Source of the DNA: an uncultured Gammaproteobacteria bacterium
GTDB taxonomy: Bacteria > Patescibacteriota > Patescibacteriia > XYB2-FULL-38-15
Assembly (NCBI GenBank): GCA_965231095.1
Contig: OZ246416.1
Coordinates: forward strand, 603,549 to 667,548
DNA length: 64,000 nucleotides
Reading direction: 5' to 3'
This document shows, piece after piece, positions 1 to 64,000 of the stretch. The translations under genes were made by a program, and so were the position numbers. Numbering within the stretch: position 1 is the first letter of the stretch; every line of letters starts with the position of its first letter. The notes under the pieces were generated by a model. That model saw only the letters and a list, made by a program, of their open reading frames with translations, had not been told where the DNA came from and made no database searches.

Positions 1-1888
1 TCGGCGTGACCGTTATTTCAAAATTAACTCCCAAATTTTTTACATCAAGGGGCATTCTGTTTAACGTCCAGAAAACCTCCCGCGTGGCTTCGTCAAATTT
101 TAATTCGCCGGCCGTAATTTCACTCTTATTGGACCAATTAATATTCTCCGGCAAAATTGTGCTGATTTTTAAATTTTCTACTTCGTGCAAAGAGTTCGCC
201 ACCGTCCAAAAAATCCTATAGGCGGTAGTTTTTCCCACTTCCGGCGGCAGGGGACCGTTCCCCACGGCGATATTATCATCGTTAAAATACCGCGCTTCTG
301 TTTTTAAACTCAAATCACTGTTTATTTTAAAATTTATCCCATTACTTTGAATTATTTCTTCGGGGGCGTCCGTGCCATTTTTCCCAATTTTTATTTCCGC
401 TAAACTTTTAACTTCAAAATCTTTAATGCCCCAATCCTGAAATTCCGAGAATGGTTTTAACTTCAACTGGAAATTAATTGTTCCTTCCGCGCCGGGCGCC
501 AATTTCAGAAGTCCCGGAATCTGCCTTTTTGTCCAAGTAATTGTTCCCTGCCGCACTTCGGGCATCAGCTGGGTGCCCACCACTACTCCGTTATAATCAT
601 CTTTCAGGGTGGTCCAGTCCAGCATCATTTTATTATTTCGCGAAGTTGATTCAAAAACTATTTTTATTTCAATATCGGACAAATCCGTTTTATCTTTATT
701 TTGATAAACAATCGCGTAATTTAACGTATCGCCAAAATTCAGGGCGCGATCCCTTGGATCACCGTTTAAAATAAGAGTTGAAAGAATCGCTCCGGCCAAA
801 ACATTGGTTTTAAAAGAATTCTCTTTCTGCAGATAAAATTTATCATCCTTCATAAAACCAATCTGCACCCCCAACTCCCTCTCTCCCTCCGAGCTCGCGC
901 CGAACGATCCGGAAAAATTGATTTCTTTTTCCTCGCCAGGAACTGCTTCAAGAATTTCCCAGCTCGTCACCTCTTTTTCCCCCTGTTTTTCCTTGAAAGA
1001 GAAATCCGCGGGAGCAATCACGGAAATTTTTAAACCCTGGAGCGCCTCCTCCCCCGTATTTTTATATTTTATTTTAAAAGATGTTTCTTTATTGGTTAAA
1101 ACTCTCTCCGGCCCGGAAAGGGAAATATCCAAAAGAGAATTTTGTATTTTTGTCACCGCCGTCGCCACTTTTTGAAATTCAGAATTAAAATCCGCCGGCT
1201 TATAAGTCAACACCGCTCGAAGCATTTCTATCGAATCTTCCGCTCCATAAAGCGACCCACTAATTTTTATTTCTCCCCCCTTGCCCGCGGCAATACTCCC
1301 AATCTCCCAAATATTTTCTCCGTCGGAAGGCGCGGGGTCCTCGCTGCTTCGTGCGAAATCATCCGGCAGTCTGACGTTTATCTCCGCCTGGCCCAAGGGC
1401 ACGGTCTCGTTATTTTGATATTTAATTACATATTCAATCCTCTCCCCGCCCGCGGAGGTATCGGGAGAAATTATTTCTAAATTAACATTTTCTCCGCTGA
1501 AAGCCTGGCCTCGCCCAAAAAAGAAAAAACCCGCCCAAGAAAGCGCCGCGGCGGAAACCAAAAATACGAGCACTCCCGCCATAAATCTTTTTATTTTACT
1601 TTTCTTCTTATGATAAATTTTTGACATGTCTGAAATTTTTCCGTCCTGGTCTTCGTAAATTTCCCTCAACTCTTTCTCCAACTCTTTTTTGCTTAAATGT
1701 TTTTCTCTGGGTTTGGAAAGGGCTCCGCGACGAACGCCCTCAATCATCTTTACTTCTTTTCCCGCCGGTAATTCCGCCATTTCTTTCGCCGCGCCGAGCA
1801 TTTTTATCTCCTTGCTTTTCCCGCTCACAGTTTTCCCTATCACCCGACTTTTACTTTCTTTTTTCTTTTTTTCTTTTATCTCTGCCAT
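1..1888 (-). CDS. Large membrane-anchored surface protein, 3'-partial (runs off the window start). About 100 aa of cytoplasmic, Lys-rich N-terminus, one TM helix, then repeated beta-rich Ig-like/DUF11-like modules.
   Basis: Hand translation of the minus strand from the ATG at 1888 gives MAEIKEKKKKESKSRV...MAGVLVFLVSAAALSWAGFFFF(TM)...GENVNLEIISPDTSAGGERIEYVIKYQNNETVPLGQAEINVRLP... with no stop before position 1. The ORF is absent from the supplied track because it is unterminated. Repeated 'EI..A......F.I.YKN.G' modules are present. Confidence 0.55.
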   Translation of the reverse strand, partial: MAEIKEKKKKESKSRVIGKTVSGKSKEIKMLGAAKEMAELPAGKEVKMIEGVRRGALSKPREKHLSKKELEKELREIYEDQDGKISDMSKIYHKKKSKIKRFMAGVLVFLVSAAALSWAGFFFFGRGQAFSGENVNLEIISPDTSAGGERIEYVIKYQNNETVPLGQAEINVRLPDDFARSSEDPAPSDGENIWEIGSIAAGKGGEIKISGSLYGAEDSIEMLRAVLTYKPADFNSEFQKVATAVTKIQNSLLDISLSGPERVLTNKETSFKIKYKNTGEEALQGLKISVIAPADFSFKEKQGEKEVTSWEILEAVPGEEKEINFSGSFGASSEGERELGVQIGFMKDDKFYLQKENSFKTNVLAGAILSTLILNGDPRDRALNFGDTLNYAIVYQNKDKTDLSDIEIKIVFESTSRNNKMMLDWTTLKDDYNGVVVGTQLMPEVRQGTITWTKRQIPGLLKLAPGAEGTINFQLKLKPFSEFQDWGIKDFEVKSLAEIKIGKNGTDAPEEIIQSNGINFKINSDLSLKTEARYFNDDNIAVGNGPLPPEVGKTTAYRIFWTVANSLHEVENLKISTILPENINWSNKSEITAGELKFDEATREVFWTLNRMPLDVKNLGVNFEITVTP

Positions 1889-1918
1889 ATTTAAAATTTA
1901 ATTATTTTTAAAAATTAT

Positions 1919-4255
1919 TTATTTTGCTGAAGTAAAACCAAACAAATAAAATCTGTCTGAATCAAGCGCACTCTCCGATTCTATTGCCGCCGCGCCAACC
2001 TTAACCCCGTTTCCCGACTGCCAGGCCGGCTGCCATCCCTTGGGAAAAGTTAAACTGTTGGTAAAAGTCGACAATACGCCTGACTGCTTTTGCACAAGTA
2101 ATTGATAGGTGGCGGCAGGATTTTTTTTCTCTCCAAACTTTTCTTGAATCCCGTCCAACCAATTTTTTTCCGCCACCGGAAGAGAAATTCTAAAAGGCAA
2201 AATATATTCCAGAGTAACCACCCCCGTCTCGCCCGGATCAACTTGAACCCAATTTCCAAAAACCGTTTTCCCAGATTCATTTGTTATCGTTGTTCCGGTC
2301 GTCGCATCAATTAAGGCATTTTTTTCGCTATTTTCAACATCTAAATCCACCCCAAAATCACTCTCCGGTTTTTCAAACAAATTCTCCGGGGGAGCTTCAA
2401 AGCCCGCGGCGTAAATCAAGGTACTGCCAAGCGGCGCATAAACCCGAAGATAATCAACATTTCTGACGCCCGTAAATAATTCCCTTTTTATTCCTTCGTG
2501 CGCCCTCGTGATTGTCAATTTATTTTTAACATAACCGCCCTCAACAATATTTGTCTCGAGATTGATTGTCTGTTTTATCACCCGATCGGTTTTTTGTCCG
2601 GCGATATTGGTATTAACTACGGCTAGATAATCAGTTTCTTCCGGGACAAATTTCACTTCCCCGCCCCAATCAAAATTTTTAATTTCATGCTCTATTTCCG
2701 GCGAAGTGGAATATAATAAAATATTTTTTTGACCAAGTGCCCGGAGAAGTACCGCTAAAATTTCCCCGAACTGTTTCGGCTCGGCGGCAAATAATTTAGC
2801 CAGGAGCTTCGGCGCCATATCGCTTAAAATTTTCTTTGGCTTATTTTCCACCTTGTCATATTCCATCTCCACCGCTTTTTGAATTTCATCAATAAAATTC
2901 TCTTTACTCAAAATTTTTCCGTATTCCGGCATTTCAATCGGTCCGACAATAGCCAGAAAATCGGCAACCAAATCAGCGTTCAAAGCAATAACTCCATCCA
3001 CGGTTGGCCCGCCGCTTTTTTCATAAAACCATTTTATTTTTTGCGCCGAAGTCGGAAAATCAAAAAACCAATTTGCGTCCTGAAGCTGCCACCTGGCATT
3101 CACGAGCCCAAGCGGTTCGGGCGCCGCGACGCGTTCCCGAAGCGACCCTTGAAAATCATAAGATCCTCCACCCGGCACTTCCATATTTTTTATTTCTCCC
3201 TGCCGGAAATCAACCAGGGCCAAACTTCCAATAAATCCGCCGGTCGGCCGAATTTCCCCCGGATTTTGAAAAACCACCAAATATCTTTTATCCATTTCAT
3301 CTCCTAAAAATTTTACCATCAAATCGGAAACTGAAATTAAATTTTTTATTCCGGAAACAAGTTGCGGCAATTTTCCTTGCAAAATTTGGAAGGCTTCTCG
3401 CTTATCCTCGGGTACAGATAAAATTTTTACGGCATAAATTTTGTCTGAAGAGGCCGCCACCTCCGGCAAGATTGCCGCCAAATCATCTCTTAAAATTTTT
3501 AACTTTTCTGTTAATTTTTTACCTCCTTCTTTCGCGGAAAAATCGGCCAAACTTCTTAAAACTTTTTCTCCGGCTGACGTTAATTTTTCCCCGGCAAAAA
3601 GCAGCGCCTCGCCTGCCTCAAGCTTTTCCCCCTCGCCCGGCATCGCCCTAAGAAGATTTAAAACTGTAGAATTAATTTGATTAATTTCCTCTCCCGAACG
3701 GGAAAAAGCGCGCGCCGCCTGGCCAAATTCATCTGCCGCGCCGGAAAAATCAGCGCTGGAAATTTTAACTCCTCCCGCCGACAAATTCGCGTAGGCTTCC
3801 TCTGCTGTTTGAAGCGTCAATTCTTCGGTTTTTTTCAATGATTCATAATAAGAAAAAGTTTGGAGAGGCAAAATAAAAAGAAAAGCCAAGGCTCCAAAGC
3901 TCAATAATTTTTTACAATCAGCCAGGGCAAACCTTAAAAATTTTAAAAATCTGGGGATCGCTAAAAACGCCAGGCCAATACTTTGAAATATTTTTTTTGG
4001 ACCGTAAAAAAATAAATTTTTAAGAATTTTTGTAAAAGCGATTCTCGCGCGGACAAAAGTCAGCCGGCTGATCCTCGCGCGGGAAACCGGCGGCATAACT
4101 TTCGCGGCCGCTTTCGGCTCCTCGTCTCGCGCCACTAGAACTTTTTTCGCCATCACTTTTTTCAAATCTAAAACGTGCGGCGACGAATGTTCGCCAAGGT
4201 GCGGCGTGCTCCTCGCCTCCAAAACTTTTTCTATTTTTTTATTTTTTGCCAGCAT
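1919..4255 (-). CDS. DUF4012-like envelope-associated protein. N-terminal TM helix, then a large extracytoplasmic domain.
   Basis: 778-aa ORF. It has an N-terminal hydrophobic segment (IGLAFLAIPRFLKFLRF...ALAFLFILPL) and the segment 'DGVIALNADLVADFLAIVGPIEMP', which I recall as characteristic of DUF4012 proteins found beside glycan clusters. It sits directly beside the GT4/sugar-transferase cluster. Confidence 0.55.
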   Translation of the reverse strand: MLAKNKKIEKVLEARSTPHLGEHSSPHVLDLKKVMAKKVLVARDEEPKAAAKVMPPVSRARISRLTFVRARIAFTKILKNLFFYGPKKIFQSIGLAFLAIPRFLKFLRFALADCKKLLSFGALAFLFILPLQTFSYYESLKKTEELTLQTAEEAYANLSAGGVKISSADFSGAADEFGQAARAFSRSGEEINQINSTVLNLLRAMPGEGEKLEAGEALLFAGEKLTSAGEKVLRSLADFSAKEGGKKLTEKLKILRDDLAAILPEVAASSDKIYAVKILSVPEDKREAFQILQGKLPQLVSGIKNLISVSDLMVKFLGDEMDKRYLVVFQNPGEIRPTGGFIGSLALVDFRQGEIKNMEVPGGGSYDFQGSLRERVAAPEPLGLVNARWQLQDANWFFDFPTSAQKIKWFYEKSGGPTVDGVIALNADLVADFLAIVGPIEMPEYGKILSKENFIDEIQKAVEMEYDKVENKPKKILSDMAPKLLAKLFAAEPKQFGEILAVLLRALGQKNILLYSTSPEIEHEIKNFDWGGEVKFVPEETDYLAVVNTNIAGQKTDRVIKQTINLETNIVEGGYVKNKLTITRAHEGIKRELFTGVRNVDYLRVYAPLGSTLIYAAGFEAPPENLFEKPESDFGVDLDVENSEKNALIDATTGTTITNESGKTVFGNWVQVDPGETGVVTLEYILPFRISLPVAEKNWLDGIQEKFGEKKNPAATYQLLVQKQSGVLSTFTNSLTFPKGWQPAWQSGNGVKVGAAAIESESALDSDRFYLFGFTSAK

Positions 4256-5363
4256 CTTGGTAAATTCGTAAAGTTTCTTCTGCTAGCCTCCCCCAATTAT
4301 ATTTTTTAACTTGCTCCAATCCTAATTTTATTAAATTTTCCCGTGTTGGCTCGTCTGTCCAAACAAATTTTATTTTTTCTATCATGTCCCGCTCATCTTT
4401 CGGATCAAAATAAATCGCGGCTTCACCATAAATTTCCGGAAGGCACGATGAGCTTGACGCGACCACCGGCAGGCCATAACTCATGGCTTCAAGGCCAGGC
4501 AGGCCGAATCCTTCCACAAACGACGGAAAAACATAAACCCGAGCATTGCGGTAAAGATCCGCCAAAATCGCTTCGGAAACAAAATCCGTGAAAATTATAT
4601 TTTTACCAATCTCCGTCTCCCATATTTCCTCCTTCATTCTTTTATAGAAATAATCTTCTTTGCCAACTAAAACCAGCTGGCAGTTTAAATTTAATTTAGG
4701 AAAAATTTTTAGCAGTCCTTCCAAATTTTTGTGCGGATAAGCATTGCCGACATAAAGAAGATACGGTTTTGTGATCCCAAATTTAGCTAAGTGCTTCCTC
4801 TCCGGCATTTTCAATTGGCCGTATTCCACTCCGTCACAAGCCTCGCGGGTCACCTCTATTTTTTCCGGATTTATTTTGAAAAATTTTACTAATTCTTTTT
4901 TTGTACATTCGGAAACGGTAATAACTTTTTTCGCCCGCCGGAGACCGAGGCCAATCACTATTCTGTACGCCAGATATTTTATTTTATAAAGTAATGGCCC
5001 AAGCGTTGTCGCCCGCGGTGTAGGAAATTGTAATAAAATCAGATCATGAATTGTCGCGACAAATTTTGTCGGACAAAAAATAGGAATGTTAAAGTGCGGA
5101 AAGTGGACAAGATCTAATTTTTCTTGCCAAATTACGAACGGCATTGCGACTTGTTCTTTTAAACTATACCAGGGATAATCGGCTAAAACTTTTTTGAAAT
5201 TGGAAAGTTTGGGAGTGTAGTAATCCCAGTTTTCTTTTCGTAAAAAAATTATGTATTCATTTTTTTTGTCTAACTTTTCCAGGTTTTCCACTAGCCGCTC
5301 CACATATCTGCCTAAACCCTTCCCAACTGGACCGAAAAAGCGCGCGTCTATTCCAATTCTCAT
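4239..5363 (-). CDS. Glycosyltransferase family 4 (GT-B fold).
   Basis: C-terminal motif EGFGLPGLEAMSYGLPVVASSSSCLPEIYGEAAIYFDP (the GT4 E-x7-E region). The N-terminus is MRIGIDARFF. The track ORF extends to 5429, but the conserved start is the internal Met whose start codon is at 5363. Confidence 0.8.
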   Translation of the reverse strand: MRIGIDARFFGPVGKGLGRYVERLVENLEKLDKKNEYIIFLRKENWDYYTPKLSNFKKVLADYPWYSLKEQVAMPFVIWQEKLDLVHFPHFNIPIFCPTKFVATIHDLILLQFPTPRATTLGPLLYKIKYLAYRIVIGLGLRRAKKVITVSECTKKELVKFFKINPEKIEVTREACDGVEYGQLKMPERKHLAKFGITKPYLLYVGNAYPHKNLEGLLKIFPKLNLNCQLVLVGKEDYFYKRMKEEIWETEIGKNIIFTDFVSEAILADLYRNARVYVFPSFVEGFGLPGLEAMSYGLPVVASSSSCLPEIYGEAAIYFDPKDERDMIEKIKFVWTDEPTRENLIKLGLEQVKKYNWGRLAEETLRIYQDAGKK

Positions 5364-5567
5364 GACGTGATAATTAAATAATAGTCTGCAGTCTGTATAA
5401 CTTTTTTTTCCACGTCTCGCCCCGTACAAAGTAAAGGTGTTTTTCTGTTTTACGCATCGCCTCTCGTTATAGATAATCGCTCCGCCGGAATTATCAATTT
5501 ACTTAAACTTTGTGTGGGGTCAATGCCTATCTTCATATACATTATTATAGCAAAAAAACGTCTACAA

Positions 5568-5590
5568 GTAAAAGAGGGCCGCAATGGCCC
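5568..5590 (-). terminator. Rho-independent terminator-like hairpin between the two GT4 genes.
   Basis: On the minus strand, AGAGGGCC-attgc-GGCCCTCT is a perfect 8-bp stem followed by TTTT. Confidence 0.4.
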
Positions 5591-5619
5591 TCTATCCTAA
5601 AACACTTATGCTAAAAACA

Positions 5620-6774
5620 CTAACTGATTAATAACAAAAATTGACGCGCACAATCCTCCCAATTGAATTTTTCCGCTTGCTTTTTTCCTTTTTCAATCAA
5701 GTTCGCCCGAAAATTTTCATTGGTCAAGCATTGCTCCATGGCTTTTGCCATTTCCGCCGGGTTATTTGGATCAACCAAGAACGCCGCCTCACCCATTACT
5801 TCCGGAAGAGATGAATTCGTGCTGACAACAACCGGTGTCCCGGCTCGGGCGGCCTCAAGCGGGGGAAATCCAAATCCTTCATAAAATGAAGGGTAAACAA
5901 AAAGCCGTGCCAATTTATAAAAATATTTTTTTTCTTCCGGCGCGATGTAATCTATAAATTTTATATCATCGCGCGCCGGACTTTTTTTTGCCCGCGCCAA
6001 AATTTTTTTATAAAGCCAGCCGCGCGGACCGACAATCAATAATTTTAGATTTACGATTTCAGATTTTTGATTTCCCCTCAAAATTTCAAAAGCGCGAACT
6101 AATCCTTCAATATTTTTTCTCGGCTCAAGCGTCCCTAAAAACAAAATAAAATTATTCGGCAAATTATATTTTTTTCTAATTTTATCAATTCCCAATTCAT
6201 CATTCACGATTTCTAATTCCCGTCCCACTCCGGAATAAATAACCCCCACTTTTTCCACCGGCACACCATATAATTTGACCAAATCATTTTTAGTATTTTC
6301 CGAAACAGAAATAATTTTGTCCGCGCCGCAAATTATCTTTTGGGGATTGACAAACCAATGCCACAGTCGCCGTTTCCAGGAAAAAAATCTTGGAAAAAAT
6401 TCAAAAGATAGATCATGAACCGTGATCATTTTTTTAACTCCGCGCGATAAAGCTATAAAATTTAGATTTGGAATAAAAAATAAATCAATTTTATCTTTTA
6501 GTAATATCATCTTATCAACTTTTGGCCACTTCAAAAATTTAAAACAAAAATTCAATAACTTATTTGGCCAACGAAATCCGCAAAGACGAACATTAGAATT
6601 TTTTTTCCACTCCCCCAGAAAGTCTTCCTCAACTTTTTTCCAAGAATTATAAAAAAGGAAATAATTATTTTCTTTATCAATACAAAAAAGAGCGTCGAGA
6701 ATCTGATAAGTATATTCTCCGACGCCGCTTCTTTCTTTTTCTAAAAGCGATCTGATGTCAACGCCGATATTCAT
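5620..6774 (-). CDS. Glycosyltransferase family 4.
   Basis: 384 aa. MNIGVDIRSL..., with C-terminal EGFGFPPLEAARAGTPVVVSTNSSLPEVMGEAAFLVDP. Confidence 0.8.
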   Translation of the reverse strand: MNIGVDIRSLLEKERSGVGEYTYQILDALFCIDKENNYFLFYNSWKKVEEDFLGEWKKNSNVRLCGFRWPNKLLNFCFKFLKWPKVDKMILLKDKIDLFFIPNLNFIALSRGVKKMITVHDLSFEFFPRFFSWKRRLWHWFVNPQKIICGADKIISVSENTKNDLVKLYGVPVEKVGVIYSGVGRELEIVNDELGIDKIRKKYNLPNNFILFLGTLEPRKNIEGLVRAFEILRGNQKSEIVNLKLLIVGPRGWLYKKILARAKKSPARDDIKFIDYIAPEEKKYFYKLARLFVYPSFYEGFGFPPLEAARAGTPVVVSTNSSLPEVMGEAAFLVDPNNPAEMAKAMEQCLTNENFRANLIEKGKKQAEKFNWEDCARQFLLLIS

Positions 6775-6844
6775 AAAAGTCTCTTGTAGCTTTGTATGCG
6801 GTATTTTGTATTTTCAATAAATGCCAGATACAAAACACTATATA

Positions 6845-7948
6845 CTAAACACGCTGCTCTAGCTCTCTCCAGCTATTTTCTATATAATTTTTTATTTTTT
6901 CCTTAAAGGCGCCCACATCAAACTGCGCCGCGTGCGCCCGAATTTCTTCCGGATTATATTCTTCCGGCTTGAATCTGATAATCGTATGCGCGAGCGACTC
7001 CCAGCTCTGATCCGGAAAAAAAGTTCCGGTTTTCCCCTCCACCACCGTTTCCGCCGCCCCACCCTTTGGGTAAGCAATCACCGGCCGCCCGGAAGCCATG
7101 GCCTCAATCACCATTAATCCAAAATCTTCTTCCTGCGGATGGACAAAGGCAATACACTTTCCATATAATTCCCTTTTCTCAACGTCCGAAATTTTTCCCA
7201 AAAATTCAATGTTAGCCTTTGCCATTTCTTTCAATTTTTCAAGTTCCGGACCCTCTCCAAAAATTTTTAAAGGAACGCCAAGTTTATTAAAAGCCTGAAT
7301 TACAAGATCAAATCTCTTATAAGGAACAAGCCGCCCGCCGGCCAAGTAATACCTTTTTTGCGCTTCAGAAATTTTAAATTGTGAAACGTCAACCGGCGGA
7401 TAAATTACGTCGCTGTCCTTTCCATAATATTTAGAAATTCTTTTTTGCACGGTTTTTGAATTGGCGATAAATTTATCAACCCGCTCGGCCGCCATCCTAT
7501 CCCACATTCTAAGGCGCGGCAGCATCAATGACACCGCCCTTTTTACAAGCGACCCATGCGATAATTCTTTTATATAAAGATGCGTGTCGGTCCAAAGATA
7601 TCTTGTCGGCGTATGGCAATAACAAATATGCAGCGCGTCCGGCCGCGTAATTACGCCCTTGGAAAGCGCGCTTGAGTTTGAAAGAACAACATCATAACCG
7701 TCAAGTTCATGCTTTTCCGTAGCAAGCGGCATCAGAGGCAAAAACCATTTAAAATTTTTTACTCCGCCGGGAATTTTTTGAATAAAAGATGTTTTAACAT
7801 TTTTCCCGTCAAACTCCTTGCCCATTTTTTTCTTATCATAAACCAGGGAGTAAAGCGGAGCCTCCGGAAAAATTTCTCGGAAAACCCTAAGCACTCTTTC
7901 CGCCCCTCCGTCTTGCGTCAAGTGATCGTGGACTAAAGCGATTTTCAT
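6845..7948 (-). CDS. Glycosyltransferase family 4.
   Basis: 367 aa. MKIALVHDHL..., with EDFGLMVIEAMASGRPVIAYPKGGAAETVVEGKTGTFF. Confidence 0.8.
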   Translation of the reverse strand: MKIALVHDHLTQDGGAERVLRVFREIFPEAPLYSLVYDKKKMGKEFDGKNVKTSFIQKIPGGVKNFKWFLPLMPLATEKHELDGYDVVLSNSSALSKGVITRPDALHICYCHTPTRYLWTDTHLYIKELSHGSLVKRAVSLMLPRLRMWDRMAAERVDKFIANSKTVQKRISKYYGKDSDVIYPPVDVSQFKISEAQKRYYLAGGRLVPYKRFDLVIQAFNKLGVPLKIFGEGPELEKLKEMAKANIEFLGKISDVEKRELYGKCIAFVHPQEEDFGLMVIEAMASGRPVIAYPKGGAAETVVEGKTGTFFPDQSWESLAHTIIRFKPEEYNPEEIRAHAAQFDVGAFKEKIKNYIENSWRELEQRV

Positions 7949-7965
7949 ACTGAGTCTACTGAATT

Positions 7966-9378
7966 TTATTTTGCTCCTTTCCCAAAAAACACTACGAGCG
8001 GCGTTTTAAACAAAATATATAAATCAAGCTTCAATGACCAATTTTCAATGTAGTACGCGTCAATTTTCACCTCTTCTTCAAAATCAAGATCGGCGCGACC
8101 GGAGATCTGGGCGAGCCCGGTAATGCCCGGCCTCACAATCAAAACTTTTTTATGATGTTTTTTATATCTTGCCACTTCCTCCGGCAAATGCGGCCGCGGA
8201 CCGACCAAGCTCATCTTGCCGGTCAAAACTAAAAAGAATTCCGGCAGTTCATCAATGCTAAAGCGTCGGATAAATTTTCCCACGCGCGTCACCCGCGGAT
8301 CATCTTTAATTTTAACCAACGGCCCTTTTCTAAAATCTTGCTCGGCCAACTCGGTATAGCGCAAATTGTGAGTCCCTGGCTTCATGGACCGAAATTTAAA
8401 ATAATGAAACGGCTCGCCGTGCTGTCCAACTCTTTGAACTGCCGAGCCATCGTCCAATTTACTCCAAAAAATCGGGCCGCGAGAATCCAGCTTGATAGCA
8501 ATGGCCGTAAGGATCATAATCGGCGACGCGAGGATTATTAAAATCAAAGAACCAACAATATCAAAAATCCTTTTATAAACTCTTCCCCATCCTTCAAGCC
8601 GAGTTCTTTTAACTTCCGCCACCGGCACGCCGGCGTAATCGCGGATATCAATTTTTGCCGCTTGCACGGAAAAAATGTCGGCCGAATATTTAAAGACAAG
8701 ATGATGTTCGTTGCAAAAATCTATCAAGCTCAAAGTTTCTTCTCGGCTCGCTCCGCCTTGCGATAGAATTATTTCATCAACTCCAACCGCCCGGCTGATT
8801 TCTTCCAATTCTTTCGCCGCCGCGTCGTCAAATTTTTTATATCGCTTGATAACTTTTAAACCAAGCCCGGAGTTTTTAAAAAATTCATTAACCAAAATGT
8901 CAGCGGCCCGATCTTCGCCGATGATCACAACTCGGTGGACACCAACGCCTCGGCGGAAAAGCGCCCGTTGGATAAAGCGAACTGCCAGCCGGCCAAAACT
9001 CACAAAAATAATCGCGAAAATCCAGGCGGCCAAAATTATAAATCGGGAAGAAAATAATTCTCGGTTAAAAAAAACTAAAACAATGATAGCGGCAAGGCCC
9101 GCGGAACAGGCGACAAAAATTTTTGTGAGTTCATCTAAAATCCGCCGCGTACCGCCAATCGTGTAAAGCCCGGTTAAAGCAAAAATAACAAGCCAAATAA
9201 CAGCCATGCTTGCCGCGATATTCAAAAAATTCCAAAAAGGCATTTCGTAAATTACCGGACTAAATTGCGCCAAGGTTTGGAATCTTAAAAAATAAGCAGC
9301 CAGGGCTGCCAAAATAAGCATTATAAAATCCAGCGGAACTAAAATTACGGAAAAAATTAATTCTGATTTTTTGAGCAT
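7966..9378 (-). CDS. Polyprenyl-phosphate sugar phosphotransferase (WbaP/CpsE-like priming glycosyltransferase, bacterial sugar transferase family).
   Basis: 470 aa. It has N-terminal TM helices and a C-terminal domain with KRIFDIVGSLILIIL...DSRGPIFWSKL...FKFRSM...MSLVGPRPHLPEEV...GITGLAQISGR. Confidence 0.85.
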   Translation of the reverse strand: MLKKSELIFSVILVPLDFIMLILAALAAYFLRFQTLAQFSPVIYEMPFWNFLNIAASMAVIWLVIFALTGLYTIGGTRRILDELTKIFVACSAGLAAIIVLVFFNRELFSSRFIILAAWIFAIIFVSFGRLAVRFIQRALFRRGVGVHRVVIIGEDRAADILVNEFFKNSGLGLKVIKRYKKFDDAAAKELEEISRAVGVDEIILSQGGASREETLSLIDFCNEHHLVFKYSADIFSVQAAKIDIRDYAGVPVAEVKRTRLEGWGRVYKRIFDIVGSLILIILASPIMILTAIAIKLDSRGPIFWSKLDDGSAVQRVGQHGEPFHYFKFRSMKPGTHNLRYTELAEQDFRKGPLVKIKDDPRVTRVGKFIRRFSIDELPEFFLVLTGKMSLVGPRPHLPEEVARYKKHHKKVLIVRPGITGLAQISGRADLDFEEEVKIDAYYIENWSLKLDLYILFKTPLVVFFGKGAK

Positions 9379-9411
9379 ATATATTAGGTAACAAATGTGA
9401 TCCCCTAAAAT

Positions 9412-9846
9412 TTACCCGAGTAACTATAAGCCGGATTCTGTATCTCGCAGTGATGCGAGACGGTAATCATCTATCTAGGATTTTGATTGCTCAAAATCTC
9501 GAGCGGCTATTTTTGGCCTTGCACCGGATAGGTGTTTTCCACGGCGCCTGTCACCAGGCTGTCCCGCGTGAGCTCTTACCTCACGATTTCAACCTTACCT
9601 CCGCCTTTCGGCGGATCGGCGGTGTATTTTCTGTTGCACTGTCCGTGGGCTTCATTAATTGATGTTCGATTAAGCTCTATCCGCCGCGTAAACGGCAAAT
9701 ATAGCACAAACAACAAAACTTACTCCCCGTCGCTGTTAGCGACTATCTCTCTTTCGGCTTTATGCCGAAACGGTGTCCGGACTTTCCTCTCTCTTTTCCC
9801 CGATTTTAAACGGAAAAATGAGAGCGATTACCCATTACTCGGATAA
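9412..9846 (-). ncRNA. rnpB: RNase P RNA, bacterial type.
   Basis: The minus strand carries the universally conserved P4 elements GAGAGGAAAGTCCGGAC (5' region) and ACAGAATCCGGCTTAT (3' region). The 5' and 3' ends can pair as P1 (CCGAGTAA / TTACTCGG). No protein ORF is present. Confidence 0.7.
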
Positions 9847-10045
9847 ATTTTAAGGTACCAAGTTGATATATTAAGATATCATAATTTTCCTATCTTGTCA
9901 ATGCTCATGTGAGCAATAACCTCCCCGCAACCGCTTTAATTTTCAATTATCAATTTACAATTATCAATCAAGTCCTAATTTTCCAATTTCCAGTTTTGAA
10001 CATTAAGTCATTTGAAAATTGATCCTTGGAAATTGAAAATTATTT

Positions 10046-11026
10046 TTACCCCAACCCTGTTTTCTTTTTTACTTCCGCCAGGGTTTCGGCGGCCAACTTT
10101 CTCGCCCGCGCCGCCCCGGCTTCTAAAATTTTTTGAACCTTTTTCGGATTCTTTTCTAGTTCTTTTCTTTTTTTACGGAAGTCTGCAAATTCGTCGGCGA
10201 TATTTTTGGCCAAAATCTTTTTACAATCAAGACAGCCAAACTTCGCATGGCGACAGGAATCCGCGACCATTTTTATCTGTTCGGGTAAGGACATTATTTT
10301 ATGCAAACTGTAGATATTGCAAATTTCTGGCGTACCCGGATCAGTCGCTCGCTTTCTCGCTGGATCTGTCACGGCTGGGGCTAATTTTTTCCAAATTTCC
10401 TCTGGCGTGTCGGAGAGTATTATTCCCCCGCCGCCCGTTTTACTCATTTTTTTTGTCGGATCATCCAAGGACATTATTCTTGCCCCCTCGGAGAGCGCTT
10501 CTTTTGGCAAAGGAAAAGTTTTGCCAAACATTTTGTTAAATCGATTGGCAATTTCTCGCGCCAGTTCAATGTGTGGCAATTGATCCTCGCCAACCGGCAC
10601 AATATTTGATTTATAAATCAAAATATCCGCGGCCATCAAAACCGGATACGATAAAAGTCCAAGATTTACATATTCCGGATGAAGCGCAATTTTTTCTTTG
10701 AAAGTCGGCACGCGCTCCAACCACGACACTGGCGTAATTGTTCCCAAAATCCAGGCGAGTTCGGTGTGCTCGGGCACGTGCGATTGGACAATCAGCGTAC
10801 TTTTTTTCGGATCAATCCCGGCCGCCAAATAATCCAGCACCACCTCGTATTTTTCCTTCATCATTTCTTTCGGATCATAAGGCGTGGTCATGCCATGATA
10901 GTCAACCACGGCAAAAATACAATCAGCTTCATCCTGAAGTTTTAACCAGTTTTCAATCGCGCCAAAATAATTGCCGATGTGCAATCTGCCGCTTGGCCTT
11001 ATGCCTGAAAAAACGCGTGGTTTCAT
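10046..11026 (-). CDS. trpS: Tryptophan--tRNA ligase.
   Basis: 326 aa. Class I HIGH motif (PSGRLHIGNYFGA) and a KMSKS-like KMSKT. Size and N-terminus (MKPRVFSGIRPSG) are typical of TrpRS. Confidence 0.88.
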   Translation of the reverse strand: MKPRVFSGIRPSGRLHIGNYFGAIENWLKLQDEADCIFAVVDYHGMTTPYDPKEMMKEKYEVVLDYLAAGIDPKKSTLIVQSHVPEHTELAWILGTITPVSWLERVPTFKEKIALHPEYVNLGLLSYPVLMAADILIYKSNIVPVGEDQLPHIELAREIANRFNKMFGKTFPLPKEALSEGARIMSLDDPTKKMSKTGGGGIILSDTPEEIWKKLAPAVTDPARKRATDPGTPEICNIYSLHKIMSLPEQIKMVADSCRHAKFGCLDCKKILAKNIADEFADFRKKRKELEKNPKKVQKILEAGAARARKLAAETLAEVKKKTGLG

Positions 11027-11035
11027 ATATTTATA

Positions 11036-12805
11036 TTATACCTCAATTATGACTGGAAGCACCATTGGCCGGCGTTCGGTTTTGGTGAAGAGAAATTGGC
11101 CGATGTTGTCGCGAATTTTATTTTTAATGAAAACATTGTCCGCCGCTGATTTCGGATCGCGGTCGGAAATTAATTTTTTCACCTTGGCGCGAACTTGCTC
11201 AATCAATTCTTTACTCTCGCGCATATAGACAAACCCGCGGGAAATAATATCCGGGCTGCCGATCAAATATCCGGTTTTTGTATCAATGGTCGCGATAATC
11301 ACAATCATTCCGTCTTCAGCCATCATCTTCCGATCGCGAAGCACGACCTGGCTCACATCACCAACGCCAAGACCATCAACCATCACGTAATCCGTCGGAA
11401 CGCGTTGTGGCGTAAGCCGGCCTATTGTGCCGGAGAGATCTTTTCCCGCCGCTTGAAATTCCATCACCTGGCCATTGTCCGCAACAAAAATATTTTTCGG
11501 ATCAAAGCCGATACTCTCGGCGACTTTTCCGTTCAGTCGCAGATGAGAGTGGCTGCCTTCAATCGGAATAAAATATTTTGGATTAACCAAACGAATCATC
11601 AATTTAATATCCTCGGCTTTAGCATGGCCGCCGGCATGAATATCCATCATTTTATAGTGAACCACTTCCGCCCCCTTGCGATAGAGCGTATCTTTTAATC
11701 TTTGAATTGTTCTTTCATTTCCCGGAACAACTGATGAAGAAAAAACAATCGTGTCGCGCGGCTCAATCCTAACAAAACGATGTTCTTCATTGGCAATCCT
11801 CATCAAAACCGCCCGCTCTTCGCCTTGCGCTCCAGTGCAAACAATAATAACTTTTTCTGGAGGATGATTATGAACGTCGGCAATATCTATCAATGTTCCT
11901 TGTTTAACTTTCAGATAACCGAGCGTCTTGATAATTTCCACATTGGTTTTCATGCTGAATCCGTCCACCGCAACTTTCTTGCCCATTTCCTCGGCGATGC
12001 GAATAATCTGTTCAACTCTTGAAAGTAATGAAGAAAAAGTTCCAATAATAATTCTTCCTGAAGCTTTTTCTATTAGGGCGCGCAGATTTTTTCCGATTTC
12101 TTGCTCGGAAATTTGATGGCCCTCCTCCGGCGCGTTCGTGCTATCGCTCATTAAAGCCAAAACACCATTTCTGCCAACCTCGGCGATCTTCGCAAAATCC
12201 GCCGGACGTTCGTCAACCGGCGTATAATCAAACTTCCAATCGCCGGTGTGAATGACTGTTCCGACCGGAGTATGAACCACCACCGCCACGGAATCGGGAA
12301 TATTATGATTCACGTGAATAAATTCCACTTTGAATTTTCCCAAAGTCAGAATATCACTTTCTTTCACAACCGCCGTATTCAACTTTGTGCTCTTGTAATC
12401 TTCCTGGCGTTTTTTAATAATCGCGAGCGTCAACTGCGTTCCGTAAATCGTTGGATTGCCAAGCCGCGGAATAAGATGCGGAATGCCGCCGATATGATCA
12501 TAATGTCCGTGAGTGATTACTACCCCGCGGATATTTTTTTCCTTACCTTTCAAATACGAAATGTTGGGAATAATATAATCAATTCCCGGCATGTCTTCTT
12601 CCGGAAATTGCAAACCCATATCAATTAAAATGATATCATTTTCATATTCCAAAAGAGTCATGTTGCGGCCGACTTCTTCCAGGCCGCCCAGCACAATCAC
12701 TTTCAATTTTGGCGCGCCGGGAGTTTTGGCATAGCTGGAAGTTTTAGTATAAAATTTTCCGGAGCCATGCCCTCTTTGTTTTTTTTCTTTTTTATAATAC
12801 ATCAT
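11036..12805 (-). CDS. rnj: Ribonuclease J (metallo-beta-lactamase/beta-CASP RNase).
   Basis: 589 aa. LKVIVLGGLEEVGRNMTLLEY..., VVITHGHYDHIGGIPHL, and a beta-CASP region. Confidence 0.88.
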   Translation of the reverse strand: MMYYKKEKKQRGHGSGKFYTKTSSYAKTPGAPKLKVIVLGGLEEVGRNMTLLEYENDIILIDMGLQFPEEDMPGIDYIIPNISYLKGKEKNIRGVVITHGHYDHIGGIPHLIPRLGNPTIYGTQLTLAIIKKRQEDYKSTKLNTAVVKESDILTLGKFKVEFIHVNHNIPDSVAVVVHTPVGTVIHTGDWKFDYTPVDERPADFAKIAEVGRNGVLALMSDSTNAPEEGHQISEQEIGKNLRALIEKASGRIIIGTFSSLLSRVEQIIRIAEEMGKKVAVDGFSMKTNVEIIKTLGYLKVKQGTLIDIADVHNHPPEKVIIVCTGAQGEERAVLMRIANEEHRFVRIEPRDTIVFSSSVVPGNERTIQRLKDTLYRKGAEVVHYKMMDIHAGGHAKAEDIKLMIRLVNPKYFIPIEGSHSHLRLNGKVAESIGFDPKNIFVADNGQVMEFQAAGKDLSGTIGRLTPQRVPTDYVMVDGLGVGDVSQVVLRDRKMMAEDGMIVIIATIDTKTGYLIGSPDIISRGFVYMRESKELIEQVRAKVKKLISDRDPKSAADNVFIKNKIRDNIGQFLFTKTERRPMVLPVIIEV

Positions 12806-12843
12806 AAATATAAATTTTTAATTTTATAATTTTTAATTTTCTA

Positions 12844-12927
<84 letters not shown>

Positions 12928-12972
12928 AAAATAAATCCGCTAAGTGTTCATCCTAATTCTCAATTCTCAATT

Positions 12973-14799
12973 CTACTTCCACTGTCTTTTTGTTTCTTTG
13001 TACCAATTAGAAATTCCGGCGAAACGGTCGCTCGGAACACTGATACGCGCGACATCAACCCCCAAAACCTCTGCACTCACAACATATGTGTAGCGGGGAC
13101 TGTAGAGAAAAATGGCTGGGATATCGTCGGCTAAAATATTTTGAAAGTCTAAATATTTTTTGGCTCGCTCTTCCGCCTTGTCCGTTTGCCTTGCTTCTTC
13201 AAGAAGTTTATCAATATTTCTGTTCGCGTAAAGAGATAAATTCAGGCCAGGATCTTCAATCTGCGAAGAATGCCAGAAGGGATATGGGTCAGGATCAAAC
13301 CCCAAAATCGTCCCAAGCATCAATGACTCGTAAGCCCGCGGTTTGATAATTTCTCTCTGAATTTTTGTTGAAGGAATTGTGTTCAATTCGACTTGCACGC
13401 CAATCTCTTCCCAGTTTGTTTTAATAATATCCGCGACCCTATTGTATTCCGGCCGATCAACTGTTGTTAAAACTATTTTTAAGACCTTATCGCCTTTTTT
13501 GCGAAAGGTTTCCCCTTCTGCCAATTTGTATCCCGCCTTTTCCAAATTGTCCTTGGCAAAACCTTGATCAAAGGCGATTTTCTTAAGATCCGGCGAATAA
13601 CCTACATACCCCGGCAGAATCGGCCCATCAATAACTTCCGCTTTTCCGCCAAGCGCTTCATTAACAATTTTATTTTTATCAATTGCCAGGGCCAGCGCCT
13701 TTCTTACCACCGCGTCTTTCAAAAATTCATTATTTTTCTGATCAAAAAAAATTGCGGTGTACTGGGGCAAACTCAAAGAATATTTTATAATTTTTTTGCT
13801 TTGCAAACTGGCTTCCGTCTCTTCGGGCAAAAAACTTATTGCTTCAATATTTTGATTTAAGAGGGCAGTCGCGGCCGAATCGTAATCCGAATAAAATTTA
13901 AAAATCAGTTTTTCCAAATATGGTTTTTTGCCATAAAAATTTTCATTGGAAACCAAAGTGTAAACTTTAATGCCGCCGCTTTTATCTTTGGTTAGGGATT
14001 TGAATTTAAACGGCCCGGAACCGATCGGCTTAATATTGTACTCCGCCAAATTCGCGCTCTGCGCCGGAATATTGTACCAAAGATGTTCCGGCAAAATACC
14101 AAAAGTCAACATGCCCAAAAACGGCGCGTAGGCTTCGTCCAAAGTAAACTTCAAAGTTTTATCATCAACTATCTCTGCCGCCACGCCGCGAAAACCGGCG
14201 TAAAGCGGACTTCGGAAAAATTGATCTTTAATCAAGGAAACCGTGAAAACAACATCCCCCGCCGTTAATTTTTCCCCATCGTGCCAAGTTAAATTATCCT
14301 TGAGGTAAATTGTGTAAACTCTTTTATCGTCACTCACTTCAAATTTTTCCGCGAGGTCGGGAGTCAAAACTTGCGCGGCGTCGTATTTGAAAAGGCCGGA
14401 AAAAATCAGGCGCGATAAATCCATATCCACGTCATTTGTCTGCGCCAAAATGGGATTCACGTATTGCGGCGCGCCAACCAAACCCTCAACATATTCTCCG
14501 CCAAAATCCGGAACTATTTCCATTTTTTCCAAACTTAATTTTACTCCCAAAAATCCAAGGCTTGCCAGGATCACGATCGCAAGCCCCAGCAGAATAAATT
14601 TTTCGGAACGAACAAAATATTTTGGAAGATATTTCAACTGGCTCCAAGTCGGCACCCTTGATTTTGATAACGCAAAAACCAACTTCTTATCAAAATCGGT
14701 TTGCCGCCGAATGGCCAGATGCCCGTTTTTTTCTTCCTTTTTAAAACGATTTAAAAAAAATTTAAACATTAGATTTACTAATCTTAAACCACGACTCAC
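12973..14799 (-). CDS. ABC transporter substrate-binding protein, family 5 (peptide/oligopeptide-type), with an N-terminal membrane anchor.
   Basis: 608 aa. N-terminal TM (FILLGLAIVILASLGFLGV), family-5 SBP features (NPILAQTNDVDMDLSRLIFSGLFKYD), and length. The real start may be an internal Met. Confidence 0.7.
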   Translation of the reverse strand: MSRGLRLVNLMFKFFLNRFKKEEKNGHLAIRRQTDFDKKLVFALSKSRVPTWSQLKYLPKYFVRSEKFILLGLAIVILASLGFLGVKLSLEKMEIVPDFGGEYVEGLVGAPQYVNPILAQTNDVDMDLSRLIFSGLFKYDAAQVLTPDLAEKFEVSDDKRVYTIYLKDNLTWHDGEKLTAGDVVFTVSLIKDQFFRSPLYAGFRGVAAEIVDDKTLKFTLDEAYAPFLGMLTFGILPEHLWYNIPAQSANLAEYNIKPIGSGPFKFKSLTKDKSGGIKVYTLVSNENFYGKKPYLEKLIFKFYSDYDSAATALLNQNIEAISFLPEETEASLQSKKIIKYSLSLPQYTAIFFDQKNNEFLKDAVVRKALALAIDKNKIVNEALGGKAEVIDGPILPGYVGYSPDLKKIAFDQGFAKDNLEKAGYKLAEGETFRKKGDKVLKIVLTTVDRPEYNRVADIIKTNWEEIGVQVELNTIPSTKIQREIIKPRAYESLMLGTILGFDPDPYPFWHSSQIEDPGLNLSLYANRNIDKLLEEARQTDKAEERAKKYLDFQNILADDIPAIFLYSPRYTYVVSAEVLGVDVARISVPSDRFAGISNWYKETKRQWK

Positions 14800-14854
14800 A
14801 CTTTGCTTGTCGTTCCTTTGCGCCTCCTATTTTTAATCTGCCACCCGAATTTTT

Positions 14855-15067
14855 TTACAGAAGAAAATTCGCCAGGGCGGCGCCAAAAAATATCACTGAG
14901 AGAATAATAGTCGCAATATACAGTTTCTTCTCGAGCCCTCTTTTTGTCTGATAAACCGCGTCTCCCCCACCAAAAACTCCGCCCACGCTTGCTCCCCGGC
15001 TTTGGAGAAGAATCACTACCATAAGCAAAACTGCCGCAACGAGTTGGATAATATTGATATATTTCAT
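14855..15067 (-). CDS. secG: Preprotein translocase subunit SecG.
   Basis: 70 aa. Two TM helices separated by LLQSRGASVGGVFGGG, the SecG Gly-rich loop. Confidence 0.72.
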   Translation of the reverse strand: MKYINIIQLVAAVLLMVVILLQSRGASVGGVFGGGDAVYQTKRGLEKKLYIATIILSVIFFGAALANFLL

Positions 15068-15332
15068 ATTAAATTAGAGAAAATAGCTTATTATTGGAAT
15101 AATACCAAACTGGCTCTATTTTGTCAATCACGGCTACCCTTCCTGCTTAAAATCTCCCTCAACTTAAAAACCCCCTTGCCGCTGACTTTGTGGCGGCGGC
15201 GTTTTTTATTTTCTCTATTTTTTCTCTCTTTTTCCAATTTTTTCTCCCATTCTTCGGAATATACCATATTAATATTTTATGATATACTTTTATTGTAGCA
15301 CACTTTGATTATGTATTTAATTATTTTAAAAT

Positions 15333-16076
15333 ATGGAAGAAAATTTCACGGAAGAATTTTCTAAAAAATGGTATAAAAAATGGTGGGGCGTTTTGATTCT
15401 TGTCACGGGCGGACTAATTTTAAGCCTTACGCTTGTGATTGGCGGGCAAGTTTATTTTTATTATCGCCAAATAAAAAACGGAAAACTGCCCCTGCCCAGC
15501 CAAATCTTATTTCAAAGATCAAGTACCGCGGAAGCGGCTGGCGGCGCGCCCGATCTTTCCAAATTAGATTCTCCCGATGAGCCGGCCTCATCAACCAACG
15601 CGCCAATAAAGGTTGTCGGATTTTTTGACTTTGAGTGTCCTTACTCCCGCGAAGCCGCAGACGCGATGCGCCAAACCCAAACCATCTATGGCGACAAAAT
15701 TAATTTTGTTTTTAGAAATTTCCCCTTAACTGATATCCACCAAAACTCCATGCTCGCGGCGAGCTCCGGCGAGTGCGCTCATGCCCAAGGAAAATTTTGG
15801 GAAATGAGTGATAAAATTTTTGGCGGTTCATCTCTTAGCCGGGAAAATTTTGAACTATATGCTTCGGAACTCGGTTTGGACGCGGCGCAATTTAAAAAAT
15901 GTTTGGACGGTTATCAGGGCAAGGGCGCGGTGCTAAAAGATACCGTGGACGGACAAGCTCTGGGAGTTATCGGAACCCCAACCTGGTTTATTAACGGTGA
16001 AAAAATTGAAGGTGTCCTCGCGGTCACAGATTTCAAAAAAATTATTGATTTTTTTTCAGCTAACAAAACTCCCTAA
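15333..16076 (+). CDS. DsbA-like thiol:disulfide oxidoreductase (thioredoxin fold), membrane anchored.
   Basis: 247 aa. N-terminal TM, a CPYS (CxxC) active site in FDFECPYSREA, and the cis-Pro region GTPTWFINGEKIEG. Confidence 0.75.
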   Translation: MEENFTEEFSKKWYKKWWGVLILVTGGLILSLTLVIGGQVYFYYRQIKNGKLPLPSQILFQRSSTAEAAGGAPDLSKLDSPDEPASSTNAPIKVVGFFDFECPYSREAADAMRQTQTIYGDKINFVFRNFPLTDIHQNSMLAASSGECAHAQGKFWEMSDKIFGGSSLSRENFELYASELGLDAAQFKKCLDGYQGKGAVLKDTVDGQALGVIGTPTWFINGEKIEGVLAVTDFKKIIDFFSANKTP

Positions 16077-16080
16077 CTAT

Positions 16081-16698
16081 ATGATAGAAATTCGCCTGCA
16101 TGGCCGCGGGGGGCAAGGGACAGTCACGGCCGCGGAACTAATCGCCCAAGCGGCGTTTCTTGACGAAAAATTTTCTCAAGCTTTTCCTTCTTTTGGGATT
16201 GAACGGCGCGGCGCGCCGGTTGAAGCTTATGCCAGAATTTCCGACAAACCGATAACGCTTCATTCTAAAATTTATGAGCCAGACTATCTTCTCATCCAAG
16301 ACCCCACCCTGTTAAATTTAACCGAGGTGCGCCTGGGCGTCACAAAAAAAACTTTTGTTGTTATAAATACCGAAAAATCTCCCGCCGCTTTTAAAAAAAT
16401 TTTCCCGGGAAATACCATCCAAACAATTCCGGCAACGCAAATCGCCCTCGCGATTTTAGGGAAACCCATCATCAACACAATTTTACTCGGCGCTTTCGCC
16501 GGAGTCTGCGGATTACTTGACCCAAAATCTCTAACCGCAGCCATCACGGCTCGTTTTAAAAAAGAAATTGCCGAAAAAAATCTTAAAGCCATGAACACCG
16601 CTTACTGCCATTGCAGCGCGGATTCAAAATATTGTTTTACCGCGGAAAAATGCAAAATAGCCGTGGACGGCGGACAAAATTTTTCCGTCACTTGTTAA
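16081..16698 (+). CDS. porG: Pyruvate/2-oxoacid:ferredoxin oxidoreductase gamma subunit.
   Basis: MIEIRLHGRGGQGTVTAAELIAQAAF... The track ORF begins at 15997, inside the dsbA-like gene. The conserved start is the Met at 16081. Confidence 0.85.
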   Translation: MIEIRLHGRGGQGTVTAAELIAQAAFLDEKFSQAFPSFGIERRGAPVEAYARISDKPITLHSKIYEPDYLLIQDPTLLNLTEVRLGVTKKTFVVINTEKSPAAFKKIFPGNTIQTIPATQIALAILGKPIINTILLGAFAGVCGLLDPKSLTAAITARFKKEIAEKNLKAMNTAYCHCSADSKYCFTAEKCKIAVDGGQNFSVTC

Positions 16699-16705
16699 AT
16701 CTCCC

Positions 16706-16990
16706 ATGAAAACCGCGAAAAAAATTGAACTATCTTCCCGGCCGGGAACAACCGTCGCCAATAAAACCGGCGCTTGGCGGGTTTATTATCCGATCGTTGA
16801 CCACGAAGTTTGTATTGGCTGCGGCACTTGCGACCGCGTTTGCCCGGAGGGAGTTTGCTTTTCCACCGGCCAAAAAAATTCTAAAGGATTAACTTTCTAC
16901 GACCGCGACCTGGATTTTTGCAAAGGCTGCGGACTTTGTGCCAAAGAATGCCCCGTAAAAGCGATCTCAATGCATTTTGAAGACAAATAA
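16706..16990 (+). CDS. porD: Pyruvate:ferredoxin oxidoreductase delta subunit (2x[4Fe-4S] ferredoxin).
   Basis: 94 aa with two CxxCxxCxxxCP motifs (CIGCGTCDRVCP, CKGCGLCAKECP). Confidence 0.85.
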   Translation: MKTAKKIELSSRPGTTVANKTGAWRVYYPIVDHEVCIGCGTCDRVCPEGVCFSTGQKNSKGLTFYDRDLDFCKGCGLCAKECPVKAISMHFEDK

Positions 16991-16993
16991 TTT

Positions 16994-18139
16994 ATGAAGA
17001 AATTTTTAGAAGGTTCGCGCGCTATTGCCGAAACAATAAAACTTTGCCGCCCCGACGTAATCGCCACCTATCCCATTACTCCCCAAACCCATATCGTGGA
17101 AAATTTGGCGGAAATCAAGGCTCTGGGTTTGGCTAATTTTGAATACGTAAAAACTGAAAGCGAAATGGCCGCGGCTTCGGCGGTACTCGGTGCCTCTGCG
17201 GCGGGGGGAAGAGTTTATACGGCCAGCGCTTCACAGGGAATACTTCTGATGACCGAGGTTTTGTTTAACATCGCCGGGCTAAATTTGCCGGTTGTTATGA
17301 CTTGCGCCAATCGCGCCGTTTCCGCGCCGATAAATATTTGGAACGATCATCAAGACGCCATGACCGTGCGTGACGCCGGCTGGATAATGCTTTTTGCCGA
17401 AGATAACCAAGAGGCGTCCGATCTTCATATCCAAGCGTACAAAATCGCCGAGCAAACTTCTCTCCCGGCTATGGTTTGTATGGATGGATTCAGTTTGACT
17501 CACACTTTTGCGCCCGTTGATCTTCCGAACCAAAAATTGGTGGATAAATTTTTGCCCAAGAGAATTCCTGCCGCCGGCCAATTTCTTGATACTAAAAATC
17601 CCGTGAGCCTCGGCGGAATTTCCTCCCCGGAAAGTTATGTTCATGCTAGAAAAAATCTCCACGAAAAATTAATCGCCAGCAAGGGAATTATTAAAAAAAC
17701 CGCGGCGGAATTTAATAAACTTTTCTCGCGGAAAAAGAAGGATGACGGATTTGTGGAATACATCGGTCCAAAAAATCCAAAACTGATTATTATTGCCATG
17801 GGCTCTGTTTTGGGAACAATTCGGGCGACTCTCCTTCGGGAAAATATCTCTCTTAAAATCGGCATTTTAAAAATTAAATGCTACCGCCCATTTCCCGGCG
17901 AAGAAATTTCTAAAATAATTTTACGGATAAAGCCAAAACACGTCGCCGTTTTAGACCGATCTATTTCTTTGGGCCAGGGCGGCATCCTCGCCGGCGAAAT
18001 AAAAAATCTCTGCCCGATCGGCATGGTTTCTAATTTTATTGTCGGCCTCGGAGGCGAAGACGTCACGCCAAAAGATGTCCTAAAAATTGTAAAACTAAGT
18101 CTTGCCGATAAAACCCGCGCCACAAGATTTTTTACTTAA
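16994..18139 (+). CDS. porA: Pyruvate:ferredoxin oxidoreductase alpha subunit.
   Basis: 381 aa. Its 5' end abuts porD, and the PorA-like N-terminal domain is present (IATYPITPQTHIVENLAE...). Confidence 0.85.
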   Translation: MKKFLEGSRAIAETIKLCRPDVIATYPITPQTHIVENLAEIKALGLANFEYVKTESEMAAASAVLGASAAGGRVYTASASQGILLMTEVLFNIAGLNLPVVMTCANRAVSAPINIWNDHQDAMTVRDAGWIMLFAEDNQEASDLHIQAYKIAEQTSLPAMVCMDGFSLTHTFAPVDLPNQKLVDKFLPKRIPAAGQFLDTKNPVSLGGISSPESYVHARKNLHEKLIASKGIIKKTAAEFNKLFSRKKKDDGFVEYIGPKNPKLIIIAMGSVLGTIRATLLRENISLKIGILKIKCYRPFPGEEISKIILRIKPKHVAVLDRSISLGQGGILAGEIKNLCPIGMVSNFIVGLGGEDVTPKDVLKIVKLSLADKTRATRFFT

Positions 18140-18156
18140 TTAATAATTTTAAACAT

Positions 18157-18285
18157 ATGTCTAAACTCGACACAGTTTTAAAAGTTTTACCAAAAATATT
18201 TTTAGGCGTTTTGGTCACGCTCTTTGTTGTCCAGGTTGTCGGATTTTTTGTAATTTTTTATTTATCAAGTCAAGCCGTAAAATAA
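18157..18285 (+). CDS. Possible 42-aa single-TM small protein (below the ORF-track cut-off).
   Basis: ATG at 18157; MSKLDTVLKVLPKIFLGVLVTLFVVQVVGFFVIFYLSSQAVK; stop at 18283-18285. It lies between porA and the 603-aa gene. Confidence 0.25.
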   Translation: MSKLDTVLKVLPKIFLGVLVTLFVVQVVGFFVIFYLSSQAVK

Positions 18286-18295
18286 TTTTATAGTT

Positions 18296-20107
18296 ATGGC
18301 GCAAAAAATTATTAAAATTTTTCTGCTGGCAACGCTTGCTCTCGCGCTCCTCGTCTCCGCCAGTCCGGCTTTTGCCCAAACAGGTGAAGCCAACGCTCAA
18401 TGCTGGTCTAGTTCAGACTGCATGAAATATACGAAAGATTGCCGGGCTTGTTTTGAAGAGAGAGCGGACATCTGCGGCGAAAACCGCGGTTATTGTTACG
18501 CGAGGCCGGTTCCTGCAACTTTGGAAATTTCTCTTGGAGGATTGACTGATGTCTATGATCCGGCGCAATATATTTCCACTCTTTATCAATGGATGGTTTC
18601 CGTCACGGGAATTCTCGCCGGTATTATGATTATGATTGGCGGCCTTCTCTATCTCACAGCCGGCGGCGCGCCCGATCGCGTCTCTAATGCCAAAGAGTAT
18701 ATCTCGAGCGCTCTTGTTGGTTTGATGTTAGCGTTAACTTCTTATTTTATTTTACAAACCGTAAATCCGGCGCTCCTATCTTTAAAATTTCCCAAGGTTC
18801 CCTTGATTCAGGCCGTCGTTCCTCCTGGGGAATTTTGCGAAGATCTCGCAGAAAATCCTGACATACAAATTACCTCCTCAACTGGCGGAACAAAATGCGG
18901 TGATGTTGGAATTCCAAAAAGTATTTCCGGCGAATCAAATGTTCCCACAAAATGCGCTTACGGAAATTGTTCCAATCCAGAAGAAAGTTGCGAAATTAAC
19001 CCCGAATCGCTCGGTCCGGTAGCGGAATGCAAAAAAGTCGCGGGGACAAGATTGGATGTTTTTTTGGCAGAACGCCGGCAAAAATTTAACTACGCACCGA
19101 CCGCTACAACAAACCCGGCGGCCTGGGCCGCGGATCCCGCGATTCTTGCCGAAAAAGAAGAGATTACAAAAGTTTGCCAACAATGGACGCCTCGATCTCA
19201 AAATGGGATAATCTACCGCACTTACGCTACGGCCTCTTGTAATTTAATTTCTGGAATTGGCGGAGCGGATTTTTTAAAAAATTCCGGAATGCAAGTCGCC
19301 ATTTTCACGGGAGCGAGCAGTTTGTATAGCGGCGCAATTAGAGGCGCCCAGGCCAGGGCAGCGGGATCGACGGTCGGACAGGTTGTGGGCGGCGCCGAGG
19401 TTGGCCTCGGAGCCTGGGGAGTAAAATCGGCCGTTAGAGCCGTTATGAAGCACCCGGCCGTGGCTACTGTCTTAACGGCAATAATTGGTTCTGTTGCTAT
19501 TTCTGAAGAAGTAAATTGCGGCGCAAATTCCGCCCTGCGTGGAAACGCCGCTTGCGGTCTGGTCACCCTTGATTGTAACAGAATAACCAAATGTTCGGAT
19601 TATCCTAATGTTCAGATTAAAGCGGAGGAGGGGCCAATACCTTTGATTGAAATTGACCCCCGCGATTATTTAGGAATGAGTGGCAATGAAATAATTTCTG
19701 ATGTTTGCAAAGATAACCCTTGCGGTCTGCCATTTTCCTGCACAACTGGCGGCGGAGAAGATTTTAGTTTGGGGTGCACGGCTGGAAGCGAGGCAAAATG
19801 TCCGGCCGACGCACACAATGATATTTACAATGGCTTTATTCAGGGCCGTCAACAAAAAGGGCAACTATGCGAGAAAGACGCGGACTGCCAATTTGGAACG
19901 TGCAGCGGCAGTTCCGTCACTATAAATGATCTTCTTACCCCATGCGATCCGGAACATCCCGATTTTCGCAGTCGATATAACGAATCGACTGGCTGCACTT
20001 ATGGCATCTCACCCACACTTTTAGATTGCGGGATCCCTACCGAACAATATCGCCGTCAGGCAAATTTTTACAAGAGAGAAAATGTAACTCTTAGACATTG
20101 TCAATAA
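18296..20107 (+). CDS. Secreted or membrane protein. N-terminal pilin-like two-TM domain (same family as the 58.7-63.4 kb array) fused to a roughly 440-aa Cys-rich C-terminal region.
   Basis: 603 aa. Signal peptide ...SASPAFAQT. The core YQWMVSVTGILAGIMIMIGGLLYLTAGGAPDRVSNAKEYISSALVGLMLALTSYFIL matches the array consensus. It is followed by many Cys pairs (CAYGNCSNPEESCE, CSDYPNV, CTTGGGEDFSLGCTAGSEAKC...). The gene sits between porA and porB. Confidence 0.6.
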   Translation: MAQKIIKIFLLATLALALLVSASPAFAQTGEANAQCWSSSDCMKYTKDCRACFEERADICGENRGYCYARPVPATLEISLGGLTDVYDPAQYISTLYQWMVSVTGILAGIMIMIGGLLYLTAGGAPDRVSNAKEYISSALVGLMLALTSYFILQTVNPALLSLKFPKVPLIQAVVPPGEFCEDLAENPDIQITSSTGGTKCGDVGIPKSISGESNVPTKCAYGNCSNPEESCEINPESLGPVAECKKVAGTRLDVFLAERRQKFNYAPTATTNPAAWAADPAILAEKEEITKVCQQWTPRSQNGIIYRTYATASCNLISGIGGADFLKNSGMQVAIFTGASSLYSGAIRGAQARAAGSTVGQVVGGAEVGLGAWGVKSAVRAVMKHPAVATVLTAIIGSVAISEEVNCGANSALRGNAACGLVTLDCNRITKCSDYPNVQIKAEEGPIPLIEIDPRDYLGMSGNEIISDVCKDNPCGLPFSCTTGGGEDFSLGCTAGSEAKCPADAHNDIYNGFIQGRQQKGQLCEKDADCQFGTCSGSSVTINDLLTPCDPEHPDFRSRYNESTGCTYGISPTLLDCGIPTEQYRRQANFYKRENVTLRHCQ

Positions 20108-20110
20108 TTT

Positions 20111-21010
20111 ATGCCTCAAAAATATAAAAATCCATTTAATCATCTTCTCGCTCCGGGACATCGGGGCTGCGCCGGCTGCGGCGAACTTTTGGCCGCGCGG
20201 CACGTGATTAACGCGCTCGGAAAAGATACGGTTGTCGTTTGCGCCACCGGCTGTCTTGAAGTAACAACCACTCCGACGCCAGAATCTTCCTGGATGGTCC
20301 CCTGGATTCATTCTCTTTTTGAAAACGCGCCGTCAGTCGCCTCCGGGGTTTTGGCGGCTCTTCGCGCAAAAGGCGATAACAAAACTACGGTCGCGGTTTT
20401 TGCCGGCGATGGGTCAACTTTTGATATTGGTTTTGGCGGCCTTTCAGGCTTATGGACACGACACGAGAACATAATTTATATATGCTTTGACAACGAAGCC
20501 TACATGAATACCGGCAACCAATATTCCGGGGCAACACCCTTTGGCGCAGCCACGATGACCACTCCGCCCGACACAACTGTTTTTGGTAATGAATTTATTA
20601 AAAAAGATCTTCCCGCGATTGCCGCGGCGCACGGCGTTTCCTATATCGCCACTTCCACTATTGGTTTTCCTGAAGACATCACGGCAAAAATAAAAAAAGC
20701 TCTAACTTTTTCCGGCCCGAAATATATCCAAATTTTAGTCGGCTGCGTGCCGGGCTGGGGATATGAATCGGAACTCACCGTTTCCCTTTGCCGGCTGGCA
20801 GCGCAGTCCGGCCATTATCCAATTTTTGAAATGGAAAACGGAAAAATAACCAAAGCAATGAAAGCACCAACAACGCCTCCCCGAGTTGAGGAGTATCTGC
20901 GACCGCAAAAAAGATTTGCCCATCTTTTTAAAAACGATGAAGGTAAAAAACGGATTGCCGCGCTGCAGAGAATGGCAGAAGAAAATATTAAAAAATACAA
21001 TCTTCAATAA
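20111..21010 (+). CDS. porB: Pyruvate:ferredoxin oxidoreductase beta subunit (TPP-binding).
   Basis: 299 aa. GCAGCG...TGC... and a TPP-binding-like fold (GDG...N). It starts 3 nt after the preceding stop. Confidence 0.85.
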   Translation: MPQKYKNPFNHLLAPGHRGCAGCGELLAARHVINALGKDTVVVCATGCLEVTTTPTPESSWMVPWIHSLFENAPSVASGVLAALRAKGDNKTTVAVFAGDGSTFDIGFGGLSGLWTRHENIIYICFDNEAYMNTGNQYSGATPFGAATMTTPPDTTVFGNEFIKKDLPAIAAAHGVSYIATSTIGFPEDITAKIKKALTFSGPKYIQILVGCVPGWGYESELTVSLCRLAAQSGHYPIFEMENGKITKAMKAPTTPPRVEEYLRPQKRFAHLFKNDEGKKRIAALQRMAEENIKKYNLQ

Positions 21011-21035
21011 TTTTAATTACCAGTTACTAATTACC

Positions 21036-21058
21036 GACGGGCTCTGCCCGTCTTTTTT
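21036..21058 (+). terminator. Rho-independent terminator after porB.
   Basis: GACGGGC-tct-GCCCGTC followed by TTTTTT. Confidence 0.6.
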
Positions 21059-21076
21059 ATCCCCAATCGCGGGCAC

Positions 21077-21105
21077 TTGACCGCTTTTCTGATTTGATGT
21101 ATACT
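21077..21105 (+). promoter_or_regulatory. Sigma70-like promoter upstream of uvrA.
   Basis: TTGACC (21077-21082), a 17-nt spacer, then TATACT (21100-21105). It lies 55 nt upstream of the uvrA ATG. Confidence 0.45.
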
Positions 21106-21158
21106 GACTTTTAATGATTTAATAAATCCCAACTTCCAACTTTCTATTTTTAAAAACT

Positions 21159-23936
21159 ATGCCAAACAAAATTGTAATAACCGGCGCGCGGGTCCACAAT
21201 TTAAAAAATGTTAGTGTGGAAATTCCCAAAAATAAATTTGTCGTTATCACCGGCCTCTCCGGCTCGGGAAAATCTTCTCTGGCTTTTGATACAATCTACG
21301 CCGAAGGCCAACGCCGTTACGCGGAAAGCCTTTCTTCTTACGCCCGGCAATTTTTAGGCGTGATGGACAAACCCGCGGTGGATGAAATCACCGGGCTTTC
21401 TCCAACAATCGCCATTGATCAGCGCACCGTTTCCCACAATCCCCGCTCCACGGTCGGCACCATCACGGAAATTTATGATTATCTCCGGCTTCTCTATTCC
21501 ACCGCCGGCATTCCGCACTGCCCAAAATGCGGCGTGCCCTTGGTTAAACAAACTTCCAAACAAATTTCCGAAAAAATTATAAAACTTTTCCCGGGAAAAG
21601 AAATTATTATCATCGCCCCGCTAAAAGACAGCCAAAATAATTTAGGGCGCGCTCTGGAAAAAATAGAAAGGGCGGGATATTCCCGCGTTAGAATCGATGG
21701 AGCCATTTATGATCTTGCCGCGGTTAAACATCAAAATTTTGGAGATAAAAAAATAAATTTGGAAGTGGTAATTGATAGAATTGTTGTTGACTCCAACCAA
21801 AAACAACTGACCAATATGGTTCTTACCGCCCTCGAACTCGGGGATGGCGTTGTCACTATTTTTGAACCATCTGCGGAGCGCGATTTAGTTTTCAGCCAAA
21901 TTTTTGTTTGTCCGAAATGCGGCTATGAACTTAAAGAACTGGAACTCCGAAGTTTTTCTTTTAACAGTCCTTACGGCGCCTGCCCAACTTGCTCTGGTTT
22001 GGGCACAACTTCAAAAATTGACCCGACGCTTGTTATCCCAAACCCTCGACTGACCCTGGCCGAAGGAGCTGTGAAACCCTGGGTTAAAATTTCCGGCGGG
22101 GCTTCAGGACAATTAAAATCTCTTGGCCTCTTGGCTCCAAAATACGGATTTTCTCTTGACACGCCCGTTAAAGATTTTAAAAAAGAACAACTAAACTACG
22201 TTCTCTATGGCATCCCAGAAACAGACTACGAGGGCGTTATTCCAAATCTTGAAAAAAAATATAAAGAAACAGATTCTGATTACGTCAGAAAAGAAATTGA
22301 AAATTACATGCGAACGGAAGTCTGCCCGAGCTGCCGCGGGGCGAGATTAAAACCGGAAGTGCTGGCTGTAACTTTTAATGGAAAATCCATTGCGGAACTT
22401 GCAGCAATGTCGGTCGGACAAATTGAAGAATTTTTGGGAAGCCTTGGCAGCAGGAAATCACCGCTTTCGGCCCGTGATCTTAAAATTTCTTCTTCAATCA
22501 CAAAAGAAATTTTAAACCGCATAAAAAATATTAATAATGTCGGCTTGGGGTATTTAACTTTGGACCGAGCCGTCGCGACACTTTCTGGCGGCGAGGCGCA
22601 ACGGCTGCGCTTGGCGAGCCAAATCGGTTCGTCGCTTTCCGGAATTATTTATGTTTTAGACGAACCGTCAATCGGCCTGCACTCACGCGATAACACAAAA
22701 CTTATTGAAACATTACAAAAATTAAAATCTCTTGATAACACCATTATTGTTGTTGAGCATGACGAGGCGACAATTCTCGCGGCTGATTATGTTTTGGATA
22801 TCGGGCCCGGCGCCGGAGAGTACGGCGGCGAAGTTGTAGGCCGCGGCACTCCGGCGGAAATTAAAAAAAATAAAAAATCTTTGACCGGACTTTATCTTTC
22901 CGGAAAACAAAAAATTGATGTTCCCAAAAATTATCGCAAAGGAAACGGAAAATTTTTAACCATCACGGGCGCCGCGGAACACAATTTGAAAAATATTGAT
23001 GTTAAAATTCCTCTGGGCAAATTTGTCTGCGTCACGGGCGTCTCCGGTTCGGGAAAATCAACTTTGATAACCGATATTTTGGGAAAATCTCTGACTCGCG
23101 CTTTTTATCACACAAAGGACTTACCCGGAAAACACAAAGAAATCAGGGGTATAAATTTATTGGACAAGGTGATTACGATTGACCAATCACCCATCGGCCG
23201 CACCCCGCGTTCAAACCCGGCAACCTATACCGGCGTTTTCACCTACATTCGCGATCTCTTCACGGAAAACCAGGAAGCAAAAATGAAAGGCTATGACGCG
23301 GGAAAATTCAGTTTTAATGTTAAGGGCGGCGGGCGGTGCGAAACCTGCGGCGGCGAAGGAGCGGTAAAAATTGAAATGCAATTTCTGCCCGATGTTTATG
23401 TTGAATGCGAAGAATGCCACGGCGCGCGCTATAATGCCGAGGCCCTAGAAATTCATTATAAAGGGAAAAACATCGCTGACATTTTAAACATGACCGTGCT
23501 TGAAGCAAGACAGTTTTTTAAAGACGTCCCGGCGGTTTATGAAAAGCTTCAAATTCTGGCAAATGTCGGGTTGGGTTATATGCGCCTCGGCCAGGCGGCG
23601 ACAACTCTCTCCGGCGGTGAAGCGCAAAGAATTAAACTGGCAACGGAACTCTCACGCCGCGCGACCGGAAAAACCCTTTATATTTTAGACGAACCTACGA
23701 CCGGCCTGCACTTTGATGATATCAAAAAACTCCTGGCGGTCTTAAATCAACTGGTTGACAAGGGAAATAGCGTTTTGATTATTGAACATAATCTTGATGT
23801 TATAAAATGCGCCGACTGGGTTTTGGATCTGGGGCCCGAAGGCGGAGAAGGCGGCGGATATCTTGTAGCAGAAGGCACGCCAAAAGATATCGCTAAATCC
23901 AAAAAATCTTACACCGGACAATATCTGAAAAAATGA
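21159..23936 (+). CDS. uvrA: Excinuclease ABC subunit A.
   Basis: 925 aa. Two ABC ATPase modules ([23 protein letters not shown]; [10 protein letters not shown]), ABC signature LSGGEAQR twice, and zinc-finger Cys clusters. Confidence 0.95.
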
Positions 23937-24003
23937 AAATTTAAATTTGCAAAAACAAAAAGACACCGAATTACTCGGTGTCTTTTAAATTTTTCTAAAT
24001 CAC

Positions 24004-24393
24004 TTACGCCGCAACTTCTTTTAACCGCTTATTATACCCGCGGAGAAAATAAAGTTTAGCTCTCTTAACTTTGGCTTTTTTTACCACCTCAATTTTAACA
24101 ATCGTCGGCAAATTCACTGGAAATATTTTTTCTACGCCGACACCATTGGAAATTTTTCGCACGGTAATTGTAGCCCCCGCTCCCTTGCTCCCCTTGGCGA
24201 TAATAATTCCCTCAAAAATCTGGACTCTTTTCCTTTCCTTGGTTTTTGATTTTCCTTTTTCCTCGGTCATTTCAAGTTCCTTAATTTGCTGATGGACACG
24301 GATAGTCTGGCCCGGCTTTAATTCGGGCAATTCAACTTTTTTTAACTCTTCTTTCGGCGCTTCTTGCGCTCCGTCTTTTTTTTGTTCTTCCAT
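24004..24393 (-). CDS. rplS: 50S ribosomal protein L19 (bL19) with an N-terminal Lys/Glu-rich extension.
   Basis: ...GQTIRVHQQIKE...RVQIFEGIIIAKGSKGAGATITVRKISNGVGVEKIFPVNLPTIVKIEVV...RAKLYFLR, the conserved bL19 core. Confidence 0.88.
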   Translation of the reverse strand: MEEQKKDGAQEAPKEELKKVELPELKPGQTIRVHQQIKELEMTEEKGKSKTKERKRVQIFEGIIIAKGSKGAGATITVRKISNGVGVEKIFPVNLPTIVKIEVVKKAKVKRAKLYFLRGYNKRLKEVAA

Positions 24394-24923
24394 ATTTTTA
24401 GTTCAGTGATGATTTTTGATACCACCTGCCTGATTGTTAGATTAGTTGTATTAATGACCAAATCATAGCATTCCTCGCAAAAACAGTCAACCCCATAATA
24501 CTTTTTATACCTTTTTTGGCTTTCCGCCATTCTCTTTTGAACCATAGACAAAACGCCCCCGACGGTCTTTTTAACCTCTTCATCCGGCCTTTGGTTTTTG
24601 AAAATCCTTCTTGCCGCGGCCTCTGGACCAACATCCAAAAAGATTTTAAAAGAATGGGGAATGAAATGAAAAGAAAGCCACCCCTCTATAATAAAATTAT
24701 TTTCCTTTTTTCCCAACTTTTTTTGAAACTCATCGACCTCTTTGTCCGTCCAACTTTCTTTTTTCCCTATTTCATTAAGCTCATCAATTGTCATCCCGCG
24801 CTCCATCGCCATTTTCCCGCGCAAATCCCCCATTGAGTAAAATTTATACCCCAATCTCCTGGCCAGAGCGCGAGCAGTTGAAGTTTTTCCGGCTCCGGAG
24901 CGGCCGCCGATCGTAATAATCAT
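24342..24923 (-). CDS. cmk: Cytidylate kinase-like (CMP/dCMP kinase, archaeal/short type).
   Basis: MIITIGGRSGAGKTSTARALARRLGYKFYSMGD... (P-loop plus NMP-kinase fold), about 190 aa. The Lys-rich C-terminal tail overlaps the rplS start by about 50 nt. Confidence 0.65.
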   Translation of the reverse strand: MIITIGGRSGAGKTSTARALARRLGYKFYSMGDLRGKMAMERGMTIDELNEIGKKESWTDKEVDEFQKKLGKKENNFIIEGWLSFHFIPHSFKIFLDVGPEAAARRIFKNQRPDEEVKKTVGGVLSMVQKRMAESQKRYKKYYGVDCFCEECYDLVINTTNLTIRQVVSKIITELKIWKNKKKTERKKRRKKS

Positions 24924-25615
24924 AAACTCTCTAAAAAAATTTTTAATTCTTCCGGCAAATCACTTTTAAATTCTTTTGGCTGCCCATCCAAATCAATAAA
25001 AGAAATTTTTGAAGCATGCAAAAATAATCTCGGCATTATCGGCTCCTTTGTTTTTTTTGACCGATAAAGTTTATCGCCGACCACGGGATATCCGAGCGCG
25101 AAAAGATGCACTCTGATTTGATGCGTTCGCCCGGTTTTAATTTTTACTTTCAGCAAAGTAAATTTTTTAAATCTCTCAGCGACTTCGTACTCTGTAATTG
25201 CCATCCGCCCAGCCTCTGACCCAAGCGGCAGGGCGGCAAACCGTCCGGAATTGGCGCGAGCGATGGGAAATTCTATCGTTCCCTCTTCTTGCGTCAAATT
25301 TCCTTCCACTAAAACCGTGTATTCTTTTTTTATTGTCCTTTCTTTAAATTGTTTGGTGAGTAATTCAAACGCCGCTTCGGTTTTCGCCACGACTAAAAGT
25401 CCCGAAGCGTTTTTATCCAAACGATGAACAATTCCGGGCCGCGCCGGATCCGGGCCGACTTTTGCCACAGCCGGATATTTTTTTATCAGCCAATCCACGA
25501 GCGTCAGTTCTTCTTTTTCTTTCTCTCTTTCTTTGGCAACCTCAAGACCAGCGGGTTTATCAACCACCAAAACATCTTCGTCTTCGTAAATTATTTTTGG
25601 TTCTTGCTCTAACAT
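24920..25615 (-). CDS. RluA-family pseudouridine synthase.
   Basis: 231 aa. Catalytic HRLDKNASGLLVVAKT motif, VDKPAGL..., and conserved family spacing. Confidence 0.85.
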   Translation of the reverse strand: MLEQEPKIIYEDEDVLVVDKPAGLEVAKEREKEKEELTLVDWLIKKYPAVAKVGPDPARPGIVHRLDKNASGLLVVAKTEAAFELLTKQFKERTIKKEYTVLVEGNLTQEEGTIEFPIARANSGRFAALPLGSEAGRMAITEYEVAERFKKFTLLKVKIKTGRTHQIRVHLFALGYPVVGDKLYRSKKTKEPIMPRLFLHASKISFIDLDGQPKEFKSDLPEELKIFLESL

Positions 25616-25622
25616 TAATTAT

Positions 25623-27212
25623 TTATTTTCTTCTAAATATTTTTTTTAAAACCTCAAATCCTCTTTTTTTTCTCTCCTCAAGGGGCTCTTCTTCCGTGCC
25701 GACCTCGCCTGAAAGTTGGGCCTCGCGCAAAACCGTGATTAACTCTCCAACTTTTTTTCCCGGCTTGATTTTAAATCTTTTCATTATTTCATCTCCATTC
25801 AAAATCGGCTTGGGCAACCTGTCTCTTTCTTTTACCAAAGATCTCAATTCTTCAATTCTTTTTTTCATCGCATAAAAATTTTCCAAATCCGGTTCGCCAT
25901 CTTTAGGAATTGTTGCCAGGGCATCGGCAAAAGTTAACTGCAACAAACTATCCCCGGGAAAATTGGGATTAAAAAAATATTTTTCAATTGTACTTGGCTT
26001 CATCTCTTCAATCTTCCCTTGCAAGAGCAACATATGCTTACTAATCATCTGCCCGACTTTTTTTGGTTCAACTCTAAGCGCCGAGTCTTCTGGCAAACTG
26101 TCCAATTTCATCCGCCGACAAATTTCTTCCGCCGCTTCCGCTCCGGCAACATCATGCCCGTCAAAACGAATGCGGTCCGTGCCATCTCGCTCCGGCGTCT
26201 TTTTGGTCAAAGGCTTGCCCAAATCATGAAATAAAACCGCCATGACCACCTCCGCGCTCGGCCGCTCTTCGCCAAATTCTTTTTTAAATTTTTCCAAGTA
26301 GAGATTTGCCAGAGCCATTCTCGTGTGCGTCCAAACATCTCCCTCTGAATGAAAATCCGGGGGCTGCTCGCAACCGCGCATAGAAAATAATTCCGGCATA
26401 AGTTCGTAAAGCGCGCCGCTTCGTTCATATAAATCCAACGCCCGAACCGGGTCGCGCCAAAACGCTTTCAATAATTCCTTCGCCATGGTTTCATGCGGGA
26501 CAACCCTTTCCTTTTTCCCGGCACGTACTCGTTCATCATTAATATGTTTCATCATATCCTGAATCGCCAAAAAAGTTTTTCCTTCAATTTCAAAACCAAA
26601 CTGCGAGGCAAAACGCAGTGCCCGAAGCATTCTGGAATAATCTTCCTTAAATCTCGCTTCCGGTTCGCCCACGGCTCGCAACACTTTTGCTTCCAAATCC
26701 TCCAATCCGCCAAAGGGATCAACTATTTTTCCGTTTTTCAAATCCAAGGCCATGGCATTGATTGTGAAATCACGCCGCGCCAAATCTTTTTGAACATCCA
26801 TCGCCGGATCAGATTGAACTTTGAAATCACGATAGCCGCCGCCGGCGCCGAGCGAATGTTCTGTTCGTGGAAGAGCAACATCAACCGCTTCCTCAAGTTT
26901 CACGCCAGCCGGCATAAATTTATAAACTCCAAAATTTCTCCCAACTAAAACCACTTCCCCGCGCTCCGATAAAAATTTTTCCAATTCTTCTGCCGGGACA
27001 TTTCGCACGACAAAATCAAAATCTTTTTGTTTGCCCGCGCCAGAGGCCGCGTCGCGCACCGCTCCGCCCACAAGATATATTTCACTTTTAGGAAAAGCTG
27101 CTAGCAATTCTTTGGCAAAACCAAGACCGGGCTCCTGTTCCAATTTAGCGCGGAACTCCGCGAGCCTTGTTTCATAAATTGCTGTTCTATTTTTTTCCAT
27201 ATTTTCTAACAT
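25623..27212 (-). CDS. cca: CCA-adding tRNA nucleotidyltransferase / poly(A) polymerase family with an HD domain.
   Basis: 529 aa. YLVGGAVRDAASGAGKQKDFDFVV (PolB-type nucleotidyltransferase head) and HDLGKP (HD motif). Confidence 0.8.
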   Translation of the reverse strand: MLENMEKNRTAIYETRLAEFRAKLEQEPGLGFAKELLAAFPKSEIYLVGGAVRDAASGAGKQKDFDFVVRNVPAEELEKFLSERGEVVLVGRNFGVYKFMPAGVKLEEAVDVALPRTEHSLGAGGGYRDFKVQSDPAMDVQKDLARRDFTINAMALDLKNGKIVDPFGGLEDLEAKVLRAVGEPEARFKEDYSRMLRALRFASQFGFEIEGKTFLAIQDMMKHINDERVRAGKKERVVPHETMAKELLKAFWRDPVRALDLYERSGALYELMPELFSMRGCEQPPDFHSEGDVWTHTRMALANLYLEKFKKEFGEERPSAEVVMAVLFHDLGKPLTKKTPERDGTDRIRFDGHDVAGAEAAEEICRRMKLDSLPEDSALRVEPKKVGQMISKHMLLLQGKIEEMKPSTIEKYFFNPNFPGDSLLQLTFADALATIPKDGEPDLENFYAMKKRIEELRSLVKERDRLPKPILNGDEIMKRFKIKPGKKVGELITVLREAQLSGEVGTEEEPLEERKKRGFEVLKKIFRRK

Positions 27213-27242
27213 AGTTTTCGTTATAGAATACTATCCCTCGTA

Positions 27243-27282
27243 TGGGCGTGGATGGACTCGAACCATCGACCCCGGCTTTATA
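27243..27282 (-). repeat. Exact 40-nt duplicate of the 3' half of tRNA-Ile(UAU), from the anticodon loop to the 3' end.
   Basis: 27243-27282 is identical to 27359-27398, the intact tRNA 115 bp away. It diverges exactly at the anticodon loop. Confidence 0.6.
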
Positions 27283-27358
27283 GCGGCAACCTTCATCTTA
27301 AAAAAATTTAGGTAGTTGCCGATATATCAATGACTACATTATAATCTTATTCCTCGGG

Positions 27359-27432
27359 TGGGCGTGGATGGACTCGAACCATCGACCCCGGCTTTATAAG
27401 AGCCGTGCTCTAACCGGCTGAGCTACACGCCC
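27359..27432 (-). tRNA. tRNA-Ile (anticodon UAU).
   Basis: Minus strand: GGGCGTG-TA-GCTC-AGCCGGTTA-GAGC-A-CGGCT-CTTATAA-AGCCG-GGGTC-GATGG-TTCGAGT-CCATC-CACGCCC-A. The anticodon loop reads cuUAUaa. Confidence 0.8.
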
Positions 27433-27465
27433 CCCCGAGAAATATATTCATTTTTGAAAAGTCAT

Positions 27466-27548
27466 CGCTATAAGAACCGTGCTCTAACCCGCCTCGATGA
27501 GCCGAAGCCCATCTTCGGCGAGGCGGGCCGACTCTAAGCTAGCCACCC
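27466..27548 (-). repeat. tRNA-derived 5' fragment or pseudo-tRNA. Acceptor and D-arm-like sequence interrupted by a 40-nt hairpin, ending at a cuUAUa anticodon-like loop.
   Basis: Minus strand: GGGTGGCTAGCTTAGAGTCGG-[CCCGCCTCGCCGAAGATGGGCTTCGGCTCATCGAGGCGG]-GTTAGAGCACGGTTCTTATAGCG. It is similar to the 5' half of tRNA-Ile, but no matching 3' half is present. Confidence 0.4.
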
Positions 27549-27751
27549 ACAATTTATTTAAATCATAGCGGAAAAGGGATATTTTTTCAAGCCTAAAATC
27601 CCAGGCCGACTCGGCGAGTTTTTTATTTTCAAATTACCAATTACCCTTTACCATTTACCAATTACCAATTTTTTGTAATTGACTTTTTTATCTTTTTAAA
27701 ATAAACTCATACGAGGGCTATATTCCCGAAATCATGGAAGGAGGAAGAGGG

Positions 27752-28222
27752 ATGGAAGAGGGAAAACCAAAAAAAACGTGCAGCGATGCTCCGGTTTGGT
27801 GGCACCCGAACGGAATGATGATGCGACCGATGTCGGGATACCAAGAGCACAAGCTCCAAATCTTTAGCGACAGAGCCGTTCTTACGATCAGCCCCGCCGA
27901 AGATCCCCGCGAACACAACATCTGGCTTCTCGACTGGAAAATCACCCGCATCTCGGCTTTCACTATCAGCGTCAAGCTCAAAATCCCGGAAAAAATTCTC
28001 CGCCATGCCTTCGCTCTTGATGACGGACCATACGAATCCGATGAATGGCTACTCAAACACTACGGCGCCGATGCGGCAGAGCGAGGATATTACGTCCGCG
28101 CCGGAAATTACCTGAATATTCCCGGCCCGGGCACCGGCCACGACGGAGATTCAAATATCTCCATCTTCCTGCGCCCCGATATCAAGGAGGCAGTACGCCA
28201 GCTCCTCGAGCTGCTTCGGTAA
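27752..28222 (+). CDS. Hypothetical protein, encoded in a GC-rich islet.
   Basis: 156-162 aa ORF with locally elevated GC. A strong SD (GGAAGGAGGAAGAGGG) lies 7 nt before the ATG at 27752; the alternative ATG is at 27734. It is followed by a terminator. Confidence 0.5.
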   Translation: MEEGKPKKTCSDAPVWWHPNGMMMRPMSGYQEHKLQIFSDRAVLTISPAEDPREHNIWLLDWKITRISAFTISVKLKIPEKILRHAFALDDGPYESDEWLLKHYGADAAERGYYVRAGNYLNIPGPGTGHDGDSNISIFLRPDIKEAVRQLLELLR

Positions 28223-28261
28223 ACTTTCCCGCCCGGCTGGCTTCGGCCGACTCGGACGGCT

Positions 28262-28296
28262 CCCACACTCTTCACTGAAGTGTGGGATTTTTTTTA
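28262..28296 (+). terminator. Rho-independent terminator.
   Basis: CCCACACTCTTCACTGAAGTGTGGG followed by TTTTTTTT. Confidence 0.6.
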
Positions 28297-28386
28297 ATTA
28301 CCATTTACTGATTACTAGTTACTTAAATATCTTACTCTTGACATAAAAATAAAATTATTGTTTTATTACTTTATAAGGAGGAACAA

Positions 28387-28656
28387 ATGAGCGCTCGCCA
28401 AAAAAAGAAGCAGGCGCTAAAGAGTGCCCGTCCGGAGTGGTGGGAACGTCCCACTTTTTACATTTCCTCCTCCGGCTCCTGGGAAAACGCCACGAAGAAA
28501 TCACGCGTGGAGTTGGTCCTCCCCGATGCCACGAAAGTTGATCTCGGCTATTTCTCTGCGGCGGTAAATTCCGACGAACTCCGTCGCGAGGTGGCGGAAA
28601 AATTCAGAGAAATCTGGGACCCGACAAAACGCTGCCGGCGGACACCGAAACCTTAG
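28387..28656 (+). CDS. Hypothetical 89-aa protein (GC-rich islet).
   Basis: A strong SD (TAAGGAGGAACAA) precedes the ATG. Moderately GC-rich. Followed by a terminator. Confidence 0.5.
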   Translation: MSARQKKKQALKSARPEWWERPTFYISSSGSWENATKKSRVELVLPDATKVDLGYFSAAVNSDELRREVAEKFREIWDPTKRCRRTPKP

Positions 28657-28696
28657 CCCGCGTTTGTTTTTTAAAGAAACAACGCGGGATTTTTTA
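28657..28696 (+). terminator. Rho-independent terminator.
   Basis: CCCGCGTTTGTTT...AAACAACGCGGG hairpin followed by TTTTTT. Confidence 0.55.
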
Positions 28697-29009
28697 TTTA
28701 TTTGTTTAAATTTTCTAGGCTTTTGCCGTTGAAAATTTATCTACAAATAATTAACCCCTTCACTAATTTTATTTTATGTTTTTCCGACAATTAATATTTT
28801 AAAATGAAAAAAATATTTTTTCTATTAACAATATTTTCTAAAATTAGTGAAGGGGTTCTCGATTTTCCAAATTCGCTGCGCTCACGGAAAATCGGAAGTT
28901 ATCCACATCTTTGCCCTTTTTTCCTTGTTGACAACAAAAAAGTGCTGTATAATAAAGTTATATTTAAAAAATTTTCATTTTATCTTTTCCAAGAAGGAGG
29001 TGAACCAAC

Positions 29010-29093
29010 ATGGCAAAAAAGAAAGCAAAAAAGAAAGTCGCGAAAAGAAAACCAGCAAAAAAACGAAAAGCGACTAAGAAAAAACGAAGATAA
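29010..29093 (+). CDS. Candidate 27-aa Lys-rich peptide (MAKKKAKKKVAKRKPAKKRKATKKKRR).
   Basis: A perfect SD (GAAGGAGGTG) lies 8 nt upstream of the ATG at 29010, and a strong terminator follows immediately. The ORF is below the 60-aa track cut-off. Confidence 0.4.
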   Translation: MAKKKAKKKVAKRKPAKKRKATKKKRR

Positions 29094-29104
29094 CGTTTAA
29101 AAAA

Positions 29105-29137
29105 CTTCTCCTGCGTGCGCACGGAGAAGTTTTTTTT
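29105..29137 (+). terminator. Rho-independent terminator.
   Basis: CTTCTCC-tgcgtgcgca-GGAGAAG followed by TTTTTTTT. Confidence 0.6.
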
Positions 29138-29225
29138 ATTAATTTTCCCGCGAAGACGAGTCGGGAACGAAGTCCGAGCGGCTGAAAATTAATAACCCCG
29201 CATTCATTGCGGGGTTTTCTCTTTT

Positions 29226-30497
29226 TTAAAAAAGTGTTTCCTGTTTTATTTTTTCTTTTTCTTTATCATTAAATAATCTCACTGTTCCATAAACTCCGTC
29301 GTAGCCCGGCTCAATTTTTACTTTTCCTTCTCGATTTCGGCGGATAGCTTCCACAATTTCCGGCAAGGTAATTTTGGCTAATTCTTCATAAGATAAATCC
29401 AGAAGTACCCGAAATTCACTGCCGCCTTTACTGATTAAATTTTCATATTCACGCGTTACGGCTTTCGTGCGCCGGCCAAAAACTCCTAGCGCTTCGGCAA
29501 TCGCGTCGTCCAACCCCACCAAACTTTTATAATCAATGGCATTCTCCGGTCTTTCGCCTTCCGGCCGATCAGCTAATTCTTCCACTCGATTTAATACACC
29601 AACCGTCACTGGCCGCCCGCAAACCGGACAAATTCCTTTTCGTTTTTTTGTTTCTTGCGGCGTCATTTTAACTTTGCAGGCCCGGTGCCCGTCAACATGG
29701 TACATTCCTTCTTCCGGATAAAATTCCACGGTGTATAAAAATTTTTTTTTATCTTTTTTCCGGATGATCCGGCAAATTTCATCATAAAAATTTTTTACTT
29801 TATCACCGATTTCAAAAACGTCCGCTTCGCGTCCAATATTTTCCGGCGAATGCGCGTCCGAATGCGAGACTAAAGTTATCTTATCCAACTTTTTTAATCT
29901 CCAATTCATCGCCGGATCCGAAGAGAGCCCGGTTTCTATCGCGTAAATTTTTGGGGTCAATTCATCAAAACATTCTTCCATTGAATCAAATCCCGACTTG
30001 GATCCAAAAATAGCAAACCACGGCGTCCAAGCGTGCGCCGGAATTATCATACATCGCTCATCAATTTCAAAAATAATTTCCGCAAGTTTTTTTGCGTCCA
30101 ATCCCAAAATCGGCCGACCGTCAGAAGCCAATTTCCCGAGTGTCCCCAACTTCGCATTAATTTTTGCCGCGACTTCAAGCGTTGGCGCGAAAATAATAAT
30201 ATGCAGCCGCCGACATTTTCCACCCTTTGAATAAATACAACTTACTTCCGTGGAAATAAAAAAATAAACCGGCCGCACAGCCTGATTTTTATCTTCCACT
30301 AATTCATACAAACCATTCGGCGCCAATTTCAATTTGCTTTTTAATTCAGCAAACCATCTTGGGTGAGTAAAGTCCGCGCACGAAACAATGTCCACGCCTT
30401 TTTTCCGGCACCATTCCGCAATAATTTCCGGAATAAGCCGCGGCGAACAAGCGCGAGAATATTTTGAGTGAATATGCAAGTCGCTGATGTAACGCAT
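29226..30497 (-). CDS. PHP-domain protein with a C-terminal zinc ribbon, endonuclease Q-like (TIGR00375-type).
   Basis: 423 aa. The N-terminus MRYISDLHIHSKYSRACSP is a PHP metal-binding start. The C-terminus CPVCGRPVTVGVLNRVEEL is Zn-finger-like. Size and architecture match EndoQ as I recall it. Confidence 0.45.
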   Translation of the reverse strand: MRYISDLHIHSKYSRACSPRLIPEIIAEWCRKKGVDIVSCADFTHPRWFAELKSKLKLAPNGLYELVEDKNQAVRPVYFFISTEVSCIYSKGGKCRRLHIIIFAPTLEVAAKINAKLGTLGKLASDGRPILGLDAKKLAEIIFEIDERCMIIPAHAWTPWFAIFGSKSGFDSMEECFDELTPKIYAIETGLSSDPAMNWRLKKLDKITLVSHSDAHSPENIGREADVFEIGDKVKNFYDEICRIIRKKDKKKFLYTVEFYPEEGMYHVDGHRACKVKMTPQETKKRKGICPVCGRPVTVGVLNRVEELADRPEGERPENAIDYKSLVGLDDAIAEALGVFGRRTKAVTREYENLISKGGSEFRVLLDLSYEELAKITLPEIVEAIRRNREGKVKIEPGYDGVYGTVRLFNDKEKEKIKQETLF

Positions 30498-30501
30498 ATT
30501 T

Positions 30502-31245
30502 TTATTTTTCTATTAACGATTGCGCTAAGCCCAGTTGCTCCGGTGTGTTGACCCCCACGGCTTCGGTCGGATCATCGGTTACCAAAGTTTCAACTTTAAA
30601 ATTTTCTGAAATGGCCATCTTTACAAGATCGGTAATATAAAATTCTCCTTGAGCATTATCGCAATTTATTTTTGCTAAATTTTCCCAAAGCCAATCCGCC
30701 CTAAAACAAAAAAATGACGGATTAACTTCCGCTGTTTCCAGCTGTTCGGGCGTCGCGTCTTTTTTTTCCACAATGGCAGCCACCTCCCCCGACGAATTTC
30801 TAACTATCCTGCCAAAATCATAAAAAGTATTCCGCCACTCTCCAAAGTCCGGAAGGCGAAGCGTCACCATTGTAAGCGCCGCCTGATTTTTTTCGTGCGC
30901 CGCGGCGAGTTTTACCAAAGTTTCCGGACGTAAAAATGGGACGTCCCCATTTATCACAATAATATTATCTACTCCGACCAAATAACTCTCCGCCGAAGAA
31001 ACCGCGTGAGCCGTTCCCAGCTGCTCTGCTTGCAAAACATAACTGCAACTTGTCCCTAAATATTTTTTAATAATTTCCGTTCCATATCCAACCACAACCA
31101 CCGGCCGCCCCGTCACGCCCGATTTCAAAACCGAATCCACGACTCGCTCAATCATGGTTTTGCCTCCGACTTCACGTAAAACTTTTGGCAGGCCCACTCC
31201 CATTCTTTTTCCCTTGCCCGCCGCTAAAATAACAACTTGAGTCAT
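30502..31245 (-). CDS. Sugar-phosphate nucleotidyltransferase (GlmU N-terminal-domain-like).
   Basis: 247 aa. MTQVVILAAGKGKRMGVGLPKVL... nucleotidyltransferase fold. No acetyltransferase hexapeptide domain. Confidence 0.7.
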   Translation of the reverse strand: MTQVVILAAGKGKRMGVGLPKVLREVGGKTMIERVVDSVLKSGVTGRPVVVVGYGTEIIKKYLGTSCSYVLQAEQLGTAHAVSSAESYLVGVDNIIVINGDVPFLRPETLVKLAAAHEKNQAALTMVTLRLPDFGEWRNTFYDFGRIVRNSSGEVAAIVEKKDATPEQLETAEVNPSFFCFRADWLWENLAKINCDNAQGEFYITDLVKMAISENFKVETLVTDDPTEAVGVNTPEQLGLAQSLIEK

Positions 31246-31387
31246 ATATTTTTAAAAAATATTTTAAGGCTCCCTCGGCGCTTGTTTTACTCACTTACAT
31301 GTAAGATTACCTGATTCACAAAATATTTTCAAGACTAAAAAACCGCCCGAAGCAATCTCGGACGATTTTTTTGTTTTTAACTTGAAA

Positions 31388-31497
<110 letters not shown>

Positions 31498-31548
31498 TCA
31501 AGCTAAAAACGCTTGAAATTTATTTTTGTATGTTTGCACAATTCTTGT

Positions 31549-34555
<3,007 letters not shown>

Positions 34556-34916
34556 ACAAGAATTGTTAAAACATACATTTTACAATTCTCATTTACTTTT
34601 TTGGTTCTCTTTCTTATGTTGGGTATTAAGATGCTCTTTTATTCAATTGTCAACGAACAATTTTTTTCTGTTTCTCGCCTCTCGTTTTATTTAGAGACCA
34701 GAGGCGGGAGCAAAAAATAATTTTAAATTTTTGGAAAAAGGACTAAAAAACCGCTCTTTCCGAGCGGCTTGGTACGACCAAAAAATAGGTTAGCCACTCG
34801 GGAACTTATAAGTTAAAACTTGTTTTACCATATTTTGCCCAATATCAGAGAAAAATTGTCAGGTGTAACTCTGGATAAAATGTGGACAACTTCCTCCGTT
34901 TTCTTAGTACATTAGT

Positions 34917-34945
34917 ATTTTAATACTACTCAAAAAAGATGTCAA
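34917..34945 (-). promoter_or_regulatory. Sigma70-like promoter upstream of the 23S-5S operon.
   Basis: Minus strand: TTGACA (34940-34945), a 17-nt spacer, then TAAAAT (34917-34922). It lies about 350 nt upstream of the 23S 5' end. Confidence 0.4.
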
Positions 34946-35058
34946 GGGGAATTTTTTATTTTCTCTCCCTTGCGGTCTTTCGCGTTTTTGCGTAATAAAA
35001 AAGTGGGTTGCCCGAAAGCTTCCCACTTGTCCCTCCATATTTTTCTAACGGCTCGCCG

Positions 35059-35271
35059 TCAGCTCCGCAGACTCTTGAACCAGCGGGCGATTCGCCCCAA
35101 GACGACCACGGCCACGAGAGCGACCATGACTGTGAGGCCGAACCGGAGTGCGATCCAGTCCTCTGTCCCGCAGATGAGCGCGAAGACAATCGCGGCCGCT
35201 CCTCCGAGCAACGCGACGGTCAGCTCCTTGCCGAGCACCGACCGTTCCTCCCAAAACTCTTTGATCCCCAT
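35059..35271 (-). CDS. Small two-TM membrane protein (70 aa), GC-rich islet.
   Basis: MGIKEFWEERSVLGKELTVALLGGAAAIVFALICGTEDWIALRFGLTVMVALVAVVVLGRIARWFKSLRS. High GC. It is last in the minus-strand islet operon. Confidence 0.45.
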   Translation of the reverse strand: MGIKEFWEERSVLGKELTVALLGGAAAIVFALICGTEDWIALRFGLTVMVALVAVVVLGRIARWFKSLRS

Positions 35272-35287
35272 CCAATCCTCCTCCCTC

Positions 35288-35497
35288 TCAACGCAGGTTG
35301 CGCAACTCCTCGCCGCGCTTCCTCTTCTCGAGCCAGGCCAAAAAGATCGTCAACGCGAGAAGAACGAAGAACCCGATGACGAACGGAACGACGCCTGGCT
35401 GTTTGAGCTTCAACCGGTACAGCCCGATCGCGAGCGAAACGTCCGAGAGAACCGCGGAGATCGTCGCGGCGATAACGAGTCCCCAATTGGGGTTCAT
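35288..35497 (-). CDS. Small two-TM membrane protein (69 aa), GC-rich islet.
   Basis: Internal Met of track ORF 35288..35707: MNPNWGLVIAATISAVLSDVSLAIGLYRLKLKQPGVVPFVIGFFVLLALTIFLAWLEKRKRGEELRNLR. Its start overlaps the upstream stop as ATGA, indicating translational coupling. Confidence 0.45.
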   Translation of the reverse strand: MNPNWGLVIAATISAVLSDVSLAIGLYRLKLKQPGVVPFVIGFFVLLALTIFLAWLEKRKRGEELRNLR

Positions 35498-35799
35498 GTG
35501 CACGTCCTTTCCTCGCCGGCCTGCCGCCGCTTGCCATACCACACCTTGAGATCCGCGCCGTGTTCCCAGTGCTTGGCCAAAGCAACGACCGCCTGGCAGA
35601 GCTGGATGTCCGTGAGGCGAAGGTTGGTCTCGTCCTTCGTCTCCAGGGCGATGTCTCCCATCGCCTCGAATCCGCTCGCGAGCCGCGCTTCCATCCGCAA
35701 AGCCCAACGCTCGGCGAAACGGAGAATCCGCCCCCCGTAACTATCCTCGGGGTTTGCCTCGAGTACCCGCTCCCACTCTCCCTGATTTTTGACTTTCAT
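35494..35799 (-). CDS. Hypothetical 101-aa protein, GC-rich islet.
   Basis: MKVKNQGEWERVLEANPEDSYGGRILRFAERWALRMEARLASGFEAMGDIALE... No recognisable domain. It is coupled to the downstream small membrane proteins. Confidence 0.45.
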   Translation of the reverse strand: MKVKNQGEWERVLEANPEDSYGGRILRFAERWALRMEARLASGFEAMGDIALETKDETNLRLTDIQLCQAVVALAKHWEHGADLKVWYGKRRQAGEERTCT

Positions 35800-35820
35800 T
35801 TTTCTCCTCCCTCCGCCGCG

Positions 35821-36189
35821 CTAACCGCCGGCGAGCAGACGCCTGACTTCCTCCGGCAATTTTTCCTTGCCGTTGATTTCAAAAGTACAACCGGCCTCCA
35901 CCATCATGTGCCGGAATTTCCCGTCGCTCGACATAGCAATCACCGTACCGCCGAAGGTCAAACGAAGCTCGTCAATGAGCGGCAATGTGTCGGGCTTGTT
36001 GCCCGGGACACGACGCAAGCAACCATCCAGAGCAACAATCCGAACGTCGGGATGTTCCGAGAAGAGCCGCCTTGCTTCTTCGACCGTACGAGCCTGCAGA
36101 AGCGTAGCCCAACCCGCAAACTCGCGGACAAAGTACGACTGCCACGCCGAATGATCCTCTACCACGAGTACTTTTGGAAGCCCACTCAT
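35821..36189 (-). CDS. Receiver (REC/CheY)-like domain protein, atypical (ED instead of DD acidic pair).
   Basis: MSGLPKVLVVEDHSAWQ...ARTVEEARRLFSEHPDVRIVALDGCL...TVIAMSSDGK... has a receiver-like alpha/beta pattern. A strong SD (GGGGAGGAAGAAGGAGGG) precedes the ATG, and a promoter-like TTGACA/TATAAT region lies at 36243-36258. GC-rich. Confidence 0.45.
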   Translation of the reverse strand: MSGLPKVLVVEDHSAWQSYFVREFAGWATLLQARTVEEARRLFSEHPDVRIVALDGCLRRVPGNKPDTLPLIDELRLTFGGTVIAMSSDGKFRHMMVEAGCTFEINGKEKLPEEVRRLLAGG

Positions 36190-36290
36190 CCTAACCCTCC
36201 TTCTTCCTCCCCATTACAACCTGACATATTAAATTATATCAAAATTATATTTTTGTCAACCCCGTCAGCCGAAATATTTTGTATCAAAAA

Positions 36291-36319
36291 ATGCCCGGGG
36301 TGGGACTCGAAGCGCCCTG
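36291..36319 (-). repeat. tRNA-like 3' fragment (T-loop/acceptor-like ...CTTCGAGTCCCACCCCGGGCA).
   Basis: Its acceptor 3' strand CCCGGGC is exactly complementary to the 5' fragment at 36533-36553. No intact cloverleaf. Confidence 0.3.
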
Positions 36320-36401
36320 GCGCCATCCCTAGCCGTGCATTTTACGGTGTACGGGCAAAGCCCGCGATCTCTTGCAAGAACCCTCACTTCTTATTTTCTA
36401 A

Positions 36402-36485
36402 ATGGGCAGGGAGGGAGTTGAACCCTCAAGCTCTTTCGAGCACAAGCTCCTAAGGCTTGCGTGTCTGCCAGTTTCACCACCTGCC
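36402..36485 (-). tRNA. tRNA-Leu (anticodon UAG).
   Basis: Minus strand: GGGCAGG-TG-GTGAAACTGGCAGACAC-GCAAGC-CTTAGGA-GCTTG-T-GCTCGAAAGAGC-TTGAGGGTTCAACTCCCTC-CCTGCCC-A. Long variable arm; anticodon loop cuUAGga. Confidence 0.8.
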
Positions 36486-36532
36486 CAAAATGAGTAGAGT
36501 CGGGGCGCGCTTGCCCCGTCGGATGACGGGGT

Positions 36533-36553
36533 ATACCAGTTCCGCCACCCGGG
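36533..36553 (-). repeat. tRNA-Leu-like 5' fragment (GCCCGGGTGGCGGAACTGGTA).
   Basis: 21 nt matching the acceptor/D-arm of a class II Leu tRNA. Hairpins follow instead of the remaining tRNA. Confidence 0.35.
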
Positions 36554-36639
36554 CATAAATTTTATTTCGGCAAAAAATTTGCTAAAATTAAACTGTAGTA
36601 TAATCTTAATTTATTTTTAACCAAAAATCAAGGAGGGCT

Positions 36640-39600
36640 ATGCGAGGGAAAATTTTGCGTTCTTTTTTAATTATCCTAATCGTTGCAGGGGGATTTTTTA
36701 TTTTTGGAAAAAATTCTTTGGCGGCAAGCGGCGATATTGTTATCAACGAAATAATGTGGATGGGGTCAACCGCATCAACTGCCGACGAATGGATTGAACT
36801 AAAAAATACGACTGATGCCGACATAGATTTGTCCGGCTGGACAATTGAAGGTGCTGCCACAAGTGGAGGCGCGATTACAATTGCTGCTTCTTATACAATA
36901 ATACCAGCTCACGGTTATTTTCTAATCTCCAACTATTTAGAAACTGACTCAAGTTCTAAATTAAATATTGCGCCGAATTTGGTAACCACAAGCGTCTCGC
37001 TTCCCAACACTCAGCTTTTATTAATTTTAAAAGATTCAACCAACGCGGAAATTGATCGGGCTGACGATGGGAGCGGCGTTCCACTAGCGGGCGATAACAC
37101 AAATAAATATTCTATGGAAAGAAACGATGTGCCCGGCGATGGTTCGCTCGCAATTAACTGGCACACCGCCACCTCTTCAAGTGGTTTTGATGCGGGTGCA
37201 ACAGAAAAAGGAACACCGTCCTCAGCTACTCCGCCACCTTCCGGACCAATTTGCGGAAATCTTGTTTGTGAAGCTGGAGAAGATTATTTAAGTTGCCCGG
37301 CTGACTGTGCCGCTCCGCCGCCGCCGACAGAAATAAATCCCGGCGACGTTGTGATTAACGAATTTGTTTCCGACCCGGCCGAAGGCGAAGAATGGATTGA
37401 AATTTTTAACAACAAAGATTCTGATATTGATTTAACTGGCTGGAAAGTGGAAGATGGGGTTGGAACAATCGTGACGCTCGGCACCACCATAACGGCCGAC
37501 GGATTTCAAACCATTGATTTTACTTCAAGCAAACTGAATAATTCCGGCGACATTATTATTTTAAAAAAATCCGACGGGACAATTATTGACCAAGTCGCTT
37601 ACGGAAATTGGAATGATGGAGATGTTGCCGACAACGCACCAAAGGCCAGCGACCCAAATTCCGTGGCAAGAAAAATTGACGGCGGAGATACTAATAATGA
37701 TCTTGCTGATTTTTCCGTGACCACAACTTTAACAAAAAATTCCGCGAATACCATCACGACTCCGCCATCCGAAGAAACCGGCGGGGTGAGTACTCCAGAG
37801 GAAACCACTCCTTCGTCTCCCCCTTCCTGGCCGGTCGGGGCACTTTTGATAAATGAACTTGTCGCCGATCCAACTGATGGCGAAGTGGAATGGATTGAAT
37901 TTTATAATCCCGGAAGCGCGACCATAAATTTAAATAATTGGAAAGTCGAAGACGGCGGAGAAACCGCGACCACTCTTTCCGGCTCAATCGGCCCGCTTGG
38001 ATTTTTTGTTTTGGAAAGGCCCAAGGGCCTCTTAAATAATTCTGGAGACACGATTGTTCTAAAAGACCCTGCCGGCATTATCATTGACCAAATCGCTTAT
38101 GGAAATTGGGACGACGGCGACGCGGGAGACAACGCTCCGGCCGCTCCCGATCCAAATTCCACGGCCAGAAAAACCGACGGACAAAATTCCACTAATGATT
38201 TTAATGATTTTTCTGTCACAACTCCGACCCGAGGATCTTCAAACGCCGGAGGGCTGCAACAAAATCCGAACGGCGCTTATTCGCACGATATTATTATCAA
38301 CGAAGTTTTGCCGAACCCCAAAGGCGACGACACCCAGGGAGAATTTATTGAATTAAAAAATGTTGGCGCGACAGACATTGATTTGACCGGCTGGAAAATC
38401 GGCGACGCGAGTTCTAAAAGATATACTATCAAAGCCAGCGACTTCACTTCCATAATTTTAAAACCAAAAGAATTTTTTGTTCTCTACCGAAAGACAACTG
38501 GCATTGCCTTAAATAATTCCGGCGCGGAATCGGCAAAAATATTTTCTCCCGACGGCGCGCTTGTCGGAACGCTTGAATACTCCGGCGCGGCGGCGGAAGA
38601 CGAATCTTTTGCCCGTGAAACGGAAAATTATTTTTGGACTTCAACTCCAACTCCAGGAAAAGAAAACATCATCACTCGTAAAAATCAAACTCCGGCCGCG
38701 GCCATCTCCGCTCCCGAGGGCGCGGAAATCGGCGAGGCAATAAATTTTGACGGATCTGATTCCACCGATCCGGACGGCGATGAATTAATTTTTTCTTGGA
38801 ATTTTGGCGACGGAGGCGAGGCCGCGGGTGCGAATGCAAACTACATTTATTCCACGCCAGGAAAATACAAAATAATTTTAACTGTTAAAGACGCGGCGGG
38901 TGCCGTGGACACGGCCGAACAATTTATCATCGTCACGAATCACGACGGCGCGGCCGACATTCTTCCGCCCGACGAACAATTAATTTTTATCAATGAAGTT
39001 CTGCCAAATCCTAAAGGTTCTGACGATGCCGAGTGGCTTGAAATTAAAAATATTGACATTGAACCAATTGATCTTTCCGGCTGGAAACTTGACGACGACG
39101 AGGGCGGTAGCCGGCCATACAAAATTCCCGAAGGGACAATAATTTCACCCGGGCAATTTTTAATTTTTAAAAAATCCGAGACAAAATTGGCGTTCAATAA
39201 CACCTACGACGCGGCGCGGCTCTTGGACCCGGACGGCGAAATATTTTTTGAAACAAGTTACGACGAAGTTCCTGAGGGTGCGTCATGGGCGCGGGGCGAT
39301 GACGGAAATTTTAAGTGGACAACACGGCTGACACCGGCCGCGGAAAATATTTTTCAATTTCAAGAAAAAGCCGCGAAAAAATCCAGCTCAACCTCTGCCA
39401 AAAAATCTACAACTTTTACAGAAACAACTCTTGAAGATATCAGAAATCTTGATTTGAATGACGGCGCGCGAGTCACGGGCCAAGTGATTGTCGAACCGGG
39501 AATTTTGGGCAGCCAAATTTTCTATATTGCCACCCCCACTGGCTGTCCCGGAATACAGATATATATGTATAGCAAAAATTTTCCGGAATTAAAACTCGGC

Positions 39601-40146
39601 GACCTTGTGGAAATCACCGGAATTTTATCGGAATCGGGCGGTGAGAAGCGTGTTAAAGTTTCCGAGCAATCTGATATCAAGGTTTTGGAAAACCAAGCAC
39701 CAGCCTCACGAATTCCAATTAAGCTTTCTGAAGTTGAGGAGGGGTTGGAAGGATGTTTGATCTCGGCCACCGGCGAACTTACAGAAAAAAGCGGCAGCAA
39801 TTTATATTTTGCCGATGACGATGGAGAATTAAAAATTTATTTCAAATCAACTTTGAGTTTTCCCAAACCAAAAATTGATATTGGCGACGAAATCGAAACT
39901 GTAGGAATTGTGAGCCAAACCAAAACCGGCTTCCGGCTTTTACCGCGCTACGAAACGGATTTAATAATCAAGGCGCCGTCCGGGGAAATTAATTTATCAA
40001 TTGCTAACGCTTCAACAAAAGACGGAAAAAACGACATCAATTTATATCTCGGCGCGGCCACGGGTCTGCTTGGCCTAACTTTAGTCGGTCTCGGAATCAA
40101 ATCCGGAACTTTGGGAAACTGGTGGAAAAAGATAAAAGGAATATAA
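36640..40146 (+). CDS. Giant cell-surface protein. Signal peptide, five lamin-tail-domain (LTD) repeats, a PKD domain, a Thr/Ser-rich linker and a C-terminal TM anchor.
   Basis: 1168 aa. There are five LTD-type repeats: IVINEIMWMGS...DEWIELKNTTDADIDLSGW; VVINEFVSDPAEGEEWIEIFNNKDSDIDLTGW; LLINELVADPTDGEVEWIEFYNPGSATINLNNW; IIINEVLPNPKGDDTQGEFIELKNVGATDIDLTGW; IFINEVLPNPKGSDDAEWLEIKNIDIEPIDLSGW. The PKD-like segment is DGSDSTDPDGDELIFSWNFGDGGEA...GKYKIILTVKDAAG. The C-terminus is LYLGAATGLLGLTLVGLGIK. A strong SD (AAGGAGGG) lies upstream. Confidence 0.75.
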   Translation: MRGKILRSFLIILIVAGGFFIFGKNSLAASGDIVINEIMWMGSTASTADEWIELKNTTDADIDLSGWTIEGAATSGGAITIAASYTIIPAHGYFLISNYLETDSSSKLNIAPNLVTTSVSLPNTQLLLILKDSTNAEIDRADDGSGVPLAGDNTNKYSMERNDVPGDGSLAINWHTATSSSGFDAGATEKGTPSSATPPPSGPICGNLVCEAGEDYLSCPADCAAPPPPTEINPGDVVINEFVSDPAEGEEWIEIFNNKDSDIDLTGWKVEDGVGTIVTLGTTITADGFQTIDFTSSKLNNSGDIIILKKSDGTIIDQVAYGNWNDGDVADNAPKASDPNSVARKIDGGDTNNDLADFSVTTTLTKNSANTITTPPSEETGGVSTPEETTPSSPPSWPVGALLINELVADPTDGEVEWIEFYNPGSATINLNNWKVEDGGETATTLSGSIGPLGFFVLERPKGLLNNSGDTIVLKDPAGIIIDQIAYGNWDDGDAGDNAPAAPDPNSTARKTDGQNSTNDFNDFSVTTPTRGSSNAGGLQQNPNGAYSHDIIINEVLPNPKGDDTQGEFIELKNVGATDIDLTGWKIGDASSKRYTIKASDFTSIILKPKEFFVLYRKTTGIALNNSGAESAKIFSPDGALVGTLEYSGAAAEDESFARETENYFWTSTPTPGKENIITRKNQTPAAAISAPEGAEIGEAINFDGSDSTDPDGDELIFSWNFGDGGEAAGANANYIYSTPGKYKIILTVKDAAGAVDTAEQFIIVTNHDGAADILPPDEQLIFINEVLPNPKGSDDAEWLEIKNIDIEPIDLSGWKLDDDEGGSRPYKIPEGTIISPGQFLIFKKSETKLAFNNTYDAARLLDPDGEIFFETSYDEVPEGASWARGDDGNFKWTTRLTPAAENIFQFQEKAAKKSSSTSAKKSTTFTETTLEDIRNLDLNDGARVTGQVIVEPGILGSQIFYIATPTGCPGIQIYMYSKNFPELKLGDLVEITGILSESGGEKRVKVSEQSDIKVLENQAPASRIPIKLSEVEEGLEGCLISATGELTEKSGSNLYFADDDGELKIYFKSTLSFPKPKIDIGDEIETVGIVSQTKTGFRLLPRYETDLIIKAPSGEINLSIANASTKDGKNDINLYLGAATGLLGLTLVGLGIKSGTLGNWWKKIKGI

Positions 40147-40150
40147 AAAA

Positions 40151-40178
40151 AGAGGGCCTTGATCTTTGGCCCTCATTA
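40151..40178. terminator. Hairpin serving as terminator, clearly for the minus-strand Cys-rich gene and possibly bidirectional.
   Basis: AGAGGGCC-ttgatctttg-GGCCCTCT, with an A-run on the plus side and a T-run on the minus side. Confidence 0.5.
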
Positions 40179-40196
40179 CTACTGGCTATGTCAGAA

Positions 40197-40508
40197 TTAC
40201 CAATCGGGTTTGGACGATCCGCCGCAGCGATCGCACTTGCTTCCACTCCCTCGCCCCATATCCACCCTGCAATCGTCGCAGAAGGCGTGAATTTCCACCT
40301 TGTAACCCTTGCCGTCGCAGGCGGAACACTCAATGTACACCGAACCCCCACGACCCGAACCATCACATCGACCGCAGACCTTTTCCCCACCGAAAAAACC
40401 TTGCTTCCAACCCTTGCCGTCGCAGGCGGAACAACGCCCGTCGTGAGAAAATTTCTGCCCGCTTCCTCCGCAATTCTCGCACTCTACACGCGCCGTGTCC
40501 TTTGACAT
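40197..40508 (-). CDS. Small Cys-rich protein with DnaJ-type CxxCxGxG zinc-finger repeats (103 aa), GC-rich islet.
   Basis: CENCGGSG, CSACDGKG, CGRCDGSG, CSACDGKG, CDDC, CDRCGGS. A strong SD (GGGGAGGATACAAAGC) precedes the ATG. High GC. A terminator hairpin lies downstream. Confidence 0.5.
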   Translation of the reverse strand: MSKDTARVECENCGGSGQKFSHDGRCSACDGKGWKQGFFGGEKVCGRCDGSGRGGSVYIECSACDGKGYKVEIHAFCDDCRVDMGRGSGSKCDRCGGSSKPDW

Positions 40509-40622
40509 GCTTTGTATCCTCCCCTATAAAGAGGATAGGGCTAAAGCATAAAAAAGTCAAACAAATTATTGACATCAAAAAAAGTTGTTGCTATATTTGT
40601 AGAATAAATTTCCGGTCAGCAA

Positions 40623-40694
40623 GCGGGCGTCGTATAGTGGCTATTATGTGTCCTTGCCAAGGACAAGACGGCAGTTCGATTCTGCTCGCCCGCT
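40623..40694 (+). tRNA. tRNA-Gly (anticodon GCC).
   Basis: GCGGGCG...TGTCC-TTGCCAA-GGACA...GGCAG-TTCGATT-CTGCT-CGCCCGC-T, closely similar to canonical bacterial tRNA-Gly(GCC). Confidence 0.8.
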
Positions 40695-40864
40695 TATTGG
40701 TCGGAACTTTCATCAAGGTCTCAACGGCTTTTCTAAATTCAATTTTTTAACAAAAGCAGAAGCGAACTGGGAAGGGGTCGGGAAACGGGAGTTTCCCGAT
40801 TTGCGGAAATATTAAAACCGCAGGGTTTTAAAACGCAGTCCTGCCGAGGCAGGACGAGTAGTGA

Positions 40865-40893
40865 GATTCTCTCCGCCCGCTTATTGTTCGGAA
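40865..40893 (+). repeat. Degenerate direct repeat of the tRNA-Gly 3' end plus its downstream flank (GATTCTCTCCGCCCGCTTATTGTTCGGAA vs GATTCTGCTCGCCCGCTTATTGGTCGGAA).
   Basis: About 25/29 identity to 40677-40705, which is 170 bp upstream. This is an att-site-like scar. Confidence 0.4.
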
Positions 40894-40937
40894 ATCATTA
40901 AAGACCTTCGGGTCTTTTTTTGGTATAATAAGATAAT

Positions 40938-42674
40938 ATGACCAATTTAGAGATCGCCAAAATTTTCCGAGAGATTGCCATTCTCTATGAAATTCAAGAG
41001 GTGCCCTTTAAGCCGCGCGCTTACGAACGAGTCGCGGCGAGTTTGGAATCGCTCGGACGAAACGTGGCTGAGATTTATGAAACCGGCGGGCTTGGGGCCT
41101 TGGAAAAAATTCCCGGGGTAGGAAAAAATACGGCGTTCCACATTGAGGAACTTTTAAAAACCGGCCAACTGAAACTTTACAAACAGTTAAAAAAATCTTT
41201 GCCTATTGATATTGACGAGCTGACTTCGGTTTTGGGGGTTGGGCCAAAAACTATCCAGGTCTTGTATAAAAAATTAAAAATAAAAAACGTGGCCGATTTG
41301 GAAAAAGCGGCTCTCGCGGGAAAAATCGCCGCCCTGCCGCACTTTGGCGCCCAAAGCCAGGAGAAAATTTTGCGCGGTCTTGAATTTCATAAAAAAAATA
41401 CCGGAAGATTTTTACTTGGTCATGTTCTGCCAATGGCGCGAGAGATTGAAGCGCGGCTTCGGAAAATTCCCGGCGTGGATAAAGTTCAAACCGCTGGCTC
41501 AATTCGCCGCCGCCAAGAAACGATTGGCGACATTGACACGTTAATCACCGCGAAACATCCGGAAAAAGTTATGAAAATTTTTACGCGAATGCCCGAGGTC
41601 GCGGAAATTCTTGCCCGCGGTCCGACAAAAACTACTGTTAGATTAAGATCCGGCATCCAAGCCGACGTTCGAATTCTCCCGCCCGAAGATTATGGTTCGG
41701 CTCTACAATATTTTACCGGTGACAAAAATCATAATATTGAAATCAGAAAAATTGCCATCAAAAAAGGTTTGAAACTTAATGAATACGGAATTTTTCGCGG
41801 CAAGAAAAACTTGGGAGGAAAAACCGAGGAAGAAATTTATAAAATTTTAGGAATGGAATGGATGGAGCCGGAACTTAGAACAGCGAGCGGAGAAATTGAA
41901 GCGGCACAAAAAAATACTCTGCCAAAAATAATTGGCTACAACGATATCCGCGGCGATTTGCATGTTCACACAAAAGGGAGCGATGGGCTAAACACCATAG
42001 AAGAAATGGCGCTGGCCGGAAAAAAATTGGGCTATGAATATATTTCCATTTCTGATCATGTCGGAACTCTGCGTATCGCGAACGCCATGGATGAAAAAAA
42101 AGTTTTGCGGCAAATTAAAGAAATTGATAAAATCAACGCCGAGTTTGCCAAGAAAAAAATTGGGATAAAAATTTTGAAAAGCGCCGAGACAAATATTTCC
42201 GCCGGTGGGGACATTGATTTACCGCACAATATTTTGGAAAAAATGGATATTGTTTTGGCCGCGGTGCATGATCATTTTAATTTGTCCAAAGAAAAAATGA
42301 CCGCGCGAATTATCCGCGCCATGAAACATAAAAATGTTAATGTTATTGCTCATCCTACCGGCCGGGTCATTTTTGGAAGGCCGGCATATGAAATTAATTT
42401 GGACAAAATTTTAAAAGCCGCGAAGGAATTTGGCGTGGCTATGGAAATCAACGCATTTTTTGATCGCCTAGATTTACGCGATGAAGATATTAGAAAGGCC
42501 GTTGGCCTCGGCGTAAAAATGGTAATCAATACCGACGCGCACAACAAAAATCAACTTGATCTAATGGAGTACGGCGTTGCTCAAGCGCGCCGCGGCTGGG
42601 CAACAAGGAAGGATATCTTGAACACGCAACCCCTTGATGTTTTGCTAAAATTTTTCCATTCGAAAAAAAAGTAG
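40938..42674 (+). CDS. polX: Family X DNA polymerase (PolX) with a C-terminal PHP phosphoesterase domain.
   Basis: 578 aa. MTNLEIAKIFREIAILYEIQEVPFKPRAYERVAASLE (8-kDa/HhH Pol beta-like N-terminus), GVGKNTAFHIEELL, and a C-terminal PHP with DLHVHTKGSDG. Confidence 0.85.
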   Translation: MTNLEIAKIFREIAILYEIQEVPFKPRAYERVAASLESLGRNVAEIYETGGLGALEKIPGVGKNTAFHIEELLKTGQLKLYKQLKKSLPIDIDELTSVLGVGPKTIQVLYKKLKIKNVADLEKAALAGKIAALPHFGAQSQEKILRGLEFHKKNTGRFLLGHVLPMAREIEARLRKIPGVDKVQTAGSIRRRQETIGDIDTLITAKHPEKVMKIFTRMPEVAEILARGPTKTTVRLRSGIQADVRILPPEDYGSALQYFTGDKNHNIEIRKIAIKKGLKLNEYGIFRGKKNLGGKTEEEIYKILGMEWMEPELRTASGEIEAAQKNTLPKIIGYNDIRGDLHVHTKGSDGLNTIEEMALAGKKLGYEYISISDHVGTLRIANAMDEKKVLRQIKEIDKINAEFAKKKIGIKILKSAETNISAGGDIDLPHNILEKMDIVLAAVHDHFNLSKEKMTARIIRAMKHKNVNVIAHPTGRVIFGRPAYEINLDKILKAAKEFGVAMEINAFFDRLDLRDEDIRKAVGLGVKMVINTDAHNKNQLDLMEYGVAQARRGWATRKDILNTQPLDVLLKFFHSKKK

Positions 42675-42797
42675 TTGTTCGCTCGGCACCAATACATAGG
42701 TGTGTCAATTTTAATTTAAAAGGGGCTTCCGCCCCCTTGGCCACTAGAAAAATTACTTGATTGGTTTAAAAAGAAGTGATAGGATAAAAAATAATTT

Positions 42798-42880
42798 GCC
42801 CGGGTGGTGAAATGGTATACACGCAAGACTTAAAATCTTGTGACCGAAAGGTCGTGAGGGTTCGAGTCCCTCCCCGGGCA
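42798..42880 (+). tRNA. tRNA-Leu (anticodon UAA).
   Basis: GCCCGGG-TG-GTGAAATGGTATACAC-GCAAGA-CTTAAAA-TCTTG-T-GACCGAAAGGTCG-TGAGGGTTCGAGTCCCTC-CCCGGGC-A. Confidence 0.85.
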
Positions 42881-43001
42881 TTTAGAAAACTATAAATTTT
42901 ATTTTGACTCTGCCCCTCTTATGGGGTTGCTTTTTTTATTATTATCTTTTAATATATAAAGTCGCCATAAAAACATCCTCGTCAAAAGAAAGGAGGAGCC
43001 A

Positions 43002-43214
43002 ATGAGCGACTCACGAGAACTTTCGGTTGAAGAAGCTCAGGGCCCCTGCGGCGATAGTCGTCACCGTTGGCGATTCGCTAACCCTCCGCAATACCGATGG
43101 AATACGCGCCAGGTTCTTGCCGAATGTACAAATTGCCACGGCACCTACTGGGCTCAACTCTCACCCGAAAAATGGCAACGGTTTCTGATGTATCTGGGAG
43201 CAAGCAGAAAATAG
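43002..43214 (+). CDS. Hypothetical 70-aa protein with Cys/His zinc-ribbon-like spacing (GC-rich islet).
   Basis: SD AAAGGAGGAG lies 6 nt upstream. ...GPCGDSRHRW...CTNCHGTYW. High GC. Confidence 0.45.
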   Translation: MSDSRELSVEEAQGPCGDSRHRWRFANPPQYRWNTRQVLAECTNCHGTYWAQLSPEKWQRFLMYLGASRK

Positions 43215-43232
43215 GCGGCAGAGGAGGGCTGT

Positions 43233-43484
43233 ATGGAGAACGAAACGCTGACCTTTTCTGACCTCGAACCAGGACAGAACTTCGCTGTTCTGCCTGGCAA
43301 GGGATATAGTCGCCGGCGGGACGGCGACTGGCTCCGGGCGAGTAACCTCTTCTTGAGAGTCGCGAATCCGAACGGCAACGCCTTGCGAACCTGCGACAAC
43401 GAGATCTTCAAGATTCCCGACTCCGTACCCGTGATCCGAGTGAACATCAGCGGCAAAGCCGCTAGAAGAAGGAGGGGGAGATGA
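43233..43484 (+). CDS. Hypothetical 83-aa protein (GC-rich islet).
   Basis: SD GAGGAGGG lies upstream. Its stop overlaps the next start (ATGA). Confidence 0.45.
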   Translation: MENETLTFSDLEPGQNFAVLPGKGYSRRRDGDWLRASNLFLRVANPNGNALRTCDNEIFKIPDSVPVIRVNISGKAARRRRGR

Positions 43485-43963
43485 GTGCTAGTGAACCCGT
43501 GAAGCCAGAACAGACGGTCTGCGAGAAGAACGTAGACGTCCCGACTCTTCTGGTCGAACCTCTCTCGGCATCGAGTCGGCCGATCCGAGAAACTTTCGTC
43601 CAATGGTTTGGCCGGGCGAACGGCGCGGATCTCGGAGAAAGACAGTTCCGTTTCCCTGTGCCGCTACACCACGCAGACCGGCACTGGGAGGGGAATCCTC
43701 TGTTTTGGAAGGTTACTTTTCTCGGTACATTCCAAAAGTTTCCTTGGAATCCCCGGTCCAGGGAAATATACCGTGAAATCGCACCGTTTAGAGATAACCC
43801 TGACGCCGAAATCTTGGTCGCTCACCTTCGCGAACCAAGACACCCCGAAGATCCTGAACTGGACTCTTTCGGCCTCATGATCCCGATGACGACTCACCTG
43901 ACAGACTCCGCGTACGGGATCATCGCGCCACGAGAGTACCGCGACAGGACTATTTTTCCATAG
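43481..43963 (+). CDS. Hypothetical 160-aa protein (GC-rich islet).
   Basis: SD AGGAGGGGGAG lies upstream, and the gene is translationally coupled to the preceding one. No recognisable domain. Confidence 0.45.
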   Translation: MSASEPVKPEQTVCEKNVDVPTLLVEPLSASSRPIRETFVQWFGRANGADLGERQFRFPVPLHHADRHWEGNPLFWKVTFLGTFQKFPWNPRSREIYREIAPFRDNPDAEILVAHLREPRHPEDPELDSFGLMIPMTTHLTDSAYGIIAPREYRDRTIFP

Positions 43964-44084
43964 AGGAGGTTCGACAAAAAACAACAGAGCACGACCTGCG
44001 GGTACGGCTCTTTTTTATTGCTTTTTTATTCTACTTCTTCTAAGATAGCCAGATCGTTCCTTGAAAAAAGGAGGAAAGATAAAA

Positions 44085-45152
44085 ATGGATCACGAACTTG
44101 CTTCGTGCCAGAATGTCCTAGCCGATCGCGCAACGCGAGACGAAGACGCCAGACGGCGTTATCCCGAGTCCGAGGACGATGATGGTTGGCTCATGGATCC
44201 CTCGAACGTTGTCTCGCCCTATCTAATTGATGTTTCAAAGATCATGAACTGCCGGGCGCTACGGCGAGGGGGCGACAAAACCCAGGTCCGACCACTTGAG
44301 CCGAACACACACATCCGGCGGCGCCTTTCCCATTCGCTCGGCGTAGCGGGACTTGCTGTGCCGGTCGCCAAATTACTTGGTCTCCACCCCGATCTCACGC
44401 ACGCCGCGGGTCTTGGCCATGACATAGGCCACACCCCTTTCGGTCACACGGGCGAAGTCACCCTCTCTCGGCTTTCCGGAAAAAAAATCTGCCACGAAAT
44501 TCTAGGTGTCGTCATCGCTCAAAAAGTGGAACGCCGCGGCCGCGGTTTAAACCTCACACACCAGACACTTCTCTGTCTCCGGGATCACTCGCGCGGCGAC
44601 GGCCAGTTTGGCACCGAAACGTGCGAGTCGGAAGAGAGCGCCCTCGCCATGCACACCGACAAGATTGACTACTTCTGGGCCGACTATCACGACGTCTTTG
44701 AACGGGGTGATTGTTTGAACCCATCGGACTATCCCGAACTGGTCGGACTAGCCCAGTGGTTCGGCAAGGGATATCGCTCACGTACGGCAAAATGCCTTCG
44801 GGCGCTCTGTCTTGAATCAAAGGCGGCCGGCCGGATTTCTTTCGGGCTGTGCGAAGAGGCGATGCGGCTCACTCGAGTCAAGGAAATCATGTACGGAAAA
44901 ATCTACAACGTCGTGAACCGCCGGACGGAAATCATTTCCTTGATCGAGAGAGTCTATCGGGCGCTTGAGAAAATCGCACCCCACCTCGATCCCGTGTTCT
45001 TCATCGCGCTCTTGGGTGACCAAGAACTTCTTGGTCTCGCAAAAAAAGACAACCTTTCGCCTGCCGACCTTGCCGGCCTCTCGGCCACGGAGATTCTTGC
45101 GAACCTCAAGGAGACGAAGCTCGACCTCACGAACCCTGACTTGGGGTGGTGA
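44085..45152 (+). CDS. dGTPase-like deoxynucleoside triphosphate triphosphohydrolase (HD-domain phosphohydrolase).
   Basis: SD AAAGGAGGAAAG lies upstream of the ATG at 44085. HD-domain motifs: IRRRLSHSLGVAGLA (LTHSLEV-like) and HDIGHTPFGHTGE (HDxGHxPFGH). GC-rich. Confidence 0.6.
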   Translation: MDHELASCQNVLADRATRDEDARRRYPESEDDDGWLMDPSNVVSPYLIDVSKIMNCRALRRGGDKTQVRPLEPNTHIRRRLSHSLGVAGLAVPVAKLLGLHPDLTHAAGLGHDIGHTPFGHTGEVTLSRLSGKKICHEILGVVIAQKVERRGRGLNLTHQTLLCLRDHSRGDGQFGTETCESEESALAMHTDKIDYFWADYHDVFERGDCLNPSDYPELVGLAQWFGKGYRSRTAKCLRALCLESKAAGRISFGLCEEAMRLTRVKEIMYGKIYNVVNRRTEIISLIERVYRALEKIAPHLDPVFFIALLGDQELLGLAKKDNLSPADLAGLSATEILANLKETKLDLTNPDLGW

Positions 45153-45243
45153 GTAGCCTTGGTCCATAACCGTCCCAGGAGAAATGGGGCGGTTTTTTTA
45201 TTGCCAAAAAGGGAGAAATAAGATAAAATTGGAGAATAAAAAT

Positions 45244-46266
45244 ATGCCTGACGAAAGAATTGTCACCCCAAAAGAACAAAATGAAGACCAAGCGTTTGAC
45301 GCGACGCTCCGGCCGAAAGTTTTGGCTGAATATATTGGCCAAGAACAGATTAAAAAAAATCTGGAAATTTTTATTTCCGCGGCGAAAAAAAGAAAAGAGC
45401 CGATTGAACATGTCCTGCTTTACGGCTGTCCCGGCCTTGGGAAAACAACTTTGGCCCACGTCATCTCAAATGAAATGGGCGCCCAGATCCGCATCACTTC
45501 CGGTCCGGCGATTGAGCGCGCCGGCGACCTGGCGGCAATTCTCACCAATCTCGGTGAAGGCGATATTTTGTTTATTGATGAAATCCATCGTCTGAATAAA
45601 GTGATCGAAGAAGTTTTATACCCGGCCATGGAAGAATACGCATTGGATCTGGTAATTGGAAAAGGGCCGGGGGCGAGAACCGTGCGGCTCGATTTACCGC
45701 GCTTCACAATTATCGGCGCCACGACAAAAGTCAGCATGATTTCCTCGCCGCTCCGCGACCGCTTTGGCGCGACCTATCATTTAAACTTTTATGAAGACGC
45801 GGACATTGGAAAAATTATTAACCGTAGCGCCAAAATTTTAAATATAAAAATTGATGAGGGCGCCATAGAGCTTCTCGCGAGCCGCGCCCGAAAAACTCCG
45901 CGCGTCGCAAACCGTATTTTAAAACGCGTCCGCGATTACGCTGAAGTGAAAGCTGATGGTATAATAACAATAGAGCTCGCTGAAGTTGCCTTAAAAAACT
46001 TGGGGGTTGACCAATTCGGCTTGGATCAAATTGACCGCCGAATCCTTGAATCAATTATTAAAAAATTCCAGGGCGGCCCGGTCGGCCTGAACACCCTTTC
46101 GGCGGCAACCGGCGAAGAACAAGCCACGATTGAAGAAGTTTATGAGCCATATCTTTTGCAACTTGGATTTTTAAACCGCACCCCGCGAGGCCGAGTGGCG
46201 ACCGAGACGGCGTACAAACATCTCGGGATTGCTCCGCCGCAAAATTTACAAGAAAAATTAGTTTAA
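45244..46266 (+). CDS. ruvB: Holliday junction branch-migration helicase RuvB.
   Basis: [54 protein letters not shown]... (AAA+ Walker A), sensor and winged-helix C-terminus. The start was chosen at MPDERIV (45244) rather than the track start at 45184. Confidence 0.9.
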
Positions 46267-46270
46267 ATTT

Positions 46271-46501
46271 ATGACCCTCTCTGTCTTCCTCATCGCCTAC
46301 TACATCTTTCTCGGTCTTTTTATTTTATTTTCCCTTTTCGCCATTTATCATTTGATACGCTTTATTCCGCCGACTTCCGCCGCCTTTTTCACTTTATATA
46401 TTTTCCTCGCGGGCGCAGCCATAATTATTTTTGCCACCTGGCAGGAGATACAAACAATTGACTGGACGCAAATCTTTTTCACCTTAAATTTTTCTCTATG
46501 A
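46271..46501 (+). CDS. Small two-TM membrane protein (76 aa).
   Basis: MTLSVFLIAYYIFLGLFILFSLFAIYHLIRF...FLAGAAIIIFATW. It overlaps the next ORF by 4 nt. Confidence 0.4.
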   Translation: MTLSVFLIAYYIFLGLFILFSLFAIYHLIRFIPPTSAAFFTLYIFLAGAAIIIFATWQEIQTIDWTQIFFTLNFSL

Positions 46502-47064
46502 GTATTTACGTAAAAAGATTCATCGCCCAAAAATCATACGAAAAAATAGTTTATTTTTTGCGGCGTGATACTATTGTTTATCTAAAACAATTAATTCTTT
46601 TTATTTTTCTCTTGGCCATTCCGGTCGGACTTTATTTTTTCTTTCAAAACGCTTTTCCCTCACTTTTCCAAAATTCCATCTTCTATCCTCTGCTCATGCT
46701 TCTCGCGAGTATTTATTATCTGACTGTTTGGCTCGTCGCTTTCACCGCTTTTATTGATTACTATCTTGATTTTTGGGTTGTGACGAATGACAGAATTATC
46801 AATGTTGAGCAACGCCTCTTTTCCCGGACAATTTCTGAACTTGAATTATATAAAATCCAAGATGTCACCGGTGAAAGCAAGGGCTTTTTGCAAACAATGT
46901 TTAATTATGGCAATGTCTATGTGCAAACCGCCGGTGCGACTGGCCGATTTACTTTTGAAGAAGTCCCAAATCCCCGCGAAGTGGCAAGTAAAATTATCGC
47001 CCTAGCTGAAGAAGATAGAAAATATCATATTAAAGAATCAAATCCTTCCGGCGGAACGGTTTAG
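46498..47064 (+). CDS. Membrane-flanked bacterial PH (bPH_2/YdbS-like) domain protein.
   Basis: 188 aa. Two TM helices, then WVVTNDRIINVEQRLFSRTISELELYKIQDVTGESKGFLQTMFNYGNVYVQTAG (bPH_2-like). Confidence 0.5.
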   Translation: MSIYVKRFIAQKSYEKIVYFLRRDTIVYLKQLILFIFLLAIPVGLYFFFQNAFPSLFQNSIFYPLLMLLASIYYLTVWLVAFTAFIDYYLDFWVVTNDRIINVEQRLFSRTISELELYKIQDVTGESKGFLQTMFNYGNVYVQTAGATGRFTFEEVPNPREVASKIIALAEEDRKYHIKESNPSGGTV

Positions 47065-47131
47065 AAAAATAATTATCAAAAAAATCACCTCATCTCGGGG
47101 TGATTTTTTATATCTTTTATTATTTCACACA

Positions 47132-48961
47132 CTAATAAATCTTTTTCACTTCTACTCCCGTGTAATAATGTTTTAAAATTTGCTCAAAGGTACTTCCTTC
47201 TAATGCCATGCCGCGCGCCCCACGAGCCGAAAGTCCAACGCCATGTCCAAAAAGATTCATCCCGGCACAATTCGGATCTGGCCGCGAAACAAGCCACGGT
47301 TTCCCCGTTCCCCACCAAACTTCTTCCCAGGCTCTCGTTCGCCCATCACTTTGAGAAAAATATGGAGTGACTACGATTTCATTATTATAAATTACCACTA
47401 TACCGCGCGTATCTTCCACGGCTTTCACAAAATTTGGCAAACGAATTTCCGCATTGTAACCGCGATAAACTTGGTCGTAGGAGCTAGCGTTCAAATGAAA
47501 ATTTCCAGCCGGATGTTTTCCGCCGATATTAATGTTGTATTGGGCAAAAGTGCGAGCGGCAATGGCCAGCGCCCGATGATATTCCGCCGGATTATTATTT
47601 GATGATTCAGCCAAACCTTTCAAATATGTTTCAAGCGGCAGCTCGTTTATCATATATAATTTTTCCCGATCCTCGCTCCAGCGCAACTCTAAATTTCCGC
47701 GAAATTTGTTGTCATTCAACGAAGTATTCCAAGCCGGACGGTCTTCAAAACTTGTAATTTCAAAAATCGTGTTCAAATCCGGCGGGATAAATTTTAGATA
47801 AGATAAATTATCTCTCACTACTCCTTCCAACGCCGCGGAATAAGTTTTGGCCGTGAAATTAAAAGCGGCAGTGACTGTTACTCCGGCCGGAACGGAAAAA
47901 ATTAAATTATTTTCCGCGTCGCGAAGTTCAAAAGCGGCGTTGGCGCGAATGGTTTCCGCGGTTGTGGTGTTATAAAGCCCAACCCGCATAGTTGTTTCGG
48001 GAACGGCCGGAGCCGGCGCGATAATCGGTATTTCAACCGTTCCGGAAATTTTTATCGGCAGCGCCACTTCTCCGCCAGTGATTGTTTTATCATTATTCAT
48101 CAAAACAAAGGTTGGCGTAAAATCCCCGCCCAAATTTCCCGTGAGAGAAAAACTGAAATAGCCGATCTGCCCGGGTAAAGTCGTGGACGAAACCGCTGCT
48201 GGGCAACCTGTCGCGAGCCAACTTGAATCACGGTAGGCCTCAGTCGCAGTGTTTGCCGCAACGCAAAGTTTAACAAGATTTCCGCCGCTTGTCTCCCAAG
48301 CTGTTTGTCCAATATTTTTAAAACCTACGTTAAAATTAATTTTAGCGCCCCCCGCGAGAGCCACCGATGCGCTGCTTTGAATTAATTTTGTCGCTCCAAA
48401 ATTTTCTGCCGTAGCCGTCGCCGCGGAGGTCGGATTACTCGCGACCGGAGTTTGCGTCACAGTCGTTCCATTTGTCACATTGATTGGCAAATCAATCACT
48501 CCGCCCGAAATCCATGTCAAGTTTTCCGCCGCCAATTTTAATTTAATGGTGTAAAGTCCCAAAAGTTCCGGGGCCTTGAGAGCAAAACGGAAATGAGCCA
48601 CCCCGCCGGGCGCGACTTTTGTTTCCAACATTTTTGCCGGCTGTTCAATTGTATACCAATATGAATGGCGAAATTGCCGGCCGAGACTGTCAACATAAAG
48701 AGAATTATAATTACTCCCGGAATTTATCCAGGTCACCGTGCCGGTGTTTTTAAAGGCCGCTTCAAAAGTAATGGCTTTGCCCGGAGCCAAAGCCAGCGAG
48801 CCGTAACTTTGAGAAACTTTTTGCGCCGTGTATCCCGCCACTGCCGCTTCCGCGTTTTGCGGCGTAAAACCAAAAACAAAAGCCAGGATTGCCGCAAACA
48901 CAAATCCTGACAAAAATTTTCGCCCCCGACCAATTTTTTTATTTTTATTTATAATTTTCAT
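47132..48961 (-). CDS. SpoIID/LytB-domain protein with N-terminal signal/TM and Ig-like repeats.
   Basis: 609 aa. The C-terminal about 250 aa (ELRWSEDREKLYMINELPLETYLKGLAESSNNNPAEYHRALAIAARTFA...YFSQSDGRTRAWEEVWWG...HGVGLSARGARGMA) matches the SpoIID/LytB amidase-enhancer domain. Confidence 0.7.
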   Translation of the reverse strand: MKIINKNKKIGRGRKFLSGFVFAAILAFVFGFTPQNAEAAVAGYTAQKVSQSYGSLALAPGKAITFEAAFKNTGTVTWINSGSNYNSLYVDSLGRQFRHSYWYTIEQPAKMLETKVAPGGVAHFRFALKAPELLGLYTIKLKLAAENLTWISGGVIDLPINVTNGTTVTQTPVASNPTSAATATAENFGATKLIQSSASVALAGGAKINFNVGFKNIGQTAWETSGGNLVKLCVAANTATEAYRDSSWLATGCPAAVSSTTLPGQIGYFSFSLTGNLGGDFTPTFVLMNNDKTITGGEVALPIKISGTVEIPIIAPAPAVPETTMRVGLYNTTTAETIRANAAFELRDAENNLIFSVPAGVTVTAAFNFTAKTYSAALEGVVRDNLSYLKFIPPDLNTIFEITSFEDRPAWNTSLNDNKFRGNLELRWSEDREKLYMINELPLETYLKGLAESSNNNPAEYHRALAIAARTFAQYNINIGGKHPAGNFHLNASSYDQVYRGYNAEIRLPNFVKAVEDTRGIVVIYNNEIVVTPYFSQSDGRTRAWEEVWWGTGKPWLVSRPDPNCAGMNLFGHGVGLSARGARGMALEGSTFEQILKHYYTGVEVKKIY

Positions 48962-49143
48962 CGCGGGCTTTAAAAATTATTTATATTAATATTATATCAA
49001 AAAATAAACCACGGGTCAATTTACCTCTCCCATTATTTAAGACGAATATCTGGCCAATAAATTACAATCTATCACGCACGGTCTTAAAATGATATAATAA
49101 AAATAATTCAAAAAGTCAACTGTTAATTGTTAACTGTCAACTG

Positions 49144-50571
49144 TTGCCTGCTATGTCTCTCACCCGTCAAGTCGCGCACAACATGATTTATCAAGTCGGT
49201 GGAAAAATTCTTTCCACTATTTTAGGTTTGGCGGCGCTCGCTATGATGACGAGATATCTGGGCCAAGACGGCTACGGCGGATACACCACTATAATTTCTT
49301 TTTTGCAATTTTTCGGAATTTTGGTTGATTTCGGTTTGACCTTGACCACGGTGCAGATGATTTCCGAACCAAACGCCAACCTCAATAAAATCACCAGCAA
49401 CATTTTTACTTTAAGATTTTTTTCCGCAATAATTTTTTTGGGCCTGGCCCCGCTCGTCGTTTTATTTTTTCCCTATGATGCGACTTTAAAGCTTGGCGTA
49501 GCCATTACCGCCTTTTCGTTTTTGTTCATCGCCTTGAACCAAGTTTTAATCGGCCTTTTCCAAAAAAATCTTCGCATGGAAAAAGTTGCGATCGCGGAAA
49601 ATCTTGGCCGAGTCGTCCTTGTCGCCGGAATCGCCATCGTCACATATCTCAAGGCCGGACTGCTCGCCGTCTTGCTCGCGGTAATTTTGGGAAGTTTCGC
49701 AAATTTTTTGATGAATTTTATTTTCTCCCTGAAATATGTCCGAATCAGATTTGTTTTTGACTGGCCGATTTGGAAAGAAATTTACCGCCGCTCCTGGCCG
49801 ATCGGACTTTCCATTATTTTCAATCTTGTATATTTAAAAGCTGACGTGATTGTTTTATCTCTTTTCCAAAGCCAAGCCACGGTCGGACTTTACGGCGCTT
49901 CTTACCGGGTTTTAGACGTCTTGACCACTCTGCCGATGATGTTTACGGGGCTTGTTCTGCCAATCCTCACCGCCGCGTGGGCGGAAAAAAATTTGGAAAG
50001 ATTCTCGCGGCTGGTAAAAAAATCTTTTGATTTTTTAATGATGATAATCGTCCCGATAATTTTTGGCGCGATGATACTTGGCGAACGAATTATGAGCGCG
50101 GTAGCCGGAGCTGATTTTTATCTTTCCGGAACAATTTTAAAAATTTTGATTTTGGCGGCCGGGGCGATTTTTGTCGGCACGCTTTTTGGCCACGTGATAG
50201 TCGCGATCCAAAAACAAAAACAAATGATCTGGGCCTACGCGACAGTTGCAATTATTTCTCTCCTCGCTTATATTATTTTAATCCCTCGCTACAGTTTTTG
50301 GGCGGCGGCCTGGATTACCGTCGCCTCGGAAGGAGCTATCGCCCTTGTTTCATTTCTGGTTGTCTTCAAAAATACCCGCCTGCTTCCTTCGGGAATGGTT
50401 TTAGGAAAATCAATCATCGCGAGCATTTTAATGAGCGCGGGAATTTATTTTCTAATTGGGATGAATATTTTATTTTTGATTTTACTCGGCGCGGCAATTT
50501 ATTTTTCCCTTCTTTATTTACTTCGGGGATTTAGCAAGGAAACCGTTTTGGAAATTATAAAATTAAAATGA
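49144..50571 (+). CDS. Wzx-like polysaccharide/oligosaccharide flippase (MOP superfamily).
   Basis: 475 aa, about 14 predicted TM helices. The N-terminus MPAMSLTRQVAHNMIYQVGGKILSTILGLAALAMMTRYLGQDGYGGYTTI is typical of polysaccharide-biosynthesis/flippase family proteins. Confidence 0.7.
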   Translation: MPAMSLTRQVAHNMIYQVGGKILSTILGLAALAMMTRYLGQDGYGGYTTIISFLQFFGILVDFGLTLTTVQMISEPNANLNKITSNIFTLRFFSAIIFLGLAPLVVLFFPYDATLKLGVAITAFSFLFIALNQVLIGLFQKNLRMEKVAIAENLGRVVLVAGIAIVTYLKAGLLAVLLAVILGSFANFLMNFIFSLKYVRIRFVFDWPIWKEIYRRSWPIGLSIIFNLVYLKADVIVLSLFQSQATVGLYGASYRVLDVLTTLPMMFTGLVLPILTAAWAEKNLERFSRLVKKSFDFLMMIIVPIIFGAMILGERIMSAVAGADFYLSGTILKILILAAGAIFVGTLFGHVIVAIQKQKQMIWAYATVAIISLLAYIILIPRYSFWAAAWITVASEGAIALVSFLVVFKNTRLLPSGMVLGKSIIASILMSAGIYFLIGMNILFLILLGAAIYFSLLYLLRGFSKETVLEIIKLK

Positions 50572-51878
50572 TTATACTTTTACCAATTTTATTAATTTTA
50601 TTCTTCTGCGGCTTTGCCTATTTGGCTTGGCGTAATTTACTTTGGGCCACCGCCGCGCTTCTCGCCCTCCTCCCATCTTATTTAATCAGATTTTCCCTTG
50701 GTTCAATGCCCATGACCTTGCTTGAAACAATGATTCTGATTCTCTTCGCGGTTTGGTTTTTAAAACTAAAATTAAAAAAAGAAAAATTCAGCTCGTCCCT
50801 CAAAATTTTAGAAAAGAAAAATTGGACGTGGCTGATTTTCGCCTGGCTGATTTTTGCCATGGTTTCTCTTCTCATTTCTCCGGACCTGCGCGCCGCCGCG
50901 GGAATTTTTAAAGCCTATTTTTTTGAACCTGTTCTTTTCTTGCTCGTTTTTTTGAGCGTCGTCAAAACAAAAAAAGATTTGGATATAGTTTTTTACGCCC
51001 TGGGAATTTCCGCGCTCGCTGTTTCCGCCTTCGCCATTTACCAAAAATTTACCGGCTTTGCCATTCCCAATCCAATCTGGCAAGCGGCGGCGACAAGACG
51101 TGTCACAAGTTTCTATGGATACCCAAACGCCATCGGACTTTATCTCGCCCCGATTGTTGTATTCTACGTCGGCTGGCTGATCTCAAAATTTCAAGCTTTA
51201 AGTTTTAAATTTCAAAAAACTTTAATTACAAATTTTAAACCATTAATTTTTCAACTCTTTGTTATTGTTCTCTCCCTCGTGGCCATCATCTTCGCCCGCT
51301 CCGAAGGTGCCTATGTTGGAGTTTTGGCCGGGTTATTTTTTCTTGGATTAATGACAAAAAAACTGCGCTGGCCAACGGTTGCCCTCGCGATTATTTTTGT
51401 TACGGTTATCGCGCTTGTCCCGCAATTTAGGCATTACGCCGTAGAGCAAATAACTTTTCAAAACGATTCGGGAAAAGTTCGCCAAATTATGTGGCGGGAA
51501 ACTTGGCGAATGCTTCACGATCGAATTTTTTCCGGCGCGGGCTTAGCGGGATATCAAGAAAATTTTGCCCCGTACCACAAGGCACTGCATATTGAAATTT
51601 ACCTCTACCCTCATAATTTATTTTTAAATTTTTGGAGTGAATTGGGCCTCGGCGGTTTGATTGTTTTTTTATTAATGATGATAAAATTTTTCAAAGACAG
51701 TATCAAAAACTTATTCGTTATTCGTTACTCGTTACTCGTTACTCTAATGGCCGCCATGATCACAATTCTTGTCCACGGCCTGGTTGACGTTCCCTATTTT
51801 AAAAATGACCTGGCGATTTTGTTTTGGCTAATAATTGGCTTGTCTCTTTTGGAATTAAAAAAGATGGCGAAAAAATAA
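50568..51878 (+). CDS. O-antigen ligase / Wzy-like polymerase family membrane protein.
   Basis: 436 aa, multi-TM, with a large loop between helices. It is translationally coupled to the flippase (4-nt overlap). Confidence 0.5.
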   Translation: MIILLPILLILFFCGFAYLAWRNLLWATAALLALLPSYLIRFSLGSMPMTLLETMILILFAVWFLKLKLKKEKFSSSLKILEKKNWTWLIFAWLIFAMVSLLISPDLRAAAGIFKAYFFEPVLFLLVFLSVVKTKKDLDIVFYALGISALAVSAFAIYQKFTGFAIPNPIWQAAATRRVTSFYGYPNAIGLYLAPIVVFYVGWLISKFQALSFKFQKTLITNFKPLIFQLFVIVLSLVAIIFARSEGAYVGVLAGLFFLGLMTKKLRWPTVALAIIFVTVIALVPQFRHYAVEQITFQNDSGKVRQIMWRETWRMLHDRIFSGAGLAGYQENFAPYHKALHIEIYLYPHNLFLNFWSELGLGGLIVFLLMMIKFFKDSIKNLFVIRYSLLVTLMAAMITILVHGLVDVPYFKNDLAILFWLIIGLSLLELKKMAKK

Positions 51879-52013
51879 TTTTAAATTACAACAGAAAAAC
51901 CTCCCCCGCGAAAAGCGGGTTTTTGTTTTATTTTGAACGGGATTGACATTTTTCTTATTTTATGTAAGAATATATTGTTTGGGACGTTCCAACTAAACGG
52001 AAGGAGGGGTTAG

Positions 52014-52769
52014 ATGGAAACCAAGCTGATGGCGATCGTAATCGCCCTTTTCGTGGCGAGCTGCGGACTGGACACCGAAGGCCTGGGCGAACCCGACGAA
52101 GGGACTCTGCCCGAAGCGTCCGACGATACGGAGCCCGACATCGGCCCGGACGAAATCGTGGCCGACGTTCCCGGAGAAGACGCGGCCGAGGAAGACAGCG
52201 GGCATGACGAAGCGACGCCCGAAGAGACGACTGAAGACACCGTTGACTCCACCGAAGATGCTGAGCCGGAAGACGCGGACGACGCCGAAGACGTAGTCGA
52301 CGACGCGGCCGACGAAGGCAGCGAAGCTGACGCGGAAGACGCAGGAACCGAAGATGGCGATGCCGAAGACGGAGCAATCGATCCCTGCGCTCTGCCGGAA
52401 ATTCCGACAACAGGAATCTTCATCTTCTACTGCTTTGACTACGATCTCCTCTCCCCATTCGCGCTGGAATTTCAAATCGAACAAGGGGGCCTTCCGGTTG
52501 TCAGCTGGCGAGGATCGCCCGAGTGCACGTTCACCTCTCGCTCTCGCCGATTCGAATGCACTCTCACCCCGCTCGTCTGGGATGCGACCTACGTCTGGAA
52601 CATCCGGCTTGACCCTGGGGTCGGGATCGGTTGGTCGTGCGGACCAGAACTCCTTGAGATCTGGGGCACGCCACGAGCCTGGCTCAATGGAGTCGAACTG
52701 GCCGTCGACCCGGTGACAAACGGCGACGGCGGCTGCAACCACAGCTTCACGACGCCACCTCCTCCCTAA
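52014..52769 (+). CDS. Acidic putative lipoprotein (GC-rich islet).
   Basis: SD GGAAGGAGGGG lies upstream. Signal peptide with lipobox-like VASC. The Asp/Glu-rich N-terminal half and a Cys-containing C-terminal domain follow. High GC. Confidence 0.5.
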   Translation: METKLMAIVIALFVASCGLDTEGLGEPDEGTLPEASDDTEPDIGPDEIVADVPGEDAAEEDSGHDEATPEETTEDTVDSTEDAEPEDADDAEDVVDDAADEGSEADAEDAGTEDGDAEDGAIDPCALPEIPTTGIFIFYCFDYDLLSPFALEFQIEQGGLPVVSWRGSPECTFTSRSRRFECTLTPLVWDATYVWNIRLDPGVGIGWSCGPELLEIWGTPRAWLNGVELAVDPVTNGDGGCNHSFTTPPPP

Positions 52770-52824
52770 CTGGGAAACGGGCGCCCGAGTTAATCACTCC
52801 GGCGCCCAATTTTTTACTAAAAAC

Positions 52825-52853
52825 TGGACAAAATCAGCGAAACGTGCTATAAT
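52825..52853 (+). promoter_or_regulatory. Sigma70-like promoter (TGGACA-17-TATAAT).
   Basis: TGGACA (52825-52830), a 17-nt spacer, then TATAAT (52848-52853). It may drive tRNA-Ser about 240 nt downstream, or a small RNA. Confidence 0.4.
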
Positions 52854-53093
52854 ATAATAATGTAAAAGAAAAATCGGCTTTTTTATTTTTGTCTGCTGAA
52901 ATTATAAAGTAAACAAATTAAAAAAGAGGGGGATCTTTTGCTAAATTCGTTCTTTTTTAAAATTTGCCCGCCGTCCAGGCGGGGTAAAAATCAAAACAAA
53001 AACAAAAATAAGGAGCCGTCGCGCTCTTTATTTTATTTTTCCTTTATTTTATTATAAAAAAATGTTAAATTAATATCATAACTTGCTCAGAGC

Positions 53094-53180
53094 GGAGGAG
53101 TGGCCGAGCGGTTGAAGGCGCGGGTCTCGAAAACCCGTATACTTGAAAGAGTATCGTGAGTTCGAATCTCACCTCCTCCG
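53094..53180 (+). tRNA. tRNA-Ser (anticodon CGA).
   Basis: GGAGGAG-TG-GCCGAGCGGTTGAAGGCG-CGGGT-CTCGAAA-ACCCG-TATACTTGAAAGAGTATCG-TGAGTTCGAATCTCAC-CTCCTCC-G. Long variable arm. Confidence 0.85.
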
Positions 53181-53216
53181 TTTTGGGTAAGTTTATTAAC
53201 TCCTAAGACTCCTTTT

Positions 53217-53837
53217 ATGAAACTTCGCGGCACAAAACTTAAATACTATTTTCTCCAAGACATTAATCCCGTCGTCCGCTTTTTAATAATTTCCGATACT
53301 GTCATTATGGGAGCGGCCGGTTTGCTTGGCCCGATTTTCGCACTTTTTATTACTGATTTCATCCGCGGCGGAAACGAAGCAGTCGCGGGTCTCGCCGCCG
53401 GAATTTATCTTTTAACAAAGAGTGTCTTTCAAGTCCCCATCGCCCACTTAATAGACAGAATCCGCGGAGAAAAAGATGATTTTTGGCTTATGTTTATTTT
53501 TTCGGCCTTAATCGCCGTTATCCCCCTTTTGTATCTTGTAATCAACGAGCCATGGGAACTTTATGCCGTACAATTTATTTTAGGCCTCTTCACTGCCTTT
53601 ACTTTTCCAACTTATATGGCGATATTTACCCGCCATATTGATAAAGAAAAAGAAGGAACCGAATGGGGCGTTTATTTCACCTTGACTGATTTAACTGGGG
53701 CGGCGCTAGCAGCCCTCGGCGGATACATCGCGGCTATCAGCGGTTTTCCCATTCTTATTATTACGGTTGTCGTCGTTTCTTTTCTTGGCTCGCTCTTACT
53801 TTTACCAATAAAATCTTACATTAAAAAACCTAGTTAA
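53217..53837 (+). CDS. Six-TM membrane protein resembling half of an MFS transporter, possibly truncated.
   Basis: 206 aa with six hydrophobic segments. About half the size of a full MFS transporter. Confidence 0.4.
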   Translation: MKLRGTKLKYYFLQDINPVVRFLIISDTVIMGAAGLLGPIFALFITDFIRGGNEAVAGLAAGIYLLTKSVFQVPIAHLIDRIRGEKDDFWLMFIFSALIAVIPLLYLVINEPWELYAVQFILGLFTAFTFPTYMAIFTRHIDKEKEGTEWGVYFTLTDLTGAALAALGGYIAAISGFPILIITVVVVSFLGSLLLLPIKSYIKKPS

Positions 53838-53943
53838 AATTTAACCCGCCCTGGCGCGCAGTTGACAAAATAGTTTTTCTATATTATAATTCAAGATTGA
53901 AGAAATTAACTTTCTGCTTTCCGGCGGATTTTTTATTTAAATT

Positions 53944-55758
53944 ATGAACAACATCAGAAACATTGCTATTATCGCGCACGTTGACCACGGCAAAACTACC
54001 CTGGTCGACGCCTTACTCCATCAATCGTCCACCAATGTCGGTAAAGATAATATCGGCAGGATTTGTATTATGGATTCAAATGAATTGGAGCGCGAACGCG
54101 GCATTACCATTTTTTCCAAAAATGCGTCAGTGCAGTGGAATGATACAAAAATAAATATTATTGACACTCCCGGCCACGCTGATTTTGGCGGCGAGGTGGA
54201 ACGAGTTTTAAATATGGCCGACGGCTGTTTGCTTTTGGTTGATGCCAAAGAAGGGCCGATGCCGCAAACGAGATTTGTTTTAAAAAAAGCTCTGGAACTT
54301 GGACATAAAATTATTGTGGTAATTAATAAAATTGACAAACCGCACGCCCGGCCGGATTTTGCTTTGGACAAAACTTTTGATTTATTTGTGGAACTGGGCG
54401 CTTCGGACGACGCTCTGGATTTTCCCGTGATTTACGCTTCGGCCAAACTCGGCCTCGCGGGAACCGAACCGGACATTTCTAAAATGAAAGATATCACGCC
54501 AATTTTTGAAACAATTTTAAAACACGTGCCGGCCCCCATCGGCGACGCGAATGCACCCCTGCAAATGTTAGTGGCAAATATTTCCGGCGATACTTTCAGG
54601 GGGAGAATAGGCATTGGCCGAGTTTATAACGGGACATTAAAAGTCGGCCAAGATGTTGCCCATATCAATCGTGAAGGACAAATGGCAAAATACCGTTTGG
54701 TTTCTTTGATGACTTTTTGCGGCCTGGAAAGAGTTGAAGCAAAAGAAGTCGCCGCCGGAGACATCGCGGCAATTTCCGGCGTACCAAATCTCACGATCGG
54801 CGAAACAATCGCCGACGCGATAAATCCAAAAGCTCTGCCGGTTTTGAGTATTGAAGAACCAACCGTCAAAATGACTTTTATGATTAACGATTCTCCGTTT
54901 GCCGGAACCGAAGGCCAGTTCACTACCTCGCGGCAAATTCAAGAACGTCTGCAAAAAGAATTGGAAAATGATATGGCTCTCAAAGTTTCTGACGCAGCCG
55001 AAGGCGGATGGATTGTTTCCGGACGCGGCGAATTACATTTATCAATTTTAATTGAAAGAATGCGCCGCGAAGGTTTTGAACTCCAAGTTTCCCGTCCAAA
55101 AGTTATTGAAAAAGAAATTGATGGAAAAAGAATGACGCCATACGAACGCGTTTTTGTTGAAGTGCCTGAAACGCACTCCGGAATTGTAATTCAAAAATTG
55201 GGCGGACGAAAAGGCGAATTAAAAGACATGAAAACGGTTGACGGCATTACTTTTTTAGAATTTTTAATTCCTACCCGCGGACTTTTTGGTTATCGCAGTG
55301 AATTTTTAACTGATACCCGCGGCCTGGGAATTATGAATACAAATTTCGCCGAGTATCTTCCCGACCCGGGCAATTGGCGCGAACGCGATCAGGGTTCACT
55401 TGTGGCGCATGAATCCGGAACAACAAATCTTTACGGCATGTTGAATGTTCAAGACCGCGGCGTATTTTTTATTGGCCCGGCTGTTAAAGTTTACGAGGGA
55501 CAAGTTGTCGGACAAAACGCGCGAACTGGCGACATCCGTGTGAACGTTTGCAAAGCCAAAGAACTTTCTAACATGCGTTCCAAGGGCGACGGTTCGGCTG
55601 AACACTTTAACGCGCCAAAAGAAATGAACCTTGAAGCCGCGCTGGAATATATTGGCGATGACGAACTGGTTGAAGTAACGCCAAAAAGTACTCGCATCAG
55701 AAAAATTTATTTGGATGAAATCACGGCGAAGAGAATGTCGAGAACAAATCGAGAGTAA
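53944..55758 (+). CDS. typA: Translational GTPase TypA/BipA.
   Basis: 604 aa. MNNIRNIAIIAHVDHGKTTLVDALL..., G-domain motifs (DTPGHADF, NKID), EF-G-like domains. Confidence 0.9.
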   Translation: MNNIRNIAIIAHVDHGKTTLVDALLHQSSTNVGKDNIGRICIMDSNELERERGITIFSKNASVQWNDTKINIIDTPGHADFGGEVERVLNMADGCLLLVDAKEGPMPQTRFVLKKALELGHKIIVVINKIDKPHARPDFALDKTFDLFVELGASDDALDFPVIYASAKLGLAGTEPDISKMKDITPIFETILKHVPAPIGDANAPLQMLVANISGDTFRGRIGIGRVYNGTLKVGQDVAHINREGQMAKYRLVSLMTFCGLERVEAKEVAAGDIAAISGVPNLTIGETIADAINPKALPVLSIEEPTVKMTFMINDSPFAGTEGQFTTSRQIQERLQKELENDMALKVSDAAEGGWIVSGRGELHLSILIERMRREGFELQVSRPKVIEKEIDGKRMTPYERVFVEVPETHSGIVIQKLGGRKGELKDMKTVDGITFLEFLIPTRGLFGYRSEFLTDTRGLGIMNTNFAEYLPDPGNWRERDQGSLVAHESGTTNLYGMLNVQDRGVFFIGPAVKVYEGQVVGQNARTGDIRVNVCKAKELSNMRSKGDGSAEHFNAPKEMNLEAALEYIGDDELVEVTPKSTRIRKIYLDEITAKRMSRTNRE

Positions 55759-55831
55759 TTAATAACAAAAAAGACAGCCCCAGAAAGGACTGTCTTTTTT
55801 GTTATTAATACCAACTTCCGCGGTTTCGCGT

Positions 55832-56203
55832 CTAGAACTTAAACATATCAGCAAATTTTCCAACCACCGGTACTGGTTCTTGTTTTCCGCCCGCGGCGTT
55901 AACAATTCCCAAAATCATGAGCACCAAAAGTCCGAGCTGCAACAATCTCACCACCCAATAAAAACTAAACCACCAATACCACGGAATCATCATCCCAATA
56001 ATCCAAATAATCACGCCTATACAAAAAAGAACCAACCCCTGCTTTACGTGATATTTAACAAACGGGTCTTTGTGCGCGCCAGTCAAAAGCGGAATAAAAA
56101 ACAAGATGTAGGCAACAATTGCCATGCCCGTGTTTTTCTCCGACCCGCCAGATTGCGCCTTCGGCGGCTCTATCGCCGGCATTTGCGGTTTTTGCTCTTC
56201 CAT
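55832..56203 (-). CDS. Small membrane protein, DUF4870-like.
   Basis: 123 aa. AYILFFIPLLTGAHKDPFVKYHVKQGLVLF... motif and TM helices. The N-terminus is Pro/Gln-rich. Confidence 0.45.
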   Translation of the reverse strand: MEEQKPQMPAIEPPKAQSGGSEKNTGMAIVAYILFFIPLLTGAHKDPFVKYHVKQGLVLFCIGVIIWIIGMMIPWYWWFSFYWVVRLLQLGLLVLMILGIVNAAGGKQEPVPVVGKFADMFKF

Positions 56204-56342
56204 AAGAATTTTTGTTAAATTAATAATCTTTATATTATTATATCAAACTTTCAGTTTTATTGACAGAAAAATTATGCTATAATGAATCAAAGTTCACGGC
56301 TGACTGTTAACCGCGAACTGCCAACTGTTAACTATTTTATTT

Positions 56343-57215
56343 ATGACTCAAAAAATTCGTAAGGTTATTATCCCAGTTGCTGGTTATGGTACGAGGTTTT
56401 TGCCAGCGACCAAAGCTCAGCCGAAAGAAATGCTCCCGATTGTTGATAAACCGGTCATTCAATATATTGTTGAAGAAGCCGTAGCTTCGGGAATCACTGA
56501 TGTGATTTTGGTGACCGGCGCTTCAAAACGCGCCGTGGAAGATCATTTTGATTACAATTTTGAATTGCAAAGTTGGCTTAAAAAACAAGGCAAAGAAGTA
56601 ATTCGCCAAGAATTAAAAAATATCGCGGACATGGCGAATTTTATTTATATCAGACAAAAAGGTCCGTACGGCAACGCCACGCCGGTGATGAATTGCCGAC
56701 AGGTTGTGGGAAACGAACCGTTTGCCGTGCTTTCTGGCGATGATTTGATTTTAAACGGTATAAAACCTCGTCTCAAACAGTTAATAGAAGCTTACGAAAA
56801 ATATTCCGACCCGGTAATCACGGCCATCAAGGTCACCAAAGAAGAAACAAAAAAACACGGCATGCTTGACGCGCAAAAAATTGAAAAAAATATTTATCAA
56901 GTCAAAAAAATTGTAGAAAAACCCGGACCAGAAAAAACACCGTCACTTCTGGCTACGCTTTATGGCTATGTTTTAACACCTGATATTTTTGATGAACTGG
57001 AAAAATTAAAACCCGGAGCGGGCGGAGAGCTCTGGCTCCCGGAAGCTATTGATAATTTACTTAAGAAACGGCCGATTTATGCCTGTGAAGTTGATGGCAC
57101 TTATTACGATTGCGGTTCAAAAATCGGCTGGCTCAAGGCCAATGTTGATTTAGCTTTAGCGCGCCCGGAATTAAAACCAAGTTTTTCCAAATATTTGAAA
57201 AAATTAAAAGTATAG
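56343..57215 (+). CDS. galU: UTP--glucose-1-phosphate uridylyltransferase.
   Basis: 290 aa. KVIIPVAGYGTRFLPATKAQPKEMLPIVDKPVIQYIVEEA is the GalU signature. Confidence 0.85.
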   Translation: MTQKIRKVIIPVAGYGTRFLPATKAQPKEMLPIVDKPVIQYIVEEAVASGITDVILVTGASKRAVEDHFDYNFELQSWLKKQGKEVIRQELKNIADMANFIYIRQKGPYGNATPVMNCRQVVGNEPFAVLSGDDLILNGIKPRLKQLIEAYEKYSDPVITAIKVTKEETKKHGMLDAQKIEKNIYQVKKIVEKPGPEKTPSLLATLYGYVLTPDIFDELEKLKPGAGGELWLPEAIDNLLKKRPIYACEVDGTYYDCGSKIGWLKANVDLALARPELKPSFSKYLKKLKV

Positions 57216-57219
57216 TTTT

Positions 57220-58611
57220 ATGAAAAAACTCCTACCGCTTTTTTTACTTTTATCCTTCATCATTACCGCCGGACCAATCTGCAAGGGAACGCCGCAAGCG
57301 GCGCTTGAGGCAACAAAACCGGTCAACCTTGTTTATTGGCGGGTTTTTGACGACCAAGACGCTTTTGACGAAATCGTCACCGCCTACAAGGCAATTCATC
57401 CAAACGTTTCCATCACTTATCGCAAACTCCGCATGGAAGAATATGAAGAAACTCTTCTCGACGCCCTGGCTGAAGACCGCGGACCGGATTTATTTTCTAT
57501 TCCCAATACTTGGGTGCGGGAATATCAGACAAAAATTTTACCCCTGCCAAAATCCATCACTCTGCCGTATCAAGTGACGACCGGAACCATAAAAAAGGAA
57601 ACCACCATACAATTACAAACCGTGCCAACTCTTTCTCTTAGAGCCCTGAAAACAGATTTTATGGATCAGGTGGCAAAAGACGTTGTCCTAAAACATCAAG
57701 CAACTCCGGAGACCGCGGCCGAAGACAGAATTTTCGGTTTGCCTCTTTATCTTGATACCTTGGCGCTTTTTTATAACCGCGACATTTTAAATGCTTCAGC
57801 TATTCCCGAACCGCCCCGAACCTGGTCGGAATTTTCCGAAGACGTTAAAAAAATAGCGAAAATTGATAAACAAGGAAATATTTTACAATCGGGCGCGGCG
57901 TTTGGCACAGCCAAAAACGTTGAGCGCGCCGCAGACATTATTTCACTTTTAATGATGCAAAACGGAACAGCGATGACCGATGAGAACGGCAACGCGACTT
58001 TTGCCGCCATTCCCCCGGGATCATCTCTACCAAATCCGCCCGGAGAAGACGCCCTTGGTTTTTATACTGATTTTGCTTCGCCCTACAAAGAGGTTTACAC
58101 CTGGAACGGCAACCTGCCGAATTCGCTTGAAGCGTTTTCGACCGGCCGCGCCGCTTTTTTCTTTGGCTATTCTTATCATATCCCGCAAATCAGAAATCTC
58201 GCGCCAAAATTGAATTTTGCCATCTCCAAAATGCCGCAAATTGAAGGCAACCAAGAAATAAATTTTACCAATTACTGGGTGGAAACGGTTTCCACCAAAA
58301 CTAAAAATCAAAATGAGGCTTGGGATTTTTTACAGTTCGCCGCCAAAGCCGAGAATGCCGAAAAATTTTTGGCCAAAACAAAAAAACCGACCGCTCTCCG
58401 CTCGCTTGTCGCCAGCCAAATTGAAGACCTTGATTTGGCCGTCTTCGCTTCTGAACTTTTGACCGCCAAATCGTGGTATCAAGGAATGGACGCGCCGGCC
58501 ATGGAAAAAATATTTAGTGAAATGATAGAAAATGTGGTTGCCGGCACGCAAACCCTGAAGGAAGCGATCGGCTTGGCGCAAGGAAGAGTTAACCAGACAA
58601 TACGACAATAA
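57220..58611 (+). CDS. Extracellular solute-binding protein (family 1, sugar-type) with signal peptide.
   Basis: 463 aa. N-terminal signal MKKLLPLFLLLSFIITAG and family-1 SBP-like composition. No adjacent permease genes. Confidence 0.55.
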   Translation: MKKLLPLFLLLSFIITAGPICKGTPQAALEATKPVNLVYWRVFDDQDAFDEIVTAYKAIHPNVSITYRKLRMEEYEETLLDALAEDRGPDLFSIPNTWVREYQTKILPLPKSITLPYQVTTGTIKKETTIQLQTVPTLSLRALKTDFMDQVAKDVVLKHQATPETAAEDRIFGLPLYLDTLALFYNRDILNASAIPEPPRTWSEFSEDVKKIAKIDKQGNILQSGAAFGTAKNVERAADIISLLMMQNGTAMTDENGNATFAAIPPGSSLPNPPGEDALGFYTDFASPYKEVYTWNGNLPNSLEAFSTGRAAFFFGYSYHIPQIRNLAPKLNFAISKMPQIEGNQEINFTNYWVETVSTKTKNQNEAWDFLQFAAKAENAEKFLAKTKKPTALRSLVASQIEDLDLAVFASELLTAKSWYQGMDAPAMEKIFSEMIENVVAGTQTLKEAIGLAQGRVNQTIRQ

Positions 58612-58718
58612 AATTCCCGATTTCCAATTACTAATTTCCAATGAAATTTAAAAAATTAAATAATTTGTCATTAAACATTTATTAGAAATTGGAAATTAGA
58701 TATTAGAAATTTAAAAAT

Positions 58719-59147
58719 ATGCTTTTAAAACACAAAACCTTAATCACAATTATAATTGTTGGGTTTGGATTACTTGTCGCCCCCCCAACTTTTGCTTCCT
58801 GGCCGGCCACCCCGCTTTTGCCACCATGCACCACGGATGGCAATTGCGGTTTTAATGATTTTATTTTGCTCGGCGTCAATTTCACCAAAATGATTTTGGG
58901 TCTGGTCGGATCATTAGCTCTGCTTTTCTTTATTTATGGCGGCGTGATGTTTTTACTGGCCGGGGGAAAATCGGAAATGATTGAAAAGGGGAAAAAGATT
59001 ATTACCAATGCCGTGATTGGCGTCGCCATCGTGCTCGGCGCCTGGATAATCGTGAACTTTGCTATTGCCGCGCTTACCGGCACGCCGGTTAGTGATGTTA
59101 AAATTTTTGGCACGCAAGATTGGTGGCGAACTCCAGGGGAAGAATAA
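58719..59147 (+). CDS. Pilin-like paralog 1 (signal peptide + conserved two-TM C-terminal domain).
   Basis: 142 aa. Conserved core ...ILGLVGSLALLFFIYGGVMFLLAGGKSEMIEKGKKIITNAVIGVAIVLGAWIIVNFAI. Confidence 0.6.
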   Translation: MLLKHKTLITIIIVGFGLLVAPPTFASWPATPLLPPCTTDGNCGFNDFILLGVNFTKMILGLVGSLALLFFIYGGVMFLLAGGKSEMIEKGKKIITNAVIGVAIVLGAWIIVNFAIAALTGTPVSDVKIFGTQDWWRTPGEE

Positions 59148-59170
59148 TCTGAATTTCTAAAAAATAAAAT

Positions 59171-59797
59171 ATGAAAATCTTTAAAATTTTAGTTTTGGGT
59201 TTATTTGTTTTTTCGAGCTTCGCCTTTTTAATTCCAACAGCGCTGGCCTTGCGAACCTGCAGTTCCGGAACCGGCTGCGGACCGGGTGAAACTTGTGCCG
59301 AATTGCCCGCCGCAGACCAATGCGTTGACTCTTCAGGAGATAGAATTTACTACATTACCGGACGTTGTAGCGGCTATCCTTCTGTCGCTTGCCCCTCTGG
59401 ATTTACCTGTCAAACTATTCCTACCAGAGGATCTTATTGCATCACAAATGAAGCGGGAATGGCGTCTACAAGTTGTCCGGCAGGACAAGAGCTGGTAAAT
59501 GGTTCTTGCCAAGCAGCAAGCCAAGCCACCACCGGTCCGGTGGAATTTACCTCACCAATCGACGCCGTTTCCCCGACTCAAATTCTTGGTACGGTCATAA
59601 AAACCGTTTTGGGAATTCTCGGCGCGATTGCTCTCGCGATGTTTGTCTACGGCGGTTTTGTTTGGATGACTTCCGGCGGCAGCCCGGAGAAAATAAAAAC
59701 GGCGCGCACGACGCTCGTCTGGGCGGTGATTGGTATGGTTGTAATATTTTTAAGTTACGCCGCGGTTGATTTTGTCCTTTCAGCTTTTGGCGTTTAA
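59171..59797 (+). CDS. Pilin-like paralog 2 with a Cys-rich N-terminal ectodomain.
   Basis: 208 aa. Signal peptide; ten Cys in the variable region. Core ILGAIALAMFVYGGFVWMTSGGSPEKIKTARTTLVWAVIGMVVIFLSYAAVDFVL. Confidence 0.65.
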   Translation: MKIFKILVLGLFVFSSFAFLIPTALALRTCSSGTGCGPGETCAELPAADQCVDSSGDRIYYITGRCSGYPSVACPSGFTCQTIPTRGSYCITNEAGMASTSCPAGQELVNGSCQAASQATTGPVEFTSPIDAVSPTQILGTVIKTVLGILGAIALAMFVYGGFVWMTSGGSPEKIKTARTTLVWAVIGMVVIFLSYAAVDFVLSAFGV

Positions 59798-59800
59798 ACA

Positions 59801-60313
59801 ATGAAAAAAAATTTAACAAAAAGGAGTACGACTTTTTCCATCTGCTTGTTTTTAATTTTAAGCAGCTGGATTTTTATTTTTAGCAGCTCGCTAGCCGAGG
59901 CGACTTGCATTACAGGCGCTGAATGTCCCGCCGGACAAGTTCGCGGCGCCGGCCCTTGCCCTGATGCCGGACAAATAAATTGCGTTTCCGAGCCAACTTC
60001 TTCAACCTCTGAAACGACCGGTACTCCAGAAAAAGTAAAGTTAGAAAATCCCCTCGGCGGTACGGGAACAATCGGCGAGGTCACTTCCCCCACCAAACTT
60101 ATCGGAAATATTATAAAAACTATTTTAACGATTGTCGGCGCCTTGGCCCTCGCGATGTTTGTCTACGGCGGGTTCACCTGGCTCACCTCCTCCGGAAGTC
60201 CGGAGAAAGTTAAAAAAGGAAAGGATATTTTAATTTGGGCGGTCATTGGCCTGATAGTAATTTTTACAAGCTACACAGCGGTAGATTTTGTCTTAACCGC
60301 CTTGGGGGTTTAA
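59801..60313 (+). CDS. Pilin-like paralog 3 with a Cys-containing N-domain.
   Basis: 170 aa. Core IVGALALAMFVYGGFTWLTSSGSPEKVKKGKDILIWAVIGLIVIFTSYTAVDFVL. It starts 3 nt after the previous stop. Confidence 0.65.
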   Translation: MKKNLTKRSTTFSICLFLILSSWIFIFSSSLAEATCITGAECPAGQVRGAGPCPDAGQINCVSEPTSSTSETTGTPEKVKLENPLGGTGTIGEVTSPTKLIGNIIKTILTIVGALALAMFVYGGFTWLTSSGSPEKVKKGKDILIWAVIGLIVIFTSYTAVDFVLTALGV

Positions 60314-61183
60314 ATGAAAAAAAACTTTACGAAAATTTTTATCTGTCTCTTCGCGCTCTCTCTCGCTGGACTCATTACCGCACGCAATGCGGCGGCGGAA
60401 GAATTCGGAGCCTGCGAGTGCGTAGAAGATACCTCCATCACTGTCGGGGCTTGCAGCGAGTGCGCGACGGCCTGCGCAACTTCTTTTGAAGCTGAGGGCA
60501 GACCTTTTACCGTAAAGTCTTGTGAAAATTCCTCTGTCCCCGGCGCGAAAGAGTGTTTTTGTCATTTAATAACAGCTTCTATACGCCGCGAAGAATGCCG
60601 TATCGGCTGTGTTGGTTATACTTATAATTTTACTCCCGCGGCAGAGCCCGTGCCCGTTGACGAAAGAGATGCTTGCACCCGTCAAGAAGATTGCGTTGGG
60701 ACAGCCGGTGACTGCGGCGCGACTCGCTGTTTTTGTGACACCACGGCTAGTATTTGTCGATTTAAAAAAGACAGCGGCTCGGTTTGTTCGGGAAACTTTG
60801 AATGCAACTCAAATATTTGCACGTCTGTTCCTGGCAGAGAAGGAAAAACTTGTAAAGTCGGCGGGCTCACTCCTCCGGGCGAAGAGACTCCTGCGCCCAC
60901 CGGCGAAGAAGACGTTTTTCCGACTTATCAAATAAATTCTCCTATCGGCGAAGTTACTGGACCGCAACTTATCGGCCGAATTATTAAAGCAATCCTTGGC
61001 CTGGTCGGCGCCTTAGCGCTCGGAATGTTTGTCTACGGAGGGTTTACTTGGTTGACCTCGGCCGGCAGCCCTGATAAAATAAAGAAGGGCAAAGACATTT
61101 TAATCTGGGCGACAATTGGCCTCATCGTAATTTTTACAAGTTATACCTTGGTGGATTTTCTCCTGCGATCGTTTGGATTATAA
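60314..61183 (+). CDS. Pilin-like paralog 4 with a large Cys-rich N-terminal domain (more than 30 Cys).
   Basis: 289 aa. Core LVGALALGMFVYGGFTWLTSAGSPDKIKKGKDILIWATIGLIVIFTSYTLVDFLL. Confidence 0.65.
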   Translation: MKKNFTKIFICLFALSLAGLITARNAAAEEFGACECVEDTSITVGACSECATACATSFEAEGRPFTVKSCENSSVPGAKECFCHLITASIRREECRIGCVGYTYNFTPAAEPVPVDERDACTRQEDCVGTAGDCGATRCFCDTTASICRFKKDSGSVCSGNFECNSNICTSVPGREGKTCKVGGLTPPGEETPAPTGEEDVFPTYQINSPIGEVTGPQLIGRIIKAILGLVGALALGMFVYGGFTWLTSAGSPDKIKKGKDILIWATIGLIVIFTSYTLVDFLLRSFGL

Positions 61184-61223
61184 CCTTCCATTTTAAATGG
61201 AATCCCGAAAGGGGGTGAAGAAA

Positions 61224-61589
61224 ATGTTAAAAAAAGTATTTTTCTGTTTAACCATCTTGAGTCTTTTGACTCCAGTTGTGGTCTCCGCACAAAATGACAT
61301 CTTGGGCCTGAATGTCATTAACAATGCGAACATCGGCTTGCAAGCTTCAGATCCGAGAGCCGTGGCCGCGAGAATCATTAACGTGGCGTTGGGTTTCTTG
61401 GGTATTATCGCCGTGGTCATCGTCTTGTACGGTGGCTTCATGTGGATGACAGCAGCTGGTAATGAGGAAAGAATTTCCAAAGCAAAACAGATCTTGACCG
61501 CCGGTGTTATCGGCTTGGTCATTATCGTTATGGCTTGGGCAATCGCCTCTTATGTTGTGAAGACTTTGATGAACGTTACAAACACCTAA
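61224..61589 (+). CDS. Pilin-like paralog 5 (short form; codon usage and GC differ from its neighbours).
   Basis: Core FLGIIAVVIVLYGGFMWMTAAGNEERISKAKQILTAGVIGLVIIVMAWAIASYVV. The likely start is MLKKVFF at 61224, with a GGGGGTG SD-like element upstream; the track start is 61197. Confidence 0.6.
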   Translation: MLKKVFFCLTILSLLTPVVVSAQNDILGLNVINNANIGLQASDPRAVAARIINVALGFLGIIAVVIVLYGGFMWMTAAGNEERISKAKQILTAGVIGLVIIVMAWAIASYVVKTLMNVTNT

Positions 61590-61633
61590 AGATTATAATG
61601 GGGTGGGGTTAACTCCCCACCCCATTCTCGATT

Positions 61634-62056
61634 ATGTTAAAAATAGAAAAAGTAAAAATTTTAAAATTTTTTTGCGTCGCGGCAATACTCTTTATAATTT
61701 TTGGCGCAAACTTTGCTCTCGCCCAACCCGCGGATGAGGATACAAGTGACACAAGCGGCGTTCGCTCCGGACTTGGCGAAGCGGCAAATATCGGGGGGAT
61801 CCCCCAGACCGGCGGCGAAGAAGCTATCCCAAACTTGATTGGCAATATTATTATGGGTGCGCTTGGTTCGGTCGGCATTATCTTTTTAATTTTAATGATT
61901 GTCGGCGGAGTAATGTGGATGACCGCCTCGGGAAATGAAGAGCGGGTGACTAAAGCCAAAAGCTTGATTACAAACGCCGTGATTGGCATGGTCATTGTTT
62001 TTTCCGCTTACGCCATCACTTATTTTGTCACGGAAACTTTACTTAACACGAGATGA
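61634..62056 (+). CDS. Pilin-like paralog 6.
   Basis: 140 aa. Core ALGSVGIIFLILMIVGGVMWMTASGNEERVTKAKSLITNAVIGMVIVFSAYAITYFV. Confidence 0.65.
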   Translation: MLKIEKVKILKFFCVAAILFIIFGANFALAQPADEDTSDTSGVRSGLGEAANIGGIPQTGGEEAIPNLIGNIIMGALGSVGIIFLILMIVGGVMWMTASGNEERVTKAKSLITNAVIGMVIVFSAYAITYFVTETLLNTR

Positions 62057-62544
62057 AAAATTATAAAAAAATCTTGGCTGTTTTTCTTTTTCTGCTTGTC
62101 GGATTTTTTATTTTTTACGGAACAGCCTCTGCCTCCATTTTTGGCGGCCTTGATACGGCGCGCGAAACTGCCGGCTATTCAGAAGACACTAATATTTATT
62201 CCACCATCAGTCTGATAATTTCCGTCGCCCTTGGCTTTGTTGGCGTGGCTTTTTTAGGGCTCACGCTTTATGGCGGATTAATTTGGATGCTGGCCCGCGG
62301 CAATGAACAAGAAATTGAAAAAGCAAAAAGATTAATTGAAGCGGCGGTGATCGGTCTGGCGATTGTTTTTGCCGCTTACGCCATCACTTATTTTGTCACT
62401 GAAAAAATTCTTTCTTCTACCTCCGGCGGGGGAGAAGGATTCACTTGCGCTGAAGGTGAGGTTTCGTGTTCTTGCTCTGGTGACTCTTACCCCGAATCCC
62501 TTTGTGCTCCGCGCGCTGAAGATTGTGTTTGTACTTCTTTTTAA
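62053..62544 (+). CDS. Pilin-like paralog 7 with a C-terminal Cys-rich tail.
   Basis: 163 aa. Core ALGFVGVAFLGLTLYGGLIWMLARGNEQEIEKAKRLIEAAVIGLAIVFAAYAITYFV, then ...GFTCAEGEVSCSCSGDSYPESLCAPRAEDCVCTSF. Confidence 0.65.
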   Translation: MKNYKKILAVFLFLLVGFFIFYGTASASIFGGLDTARETAGYSEDTNIYSTISLIISVALGFVGVAFLGLTLYGGLIWMLARGNEQEIEKAKRLIEAAVIGLAIVFAAYAITYFVTEKILSSTSGGGEGFTCAEGEVSCSCSGDSYPESLCAPRAEDCVCTSF

Positions 62545-62568
62545 ATTAAATTTTCAAAAATAATTACT

Positions 62569-63006
62569 ATGAAATCTTTTAAAAAAAATTTTATTTTTGC
62601 CTGTTTTACTTTAGCGCTTCTCACCCTGGCTATGCCCCTTATTACGAATGCCGTGGCCGCCCCCGGCGACACTTTGAATAGATTGAAAGAAGTCGGCGGC
62701 GAAGCTTACGGCACCGGCGAGGAGCCGCCAAAAGATGTGACGGAAATTGTCGGTGGAGTAATTAAAACCGGCTTGAGTATTATGGGCGTAGTCGCCGCGA
62801 TTTTAATAATTTATGCCGGCTATCTTTGGATGACAGGTCGCGGGAAAGAAGAAAGAATCAACAAGGCCAAAGAAACTTTGGAGGCGGCAATTATTGGTTT
62901 AATTATTATTCTGGCGGCCTACGCCATTACTTATTTTGTGGTGGATAGATTGATGCAGGCCTCCTCGGGCTCGCCATCCGGCGCTACACCGCCCCCTACC
63001 CCATAA
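62569..63006 (+). CDS. Pilin-like paralog 8.
   Basis: 145 aa. Core GLSIMGVVAAILIIYAGYLWMTGRGKEERINKAKETLEAAIIGLIIILAAYAITYFV. Confidence 0.65.
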   Translation: MKSFKKNFIFACFTLALLTLAMPLITNAVAAPGDTLNRLKEVGGEAYGTGEEPPKDVTEIVGGVIKTGLSIMGVVAAILIIYAGYLWMTGRGKEERINKAKETLEAAIIGLIIILAAYAITYFVVDRLMQASSGSPSGATPPPTP

Positions 63007-63018
63007 TTTAACAAAACT

Positions 63019-63423
63019 ATGAAGACTATTTCTAAAAAAATTTTCGTCTCTGCTCTGCTAAGTCTAATTCTCGTCATTTTTGCTCTGCCGGTCTTTGCTC
63101 AAGTAGGAGAATTACAAAATTTTGGTCGAGCGGCTTATGGCGAAGCTGAAGCGCAATATCAGGAAACCCAAGGACCCCTCGTCATTGCTGGCAAAGTTAT
63201 CAACATCGCCCTGGGAGCTGTCGGGGTAATTGTAGTTATCTTATTTGTTTACAGCGGATTTCTCTGGATGACCGCCGCGGGCAACACGGAAAAAATTGAA
63301 AAAGCAAAAAAAATTCTTGGTAACGCAATTGTTGGGACAATGATTGTCATTATGGCTTACGCCATTTCCTATTTTGTTATCAATCAATTATTAAAAGCTG
63401 CCGGCACACCAGTCACGCCGTAA
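63019..63423 (+). CDS. Pilin-like paralog 9.
   Basis: 134 aa. Core ALGAVGVIVVILFVYSGFLWMTAAGNTEKIEKAKKILGNAIVGTMIVIMAYAISYFV. Confidence 0.65.
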   Translation: MKTISKKIFVSALLSLILVIFALPVFAQVGELQNFGRAAYGEAEAQYQETQGPLVIAGKVINIALGAVGVIVVILFVYSGFLWMTAAGNTEKIEKAKKILGNAIVGTMIVIMAYAISYFVINQLLKAAGTPVTP

Positions 63424-63439
63424 ATCATAATTTAAAGAT

Positions 63440-63475
63440 TTTAAAATCCTCCAAGTAATTGGGGGATTTTTTGTG
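63440..63475 (+). terminator. Terminator-like hairpin after the pilin array.
   Basis: ATCCTCC-aagtaatt-GGGGGAT (one G-U pair) followed by TTTTTT. Confidence 0.35.
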
Positions 63476-63520
63476 TAAAAAAACGGGCGTTCCAGTTTGA
63501 ACTGAAACGCCCTTCCCTCC

Positions 63521-64000
63521 TTACCACGGGTTCCCGATGTTAACCCTTTGTTCCTCCCACCCGACACAGAACAGGTGTTCCGTATCGGACCTCGTGACTG
63601 GCCGATCGAAGTTCGGGGCGAGGTACTCCTCGAACTCGAAGTGGTGCCGCTCACAACCGGTCCGGAGATCGGTCTCGGCGAGCGGGGCGTAGAACTGCCC
63701 CTCGGTGTGCGGCGGCAGAAGTGGCAGACCGGCGTAGAGGTCAGTAAAGGACAGGTCTGCCCCGTCCATCCTGACCCTGACGTACCGATCCTTGTTGTTC
63801 ACGACCCGCACGAGATGCGGACCGCGCCACTGGTTCGGATAACCGTGGCCTTCCACGAAGGCCAAGTCCGGCGGCGGGGGCGGCGGAACGAAGTATCCGC
63901 CGCCGAAGCCGCCACCGTATCCCGAAGCGCCGTAGGCCGCGGGCGGAGTGTAGTTCGGGTAGCCGTAGGCTTGCCCGCCCCAGATGCCGCAGCCAAGCGA
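63521..64000 (-). CDS. Hypothetical GC-rich protein, 5'-partial (continues beyond the window end), with a Gly/Tyr/Pro-rich low-complexity N-terminal region.
   Basis: The minus-strand frame is open from 64000 down to the stop at 63521. It reads ...AYGYPNYTPPAAYGASGYGGGFGGGYFVPPPPPPDLAFVEGHGYPNQWRGPH...HHFEFEEYLAPNFDRPVTRSDTEHLF... GC is about 60%. Confidence 0.4.
   Translation of the reverse strand, partial: SLGCGIWGGQAYGYPNYTPPAAYGASGYGGGFGGGYFVPPPPPPDLAFVEGHGYPNQWRGPHLVRVVNNKDRYVRVRMDGADLSFTDLYAGLPLLPPHTEGQFYAPLAETDLRTGCERHHFEFEEYLAPNFDRPVTRSDTEHLFCVGWEEQRVNIGNPW

Follow-up and report, generated by a model that had tools for sequence, protein, structure and literature searches.

Why does a patescibacterial chromosome with an AT-rich core hold, among housekeeping genes and tRNAs, a handful of very small GC-rich segments whose genes are preceded by strong Shine-Dalgarno (SD) sequences? 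The question arose from a stretch of 64,000 nucleotides (the window) of a metagenome-assembled genome, in which the original prediction had marked six such islets and ascribed them to horizontal acquisition. CPR/Patescibacteria have tiny genomes with few recognizable mobile elements, and little is known of the routes by which they acquire and exchange genes. Sibling and more distant genomes used for comparison are designated by L numbers.

The islets differ from the core in composition

All six GC-rich segments were present at the places claimed, and composition was measured there. Their open reading frames (ORFs) had GC contents of 0.52 to 0.65 and third-position GC (GC3) of 0.49 to 0.83 (mean, 0.667). 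Islets 1 to 6 had GC contents of 0.516 (positions 27734-28656), 0.599, 0.574, 0.553, 0.616, and 0.648, compared to a mean of 0.434 (standard deviation, 0.048; maximum, 0.533) for 300-bp windows of the core. With start codons curated for both the GC3 and the SD statistics, 44 core genes showed a GC3 of 0.437, significantly below the islet mean (Mann-Whitney P = 2e-7). GC-normalized tetranucleotide correlation was 0.51±0.11 between islets and core versus 0.83±0.05 within the core. Thus, on all three measures proposed for checking them, the islets differed from the core, and their base composition and codon usage are atypical for the genome, as in genomic islands. Two halves of the islet set were only slightly more alike (0.62) than either was to the host (0.51), which makes a single source unlikely. 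The claimed GC content of 55 to 60% needs qualification: the islets are GC-rich, but the span originally highlighted, which is the weakest of the six, has ORFs of 54 to 56% GC and as a whole reaches about 44 to 45%.

Islet edges were sharp. Since the adjoining core genes showed no GC3 gradient, regional GC-biased gene conversion was rejected as a cause; the first 50 codons of ruvB had a GC3 of 0.42, although they lie inside a recombination tract described below. Promoters and spacers within the islets had 17 to 34% GC and were as AT-rich as host intergenic DNA, which would be odd for wholesale import from a 60 to 65% GC genome and speaks against the explanation that we prefer below.

Islet genes carry SD sequences and predicted promoters and terminators

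When matches of 5 nt or more to AAGGAGGTGA were sought at positions -20 to -4, 12/12 complete islet ORFs had one versus 4/44 core genes (Fisher P = 3e-9), in agreement with the claim that a GGAGG-type site precedes every islet ORF. The same claim had described the rest of the genome as lacking SD sequences. This was not borne out, as four core genes match and perfect SDs precede a poly-Lys gene and an 1168-aa LTD gene, so that initiation through an SD evidently occurs. No 16S sequence was present in the window or in any locus retrieved, and SD function is deduced only from the SD that siblings keep in front of the poly-Lys gene. Nor is an SD in itself a sign of foreignness: the 156-aa family of islet 1 retains its SD in other CPR genomes with native GC.

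Each cassette also has a predicted TTGACA-type promoter and, as originally claimed for most islets, its own rho-independent terminator, recognizable as a hairpin followed by a T-run. These elements were read directly from the sequence; a simple scanner recovered only some of them. The cassettes are therefore predicted to be autonomous transcription units with their own promoter and terminator, as described for phage morons.

Slot S1 contains single-gene cassettes in variable order

Islet 1 lies in slot S1, which is anchored by a tRNA-Ile(UAU) gene (27357..27432, minus strand; 72.8 bits). A partial copy of this tRNA, comprising its 3′ half from the anticodon and the 3′ flank, is located at 27224..27282 (minus strand) and forms a 59-nt direct repeat with 27340-27398 (90% identity, with the 40-nt tRNA part exact); this duplication is absent from sibling L011. 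On the other side, a diverged copy of the 5′ part (27465..27545, minus strand; 92% over 24 nt) has an insertion of a 38-nt GC hairpin in its D-loop region and is partly kept in L012, L013, and L017. It is followed at 27634..27707 (plus strand) by TTACCAWTTAC repeats (11 matches versus 2.2 expected), which also occur upstream of the L015 orthologue of the 156-aa protein, and by a promoter-like TTGACT-17-TAAACT for the 156-aa cassette. The SD GGAAGGAGGAAG and the 156-aa ORF, with its ATG at 27752, occupy 27738..28222 (plus strand; GC, 0.54; GC3, 0.63). This family is widespread, and a structure model suggests a Whirly/PUR/MRP-like fold. The cassette ends with a predicted intrinsic terminator, CCCACACT...AGTGTGGG plus T8 (28262..28295, plus strand), whose hairpin module also ends cassettes in L011, L015, and L018.

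The second cassette (28338..28656, plus strand) consists of a -35 box TTGACA, the SD TAAGGAGGA, and an 89-aa ORF (28387-28656; GC, 0.56; GC3, 0.63). It encodes an orphan family of 24 proteins, all about 89 aa long and confined to the host clade; promoter and SD travel with the ORF in six siblings. Its intrinsic terminator (28657..28697, plus strand) is the true end of the islet. The islet had been drawn to 29.14 kb, but the GC-rich part stops at ~28.69 kb, and 28.70 to 29.0 kb has 17 to 30% GC. Beyond lies a small gene (28994..29137, plus strand) in which a 27-aa Lys/Arg peptide (29010-29093) is encoded between the SD AAGGAGGTGA and a terminator. This poly-Lys gene, previously listed as cargo, belongs to the core, since it is AT-rich (GC, 0.32) and conserved with its SD in eight siblings.

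With cassettes denoted by letters, the orders A-B, A-C-F, C, A-E, A-C, A-B-D, C-A-B, and A-D were observed in slot S1, always in a single orientation. Identity within the 89-aa family was unrelated to core identity (decoupled tree; rho -0.43), and the window's protein was closest to that of L017 (73%), a genome that by core genes ranks with the most distant. A recombination site common to the cassettes was considered and discarded, because the CCACAC...GTGTGG hairpin and the TTACCAWTTAC repeats are found only in slot S1.

Cargo of islets 2, 3, 5, and 6

Islet 2 is a four-gene operon (35059..36189, minus strand; terminator at ~34990-35030) with orthologues in L002, L003, L009, and L013. Its 122-aa product (35821-36189, minus strand) is a divergent receiver-like protein. 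The receiver domain originally assigned to it is tentative: no Pfam match to PF00072 was obtained at E<0.1, and PDB profiles of response regulators aligned over the first half with E values of 0.008 to 0.9. E11, D12, D55, S87, and K108 are invariant across the four orthologues. The adjacent 101-aa protein (35494-35799, minus strand) matched the Tad4 family PF25186 with 68.2 bits (cutoff, 25; residues 1-93 aligned to 1-95 of the 113 profile positions) as well as phrog_9822, and has full-length homologues in Bacillus and Mycobacterium phages (32 to 38% identity). Tad4 is an inhibitor of type I Thoeris that binds and blocks the NAD-processing site of the TIR effector (10.64898/2026.01.28.702374); by family membership, the islet protein is a putative TIR inhibitor. 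Two 70-aa membrane proteins (35288-35497 and 35059-35271, minus strand) complete the operon.

Islet 3 (40197..40508, minus strand) has an SD and a promoter of its own and encodes a 103-aa Cys-rich protein with CxxCxGxG repeats, whose match to PF00684 (E = 8e-7) is below the cutoff. The protein is missing from L002, L003, and L009, and alignment of slot S3 revealed contents that differ by sibling, the slot being nearly empty in L009 (186 bp). A 251-aa acidic lipoprotein with its own promoter, SD, and terminator makes up islet 5 (52014..52769, plus strand). It has a VASC lipobox, a D/E-rich linker, and a C-terminal domain with Cys, and its orthologues in L002, L003, L009, L091, and L096 have GC3 values of 0.64 to 0.78 and dN/dS of 0.14 to 0.29. 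Islet 6 is a Gly/Pro-rich ORF that runs past the window end, so that only its 3′ part is included (63521..64000, minus strand; GC, 0.65; GC3, 0.80; terminator at ~63478-63515), for which a profile scan returned no family match.

An HD-domain cassette in islet 4 was recently exchanged between species

The first unit of islet 4 (43002..43963, plus strand; terminator at ~43985-44018) contains three ORFs, each with an SD, encoding a 70-aa Cys/His protein (43002-43214, also in L003 and L009), an 83-aa protein (43233-43484, also in L091), and a 160-aa protein (43481-43963, also in L002). The second unit, with its own SD, encodes a 355-aa HD-domain dNTP-triphosphohydrolase-like protein (44085..45152, plus strand; terminator at 45168-45200). 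It matched PF01966 (E = 3e-12) and has the H..HD..D metal motif, with GHD(I/M)GH invariant in the family alignment. The PADLOC dGTPase model was hit with E = 3e-28, but over residues 24-167 only, i.e., the N-terminal half. No full-length match to a curated dGTPase was found (best model, 130.6 bits versus a cutoff of 393; TIGR01353, 88 versus 152), and the protein stayed below every NCBIfam cutoff.

The HD gene lies directly upstream of ruvB also in L003, L091, and L096. In comparison with L003, a 1.35-kb tract that takes in the HD cassette along with the initial ~170 bp of ruvB (44000..45350, plus strand) was 96 to 99% identical, whereas the flanking core beyond it was 82 to 88% identical; dS was 0.07 for the HD gene versus 0.65 to 1.03 for the core of the same pair. 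As the tract is far more similar to L003 than the flanking core, it reflects recent recombination: at least one cassette has recently been exchanged between species, in an event that ended inside the neighboring ruvB. Slot S4 of L009 lacks the stretch 43210-45268.

tRNA genes adjoin the islets, but tRNA repeats do not bracket them

The window contains six tRNAs, and five of the six islets lie 114 to 324 bp from one, confirming the adjacency originally described; the calculated chance that five of six random points fall so near a tRNA is ~7e-6. The tRNA fragments proved real as well in repeat alignments: besides the tRNA-Ile copies, fragments of a second tRNA-Leu flank tRNA-Leu(UAG), and a 165-nt element after tRNA-Gly is delimited by a 29-nt repeat of the 3′ end of this tRNA and recurs behind another tRNA in a distant CPR genome. 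Att-like bracketing of GC-rich cassettes was not found, as the tRNA-derived repeats enclose 57 to 165 nt of other sequence, and islets 2 and 3 are located on the 5′ side of their tRNAs. Recombinase families were absent from 13 islet ORFs searched against Pfam, 10 of which were also compared with PHROGs and NCBIfam. Likewise, no integrase, transposase, or phage structural genes were found in islets of the window or of the inspected siblings, nor any integrase or transposase beside an islet of the window. This absence and the lack of bracketing repeats also count against the explanation preferred below. The islets are flanked by PolX, ruvB, the CCA-adding enzyme, 23S rRNA, and tRNAs, which is not a phage or prophage setting. 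A link to codon usage was also considered and rejected: adjacent tRNAs decode GC-rich and AT-rich codons alike, with no pattern.

Slots are conserved between siblings, their contents are not

The same slots were GC-rich and contained SD-led cassettes in L002, L003, L009, L013, L091, and L096. As these are independent assemblies in which the same junctions recur, chimerism is excluded, and the sibling comparison proposed at the outset thus spoke against mis-assembly or contaminants. Among sibling species, the presence of cassettes was patchy and their order variable, and the islets sit between genes that are adjacent in relatives, as seen from the near-empty slots S3 and S4 of L009. Slots are hence conserved between siblings, and their contents are combinatorial (present, absent, or re-ordered).

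Many recent tiny acquisitions, as originally envisaged, are contradicted by the finding that most cassettes are common to siblings at the same slot, with dS of 0.6 to 2. Most cassette families common to species had saturated dS and high dN, with dN/dS below 1 in every family tested (range, 0.1 to 0.5); the islet proteins are real but fast-evolving. In one sibling slot, pyrF and a phosphoribosyltransferase (PRT) gene had a GC3 of 0.88 to 0.90. The same pair had a GC3 of 0.69 in another sibling, and in L102, a further CPR genome, it lies beside a large serine recombinase. In a 147-aa family, GC3 ranged from 0.50 to 0.70 across lineages. At the same locus in more distant CPR relatives, the GC-rich islet phenomenon was absent.

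No GC-rich donor was found in the searches

An actinobacterial donor, as had been suggested, gained no support from searches with the HD, 156-aa, 89-aa, and pyrF products: the HD, 156-aa, and sibling pyrF proteins were nearest to Patescibacteria, DPANN, or unlabelled CPR-like contigs, and the 89-aa family is clade-restricted. The nearest out-of-clade relatives of the HD and 156-aa genes had native host-like GC in genomes of 37 to 45% GC, and none of the searches run found a GC-rich donor. This, together with the little use of SDs in sampled GC-rich Parcubacteria, counts against the explanation preferred below. The proposed phage source is favored by the Tad4-like protein only: IMG/VR scans with the 156-, 89-, and 122-aa and Tad4-like families returned nothing, a scan with the HD protein returned only remote dGTPases (29 to 39% identity), and an INPHARED tblastn search with the 156-aa protein gave no match. 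We found no account in the literature of such a GC-rich/SD cassette pattern in CPR.

Horizontal acquisition as such is consistent with the atypical composition, the patchy presence, the HD tract, the decoupled 89-aa tree, and the tRNA repeats, and the evidence supports regarding the islets as accessory DNA with the behavior of a horizontally mobile fraction; what is not supported is an actinobacterial donor and a series of many recent acquisitions.

Explanations for the islets

On balance, and with some reserve, we regard the islets as moron-like accessory expression cassettes that occupy conserved hotspots, turn over by recombination at conserved flanks, and derive from a GC-richer pool, with amelioration still incomplete. 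In each cassette, one to four GC-rich ORFs with a strong SD lie between a predicted sigma-70-type promoter and an intrinsic terminator, and across a clade of Patescibacteria such cassettes fill a few permissive intergenic slots beside stand-alone tRNA genes or the 23S promoter. Turnover may be mainly homologous or homology-facilitated, anchored at the flanks that are most conserved (tRNAs, the rRNA leader, and ruvB), with occasional tRNA-targeting site-specific integration that leaves tRNA-derived direct repeats. The source may be a GC-richer pool circulating in Patescibacteria and their mobile elements, now partly ameliorated. The cassettes could be SD-led because their mRNAs are leadered, monocistronic, and GC-rich, whereas core transcripts would be leaderless or have AU-rich leaders. 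As judged from domain and family matches, the cargo appears to serve conflict or surface functions. It includes an HD hydrolase resembling dNTPases, a putative TIR inhibitor of the Tad4 type, a receiver-like protein accompanied by small membrane proteins, putative Zn-binding small proteins, an acidic lipoprotein, and a predicted Whirly-fold protein.

Against this reading, most cassettes keep a GC3 of 0.5 to 0.8 at saturated dS between siblings, for which either very GC-rich ancestors (~0.9), replacement time and again, or some force upholding GC would be needed. A rival idea is that the islets hold old, vertically inherited resident genes, not foreign ones, whose GC and SD are maintained by GC-biased gene conversion or by selection on mRNA structure or stability or for a separate SD-dependent translation regime. 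We consider this unlikely, although it carries appreciable weight. Orthologues are found in the same slots across core dS of 0.65 to 1.9, with islet dS equally saturated and GC3 of 0.5 to 0.8 in every lineage, and the HD gene is still directly upstream of ruvB where the HD protein is 60 to 66% identical. Elsewhere in CPR, the 156-aa and HD families are nothing out of the ordinary, the former with its SD, and both the host-like AT-rich islet promoters and the functional SD route indicated by the poly-Lys gene would suit residents. However, high GC3 stays out of the ends of adjacent core genes, even of ruvB within the HD tract; cassettes are patchily distributed and re-ordered; and small genes led by an SD are not rich in GC when they occur in other CPR genomes. 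The wide spread of GC3 among orthologues (pyrF and the 147-aa family) resembles decay from different starts, not equilibrium, and we know of no mechanism that lifts GC3 by 20 to 45 points gene by gene. We give little credence to the idea of a two-compartment genome in which an AT-rich core with leaderless or AU-leader mRNAs and a separately regulated set of SD-dependent GC-rich cassettes are kept distinct on purpose. If it were true, GC and SD would be a functional label instead of a fossil of transfer; genes for conflict and host interaction might, for instance, be translated solely under a given ribosomal or physiological state, or might evade AT-directed silencing or nucleases.

The adjacency of five of the six islets to tRNAs, the duplicated tRNA-Ile 3′ half, the tRNA-Leu fragments around tRNA-Leu(UAG), and the recurrence of the 165-nt tRNA-Gly-linked element in a distant CPR genome recall larger tRNA-targeting islands or prophages that integrated through an integrase and later decayed, losing their mobility genes and leaving cargo ("moron") genes behind; the phage-family Tad4-like gene and the serine recombinase beside pyrF/PRT in L102 fit the same picture. 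It is nevertheless improbable, because mobility and phage structural genes were absent from the islets of the window and the inspected siblings, the repeats do not bracket the cassettes, two islets lie on the 5′ side of their tRNA, IMG/VR scans gave no relative of the 156-, 89-, or 122-aa families or of this clade's Tad4-like family, and five separate decays to 0.3 to 2.2 kb within 36 kb would be unparsimonious. That the islets are an artefact (a chimeric assembly, contaminant fragments, or GC-rich noncoding RNA genes taken for ORFs) is scarcely credible. The source is indeed a metagenome-assembled genome, and GC-rich DNA yields spurious ORFs in several frames, but cassettes and junctions are repeated in >10 independent assemblies from different samples, and the exact HD and 89-aa proteins are present in NCBI, ENA, and Logan assemblies. 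The ORFs moreover show dN/dS below 1, Pfam and PHROG matches, and an AF2 model with a pLDDT of 91. Rfam scans at gathering and E-value thresholds found only tRNA, rRNA, and RNase P, with no family inside the islets, and structured RNAs were rejected accordingly.

Implications and comparison with known systems

If the islets are moron-like cassettes, mini-hotspots beside tRNA and rRNA genes show where the gene flexibility of CPR sits, namely, in self-contained units exchanged between species, and their defense/anti-defense, surface, and orphan genes would be the likeliest mediators of host and phage interaction. The persistence of two gene classes despite saturated synonymous sites offers a clean natural test of amelioration versus maintained composition, and GC3 together with the SD provides a simple marker for the accessory compartment in CPR genomes of this clade's type.

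Like classical tRNA-linked islands, the islets have atypical GC, tRNA adjacency, sporadic presence, and nearby tRNA-derived repeats. Unlike them, they lack an integrase, are one to two orders of magnitude smaller, are not delimited by the repeats, and in some cases lie 5′ of the tRNA. Slot S1 resembles an integron cassette array in its small single-gene units of one orientation, variable in order and content and with many orphans. No intI, attI, or common attC-like site was seen; the islet ORFs gave no integrase match, and the slots have no repeat in common. Integron cassettes usually lack promoters, whereas each islet unit has a predicted promoter and terminator of its own.

It is established that chromosomal hotspots can be free of mobile genetic elements and diversify through recombination in the core genes that flank them (Oliveira et al. 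2017, PMC5635113). The islets share with them the concentration of accessory genes in few core-gene intervals, rapid turnover, defense-type functions, the absence of an integrase, recombination in the flanking core (here, the HD-ruvB tract), and adjacency to tRNA and rRNA genes, which is frequent in such hotspots. They differ in being miniature (0.3 to 2.2 kb and one to four genes, on a source contig of 0.89 Mb), in that every gene appears to be part of a promoter-SD-terminator unit, and in a composition and translation signal that form a class apart from the core and persist across species. Phage morons are single coding regions, each with a promoter and terminator of its own, that have inserted between genes lying side by side in related genomes; their composition is unlike that of their neighbors, and the mechanism of their acquisition is unknown (PMC4378225). 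The islets likewise are predicted autonomous units of atypical composition between adjacent genes, but they reside in a cellular chromosome amid housekeeping genes and tRNAs, and several are conserved across species.

Results

Six segments of raised GC, as described in the original prediction, were present in the GC profile of the window at ~27.72 to 28.69, 34.96 to 36.26, 40.19 to 40.52, 42.99 to 45.18, 51.95 to 52.80, and 63.48 to 64.0 kb. Their GC contents (0.516, 0.599, 0.574, 0.553, 0.616, and 0.648, respectively) all exceeded the mean of 169 core 300-bp windows (0.434; standard deviation, 0.048; maximum, 0.533; entire window, 44.8%). The flagged span (27600 to 29150) accounts for the lowest of these values; its islet is real but ends at ~28.69 kb, short of its predicted extent, and 28.70 to 29.0 kb has only 17 to 30% GC. 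Using curated gene starts and an upstream match of 5 nt or more to AAGGAGGTGA as the criterion, a Shine-Dalgarno (SD) sequence preceded all 12 complete islet ORFs, as anticipated, versus 4 of 44 core genes (Fisher p=3e-9). The islets were also distinct from the core in mean GC3 (0.667 versus 0.437; p=2e-7) and in GC-normalized tetranucleotide usage (islet-core correlation, 0.51±0.11; core-core, 0.83±0.05), and their proteins are rich in R, D, E, W, C, H, and P but poor in I, K, F, Y, and N. Since no GC3 rise was found in the core-gene ends adjoining islets, the compositional edges are sharp. Direct sequence reading revealed a TTGACA-type promoter, an SD, and a hairpin/T-run terminator in every unit, in line with the predicted private terminators, and a tRNA lies 114 to 324 bp away from five of the six islets, also as described.

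The poly-Lys gene (28994 to 29137) encodes 27 amino acids, nearly all Lys, Arg, or Ala (MAKKKAKKKVAKRKPAKKRKATKKKRR), and has a perfect extended SD, its own promoter, and a terminator. It had been counted as islet cargo in an otherwise SD-less genome. Neither view held: the gene is AT-rich and kept in 8/8 siblings examined (22 to 33 aa), including a perfect AAGGAGGTGA-type SD, and is therefore a core gene of a clade that evidently uses SD pairing. The peptide may bind the ribosome or nucleoid. The very AT-rich spacer upstream contains a 48-nt imperfect palindrome (28753 to 28857; 75% complementary, 9-nt center). Many core genes lack an SD and have a TATAAT box ending 7 to 9 nt upstream of ATG (e.g., PolX, and the starts at 40938 and at 10046 to 11026, minus strand), an arrangement that suggests widespread leaderless mRNAs in the lineage. 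TTACCAWTTAC tandem repeats, possibly an operator or UP-like element, lie just 5' of the -35 box in each focal cassette (27634 to 27665 and 28298 to 28308) and 5' of the 156-aa orthologue in the related locus L015 (3574 to 3598); the window holds 11 matches versus 2.2 expected.

PolX and PHP-domain proteins as queries retrieved MAGs labelled Patescibacteria, with sibling species 78 to 94% identical to the window in these proteins. The source contig spans 886 kb. RNA genes in the window comprise 23S and 5S rRNA, RNase P RNA (class A, 433 nt, 9411 to 9843), and six tRNAs; an rRNA/tRNA scan found no 16S rRNA within it. The 23S/5S genes (31388 to 34557), without 16S and spacer tRNAs in the window, represent an unlinked rRNA operon.

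Slot-by-slot comparison by blastn and ORF reading revealed GC-rich, SD-led cassettes in siblings at the same conserved intergenic sites: polyK/tRNA-Ile, 23S leader/tRNA-Leu(UAG), LTD gene (1168 aa)/tRNA-Gly, tRNA-Leu(UAA)/ruvB, and the region upstream of tRNA-Ser. Slot content, by contrast, is combinatorial. In the focal slot, the 89-aa gene, whose family of 24 proteins is clade restricted, occurs in six siblings, accompanied by a conserved promoter of its own and by TATAAGGAGG, and the 156-aa gene occurs in two; 147-, 134-, 113-, and 71-aa families substitute for or accompany them, in variable order but constant orientation. The gene for the HD-domain protein (44085 to 45152, plus strand) is also immediately upstream of ruvB in the related loci L003, L091, and L096. 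The lipoprotein gene is present in five siblings, and the Cys-rich gene in the window only (the L009 site is near-empty). Three further genes with a GC3 of 0.88 to 0.90 occupy the L091 ruvB slot: pyrF, one for a phosphoribosyltransferase (PRT), and one that is AIR-synthase related (Pfam AIRS). The pyrF-PRT pair has a GC3 of 0.69 in L101 and adjoins a large serine recombinase in L102. More distant CPR relatives had no high-GC3 ORFs at the corresponding locus and generally little SD use. In L002, a 3-kb normal-GC insertion between the tRNA-Gly element and PolX (6982 to 10000), flanked by a ~30-nt repeat of terminator and -10 region, encodes a sortase-like protein and a surface protein of 595 aa; not all clade accessory DNA is therefore GC-rich.

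Chimeric assembly was eliminated, as these cassettes and junctions recur across independent assemblies of other samples. The islets are likewise not RNA genes: no Rfam family matched inside them, and orthologue pairs have dN/dS of 0.1 to 0.5.

Among the cargo, the dGTPase-like assignment of the HD protein was borne out in part: the protein matched PF01966 and the PADLOC dGTPase model in the N-terminal half only and fell below all NCBIfam cutoffs. Its homologues (n = 339) come from Patescibacteria and DPANN. The 122-aa protein, predicted to contain a receiver domain, is at best a divergent one. A 101-aa protein belongs to the Tad4 family (68 bits; cutoff, 25), reported to block TIR active sites (10.64898/2026.01.28.702374), and has full-length relatives in Bacillus, Mycobacterium, Listeria, and Xanthomonas phages. 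A phage source was not supported in general, the Tad4-like protein alone having phage relatives; IMG/VR scans with the HD, 156-, 122-, 101-, and 89-aa families yielded no close relatives.

Core genes differ from siblings by dS of 0.65 to 1.9 and dN of 0.02 to 0.25. Islet orthologues have core-like dS (0.6 to 2.0), so most cassettes are not recent arrivals, with dN above core (0.10 to 0.58) and GC3 kept at 0.5 to 0.8. The exception is HD, with dS of 0.07 and 97% amino acid identity between the window and L003. Sliding identity to L003 is 96 to 99% from ~44000 to ~45350, into the ruvB 5' end, and then 82 to 88%; this profile marks a tract of recent recombination. Within the 89-aa family, pairwise identity does not track core identity (rho -0.43), the closest partner of the window protein being in L017, among the most distant by core genes.

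Several tRNA genes are accompanied by partial copies. Two flank tRNA-Ile(UAU) (27224 to 27545): one is a 59-nt direct repeat including an exact copy of the 3' half, and the other is a diverged copy of the 5' part that differs in its acceptor sequence and carries, in the D-loop, a GC hairpin of 38 nt. At 36291 to 36555, another tRNA-Leu is represented by a 5' fragment (36534 to 36555) and a 3' fragment (36291 to 36311), with intact tRNA-Leu(UAG) between them. The acceptor halves of the two fragments are mutually complementary, an arrangement resembling a tRNA-Leu gene interrupted by ~220 bp bearing a working tRNA-Leu(UAG). Directly after tRNA-Gly(GCC) is a ~165-nt element (40706 to 40894), delimited by a 29-nt direct repeat that comprises the tRNA-Gly 3' end and flank (40677 to 40705 and 40866 to 40894). 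Other copies are in L002 (6815 to 6948), L003 (9815 to 9948), L101 (3366 to 3480), and L094 (4603 to 4740); the site in L009 is empty. A copy in a distant CPR genome is identical over a 23-nt stretch of the ~70-nt core and near-identical over the remainder; it again follows a tRNA, a different one, and its end repeats the 3' end of that tRNA. The element matched no Rfam family, and its consensus structure folds into three hairpins, one of which shows compensatory changes. We take it to be a miniature tRNA-targeting integrative element or else a tRNA-linked RNA outside known families.

Discussion

The islets fit conserved mini-hotspots holding moron-like cassettes. These cassettes seem to be drawn from Patescibacteria and their mobile elements rather than from the Actinobacteria proposed originally. 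That the GC-rich composition is instead maintained in place seems to us unlikely, although it endures across species with saturated synonymous sites and the promoters inside islets are AT-rich and host-like. By rough arithmetic, a starting GC3 of ~0.9 would decay to ~0.6 after 0.75 substitutions per site per lineage, leaving room for imported DNA of very high GC (e.g., the pyrF block) to have ameliorated slowly.

In such mini-hotspots, cassettes would turn over through recombination events with anchors in conserved flanks. There may be an occasional contribution from tRNA-targeting integration, as the tRNA-Ile 3'-half duplication, the split tRNA-Leu fragments, and the 165-nt tRNA-Gly element hint. 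For hotspots free of mobile genetic elements, turnover via recombination in conserved flanks has been described (PMC5635113), and we propose flank-anchored recombination likewise for the islets here.

Follow-up and report, generated by a model that had tools for sequence, protein, structure and literature searches.

The GC-Rich Operon between tRNA-Leu and 23S rRNA

The stretch of DNA analysed here (64 kb long, called the window below) is part of a Patescibacteria (CPR) chromosome, and between its tRNA-Leu(UAG) gene and its 23S promoter lie four collinear minus-strand genes (36189..35059). The chromosomal neighbours of this cassette are housekeeping in nature (LTD protein, tRNA, rRNA, PolX and RuvB). 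The features of the locus are as follows:

36402-36487, minus strand: tRNA-Leu(tag), flank of the cassette
36233..36259, minus strand: sigma-70-type promoter with two exact hexamers and a short spacer, TTGACA-N15-TATAAT
36195..36212, minus strand: double Shine-Dalgarno (SD) leader 5' of the gene 1 ATG (36189), GGGGAGG at 36212-36206 and GGAGGG at 36200-36195
35821..36189, minus strand: gene 1, 122-aa stand-alone receiver (REC) protein
35494..35799, minus strand: gene 2, 101-aa divergent Tad4-family protein
35288..35497, minus strand: gene 3 (s1), 69-aa two-TM mini-protein, ATGA overlap with the gene 2 stop
35059..35271, minus strand: gene 4 (s2), 70-aa two-TM mini-protein
34997..35028, minus strand: intrinsic-terminator-like hairpin (RNA fold), AAGUGGG...CCCACUU then UUUUUU
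34945..34917, minus strand: 23S promoter TTGACA-N17-TAAAAT
31545-34557, minus strand: 23S rRNA, flank of the cassette

A preliminary description of this DNA had proposed a four-gene minus-strand operon with an ATGA overlap, a TTGACA/TATAAT promoter followed by a double SD, and a position between tRNA-Leu and the 23S promoter, and all of these hold; the open reading frames run 36189..35821, 35799..35494, 35497..35288 and 35271..35059. The promoter hexamers are exact, but their spacer of 15 nt is short of the optimal 17 nt, and a generic promoter scan that allowed spacers of 16–18 nt did not pick the promoter up; it is the sole exact match to TTGACA-N15-TATAAT within the 64 kb, where 0.01 would be expected. 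The terminator hairpin, whose loop exceeds the limit of the generic terminator scan and which is thus not in that scan's list, lies ~50 nt upstream of the 23S promoter, and its region (35062..34985) folds with −22.1 kcal/mol (z −2.3). Promoter, SD sites and terminator all belong to the cassette itself, and the four genes form a genuine, self-contained operon.

The cassette DNA is compositionally foreign. Its GC fraction is 0.599 at positions 35001-36000 compared to 0.448 window-wide, in line with the ~60% given previously, and a 100-nt GC profile shows that the GC-rich block matches the coding region (35050-36190). GC is 0.56–0.63 in the individual operon genes, and their GC3 values are 0.63–0.82, against 0.42–0.48 in flanking genes. 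The long overlapping ORFs in other frames that had been called spurious are indeed present (256 and 297 aa on the plus strand, 139 and 121 aa on the minus strand).

Fragments of tRNA-Leu border the intact tRNA-Leu gene in the window and also in L007, one of the related loci described below (L numbers denote loci). Around tRNA-Leu, with its tRNA-like halves, ARAGORN (set to allow introns and tmRNA) and Rfam (with a permissive cut-off) recognised only the one intact tRNA, and a split or intron-containing tRNA was rejected as unproven; we take the arrangement to be a relic of gene replacement.

Gene 1 Encodes a Divergent Stand-Alone Receiver

The AF2 model of the gene 1 protein (pLDDT 95.8, pTM 0.90) has a (beta-alpha)5 flavodoxin-like fold of alternating strands and helices, and its best PDB matches by Foldseek are the ArcA, KdpE, VicR and DivK receivers (TM 0.75–0.79); the best 50 PDB matches are essentially all receiver domains (TM 0.66–0.79). 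The gene 1 family profile also finds response regulators in the PDB, down to E = 4e-12. Gene 1 itself has no match to Pfam Response_reg (PF00072) even at E ≤ 10; 51 of 87 family members do match it (best E = 3e-10), and relatives fall into 719 representative clusters at E ≤ 1e-3. The preliminary description had portrayed gene 1 as receiver-like, lacking an output domain and having atypical acidic residues; the first two points stand, and the last does not, since the phospho-acceptor pocket is filled canonically by E11-D12, D55, S87 and K108. D12, D55 and K108 are each at least 90% conserved across the 87 relatives, while the Ser/Thr position (S87 in gene 1) differs among close relatives. Gene 1 encodes a genuine, if divergent, receiver domain, and since it has no output domain, any action would have to be by protein-protein contact; its multi-domain relatives carry no informative fused domain.

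In its ~120-aa (beta-alpha)5 build and its pocket residues (S87 being at the end of beta4) gene 1 resembles single-domain response regulators of the CheY, DivK and Spo0F type. It differs from them in being too divergent for the Response_reg threshold, in its family's own invariant Gly-Cys (G100-C101) and DGCL motif after the acceptor Asp, and in its linkage to mini membrane proteins and to no kinase, chemotaxis or phosphorelay gene. Inspection of the window by eye and of the precomputed Pfam lists of related contigs, which covered 64 kb of the ~886-kb genome plus those contigs, revealed neither a histidine kinase nor another phosphodonor. A JGI metagenome scan with gene 1 found four distant stand-alone receiver genes, from whose surroundings the cassette is absent; since such distant relatives are solitary and without membrane partners, the receiver need not act on s1/s2.

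Gene 2 Is a Chromosomal Member of the Tad4 Family

The gene 2 protein, previously taken for an orphan, is a member of Pfam Tad4 (PF25186; 68.2 bits with a cut-off of 25, E = 9e-19, profile positions 1–95 of 113), a family with more than 2200 relatives, and it also matches phrog_9822 in PHROGs (E = 5e-15). It shares 32–38% identity with proteins from Bacillus Herelleviridae phages and from Mycobacterium phage Kumao, and its AF2 model (pLDDT 92.7) is a five-helix bundle that superposes on its closest BFVD structure, Kumao gp10, with a TM of 0.82; no solved Tad4 structure was found by sequence or by fold. Gene 2 shares with Tad4 the size class (about 100–120 aa), the N-terminal helices MKVKDQ..YG..I.RFAE.WA..ME, a G..L.DIA segment and a WEHG.EL..W helix. 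A precomputed PF25186 match accompanies each Tad4-like gene in the related cassettes, and in a neighbour-joining tree of 123 family members the proteins from the five Patescibacteria cassettes group as a single clade.

This clade differs from phage Tad4 in both sequence and setting. Gene 2 lacks the SHxADTEGITGFMYG motif between helices 3 and 4, which is present in 108 of 120 listed family members, and reads KDETNLR-LTDIQLCQ at that site; it also lacks the C-terminal GxGVxNPAxLxI (NPA tail), present in 110 of the 120 listed members, and its chain stops 12 residues past helix 5. Unlike phage-encoded Tad4, gene 2 is at a conserved syntenic site of a Patescibacteria chromosome, between a receiver gene and a translationally coupled membrane mini-protein gene, and the phage homologues have no such neighbours.

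In PMC13402655, Tad4 is cited (to Yirmiya et al., Cell 2025) as a phage protein that inhibits type I Thoeris. Its family is described there and in a second paper (bioRxiv 10.64898/2026.01.28.702374) as binding the TIR protein ThsB, with a flexible loop that enters the TIR active site and touches the ThsB catalytic residue, and a further report (bioRxiv 10.1101/2025.06.06.658234) has it acting against TIR immunity across kingdoms. These descriptions and the clear 68-bit match suggest counter-immunity as one explanation of the cassette: the Tad4-like protein would bind a TIR-domain (ThsB-like) NAD-processing enzyme and block its active site, with the other genes accessory, to the effect that the episymbiotic cell is protected, or that its host bacterium or a self-harming system residing in it is disarmed. 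However, the two segments absent from the Patescibacteria clade (SHxADTEGITGFMYG and GxGVxNPA) are the family's most conserved, both candidate regions for the ThsB-inhibiting loop are altered or absent in gene 2, and the inhibitory device would be missing if the active-site loop lies in either one. Gene 2 also lacks a secretion signal, and neither a TIR nor a Thoeris gene turned up close to the cassette at any locus. Viewed by eye, none of the ~54 ORFs of the window resembles a TIR or kinase domain. We consider counter-immunity a fairly unlikely explanation.

Genes 3 and 4 Encode Two-TM Mini-Proteins

The TM check proposed in the preliminary description gave, by Kyte-Doolittle analysis, the two segments it had anticipated in each small protein: residues 6–24 and 36–54 in s1, and 17–35 and 40–58 in s2. 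The s1 protein ends in the charged C-terminal tail EKRKRGEELRNLR. Its homologues are found in all eight distinct cassettes and all begin just ahead of TM1; they are 63–74 aa long, and two TM segments plus a charged tail are a build common to eight relatives. A 105-aa version of s1 from the gene caller (in L001) receives no support from cross-locus comparison. The s2 protein shares 57% identity with its counterpart in L002, and in L018 and L020 it lines up with the N-terminal half of four-TM versions 125–135 aa long.

Neither s1 nor s2 has a family at threshold in Pfam, NCBIfam, PHROGs or PADLOC, and the window s1 gave only unrelated weak Pfam matches. Two s1 relatives resemble Phage_holin_3_6 (E = 1.9e-4 and 0.042; the better has 21.9 bits, below the 28.4 cut-off) and one resembles SLATT_1 (E = 0.12, sub-threshold); otherwise the membrane proteins of related cassettes and their ~316-aa neighbour (below) gave only sub-threshold noise with Pfam and PADLOC. 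PADLOC-DB v2 defence models had 0 matches among the four window proteins at E ≤ 10 and 0 among eight related-cassette proteins at E ≤ 1, and the cassette's only functional link by family leads to anti-defence rather than to defence.

The size of s1, its two TM helices and its highly charged tail are the generic build of class II phage holins and small membrane toxins, and an explanation close to the idea of the preliminary description, which had suggested a signalling, toxin-like or abortive-infection module, is that s1/s2 damage the membrane when released, in toxin-antitoxin or abortive-infection style, and that the upstream Tad4-like or receiver protein, made in fixed ratio through translational coupling, restrains them. 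The sub-threshold holin and SLATT_1 similarities agree with this, the 4-nt overlap of s1 with its preceding gene recalls antitoxin-toxin coupling, and the composition, mosaicism and tRNA-side location of the cassette are typical of selfish accessory modules. Nonetheless, s1 differs from holins and membrane toxins in falling below every family threshold, in having no phage context, and in being conserved at a chromosomal locus under purifying selection; no cassette contains an endolysin/lysin gene or a nuclease partner, no component has a PADLOC match, and retention of one syntenic site across deep divergence (LTD protein N-termini down to 37–50% identity) suits a resident function better than an addiction module. 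We think such a toxin or holin-like module unlikely. The earlier suggestion, on its signalling side as well as on its toxin and abortive-infection side, has no direct support.

Related Cassettes: Synteny, Modularity and Selection

The same arrangement is present, identical, in an independent assembly (L001), and the same GC-rich cassette occupies seven further distinct loci of related Patescibacteria from other samples. This comparison, which the preliminary description had recommended for other CPR genomes, yields eight distinct cassettes in total, seven of them seen beside an LTD/PKD protein gene and tRNA-Leu(UAG), and it removes the assembly chimera that had been raised as a possible refutation. 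The order LTD protein, tRNA-Leu, cassette, 23S is kept at the relatives' loci, and cassette GC is 56–69% in every locus. Scans of GTDB representative genomes found nothing in a first round and only the L004 genome in a second.

The expression signals are conserved as well. The same TTGACA-N15-TATAAT promoter precedes the cassette in L002-L006 and in L010, and its counterparts in L007 and L019 align with it; L018 and L020 have TTGACA-N17-TAATAT at the corresponding position, and the leader block GGGGAGG...GGAGGAGGG is invariant in seven loci (alignment A7).

Gene content is modular. The s1 gene is present in 8/8 cassettes, s2 in at least 7/8, the receiver in 7/8 and the Tad4-like gene in 5/8, and a ~316-aa TM/coiled-coil protein is encoded in three of the eight; in L002 the same promoter leads directly into the Tad4-like gene and the receiver gene is absent. 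The overlap between s1 and the stop codon of its preceding gene measures 4 nt in the window and in L004, L010 and L018-L020, and 1 nt in L002; in L007 the two genes are 14 nt apart. The constant core of the cassette is s1 (two TM segments plus charged tail) and s2, and ahead of s1 come the two small cytosolic proteins as modular additions, mostly with start and stop codons overlapping by 4 nt.

All four genes are under purifying selection (dN/dS 0.12 for gene 1, 0.29–0.48 for gene 2, 0.36–0.54 for s1 and 0.31 for s2; overall range 0.12–0.54), while synonymous divergence between cassettes is about 0.5–1, near saturation. Divergence varies among genes: the window LTD protein is 74–76% identical to those of both L004 and L010, the corresponding receiver values are 83% versus 48%, and LTD N-terminal identity among loci falls to 37–50%. 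Tad4-like proteins are only 43% identical between cassettes whose receivers are 83% identical. The faster evolution of gene 2 relative to the receiver and its gain and loss within the cassette fit an arms race and so favor counter-immunity, but three of the eight cassette versions work without a Tad4-like gene. The operon is restricted to a small Patescibacteria clade, at one chromosomal site and with a composition distinct from that of the genome, and is a long-standing syntenic resident of that clade and not a fresh insertion. A recent single insertion and spurious ORFs were both rejected, as the deep synteny, the purifying selection and the independent assemblies speak against them.

The cassette is like tRNA-adjacent islands and recombination hot spots in its foreign composition, its position immediately 3' of a tRNA gene, nearby tRNA fragments, variable gene content among relatives and gene divergence out of step with the flanks. 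It is unlike them in being merely about 1.2–2.5 kb long, in having no integrase or bounding direct repeats, in the conservation of site and cargo type across deep divergence, and in a GC content that stays high despite the synonymous divergence. The GC content, the tRNA-adjacent position and the tRNA-Leu fragments, together with the phage-family gene, could describe a functionless, decaying remnant of a prophage or integrative element at tRNA-Leu, or else an assembly artefact. Against this, no integrase, phage structural genes or block-bounding direct repeats are present at the cassette, DNA and protein searches of phage, plasmid and IMG/VR collections found no match to it beyond the Tad4 family itself, promoter and SD are conserved, and neither selection on all four genes nor the independent assembly and seven further loci from other samples suits a relic or an artefact. 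We regard this explanation as highly improbable and already largely refuted.

Interpretation of the Cassette

The best reading is that the cassette is a lineage-specific accessory membrane module with cytosolic receiver and Tad4-like partners, whose mechanism we infer as follows. The working part would be the s1/s2 membrane pair. CheY and DivK are single-domain regulators that work through protein-protein contact, and by analogy the receiver may be a phosphorylation-dependent switch that docks on this pair. The Tad4-like five-helix bundle may be a protein-binding module taken over from phage, with a partner that it modulates or blocks, be it the membrane pair or an unlinked NAD-processing enzyme. 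Cassette variants were probably swapped among related genomes through recombination that used the conserved tRNA/rRNA flanks as anchors. We give about an even chance to this whole scheme, a conserved accessory operon in which the membrane pair works, the receiver switches, the Tad4-like module modulates and the variants recombine. A signalling or membrane role seems the most plausible one for the cassette. The modular presence and absence of its genes could just as well reflect independent action of the four products.

A bolder version, that a domesticated phage Tad4-type inhibitor in a phospho-regulated, recombination-prone cassette of ultra-small episymbionts neutralises TIR/NADase immunity, seems to us quite unlikely; the immunity in question would be either the host bacterium's response to its parasite or the episymbiont's own suicidal system. 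If it is true, cellular parasites too would use viral anti-defence proteins. Tad4 and its relatives have so far been described as phage weapons against TIR-based bacterial immunity, and here a distinct subclade is found in Patescibacteria chromosomes, wired into an operon with a receiver and mini membrane proteins. One possibility is that the Tad4 protein-binding fold serves cells in roles that have nothing to do with Thoeris, with consequences for homology-based 'anti-defence' annotation; the other is that obligate episymbionts employ counter-immunity of the phage type.

The locus further offers a clear case of a compositional island with persistently high GC (GC3 0.63–0.82 in a 45% GC genome) among relatives that are near saturation at synonymous sites. 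A simple recent transfer awaiting amelioration does not account for this pattern, which suggests recurrent exchange, or GC-biased conversion, at a hot spot with tRNA and rRNA flanks.

Organization and composition of the cassette

In one Patescibacteria clade the cassette forms an accessory operon that looks expressed, is under selection, is syntenic and is modular in content; it unites mini membrane proteins with a receiver domain and a divergent member of the Tad4 family.

Features of the cassette and its flanks (gene 1, REC; gene 2, Tad4-like; gene 3, s1; gene 4, s2)
36487..36402, minus: tRNA-Leu(UAG), flank
36259..36233, minus: promoter TTGACA-N15-TATAAT upstream of gene 1, both hexamers exact
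36212-36206 and 36200-36195, minus: double Shine-Dalgarno sequence before gene 1, GGGGAGG and GGAGGG
36189..35821, minus: gene 1, 122 aa ORF
35799..35494, minus: gene 2, 101 aa ORF
35497..35288, minus: gene 3, 69 aa ORF, ATG overlapping the gene 2 stop as ATGA
35271..35059, minus: gene 4, 70 aa ORF
35028..34997, minus: hairpin plus U-run 3' of gene 4 (RNA fold)
34945..34917, minus: 23S promoter TTGACA-N17-TAAAAT, ahead of 23S
34557..31545, minus: 23S rRNA, flank

This layout agrees with the preliminary description, which had placed a TTGACA/TATAAT region and double Shine-Dalgarno ahead of four genes, a tRNA-Leu(UAG) and the 23S promoter region at the two edges, and an ATGA coupling of gene 3 to gene 2. 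The exact TTGACA-N15-TATAAT sequence occurs once in the 64 kb (expected 0.01), and a generic scan with 16–18-nt spacers missed it because its spacer is 15 nt; genes 2, 3 and 4 are each preceded by their own GGAGG-type site. The GC content of 59.9% at 35001-36000 (window average 44.8%) bears out the earlier figure of about 60%, and a 100-nt GC profile shows that the GC-rich block (~35050-36190) is the coding part of the four collinear ORFs. GC3 is 0.63–0.82 in the cassette genes versus 0.42–0.48 in the neighbouring LTD (surface protein), RuvB and membrane protein genes. The long, overlapping ORFs that had been called spurious are present in other frames as a result of the high GC content.

Related loci and modular gene content

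Searches by exact sequence and by homology turned up the window's own locus in an independent assembly (L001), which rules out the assembly chimera that had been considered possible. Seven more distinct loci, found in other samples, came out of the same searches. All sufficiently long loci have the order LTD/PKD gene (divergent strand), tRNA-Leu(UAG), promoter, cassette and 23S rRNA, and the tRNA and LTD N-terminus are retained even at LTD identities of 37–50%. The cassettes are all 56–69% GC, versus ~40–47% in their flanks, and the promoter and Shine-Dalgarno leader are conserved across loci while the surrounding spacer is not.

Gene content of the cassettes
Window: REC, Tad4-like, s1, s2 (70 aa)
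L004 group: REC, Tad4-like, s1, s2 (97 aa), 318-aa protein
L018, L020: REC, Tad4-like, s1, s2 (125–135 aa)
L007: REC, s1, s2 (125 aa)
L019: REC, s1, s2 (121 aa), 316-aa protein
L010: REC, s1
L002: Tad4-like, s1, s2 (66 aa), 288-aa protein; no REC

Of the eight cassettes, all have s1 and nearly all have s2; seven carry REC and five the Tad4-like gene. In L002, a groundwater contig, the cassette promoter and leader (1-120) lead straight to the Tad4-like gene with no receiver gene between them. The s1 gene overlaps the preceding stop by 4 nt in the window, L004, L010 and L018–L020 and by 1 nt in L002, and follows it after a 14-nt gap in L007. The 288–318-aa protein of three cassettes (L002; L004 11562-12518; L019 2125-3075), absent from the window, has TM segments in its N-terminal part, a coiled coil and, at the C-terminal side, a motif that is strongly conserved, IDATKRFKHHPSKEA...GHPLRERYEK; no Pfam or PADLOC family matched this protein.

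All four genes are under purifying selection, with dN/dS values of 0.12 (REC), 0.29–0.48 (Tad4-like), 0.36–0.54 (s1) and 0.31 (s2). Judged from sequence identity to the window, divergence is mosaic across genes: LTD is 76% identical in L004 and 74% in L010, REC 83% and 48%, respectively, and the Tad4-like protein 43% in L004.

The receiver and Tad4-like proteins

Gene 1 itself has no Pfam match, but an exhaustive search found 719 representative clusters of relatives, mostly 115–125 aa long; 51 of 87 aligned relatives match Pfam Response_reg, and a search with the family profile picks out response regulators of solved structure, with E-values as low as 4e-12. Its AlphaFold model is a (beta-alpha)5 domain (pLDDT 95.8) that, among PDB entries, comes closest to the ArcA, KdpE, VicR and DivK receiver domains (TM 0.75–0.79), and the phospho-acceptor positions are filled by E11-D12, D55, S87 and K108. 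Across the family, D12, D55 and K108 hardly vary, and nor does G100-C101, which is specific to it. The "receiver-like" label is thus upheld, and the fold, profile matches and acceptor residues together indicate a divergent, probably phosphorylatable single-domain response regulator. Farther REC relatives (38–46% identity) occur singly, without membrane partners.

Gene 2, previously thought an orphan, belongs to Pfam PF25186, "Type I Thoeris inhibitor Tad4" (68.2 bits, cut-off 25), and also matches phrog_9822. Its profile search returned >2200 clusters, with PF25186 in 120/120 among the matches listed, and tblastn found full-length homologues (32–38% identity) in Bacillus Herelleviridae phages, Mycobacterium phage Kumao and a Listeria phage; unlike the cassette genes, these phage homologues have no membrane mini-protein neighbours. 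The model is a five-helix bundle (pLDDT 92.7) with no PDB neighbour, and its best viral structural match is Kumao gp10 (TM 0.82). Tad3–Tad7 bind the Thoeris TIR protein ThsB, and a flexible loop blocks its NAD-processing active site (PMC13402655; 10.64898/2026.01.28.702374). That the cassette protein still blocks a TIR enzyme is an attractive idea, but no target is visible and the Patescibacteria proteins are missing both of the segments that the family conserves best, SHxADTEGITGFMYG between helices 3 and 4 (in 108/120 Tad4 members among the matches listed) and a C-terminal GxGVxNPA tail (110/120); the Pfam alignment of gene 2 ends at profile position 95 of 113. When 123 family members were placed in a neighbour-joining tree, the five Patescibacteria Tad4-like proteins grouped as a single clade.

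The mini membrane proteins

Genes 3 and 4 each encode two hydrophobic segments, in keeping with their earlier description as two-TM proteins, and s1 ends in a charged C-terminal tail. Both fall below every family threshold in Pfam, NCBIfam, PHROGs and PADLOC. Going by general build, a holin- or toxin-type role for s1/s2 is conceivable; the sub-threshold similarity of two s1 relatives to an actinobacterial holin family is a hint at most. The cassette contains no integrase, lysin or structural genes. The public call for gene 3 (L001 5262-5579, window 35497..35288 region) is a 105-aa product starting inside the Tad4-like gene, so the exact 69-aa sequence is missing from the protein collection; an alignment of eight homologues favours the 69-aa version from the ATGA overlap.

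A possible mode of action and exchange

Each recognisable cassette part is a member of a known family. No cassette component matches a PADLOC defence model, the cassette DNA has no counterpart in phage or plasmid collections, and IMG/VR yielded neither REC nor a Tad4-like protein of the Patescibacteria type. The papers on Tad4 that we consulted and a literature search on Patescibacteria anti-defence described neither a chromosomal Patescibacteria Tad4 subclade, nor its operon partners here, nor a stably GC-rich, modular tRNA/rRNA-flanked locus. We suggest that the s1/s2 membrane pair could be the constant working part and the receiver and Tad4-like protein its interchangeable cytosolic partners, the former perhaps a phospho-switch and the latter a captured protein-binding module. 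Cassette variants may be swapped when the conserved tRNA and rRNA flanks recombine, which would also account for the tRNA fragments described below and, through GC-biased conversion, perhaps for the lasting GC excess.

tRNA-Leu relics and other features of the window

In relatives among L004, L007, L010 and L018–L020 there is a single intact tRNA-Leu(UAG) gene of the GCCCGGG...CCCGGGCA type, which is broken in the window (36290-36556, minus): its first ~22 nt lie at ~36555-36534, and the part from variable arm to 3' end, with an extra ~55 nt, at ~36383-36290. Between these pieces, which pair end to end in the fold, lies a different intact tRNA-Leu(UAG), GGGCAGG...CCTGCCCA (36487-36402), the only tRNA that ARAGORN and Rfam recognised at 36290-36556. 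Past its tRNA, L007 has a homologous ~100-nt relic whose terminus is the 3' end of an L020-type tRNA-Leu. The split arrangement looks like a trace left when a tRNA gene was replaced or recombined at the site.

The 23S-5S pair occupies 31388-34557 (minus), and the 64-kb window contains no 16S rRNA gene, so the rRNA genes are not linked. The 23S match (3013 nt, 2925-position model) and the RNase P RNA at 9411-9843 (433 nt, 367-position model) exceed their model lengths, which suggests small insertions in both.

More short GC-rich islands (54–65% GC) lie at 43481-45152, 52014-52769, 27734-28222 and 63521-64000; their genes encode a 363-aa HD-domain protein (Pfam HD E=3e-12), preceded upstream by a 160-aa ORF, a 251-aa protein that is very acidic and resembles a lipoprotein, and two products that belong to no family. 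Since the HD-gene island is GC-rich in L004 as well, such islets are apparently a feature that this lineage conserves. Finally, a row of about nine paralogues, small proteins of 130–290 aa that are secreted or membrane-bound, is encoded at 58719-63423 (plus); they have in common a hydrophobic stretch at the C-terminal side and the motif GG(F/V/L)xWMT(A/S)xG(N/S)xExxxKAK, and by eye they resemble pilins.

Follow-up and report, generated by a model that had tools for sequence, protein, structure and literature searches.

That enzymes of the dGTPase family act as defence effectors is proven (PMC13519002), and dGTPases are among the systems tallied for CPR genomes in defensome surveys (PMC12259885). 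The anti-phage members are represented by the NCBIfam models NF041026 and NF003701, by the PADLOC dGTPase model and by Vibrio Vdg (PDB 9vwa) and E. coli Dgt (4x9e), with lengths of about 400 to 505 aa. A second type of the same superfamily is the dNTP triphosphohydrolase of Thermus thermophilus (TT1383; PDB 2dqb, NF002327 / PRK01286.1-2). As for gene arrangement, one precedent comes from the tRNA-adjacent islands and flexible genomic islets of streamlined bacteria, and another from integron cassette arrays, which rely on an IntI-type integrase and attC-like imperfect inverted repeats and carry promoterless cassettes. The locus described here, from a small-genome bacterium of one Patescibacteria (CPR) lineage, shares features with each of these systems and differs from each in others.

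The locus is a slot within a 64-kb window (the whole stretch of DNA that was analysed). Its left border is a tRNA-Leu(UAA) gene at 42797..42881 on the plus strand (ARAGORN; Rfam gives 42798-42880), which also forms the left border in the relatives L002, L004, L009, L094, L100 and L107. The conserved right border, at 45201..46266 (+), consists of a promoter-like site (45201-45229) and ruvB, the most likely start of which is 45244. The relatives compared are metagenome contigs, labelled here with L-numbers, in which the flanking proteins are 82-95% identical to those of the window (93-95% for RuvB). The segment between the two borders, 42882-45200, is compositionally foreign, and its content varies from strain to strain. 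Its core, 43001-45000, is the highest-GC 2-kb stretch in the window (0.552 versus about 0.44). The cargo genes of the window have a GC3 of 0.49-0.70 versus 0.35-0.51 in flanking genes. For the gene of an HD-domain protein (hereafter HD), GC3 is 0.58-0.71, and the pur/pyr genes found in the slot reach 0.82-0.90, versus 0.35-0.49 in the flanks. Relative to its own locus, HD has a GC excess of +0.12-0.15 here versus +0.03-0.085 in other CPR lineages. Of known RNA families, only the tRNA was detected in 42700-45300. An antisense ORF of 149 aa (43154-43603, -) was rejected as a gene, as its apparent conservation mirrors that of the plus-strand genes.

In the window, the slot reads tRNA-Leu, o70, o83, o160, HD and ruvB, where the first three genes encode small proteins of 70, 83 and 160 aa and HD a protein of 355 aa. 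The four GC-rich ORFs of the first-pass annotation are all where it placed them, each preceded by a ribosome-binding site of the GGAGG type. The same slot holds the small-gene trio without HD in L094, o160 alone in L009 and L095, HD alone in L004 and L011, and pyrF-pyrE in L098. Larger contents were found in L002 (HAD-o88-purM-purC-pyrF-pyrE-HD), L008 (o83-purM-purB-purC-pyrF-pyrE-DUF559) and L100 (PEP-synthase-like genes, a small HD, dNK, a 156-aa protein and an o160-like gene). In L107, only 163 bp separate the tRNA from ruvB, which represents an empty site. HD is missing from the slot in L107, L094, L009, L008, L098 and L100, and it lies directly 5' of ruvB in the window, L002 and L004. The left and right flanks are identical between L011, which carries HD, and L008, which carries pur/pyr genes, with different cargo between them. 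Furthermore, the recognisable sibling cargo belongs to nucleotide metabolism (purM/purB/purC/pyrF/pyrE and a deoxynucleoside kinase), homing-endonuclease genes occur at the slot edges in relatives, and the breakpoints vary from strain to strain. A 159-aa ORF located 5' of HD in L004 was considered as an o160 homologue and rejected, being the end of PolX.

The cargo and its flanks differ in divergence. Identity between HD proteins is 60-74% versus 82-95% for the flanking proteins, and at the protein level HD is 3-8 times more diverged than the flanking genes. The dS of HD (1.4-1.9 or saturated) lies above that of the flanks (0.7-1.5), whereas those of o83 (0.20-0.65) and o160 (0.61) lie below it. 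The proposal of a tRNA-adjacent islet is sustained by foreign composition, an empty site and other cargo in relatives, and the pattern named in advance as contrary to it, an HD gene that is syntenic and inherited vertically in a region lacking any islet boundary, was not what we found. Since the slot is empty or holds nucleotide-synthesis genes in close relatives, the islet is real, while the four-gene anti-phage module that had been proposed with it is unsupported.

Each cassette of the slot carries a promoter-like AT-rich head of about 30 nt at its start and a hairpin with a T-run at its end. After the tRNA, as the first-pass annotation had reported, there is a terminator-like hairpin (42912-42927) with a T-run (together 42912..42940, +; -9.1 kcal/mol), the sequence of which varies among relatives with the identity of the cassette that follows. 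The first head (42927..42956, +) is promoter-like, with TTGCTT and TAATAT 17-18 nt apart, and is a variant of the head consensus with three mismatches. The o70-o83-o160 operon ends in a terminator-like hairpin (43986-44011) with a T-run (43986..44017, +; -13.3 kcal/mol); this hairpin has a z of -2.8, was equalled in 0 of 200 shuffles and is also found 3' of the o160 homologues in L094 and L009. Immediately downstream lies the second head (44018..44047, +), TTGCTTTTTTATT-N10-TAAGATA, in which a -35 element TTGCTT and a -10 element TAAGAT are separated by a 17-nt spacer. This head is followed by a 5'UTR that is conserved among HD cassettes up to the ribosome-binding site, and it also stands at the start of the HD cassettes in L004, L011 and L002, as well as of every other cassette in the slot. 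The HD cassette closes with a terminator hairpin and T-run (45168..45201, +; -16.7 kcal/mol), whose tail, TTTTTTTATTGC, overlaps the -35 element of the ruvB promoter, and this junction is identical in L002, L004, L094 and L009.

The head pattern has two matches in the 64 kb (42927 and 44018) versus 0.01 expected. In relatives, it occurs at cassette starts within the slot only; the locus with the empty slot lacks it, as do distant loci, and a search of IMG/VR gave no match for it. We infer that the head would act as a promoter. The single four-gene unit of the earlier description gives way to two predicted transcription units, o70-o83-o160 and HD, separated by a terminator and a promoter-like head.

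The slot has the marks of a genomic island, as it lies beside a tRNA gene, deviates in composition and is empty in one relative, with other cargo in eight further variants. As in tRNA-adjacent islands and islets, it abuts the 3' side of the tRNA. Unlike them, it shows no integrase ORF within or adjoining it, nor were att-type direct repeats derived from the tRNA 3' end found at the locus; moreover, its breakpoints are variable and its cargo consists of promoter-to-terminator cassettes with a common head. The likeness to integron arrays lies in a single chromosomal site holding from 0 to at least 4 small, co-oriented and exchangeable cassettes with unrelated cargo. In contrast to integrons, neither an IntI-type integrase nor an attI site nor attC-like repeats were seen in the slot, and its cassettes have promoter-like heads of their own and up to three genes. 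No recombinase for cassette exchange was found. The uniform head and tail on unrelated acquired cassettes offer a testable case of modular exchange without a recognisable recombinase.

HD (44085..45152, +) forms a single-gene cassette, and its Pfam, PADLOC, NCBIfam and PDB matches identify it as a dGTPase-like dNTP triphosphohydrolase. A TTG at 44061 would extend the protein to 363 aa; every homologue begins at ATG. The dGTPase motifs reported earlier, SHSLGVAGLA and HDIGHTPFGHTGE, are present, as are the H...HD...D metal ligands and the HDxGHxPFGH motif of the superfamily, and the residues H83, H112, D113, D192, H116, H121 and E124 do not vary among 30 members of the family and can be aligned with 2dqb. 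The Pfam HD match is strong (3.3e-12; 47 bits versus a cut-off of 22). These matches place the protein in the dGTPase/dNTP triphosphohydrolase superfamily with its catalytic residues intact. At the level of curated families the assignment failed, as HD scores below the cut-off of every such model: NF002327, the top-scoring one, gives 130.6 bits versus an equivalog cut-off of 393, TIGR01353 (dGTP_triPase) 88 versus 152, NF041026 (anti-phage dGTPase) 63.7 versus 400 and NF003701 54 versus 383.

Judged by these alignments, HD is closest to the Thermus dNTPase type and not to the anti-phage type. In structural and family databases alike, the Thermus enzyme gives the best match (2dqb, at 2.6e-20 from the sequence alone and at 7.7e-58 from a profile of the family), and the NF002327 alignment is near full-length (HD residues 10-292 to model positions 14-291 of 345). 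HD has in common with this type a length of about 350-376 aa and the H...HDxGHxPFGHxGE...D motifs. It differs in that its clade has a C-terminal half of its own, ending in a conserved ID(F/L)T(D/N)PDL(D/G)W motif, and in that HD is here a strain-variable cassette and not a core gene. The PF13286 HD_assoc domain was undetected in HD and in its closest clusters, roughly 108 in number, and was found in more distant canonical matches. The clade is confined to metagenome sequences of the CPR/DPANN type. The matches listed by a scan of a genome collection with the family alignment were canonical dGTPases (Firmicutes and other phyla), with none of the CPR clade among those listed, and phage matches were remote and partial only (<40% identity). 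With the anti-phage dGTPases, HD has in common the superfamily, the catalytic motifs and the expected chemistry; it would most likely convert dNTPs to deoxynucleosides and triphosphate. Only the N-terminal third to half aligns, and HD, at 355 aa, is the shorter protein.

We lean towards the view that 42882-45200 is this genome's version of a cassette array, with HD serving an accessory function in nucleotide metabolism, the control of the dNTP pool. In such an array, strain-variable and placed between tRNA-Leu(UAA) and ruvB, each cassette would begin with a promoter-like head (AT-rich, about 30-45 nt; TTGCTT, 17 nt, TAAGAT, then GCCAGA) and continue with a short 5'UTR that contains the ribosome-binding site. 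Between one and three horizontally acquired, GC-rich ORFs would follow, and last a GC-rich hairpin and its T-run. Two such cassettes would be present in this genome, the o70-o83-o160 operon and HD. HD, as a short dNTP triphosphohydrolase of a CPR/DPANN-specific clade, would probably set or trim the dNTP pool, and would be one of several nucleotide functions swapped among strains together with purM/purB/purC, pyrF/pyrE and the deoxynucleoside kinase. In keeping with this role, the neighbours of more distant HD homologues include NUDIX, Maf, HIT, nucleoside deoxyribosyltransferase, UMPH-1 nucleotidase and PpnN-like genes. Exchange of the cassettes would most likely proceed by homologous recombination through the tRNA-Leu and ruvB promoter flanks and the repeated heads and tails, possibly aided by the homing-endonuclease genes at the slot edges.

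CPR bacteria are believed to rely on nucleotides that they scavenge. For such a presumed scavenger, an enzyme that destroys dNTPs is an odd asset, a point that speaks against the metabolic reading. The exchange of genes for purines, pyrimidines, a deoxynucleoside kinase and a dNTPase at one strain-variable slot points to nucleotide economy as a major axis along which strains adapt. It should also be considered that the head could be a locally favoured promoter kept alike by gene conversion, which would count against an array.

The strongest competitor of pool control is a stand-alone anti-phage role of the HD cassette by itself, which would deplete dNTPs on infection in the manner of the anti-phage dGTPases and SAMHD1, its variable tRNA-adjacent position reflecting the turnover typical of defence genes. 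We consider this reading doubtful, while acknowledging that HD, like many defence genes, is an accessory gene with horizontal mobility, and that its accessory distribution among close relatives, fast divergence and foreign composition suit a defence gene equally. The superfamily, with its established role in defence and its place in CPR defensome counts, fits the reading too, as do the intact catalytic residues, and the PADLOC dGTPase model matches the N-terminal half of HD with E=2.8e-28. However, that match spans just positions 28-166 of 395 (35% of the model), the score of 64 bits with the anti-phage NCBIfam model lies far below its cut-off of 400, and the Thermus-type models and 2dqb are closer. 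The dN/dS of HD is 0.13, which indicates purifying and not diversifying selection. Additionally, none of the nine variants of the slot was found to contain a defence gene, nor were four more remote HD contexts; the neighbours are nucleotide-metabolism or housekeeping genes, and PADLOC returned nothing for the small ORFs and the sibling cargo save matches of the homing-endonuclease type.

These results bear on how such genes are counted. Automated defence annotation would probably label HD a defence system of the dGTPase kind on the strength of its PADLOC match, and defensome surveys of CPR bacteria rely on calls of this kind. Such calls may inflate CPR defence counts because the clade falls below all curated cut-offs and is found among nucleotide-metabolism genes.

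A further possibility, rather unlikely in our view, extends the cassette array proposed above into an integrase-less gene-capture array. Foreign GC-rich ORFs from different donors would each be joined to one resident head, AT-rich and about 30-45 nt long, and to a hairpin/T-run tail, and swapped between strains. The head would then be a functional signature beyond a promoter, serving as a substrate for recombination, as an operator shared by a nucleotide-metabolism regulon, or as both of these, and o70, o83 and o160 would be cassette-specific components. Under the same reading, it may be observed that o83 is always the leader of an operon, either of purM or of o160.

It is very improbable that the four genes together make up a single defence module for nucleotide depletion, as the first-pass annotation had suggested, in which the small proteins would be sensors, regulators or antitoxin-like partners of HD. 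The genes are adjacent and co-oriented, GC is elevated in all of them, and the ATGA overlap that had been noted between o83 (43233-43484) and o160 (43481-43963) does exist. Nevertheless, a terminator and a separate promoter-like head stand between o160 and HD, and the modules occur independently: the trio without HD (L094), o160 alone (L009/L095), HD without any gene of the trio (L004, L011), and o83 with purM in slots that have no HD (L008, L010, L097). The small proteins have no PADLOC, PHROGs or Pfam match either. Scarcely credible is an ordinary, vertically inherited housekeeping dGTPase, the islet being local composition plus lineage-specific small ORFs; HD does lie immediately 5' of ruvB in three loci and has a family that occurs widely among CPR and DPANN genomes, but the slot is empty or without HD in six relatives despite flanks of 82-95% identity, HD is far less conserved than RuvB, its dS exceeds that of the flanks and its GC3 is far over theirs.

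The small genes newly define three small conserved families tied to the slot. Homologues were found for all three, with dN/dS values of 0.20-0.51 that indicate purifying selection, and by this measure they encode real, conserved proteins. That they might be pseudogene remnants of the pur/pyr genes of relatives was rejected, because tblastn similarity is absent and the ORFs are under purifying selection. o70 (43002..43214, +; dN/dS 0.22) has one homologue, in L094, with 67% identity; the residues Cys16, His21, Cys42, Cys45 and His46 are kept in it, and a metal-binding role is possible for this protein, in which the first-pass annotation had noted C/H zinc-ribbon spacing. o83 (43233..43484, +; dN/dS 0.29-0.44), with a basic C-terminal tail, has homologues in five clusters among 5.8 billion sequences and in relatives is a leader gene translationally coupled to an AIRS/purM-like gene (L008, L010, L002). 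o160 (43481..43963, +; dN/dS 0.20-0.51), which overlaps o83 by ATGA, belongs to a small uncharacterised family with 5 clusters of homologues and 57 representatives at E<=1e-3 among 1.84 billion proteins. No family match was found for any of the three in Pfam, NCBIfam, PADLOC and PHROGs, and neither o83 nor o160 had a match in GenBank phages and IMG/VR or a relative in PDB profile searches. The AF2 models, each from a 5-sequence alignment, had pLDDT values too low for a fold search (55 for o83 and 36 for o160). Twenty-three distant relatives of o160 were without Pfam domains, and one distant relative, P0134, sits on a contig of just 1.6 kb.

In this Patescibacteria (CPR) bacterium, the tRNA-Leu(taa) gene (42797-42881, plus strand) is followed on its 3' side by a hairpin (42912-42927) and a T-run, beyond which lie four plus-strand ORFs: o70 (43002-43214), o83 (43233-43484) and o160 (43481-43963), named for their lengths in amino acids, and the gene of a 355-aa HD-domain protein, here called HD (44085-45152). 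The o83 and o160 genes share an ATGA overlap, and a GGAGG-type ribosome-binding site stands upstream of all four. The interval 43001-45000 has the highest GC content of any 2-kb stretch in the window (0.552 versus ~0.44), and third-position GC (GC3) is 0.49 to 0.70 in the four genes and 0.35 to 0.51 in their neighbours (PolX, RuvB, a 76-aa protein, a bPH_2 protein, SpoIID and others). The locus is identical in an independent assembly. All the features listed by the first-pass annotation were found in the sequence; its reading of them as a tRNA-adjacent islet carrying a four-gene anti-phage module was upheld for the islet only in the comparisons below.

Relatives were gathered through the HD, o83 and o160 proteins and also, regardless of cargo, through the bPH_2 gene that lies downstream of ruvB, and all components were then mapped. 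Their flanking proteins are 82 to 95% identical to those of the window (RuvB, 93 to 95%), and the content of the slot between tRNA-Leu(taa) and ruvB is different in every lineage. The slot is empty in locus L107 (163 bp), holds HD alone in L004 and in L011 (a 2.1-kb contig ending before ruvB), o160 alone in L009 and L095, o70-o83-o160 without HD in L094, and o70-o83-o160 plus HD in the window. Other loci carry HAD, o83-purM-like, purC, pyrF, pyrE and HD (L002); o83-purM-like, purB, purC, pyrF, pyrE and DUF559, without HD (L008, also L010 and L097); pyrF-pyrE (L098); or PEP-synthase-like genes, a small HD protein, a deoxynucleoside kinase, a 156-aa ORF and an o160-like gene (L100). L011, with HD, and L008, with the pur/pyr genes, agree in their left flank (an HNH gene and a variant tRNA-Leu) and in the sequence beyond the last terminator on the right. 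Because identical flanks thus enclose different cargo, vertical inheritance without an islet boundary does not describe these relatives. The islet is a slot and not a unit of four genes: HD, o160, o83 and o70 combine differently among genomes, and in the window o160 is parted from HD by a hairpin (43986-44011, -13.3 kcal/mol, beating 200 of 200 shuffles), a U-run and a promoter-like element. It belongs to a known kind, the tRNA-adjacent flexible region, but its cassette organisation, very regular and free of any recombinase, is unusual.

The cargo also differs from its flanks in divergence and composition. HD proteins are 60 to 74% identical between genomes whose RuvB proteins are 93 to 95% identical, and their dS (1.4 to 1.9, or saturated) is higher than that of the flanks (0.7 to 1.5); dS is lower than that of the flanks for o83 (0.20 to 0.65) and o160 (0.61). 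GC3 reaches 0.82 to 0.90 in the pur/pyr cargo and 0.58 to 0.71 in HD, against ~0.35 to 0.49 in the host genomes; the HD homologues of other CPR lineages are just slightly GC-richer than their surroundings. We take the HD identities, the dS mismatches and the GC3 excess as probable signs of horizontal exchange. Purifying selection acts on all cargo genes (dN/dS of 0.13 for HD and 0.20 to 0.51 for the small ORFs), and o70, o83 and o160 are therefore real genes. The o83 and o160 proteins have five homologue clusters each among 5.8 billion sequences, an o160 profile recovered 57 representatives among 1.84 billion, and o70 has a single homologue, in L094, with Cys16, His21, Cys42, Cys45 and His46 conserved. 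The o83 gene always stands at the head of an operon, translationally coupled to the purM-like gene or to o160.

Judged from its sequence, HD is a member of the dGTPase/dNTPase superfamily with intact catalytic residues, in a divergent CPR/DPANN clade, and lies nearer to the Thermus-type than to the anti-phage-type enzymes. This placement follows from model scores, the structural match, invariant ligands and clade features. The HD domain was detected by Pfam (E=3.3e-12), and every dGTPase-model match falls under its curated threshold: 131 bits versus 393 for NF002327 (the short "PRK01286.1-2" dGTPase), 88 versus 152 for TIGR01353, and 64 versus 400 for the anti-phage model NF041026. The PADLOC dGTPase model matched at E=2.8e-28, yet over model positions 28-166 of 395 only. 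Among solved structures, the nearest is 2dqb, a putative dGTPase from Thermus thermophilus (2.6e-20 by single sequence, 7.7e-58 by family profile; second-best structure, ~1e-30); 2dqb is TT1383, a broad-specificity dNTPase. Across 30 aligned family members, the metal ligands H83, H112-D113 and D192 never vary, nor does the HDxGHxPFGHxGE motif. The ~108 nearest clusters share a length of ~350 aa, the absence of HD_assoc (PF13286) and an origin in Patescibacteria/DPANN-type metagenome sequences. They end in a motif that is strongly conserved, ID(F/L)T(D/N)PDL(D/G)W (window 45100-45152, ~residues 340-355), specific to this clade and missing from canonical dGTPases. HD is a new member within a known superfamily.

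CPR bacteria largely lack de novo nucleotide synthesis. All the recognisable cargo belongs to nucleotide metabolism (purM-like, purB, purC, pyrF, pyrE, deoxynucleoside kinase, small HD phosphohydrolase, HAD phosphatase and dNTPase). The best-supported reading, which we hold to be somewhat favoured, makes HD an accessory dNTP triphosphohydrolase adjusting the dNTP pool; it would be one of several nucleotide-economy functions exchanged between strains via the slot. More distant HD homologues neighbour NUDIX, Maf, HIT, nucleoside 2-deoxyribosyltransferase and UMPH-1 nucleotidase genes (L120), NUDIX (L122), a PpnN-like LOG protein and a tandem HD paralogue (L006), or RNase J and glycosyltransferases (L121). 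That HD acts instead as a stand-alone defence effector through dNTP depletion is rather unlikely: members of the dGTPase family have been proven to act as effectors (PMC13519002), and HD is accessory and quick to diverge, but the present data offer this role no positive support. PADLOC searches of the small ORFs and sibling cargo gave no matches except homing-endonuclease-type ones. Of the dGTPase-like anti-phage proposal, superfamily and intact ligands stand, and the anti-phage-type match (NF041026, 64 versus 400 bits) and the PADLOC defence context do not. HMM-based defence annotation would probably label this gene a dGTPase defence system, a label that the present evidence does not back. 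As a separate observation, two HD-family paralogues (357 and 353 aa, each ~43 to 44% identical to the window HD) stand in tandem on the more distant Patescibacteria contig L006 (6677-9062) and are followed by DUF763 and the PpnN-like LOG nucleotide nucleosidase.

Junction alignment revealed the same construction in every cargo unit. Each unit opens with an AT-rich head, TTTGCTTTTTTATT...TTTTAAGATA(N)GCCAGA, that has the layout of a putative sigma-70-type promoter (-35 TTGCTT, 17-nt spacer, -10 TAAGAT). After a short 5'UTR and the ribosome-binding site come between one and three GC-rich ORFs and then a tail, formed by a GC-rich hairpin and TTTTTT(T)ATT(T)GC, whose final bases supply the -35 of the head that follows or of the ruvB promoter (TTGCCA-17-TAAGAT/TAAAAT). 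Within the 64-kb window, the head pattern is present at 42927 and 44018 only (0.01 expected); in relatives it is confined to the starts of cassettes within the slot: L002 (3662, 6217, 7940), L008 (7950, 9454, 12101), L010 (122, 1798, 4416), L094 (883, 1250), L098 (3819), L100 (7297, 7975), and once each in L004, L011, L009 and L095. The empty-slot locus and the more distant loci have none, and the head and small proteins are absent from the phage/viral collections searched. Recognisable cassettes are [o70], [o83-purM-like], [purB-purC], [pyrF-pyrE], [HD], [o160] and [o83-o160]; in the window, o70 is fused with o83-o160 into a single operon.

The slot contains no integrase, attC-like site or tRNA-derived direct repeat, and breakpoints are not fixed, since the post-tRNA hairpin varies with the first cassette. 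Cassettes are probably exchanged by homologous recombination, with the conserved flanks and the recurrent heads and tails as substrates; that the slot is a dedicated integrase-less gene-capture array defined by its slot-confined head seems improbable. Free-standing HNH, GIY-YIG and DUF559 (Vsr-like) homing-endonuclease-type genes at slot edges (L008 7340-7893 and 13959-14369; L011 102-660; L009 7607-7946) could, speculatively, promote gene conversion of cassettes. The HNH gene of L008 and L011 lies directly against a divergent tRNA-Leu(taa) allele, ~85% identical to the window tRNA over the aligned part, which suggests that the two were co-converted.

The purB and pyrF cassettes have in common a conserved 5'UTR, with a small hairpin (GGGGCAUUUCGCCCU) and then GA..GGAAAGGA just before the start codon (L008 9480-9530, 12130-12165; L010 1830-1880, 4445-4480; L002 6250-6300; L098 3850-3900), which may be a common regulatory RNA or protein-binding site; Rfam, scanned over the window's slot, returned no family besides tRNA. 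Short GC-rich palindromes, CCCCCACA...TGTGGGGG, are found as insertions after a cassette terminator, ahead of the next head or the ruvB promoter (L008 ~12075-12105; L002 ~6188-6215; L100 ~8662-8690), and look like a small slot-specific REP/MITE-like element.

Elsewhere in the window, a second GC-rich patch (35200-36200, ~0.53), flanked by the 23S rRNA gene and tRNA-Leu(tag) (36402-36487, minus strand), holds two minus-strand ORFs (35494-35799 and 35821-36189). The 101-aa ORF matches Pfam PF25186, 'Type I Thoeris inhibitor Tad4' (E=9.2e-19, 68 bits, cut-off 25), and is a predicted phage-type anti-defence homologue in a Patescibacteria chromosome, adjoining another tRNA-Leu gene; the 122-aa ORF beside it has a receiver-like N-terminus and no family match. 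The 23S and 5S rRNA genes (31388-34557, minus strand; 23S of 3013 nt versus a 2925-position model) have no adjacent 16S gene, an unlinked arrangement typical of CPR genomes, and RNase P RNA is encoded at 9411-9843 (minus strand). A GC-rich 103-aa ORF (40197-40508, minus strand) made up of repeated CxxCxGxG zinc-finger motifs, DnaJ central-domain-like at 29.7 bits (slightly under the cut-off of 32.7), sits between the gene of a large LTD-domain surface protein and tRNA-Gly.
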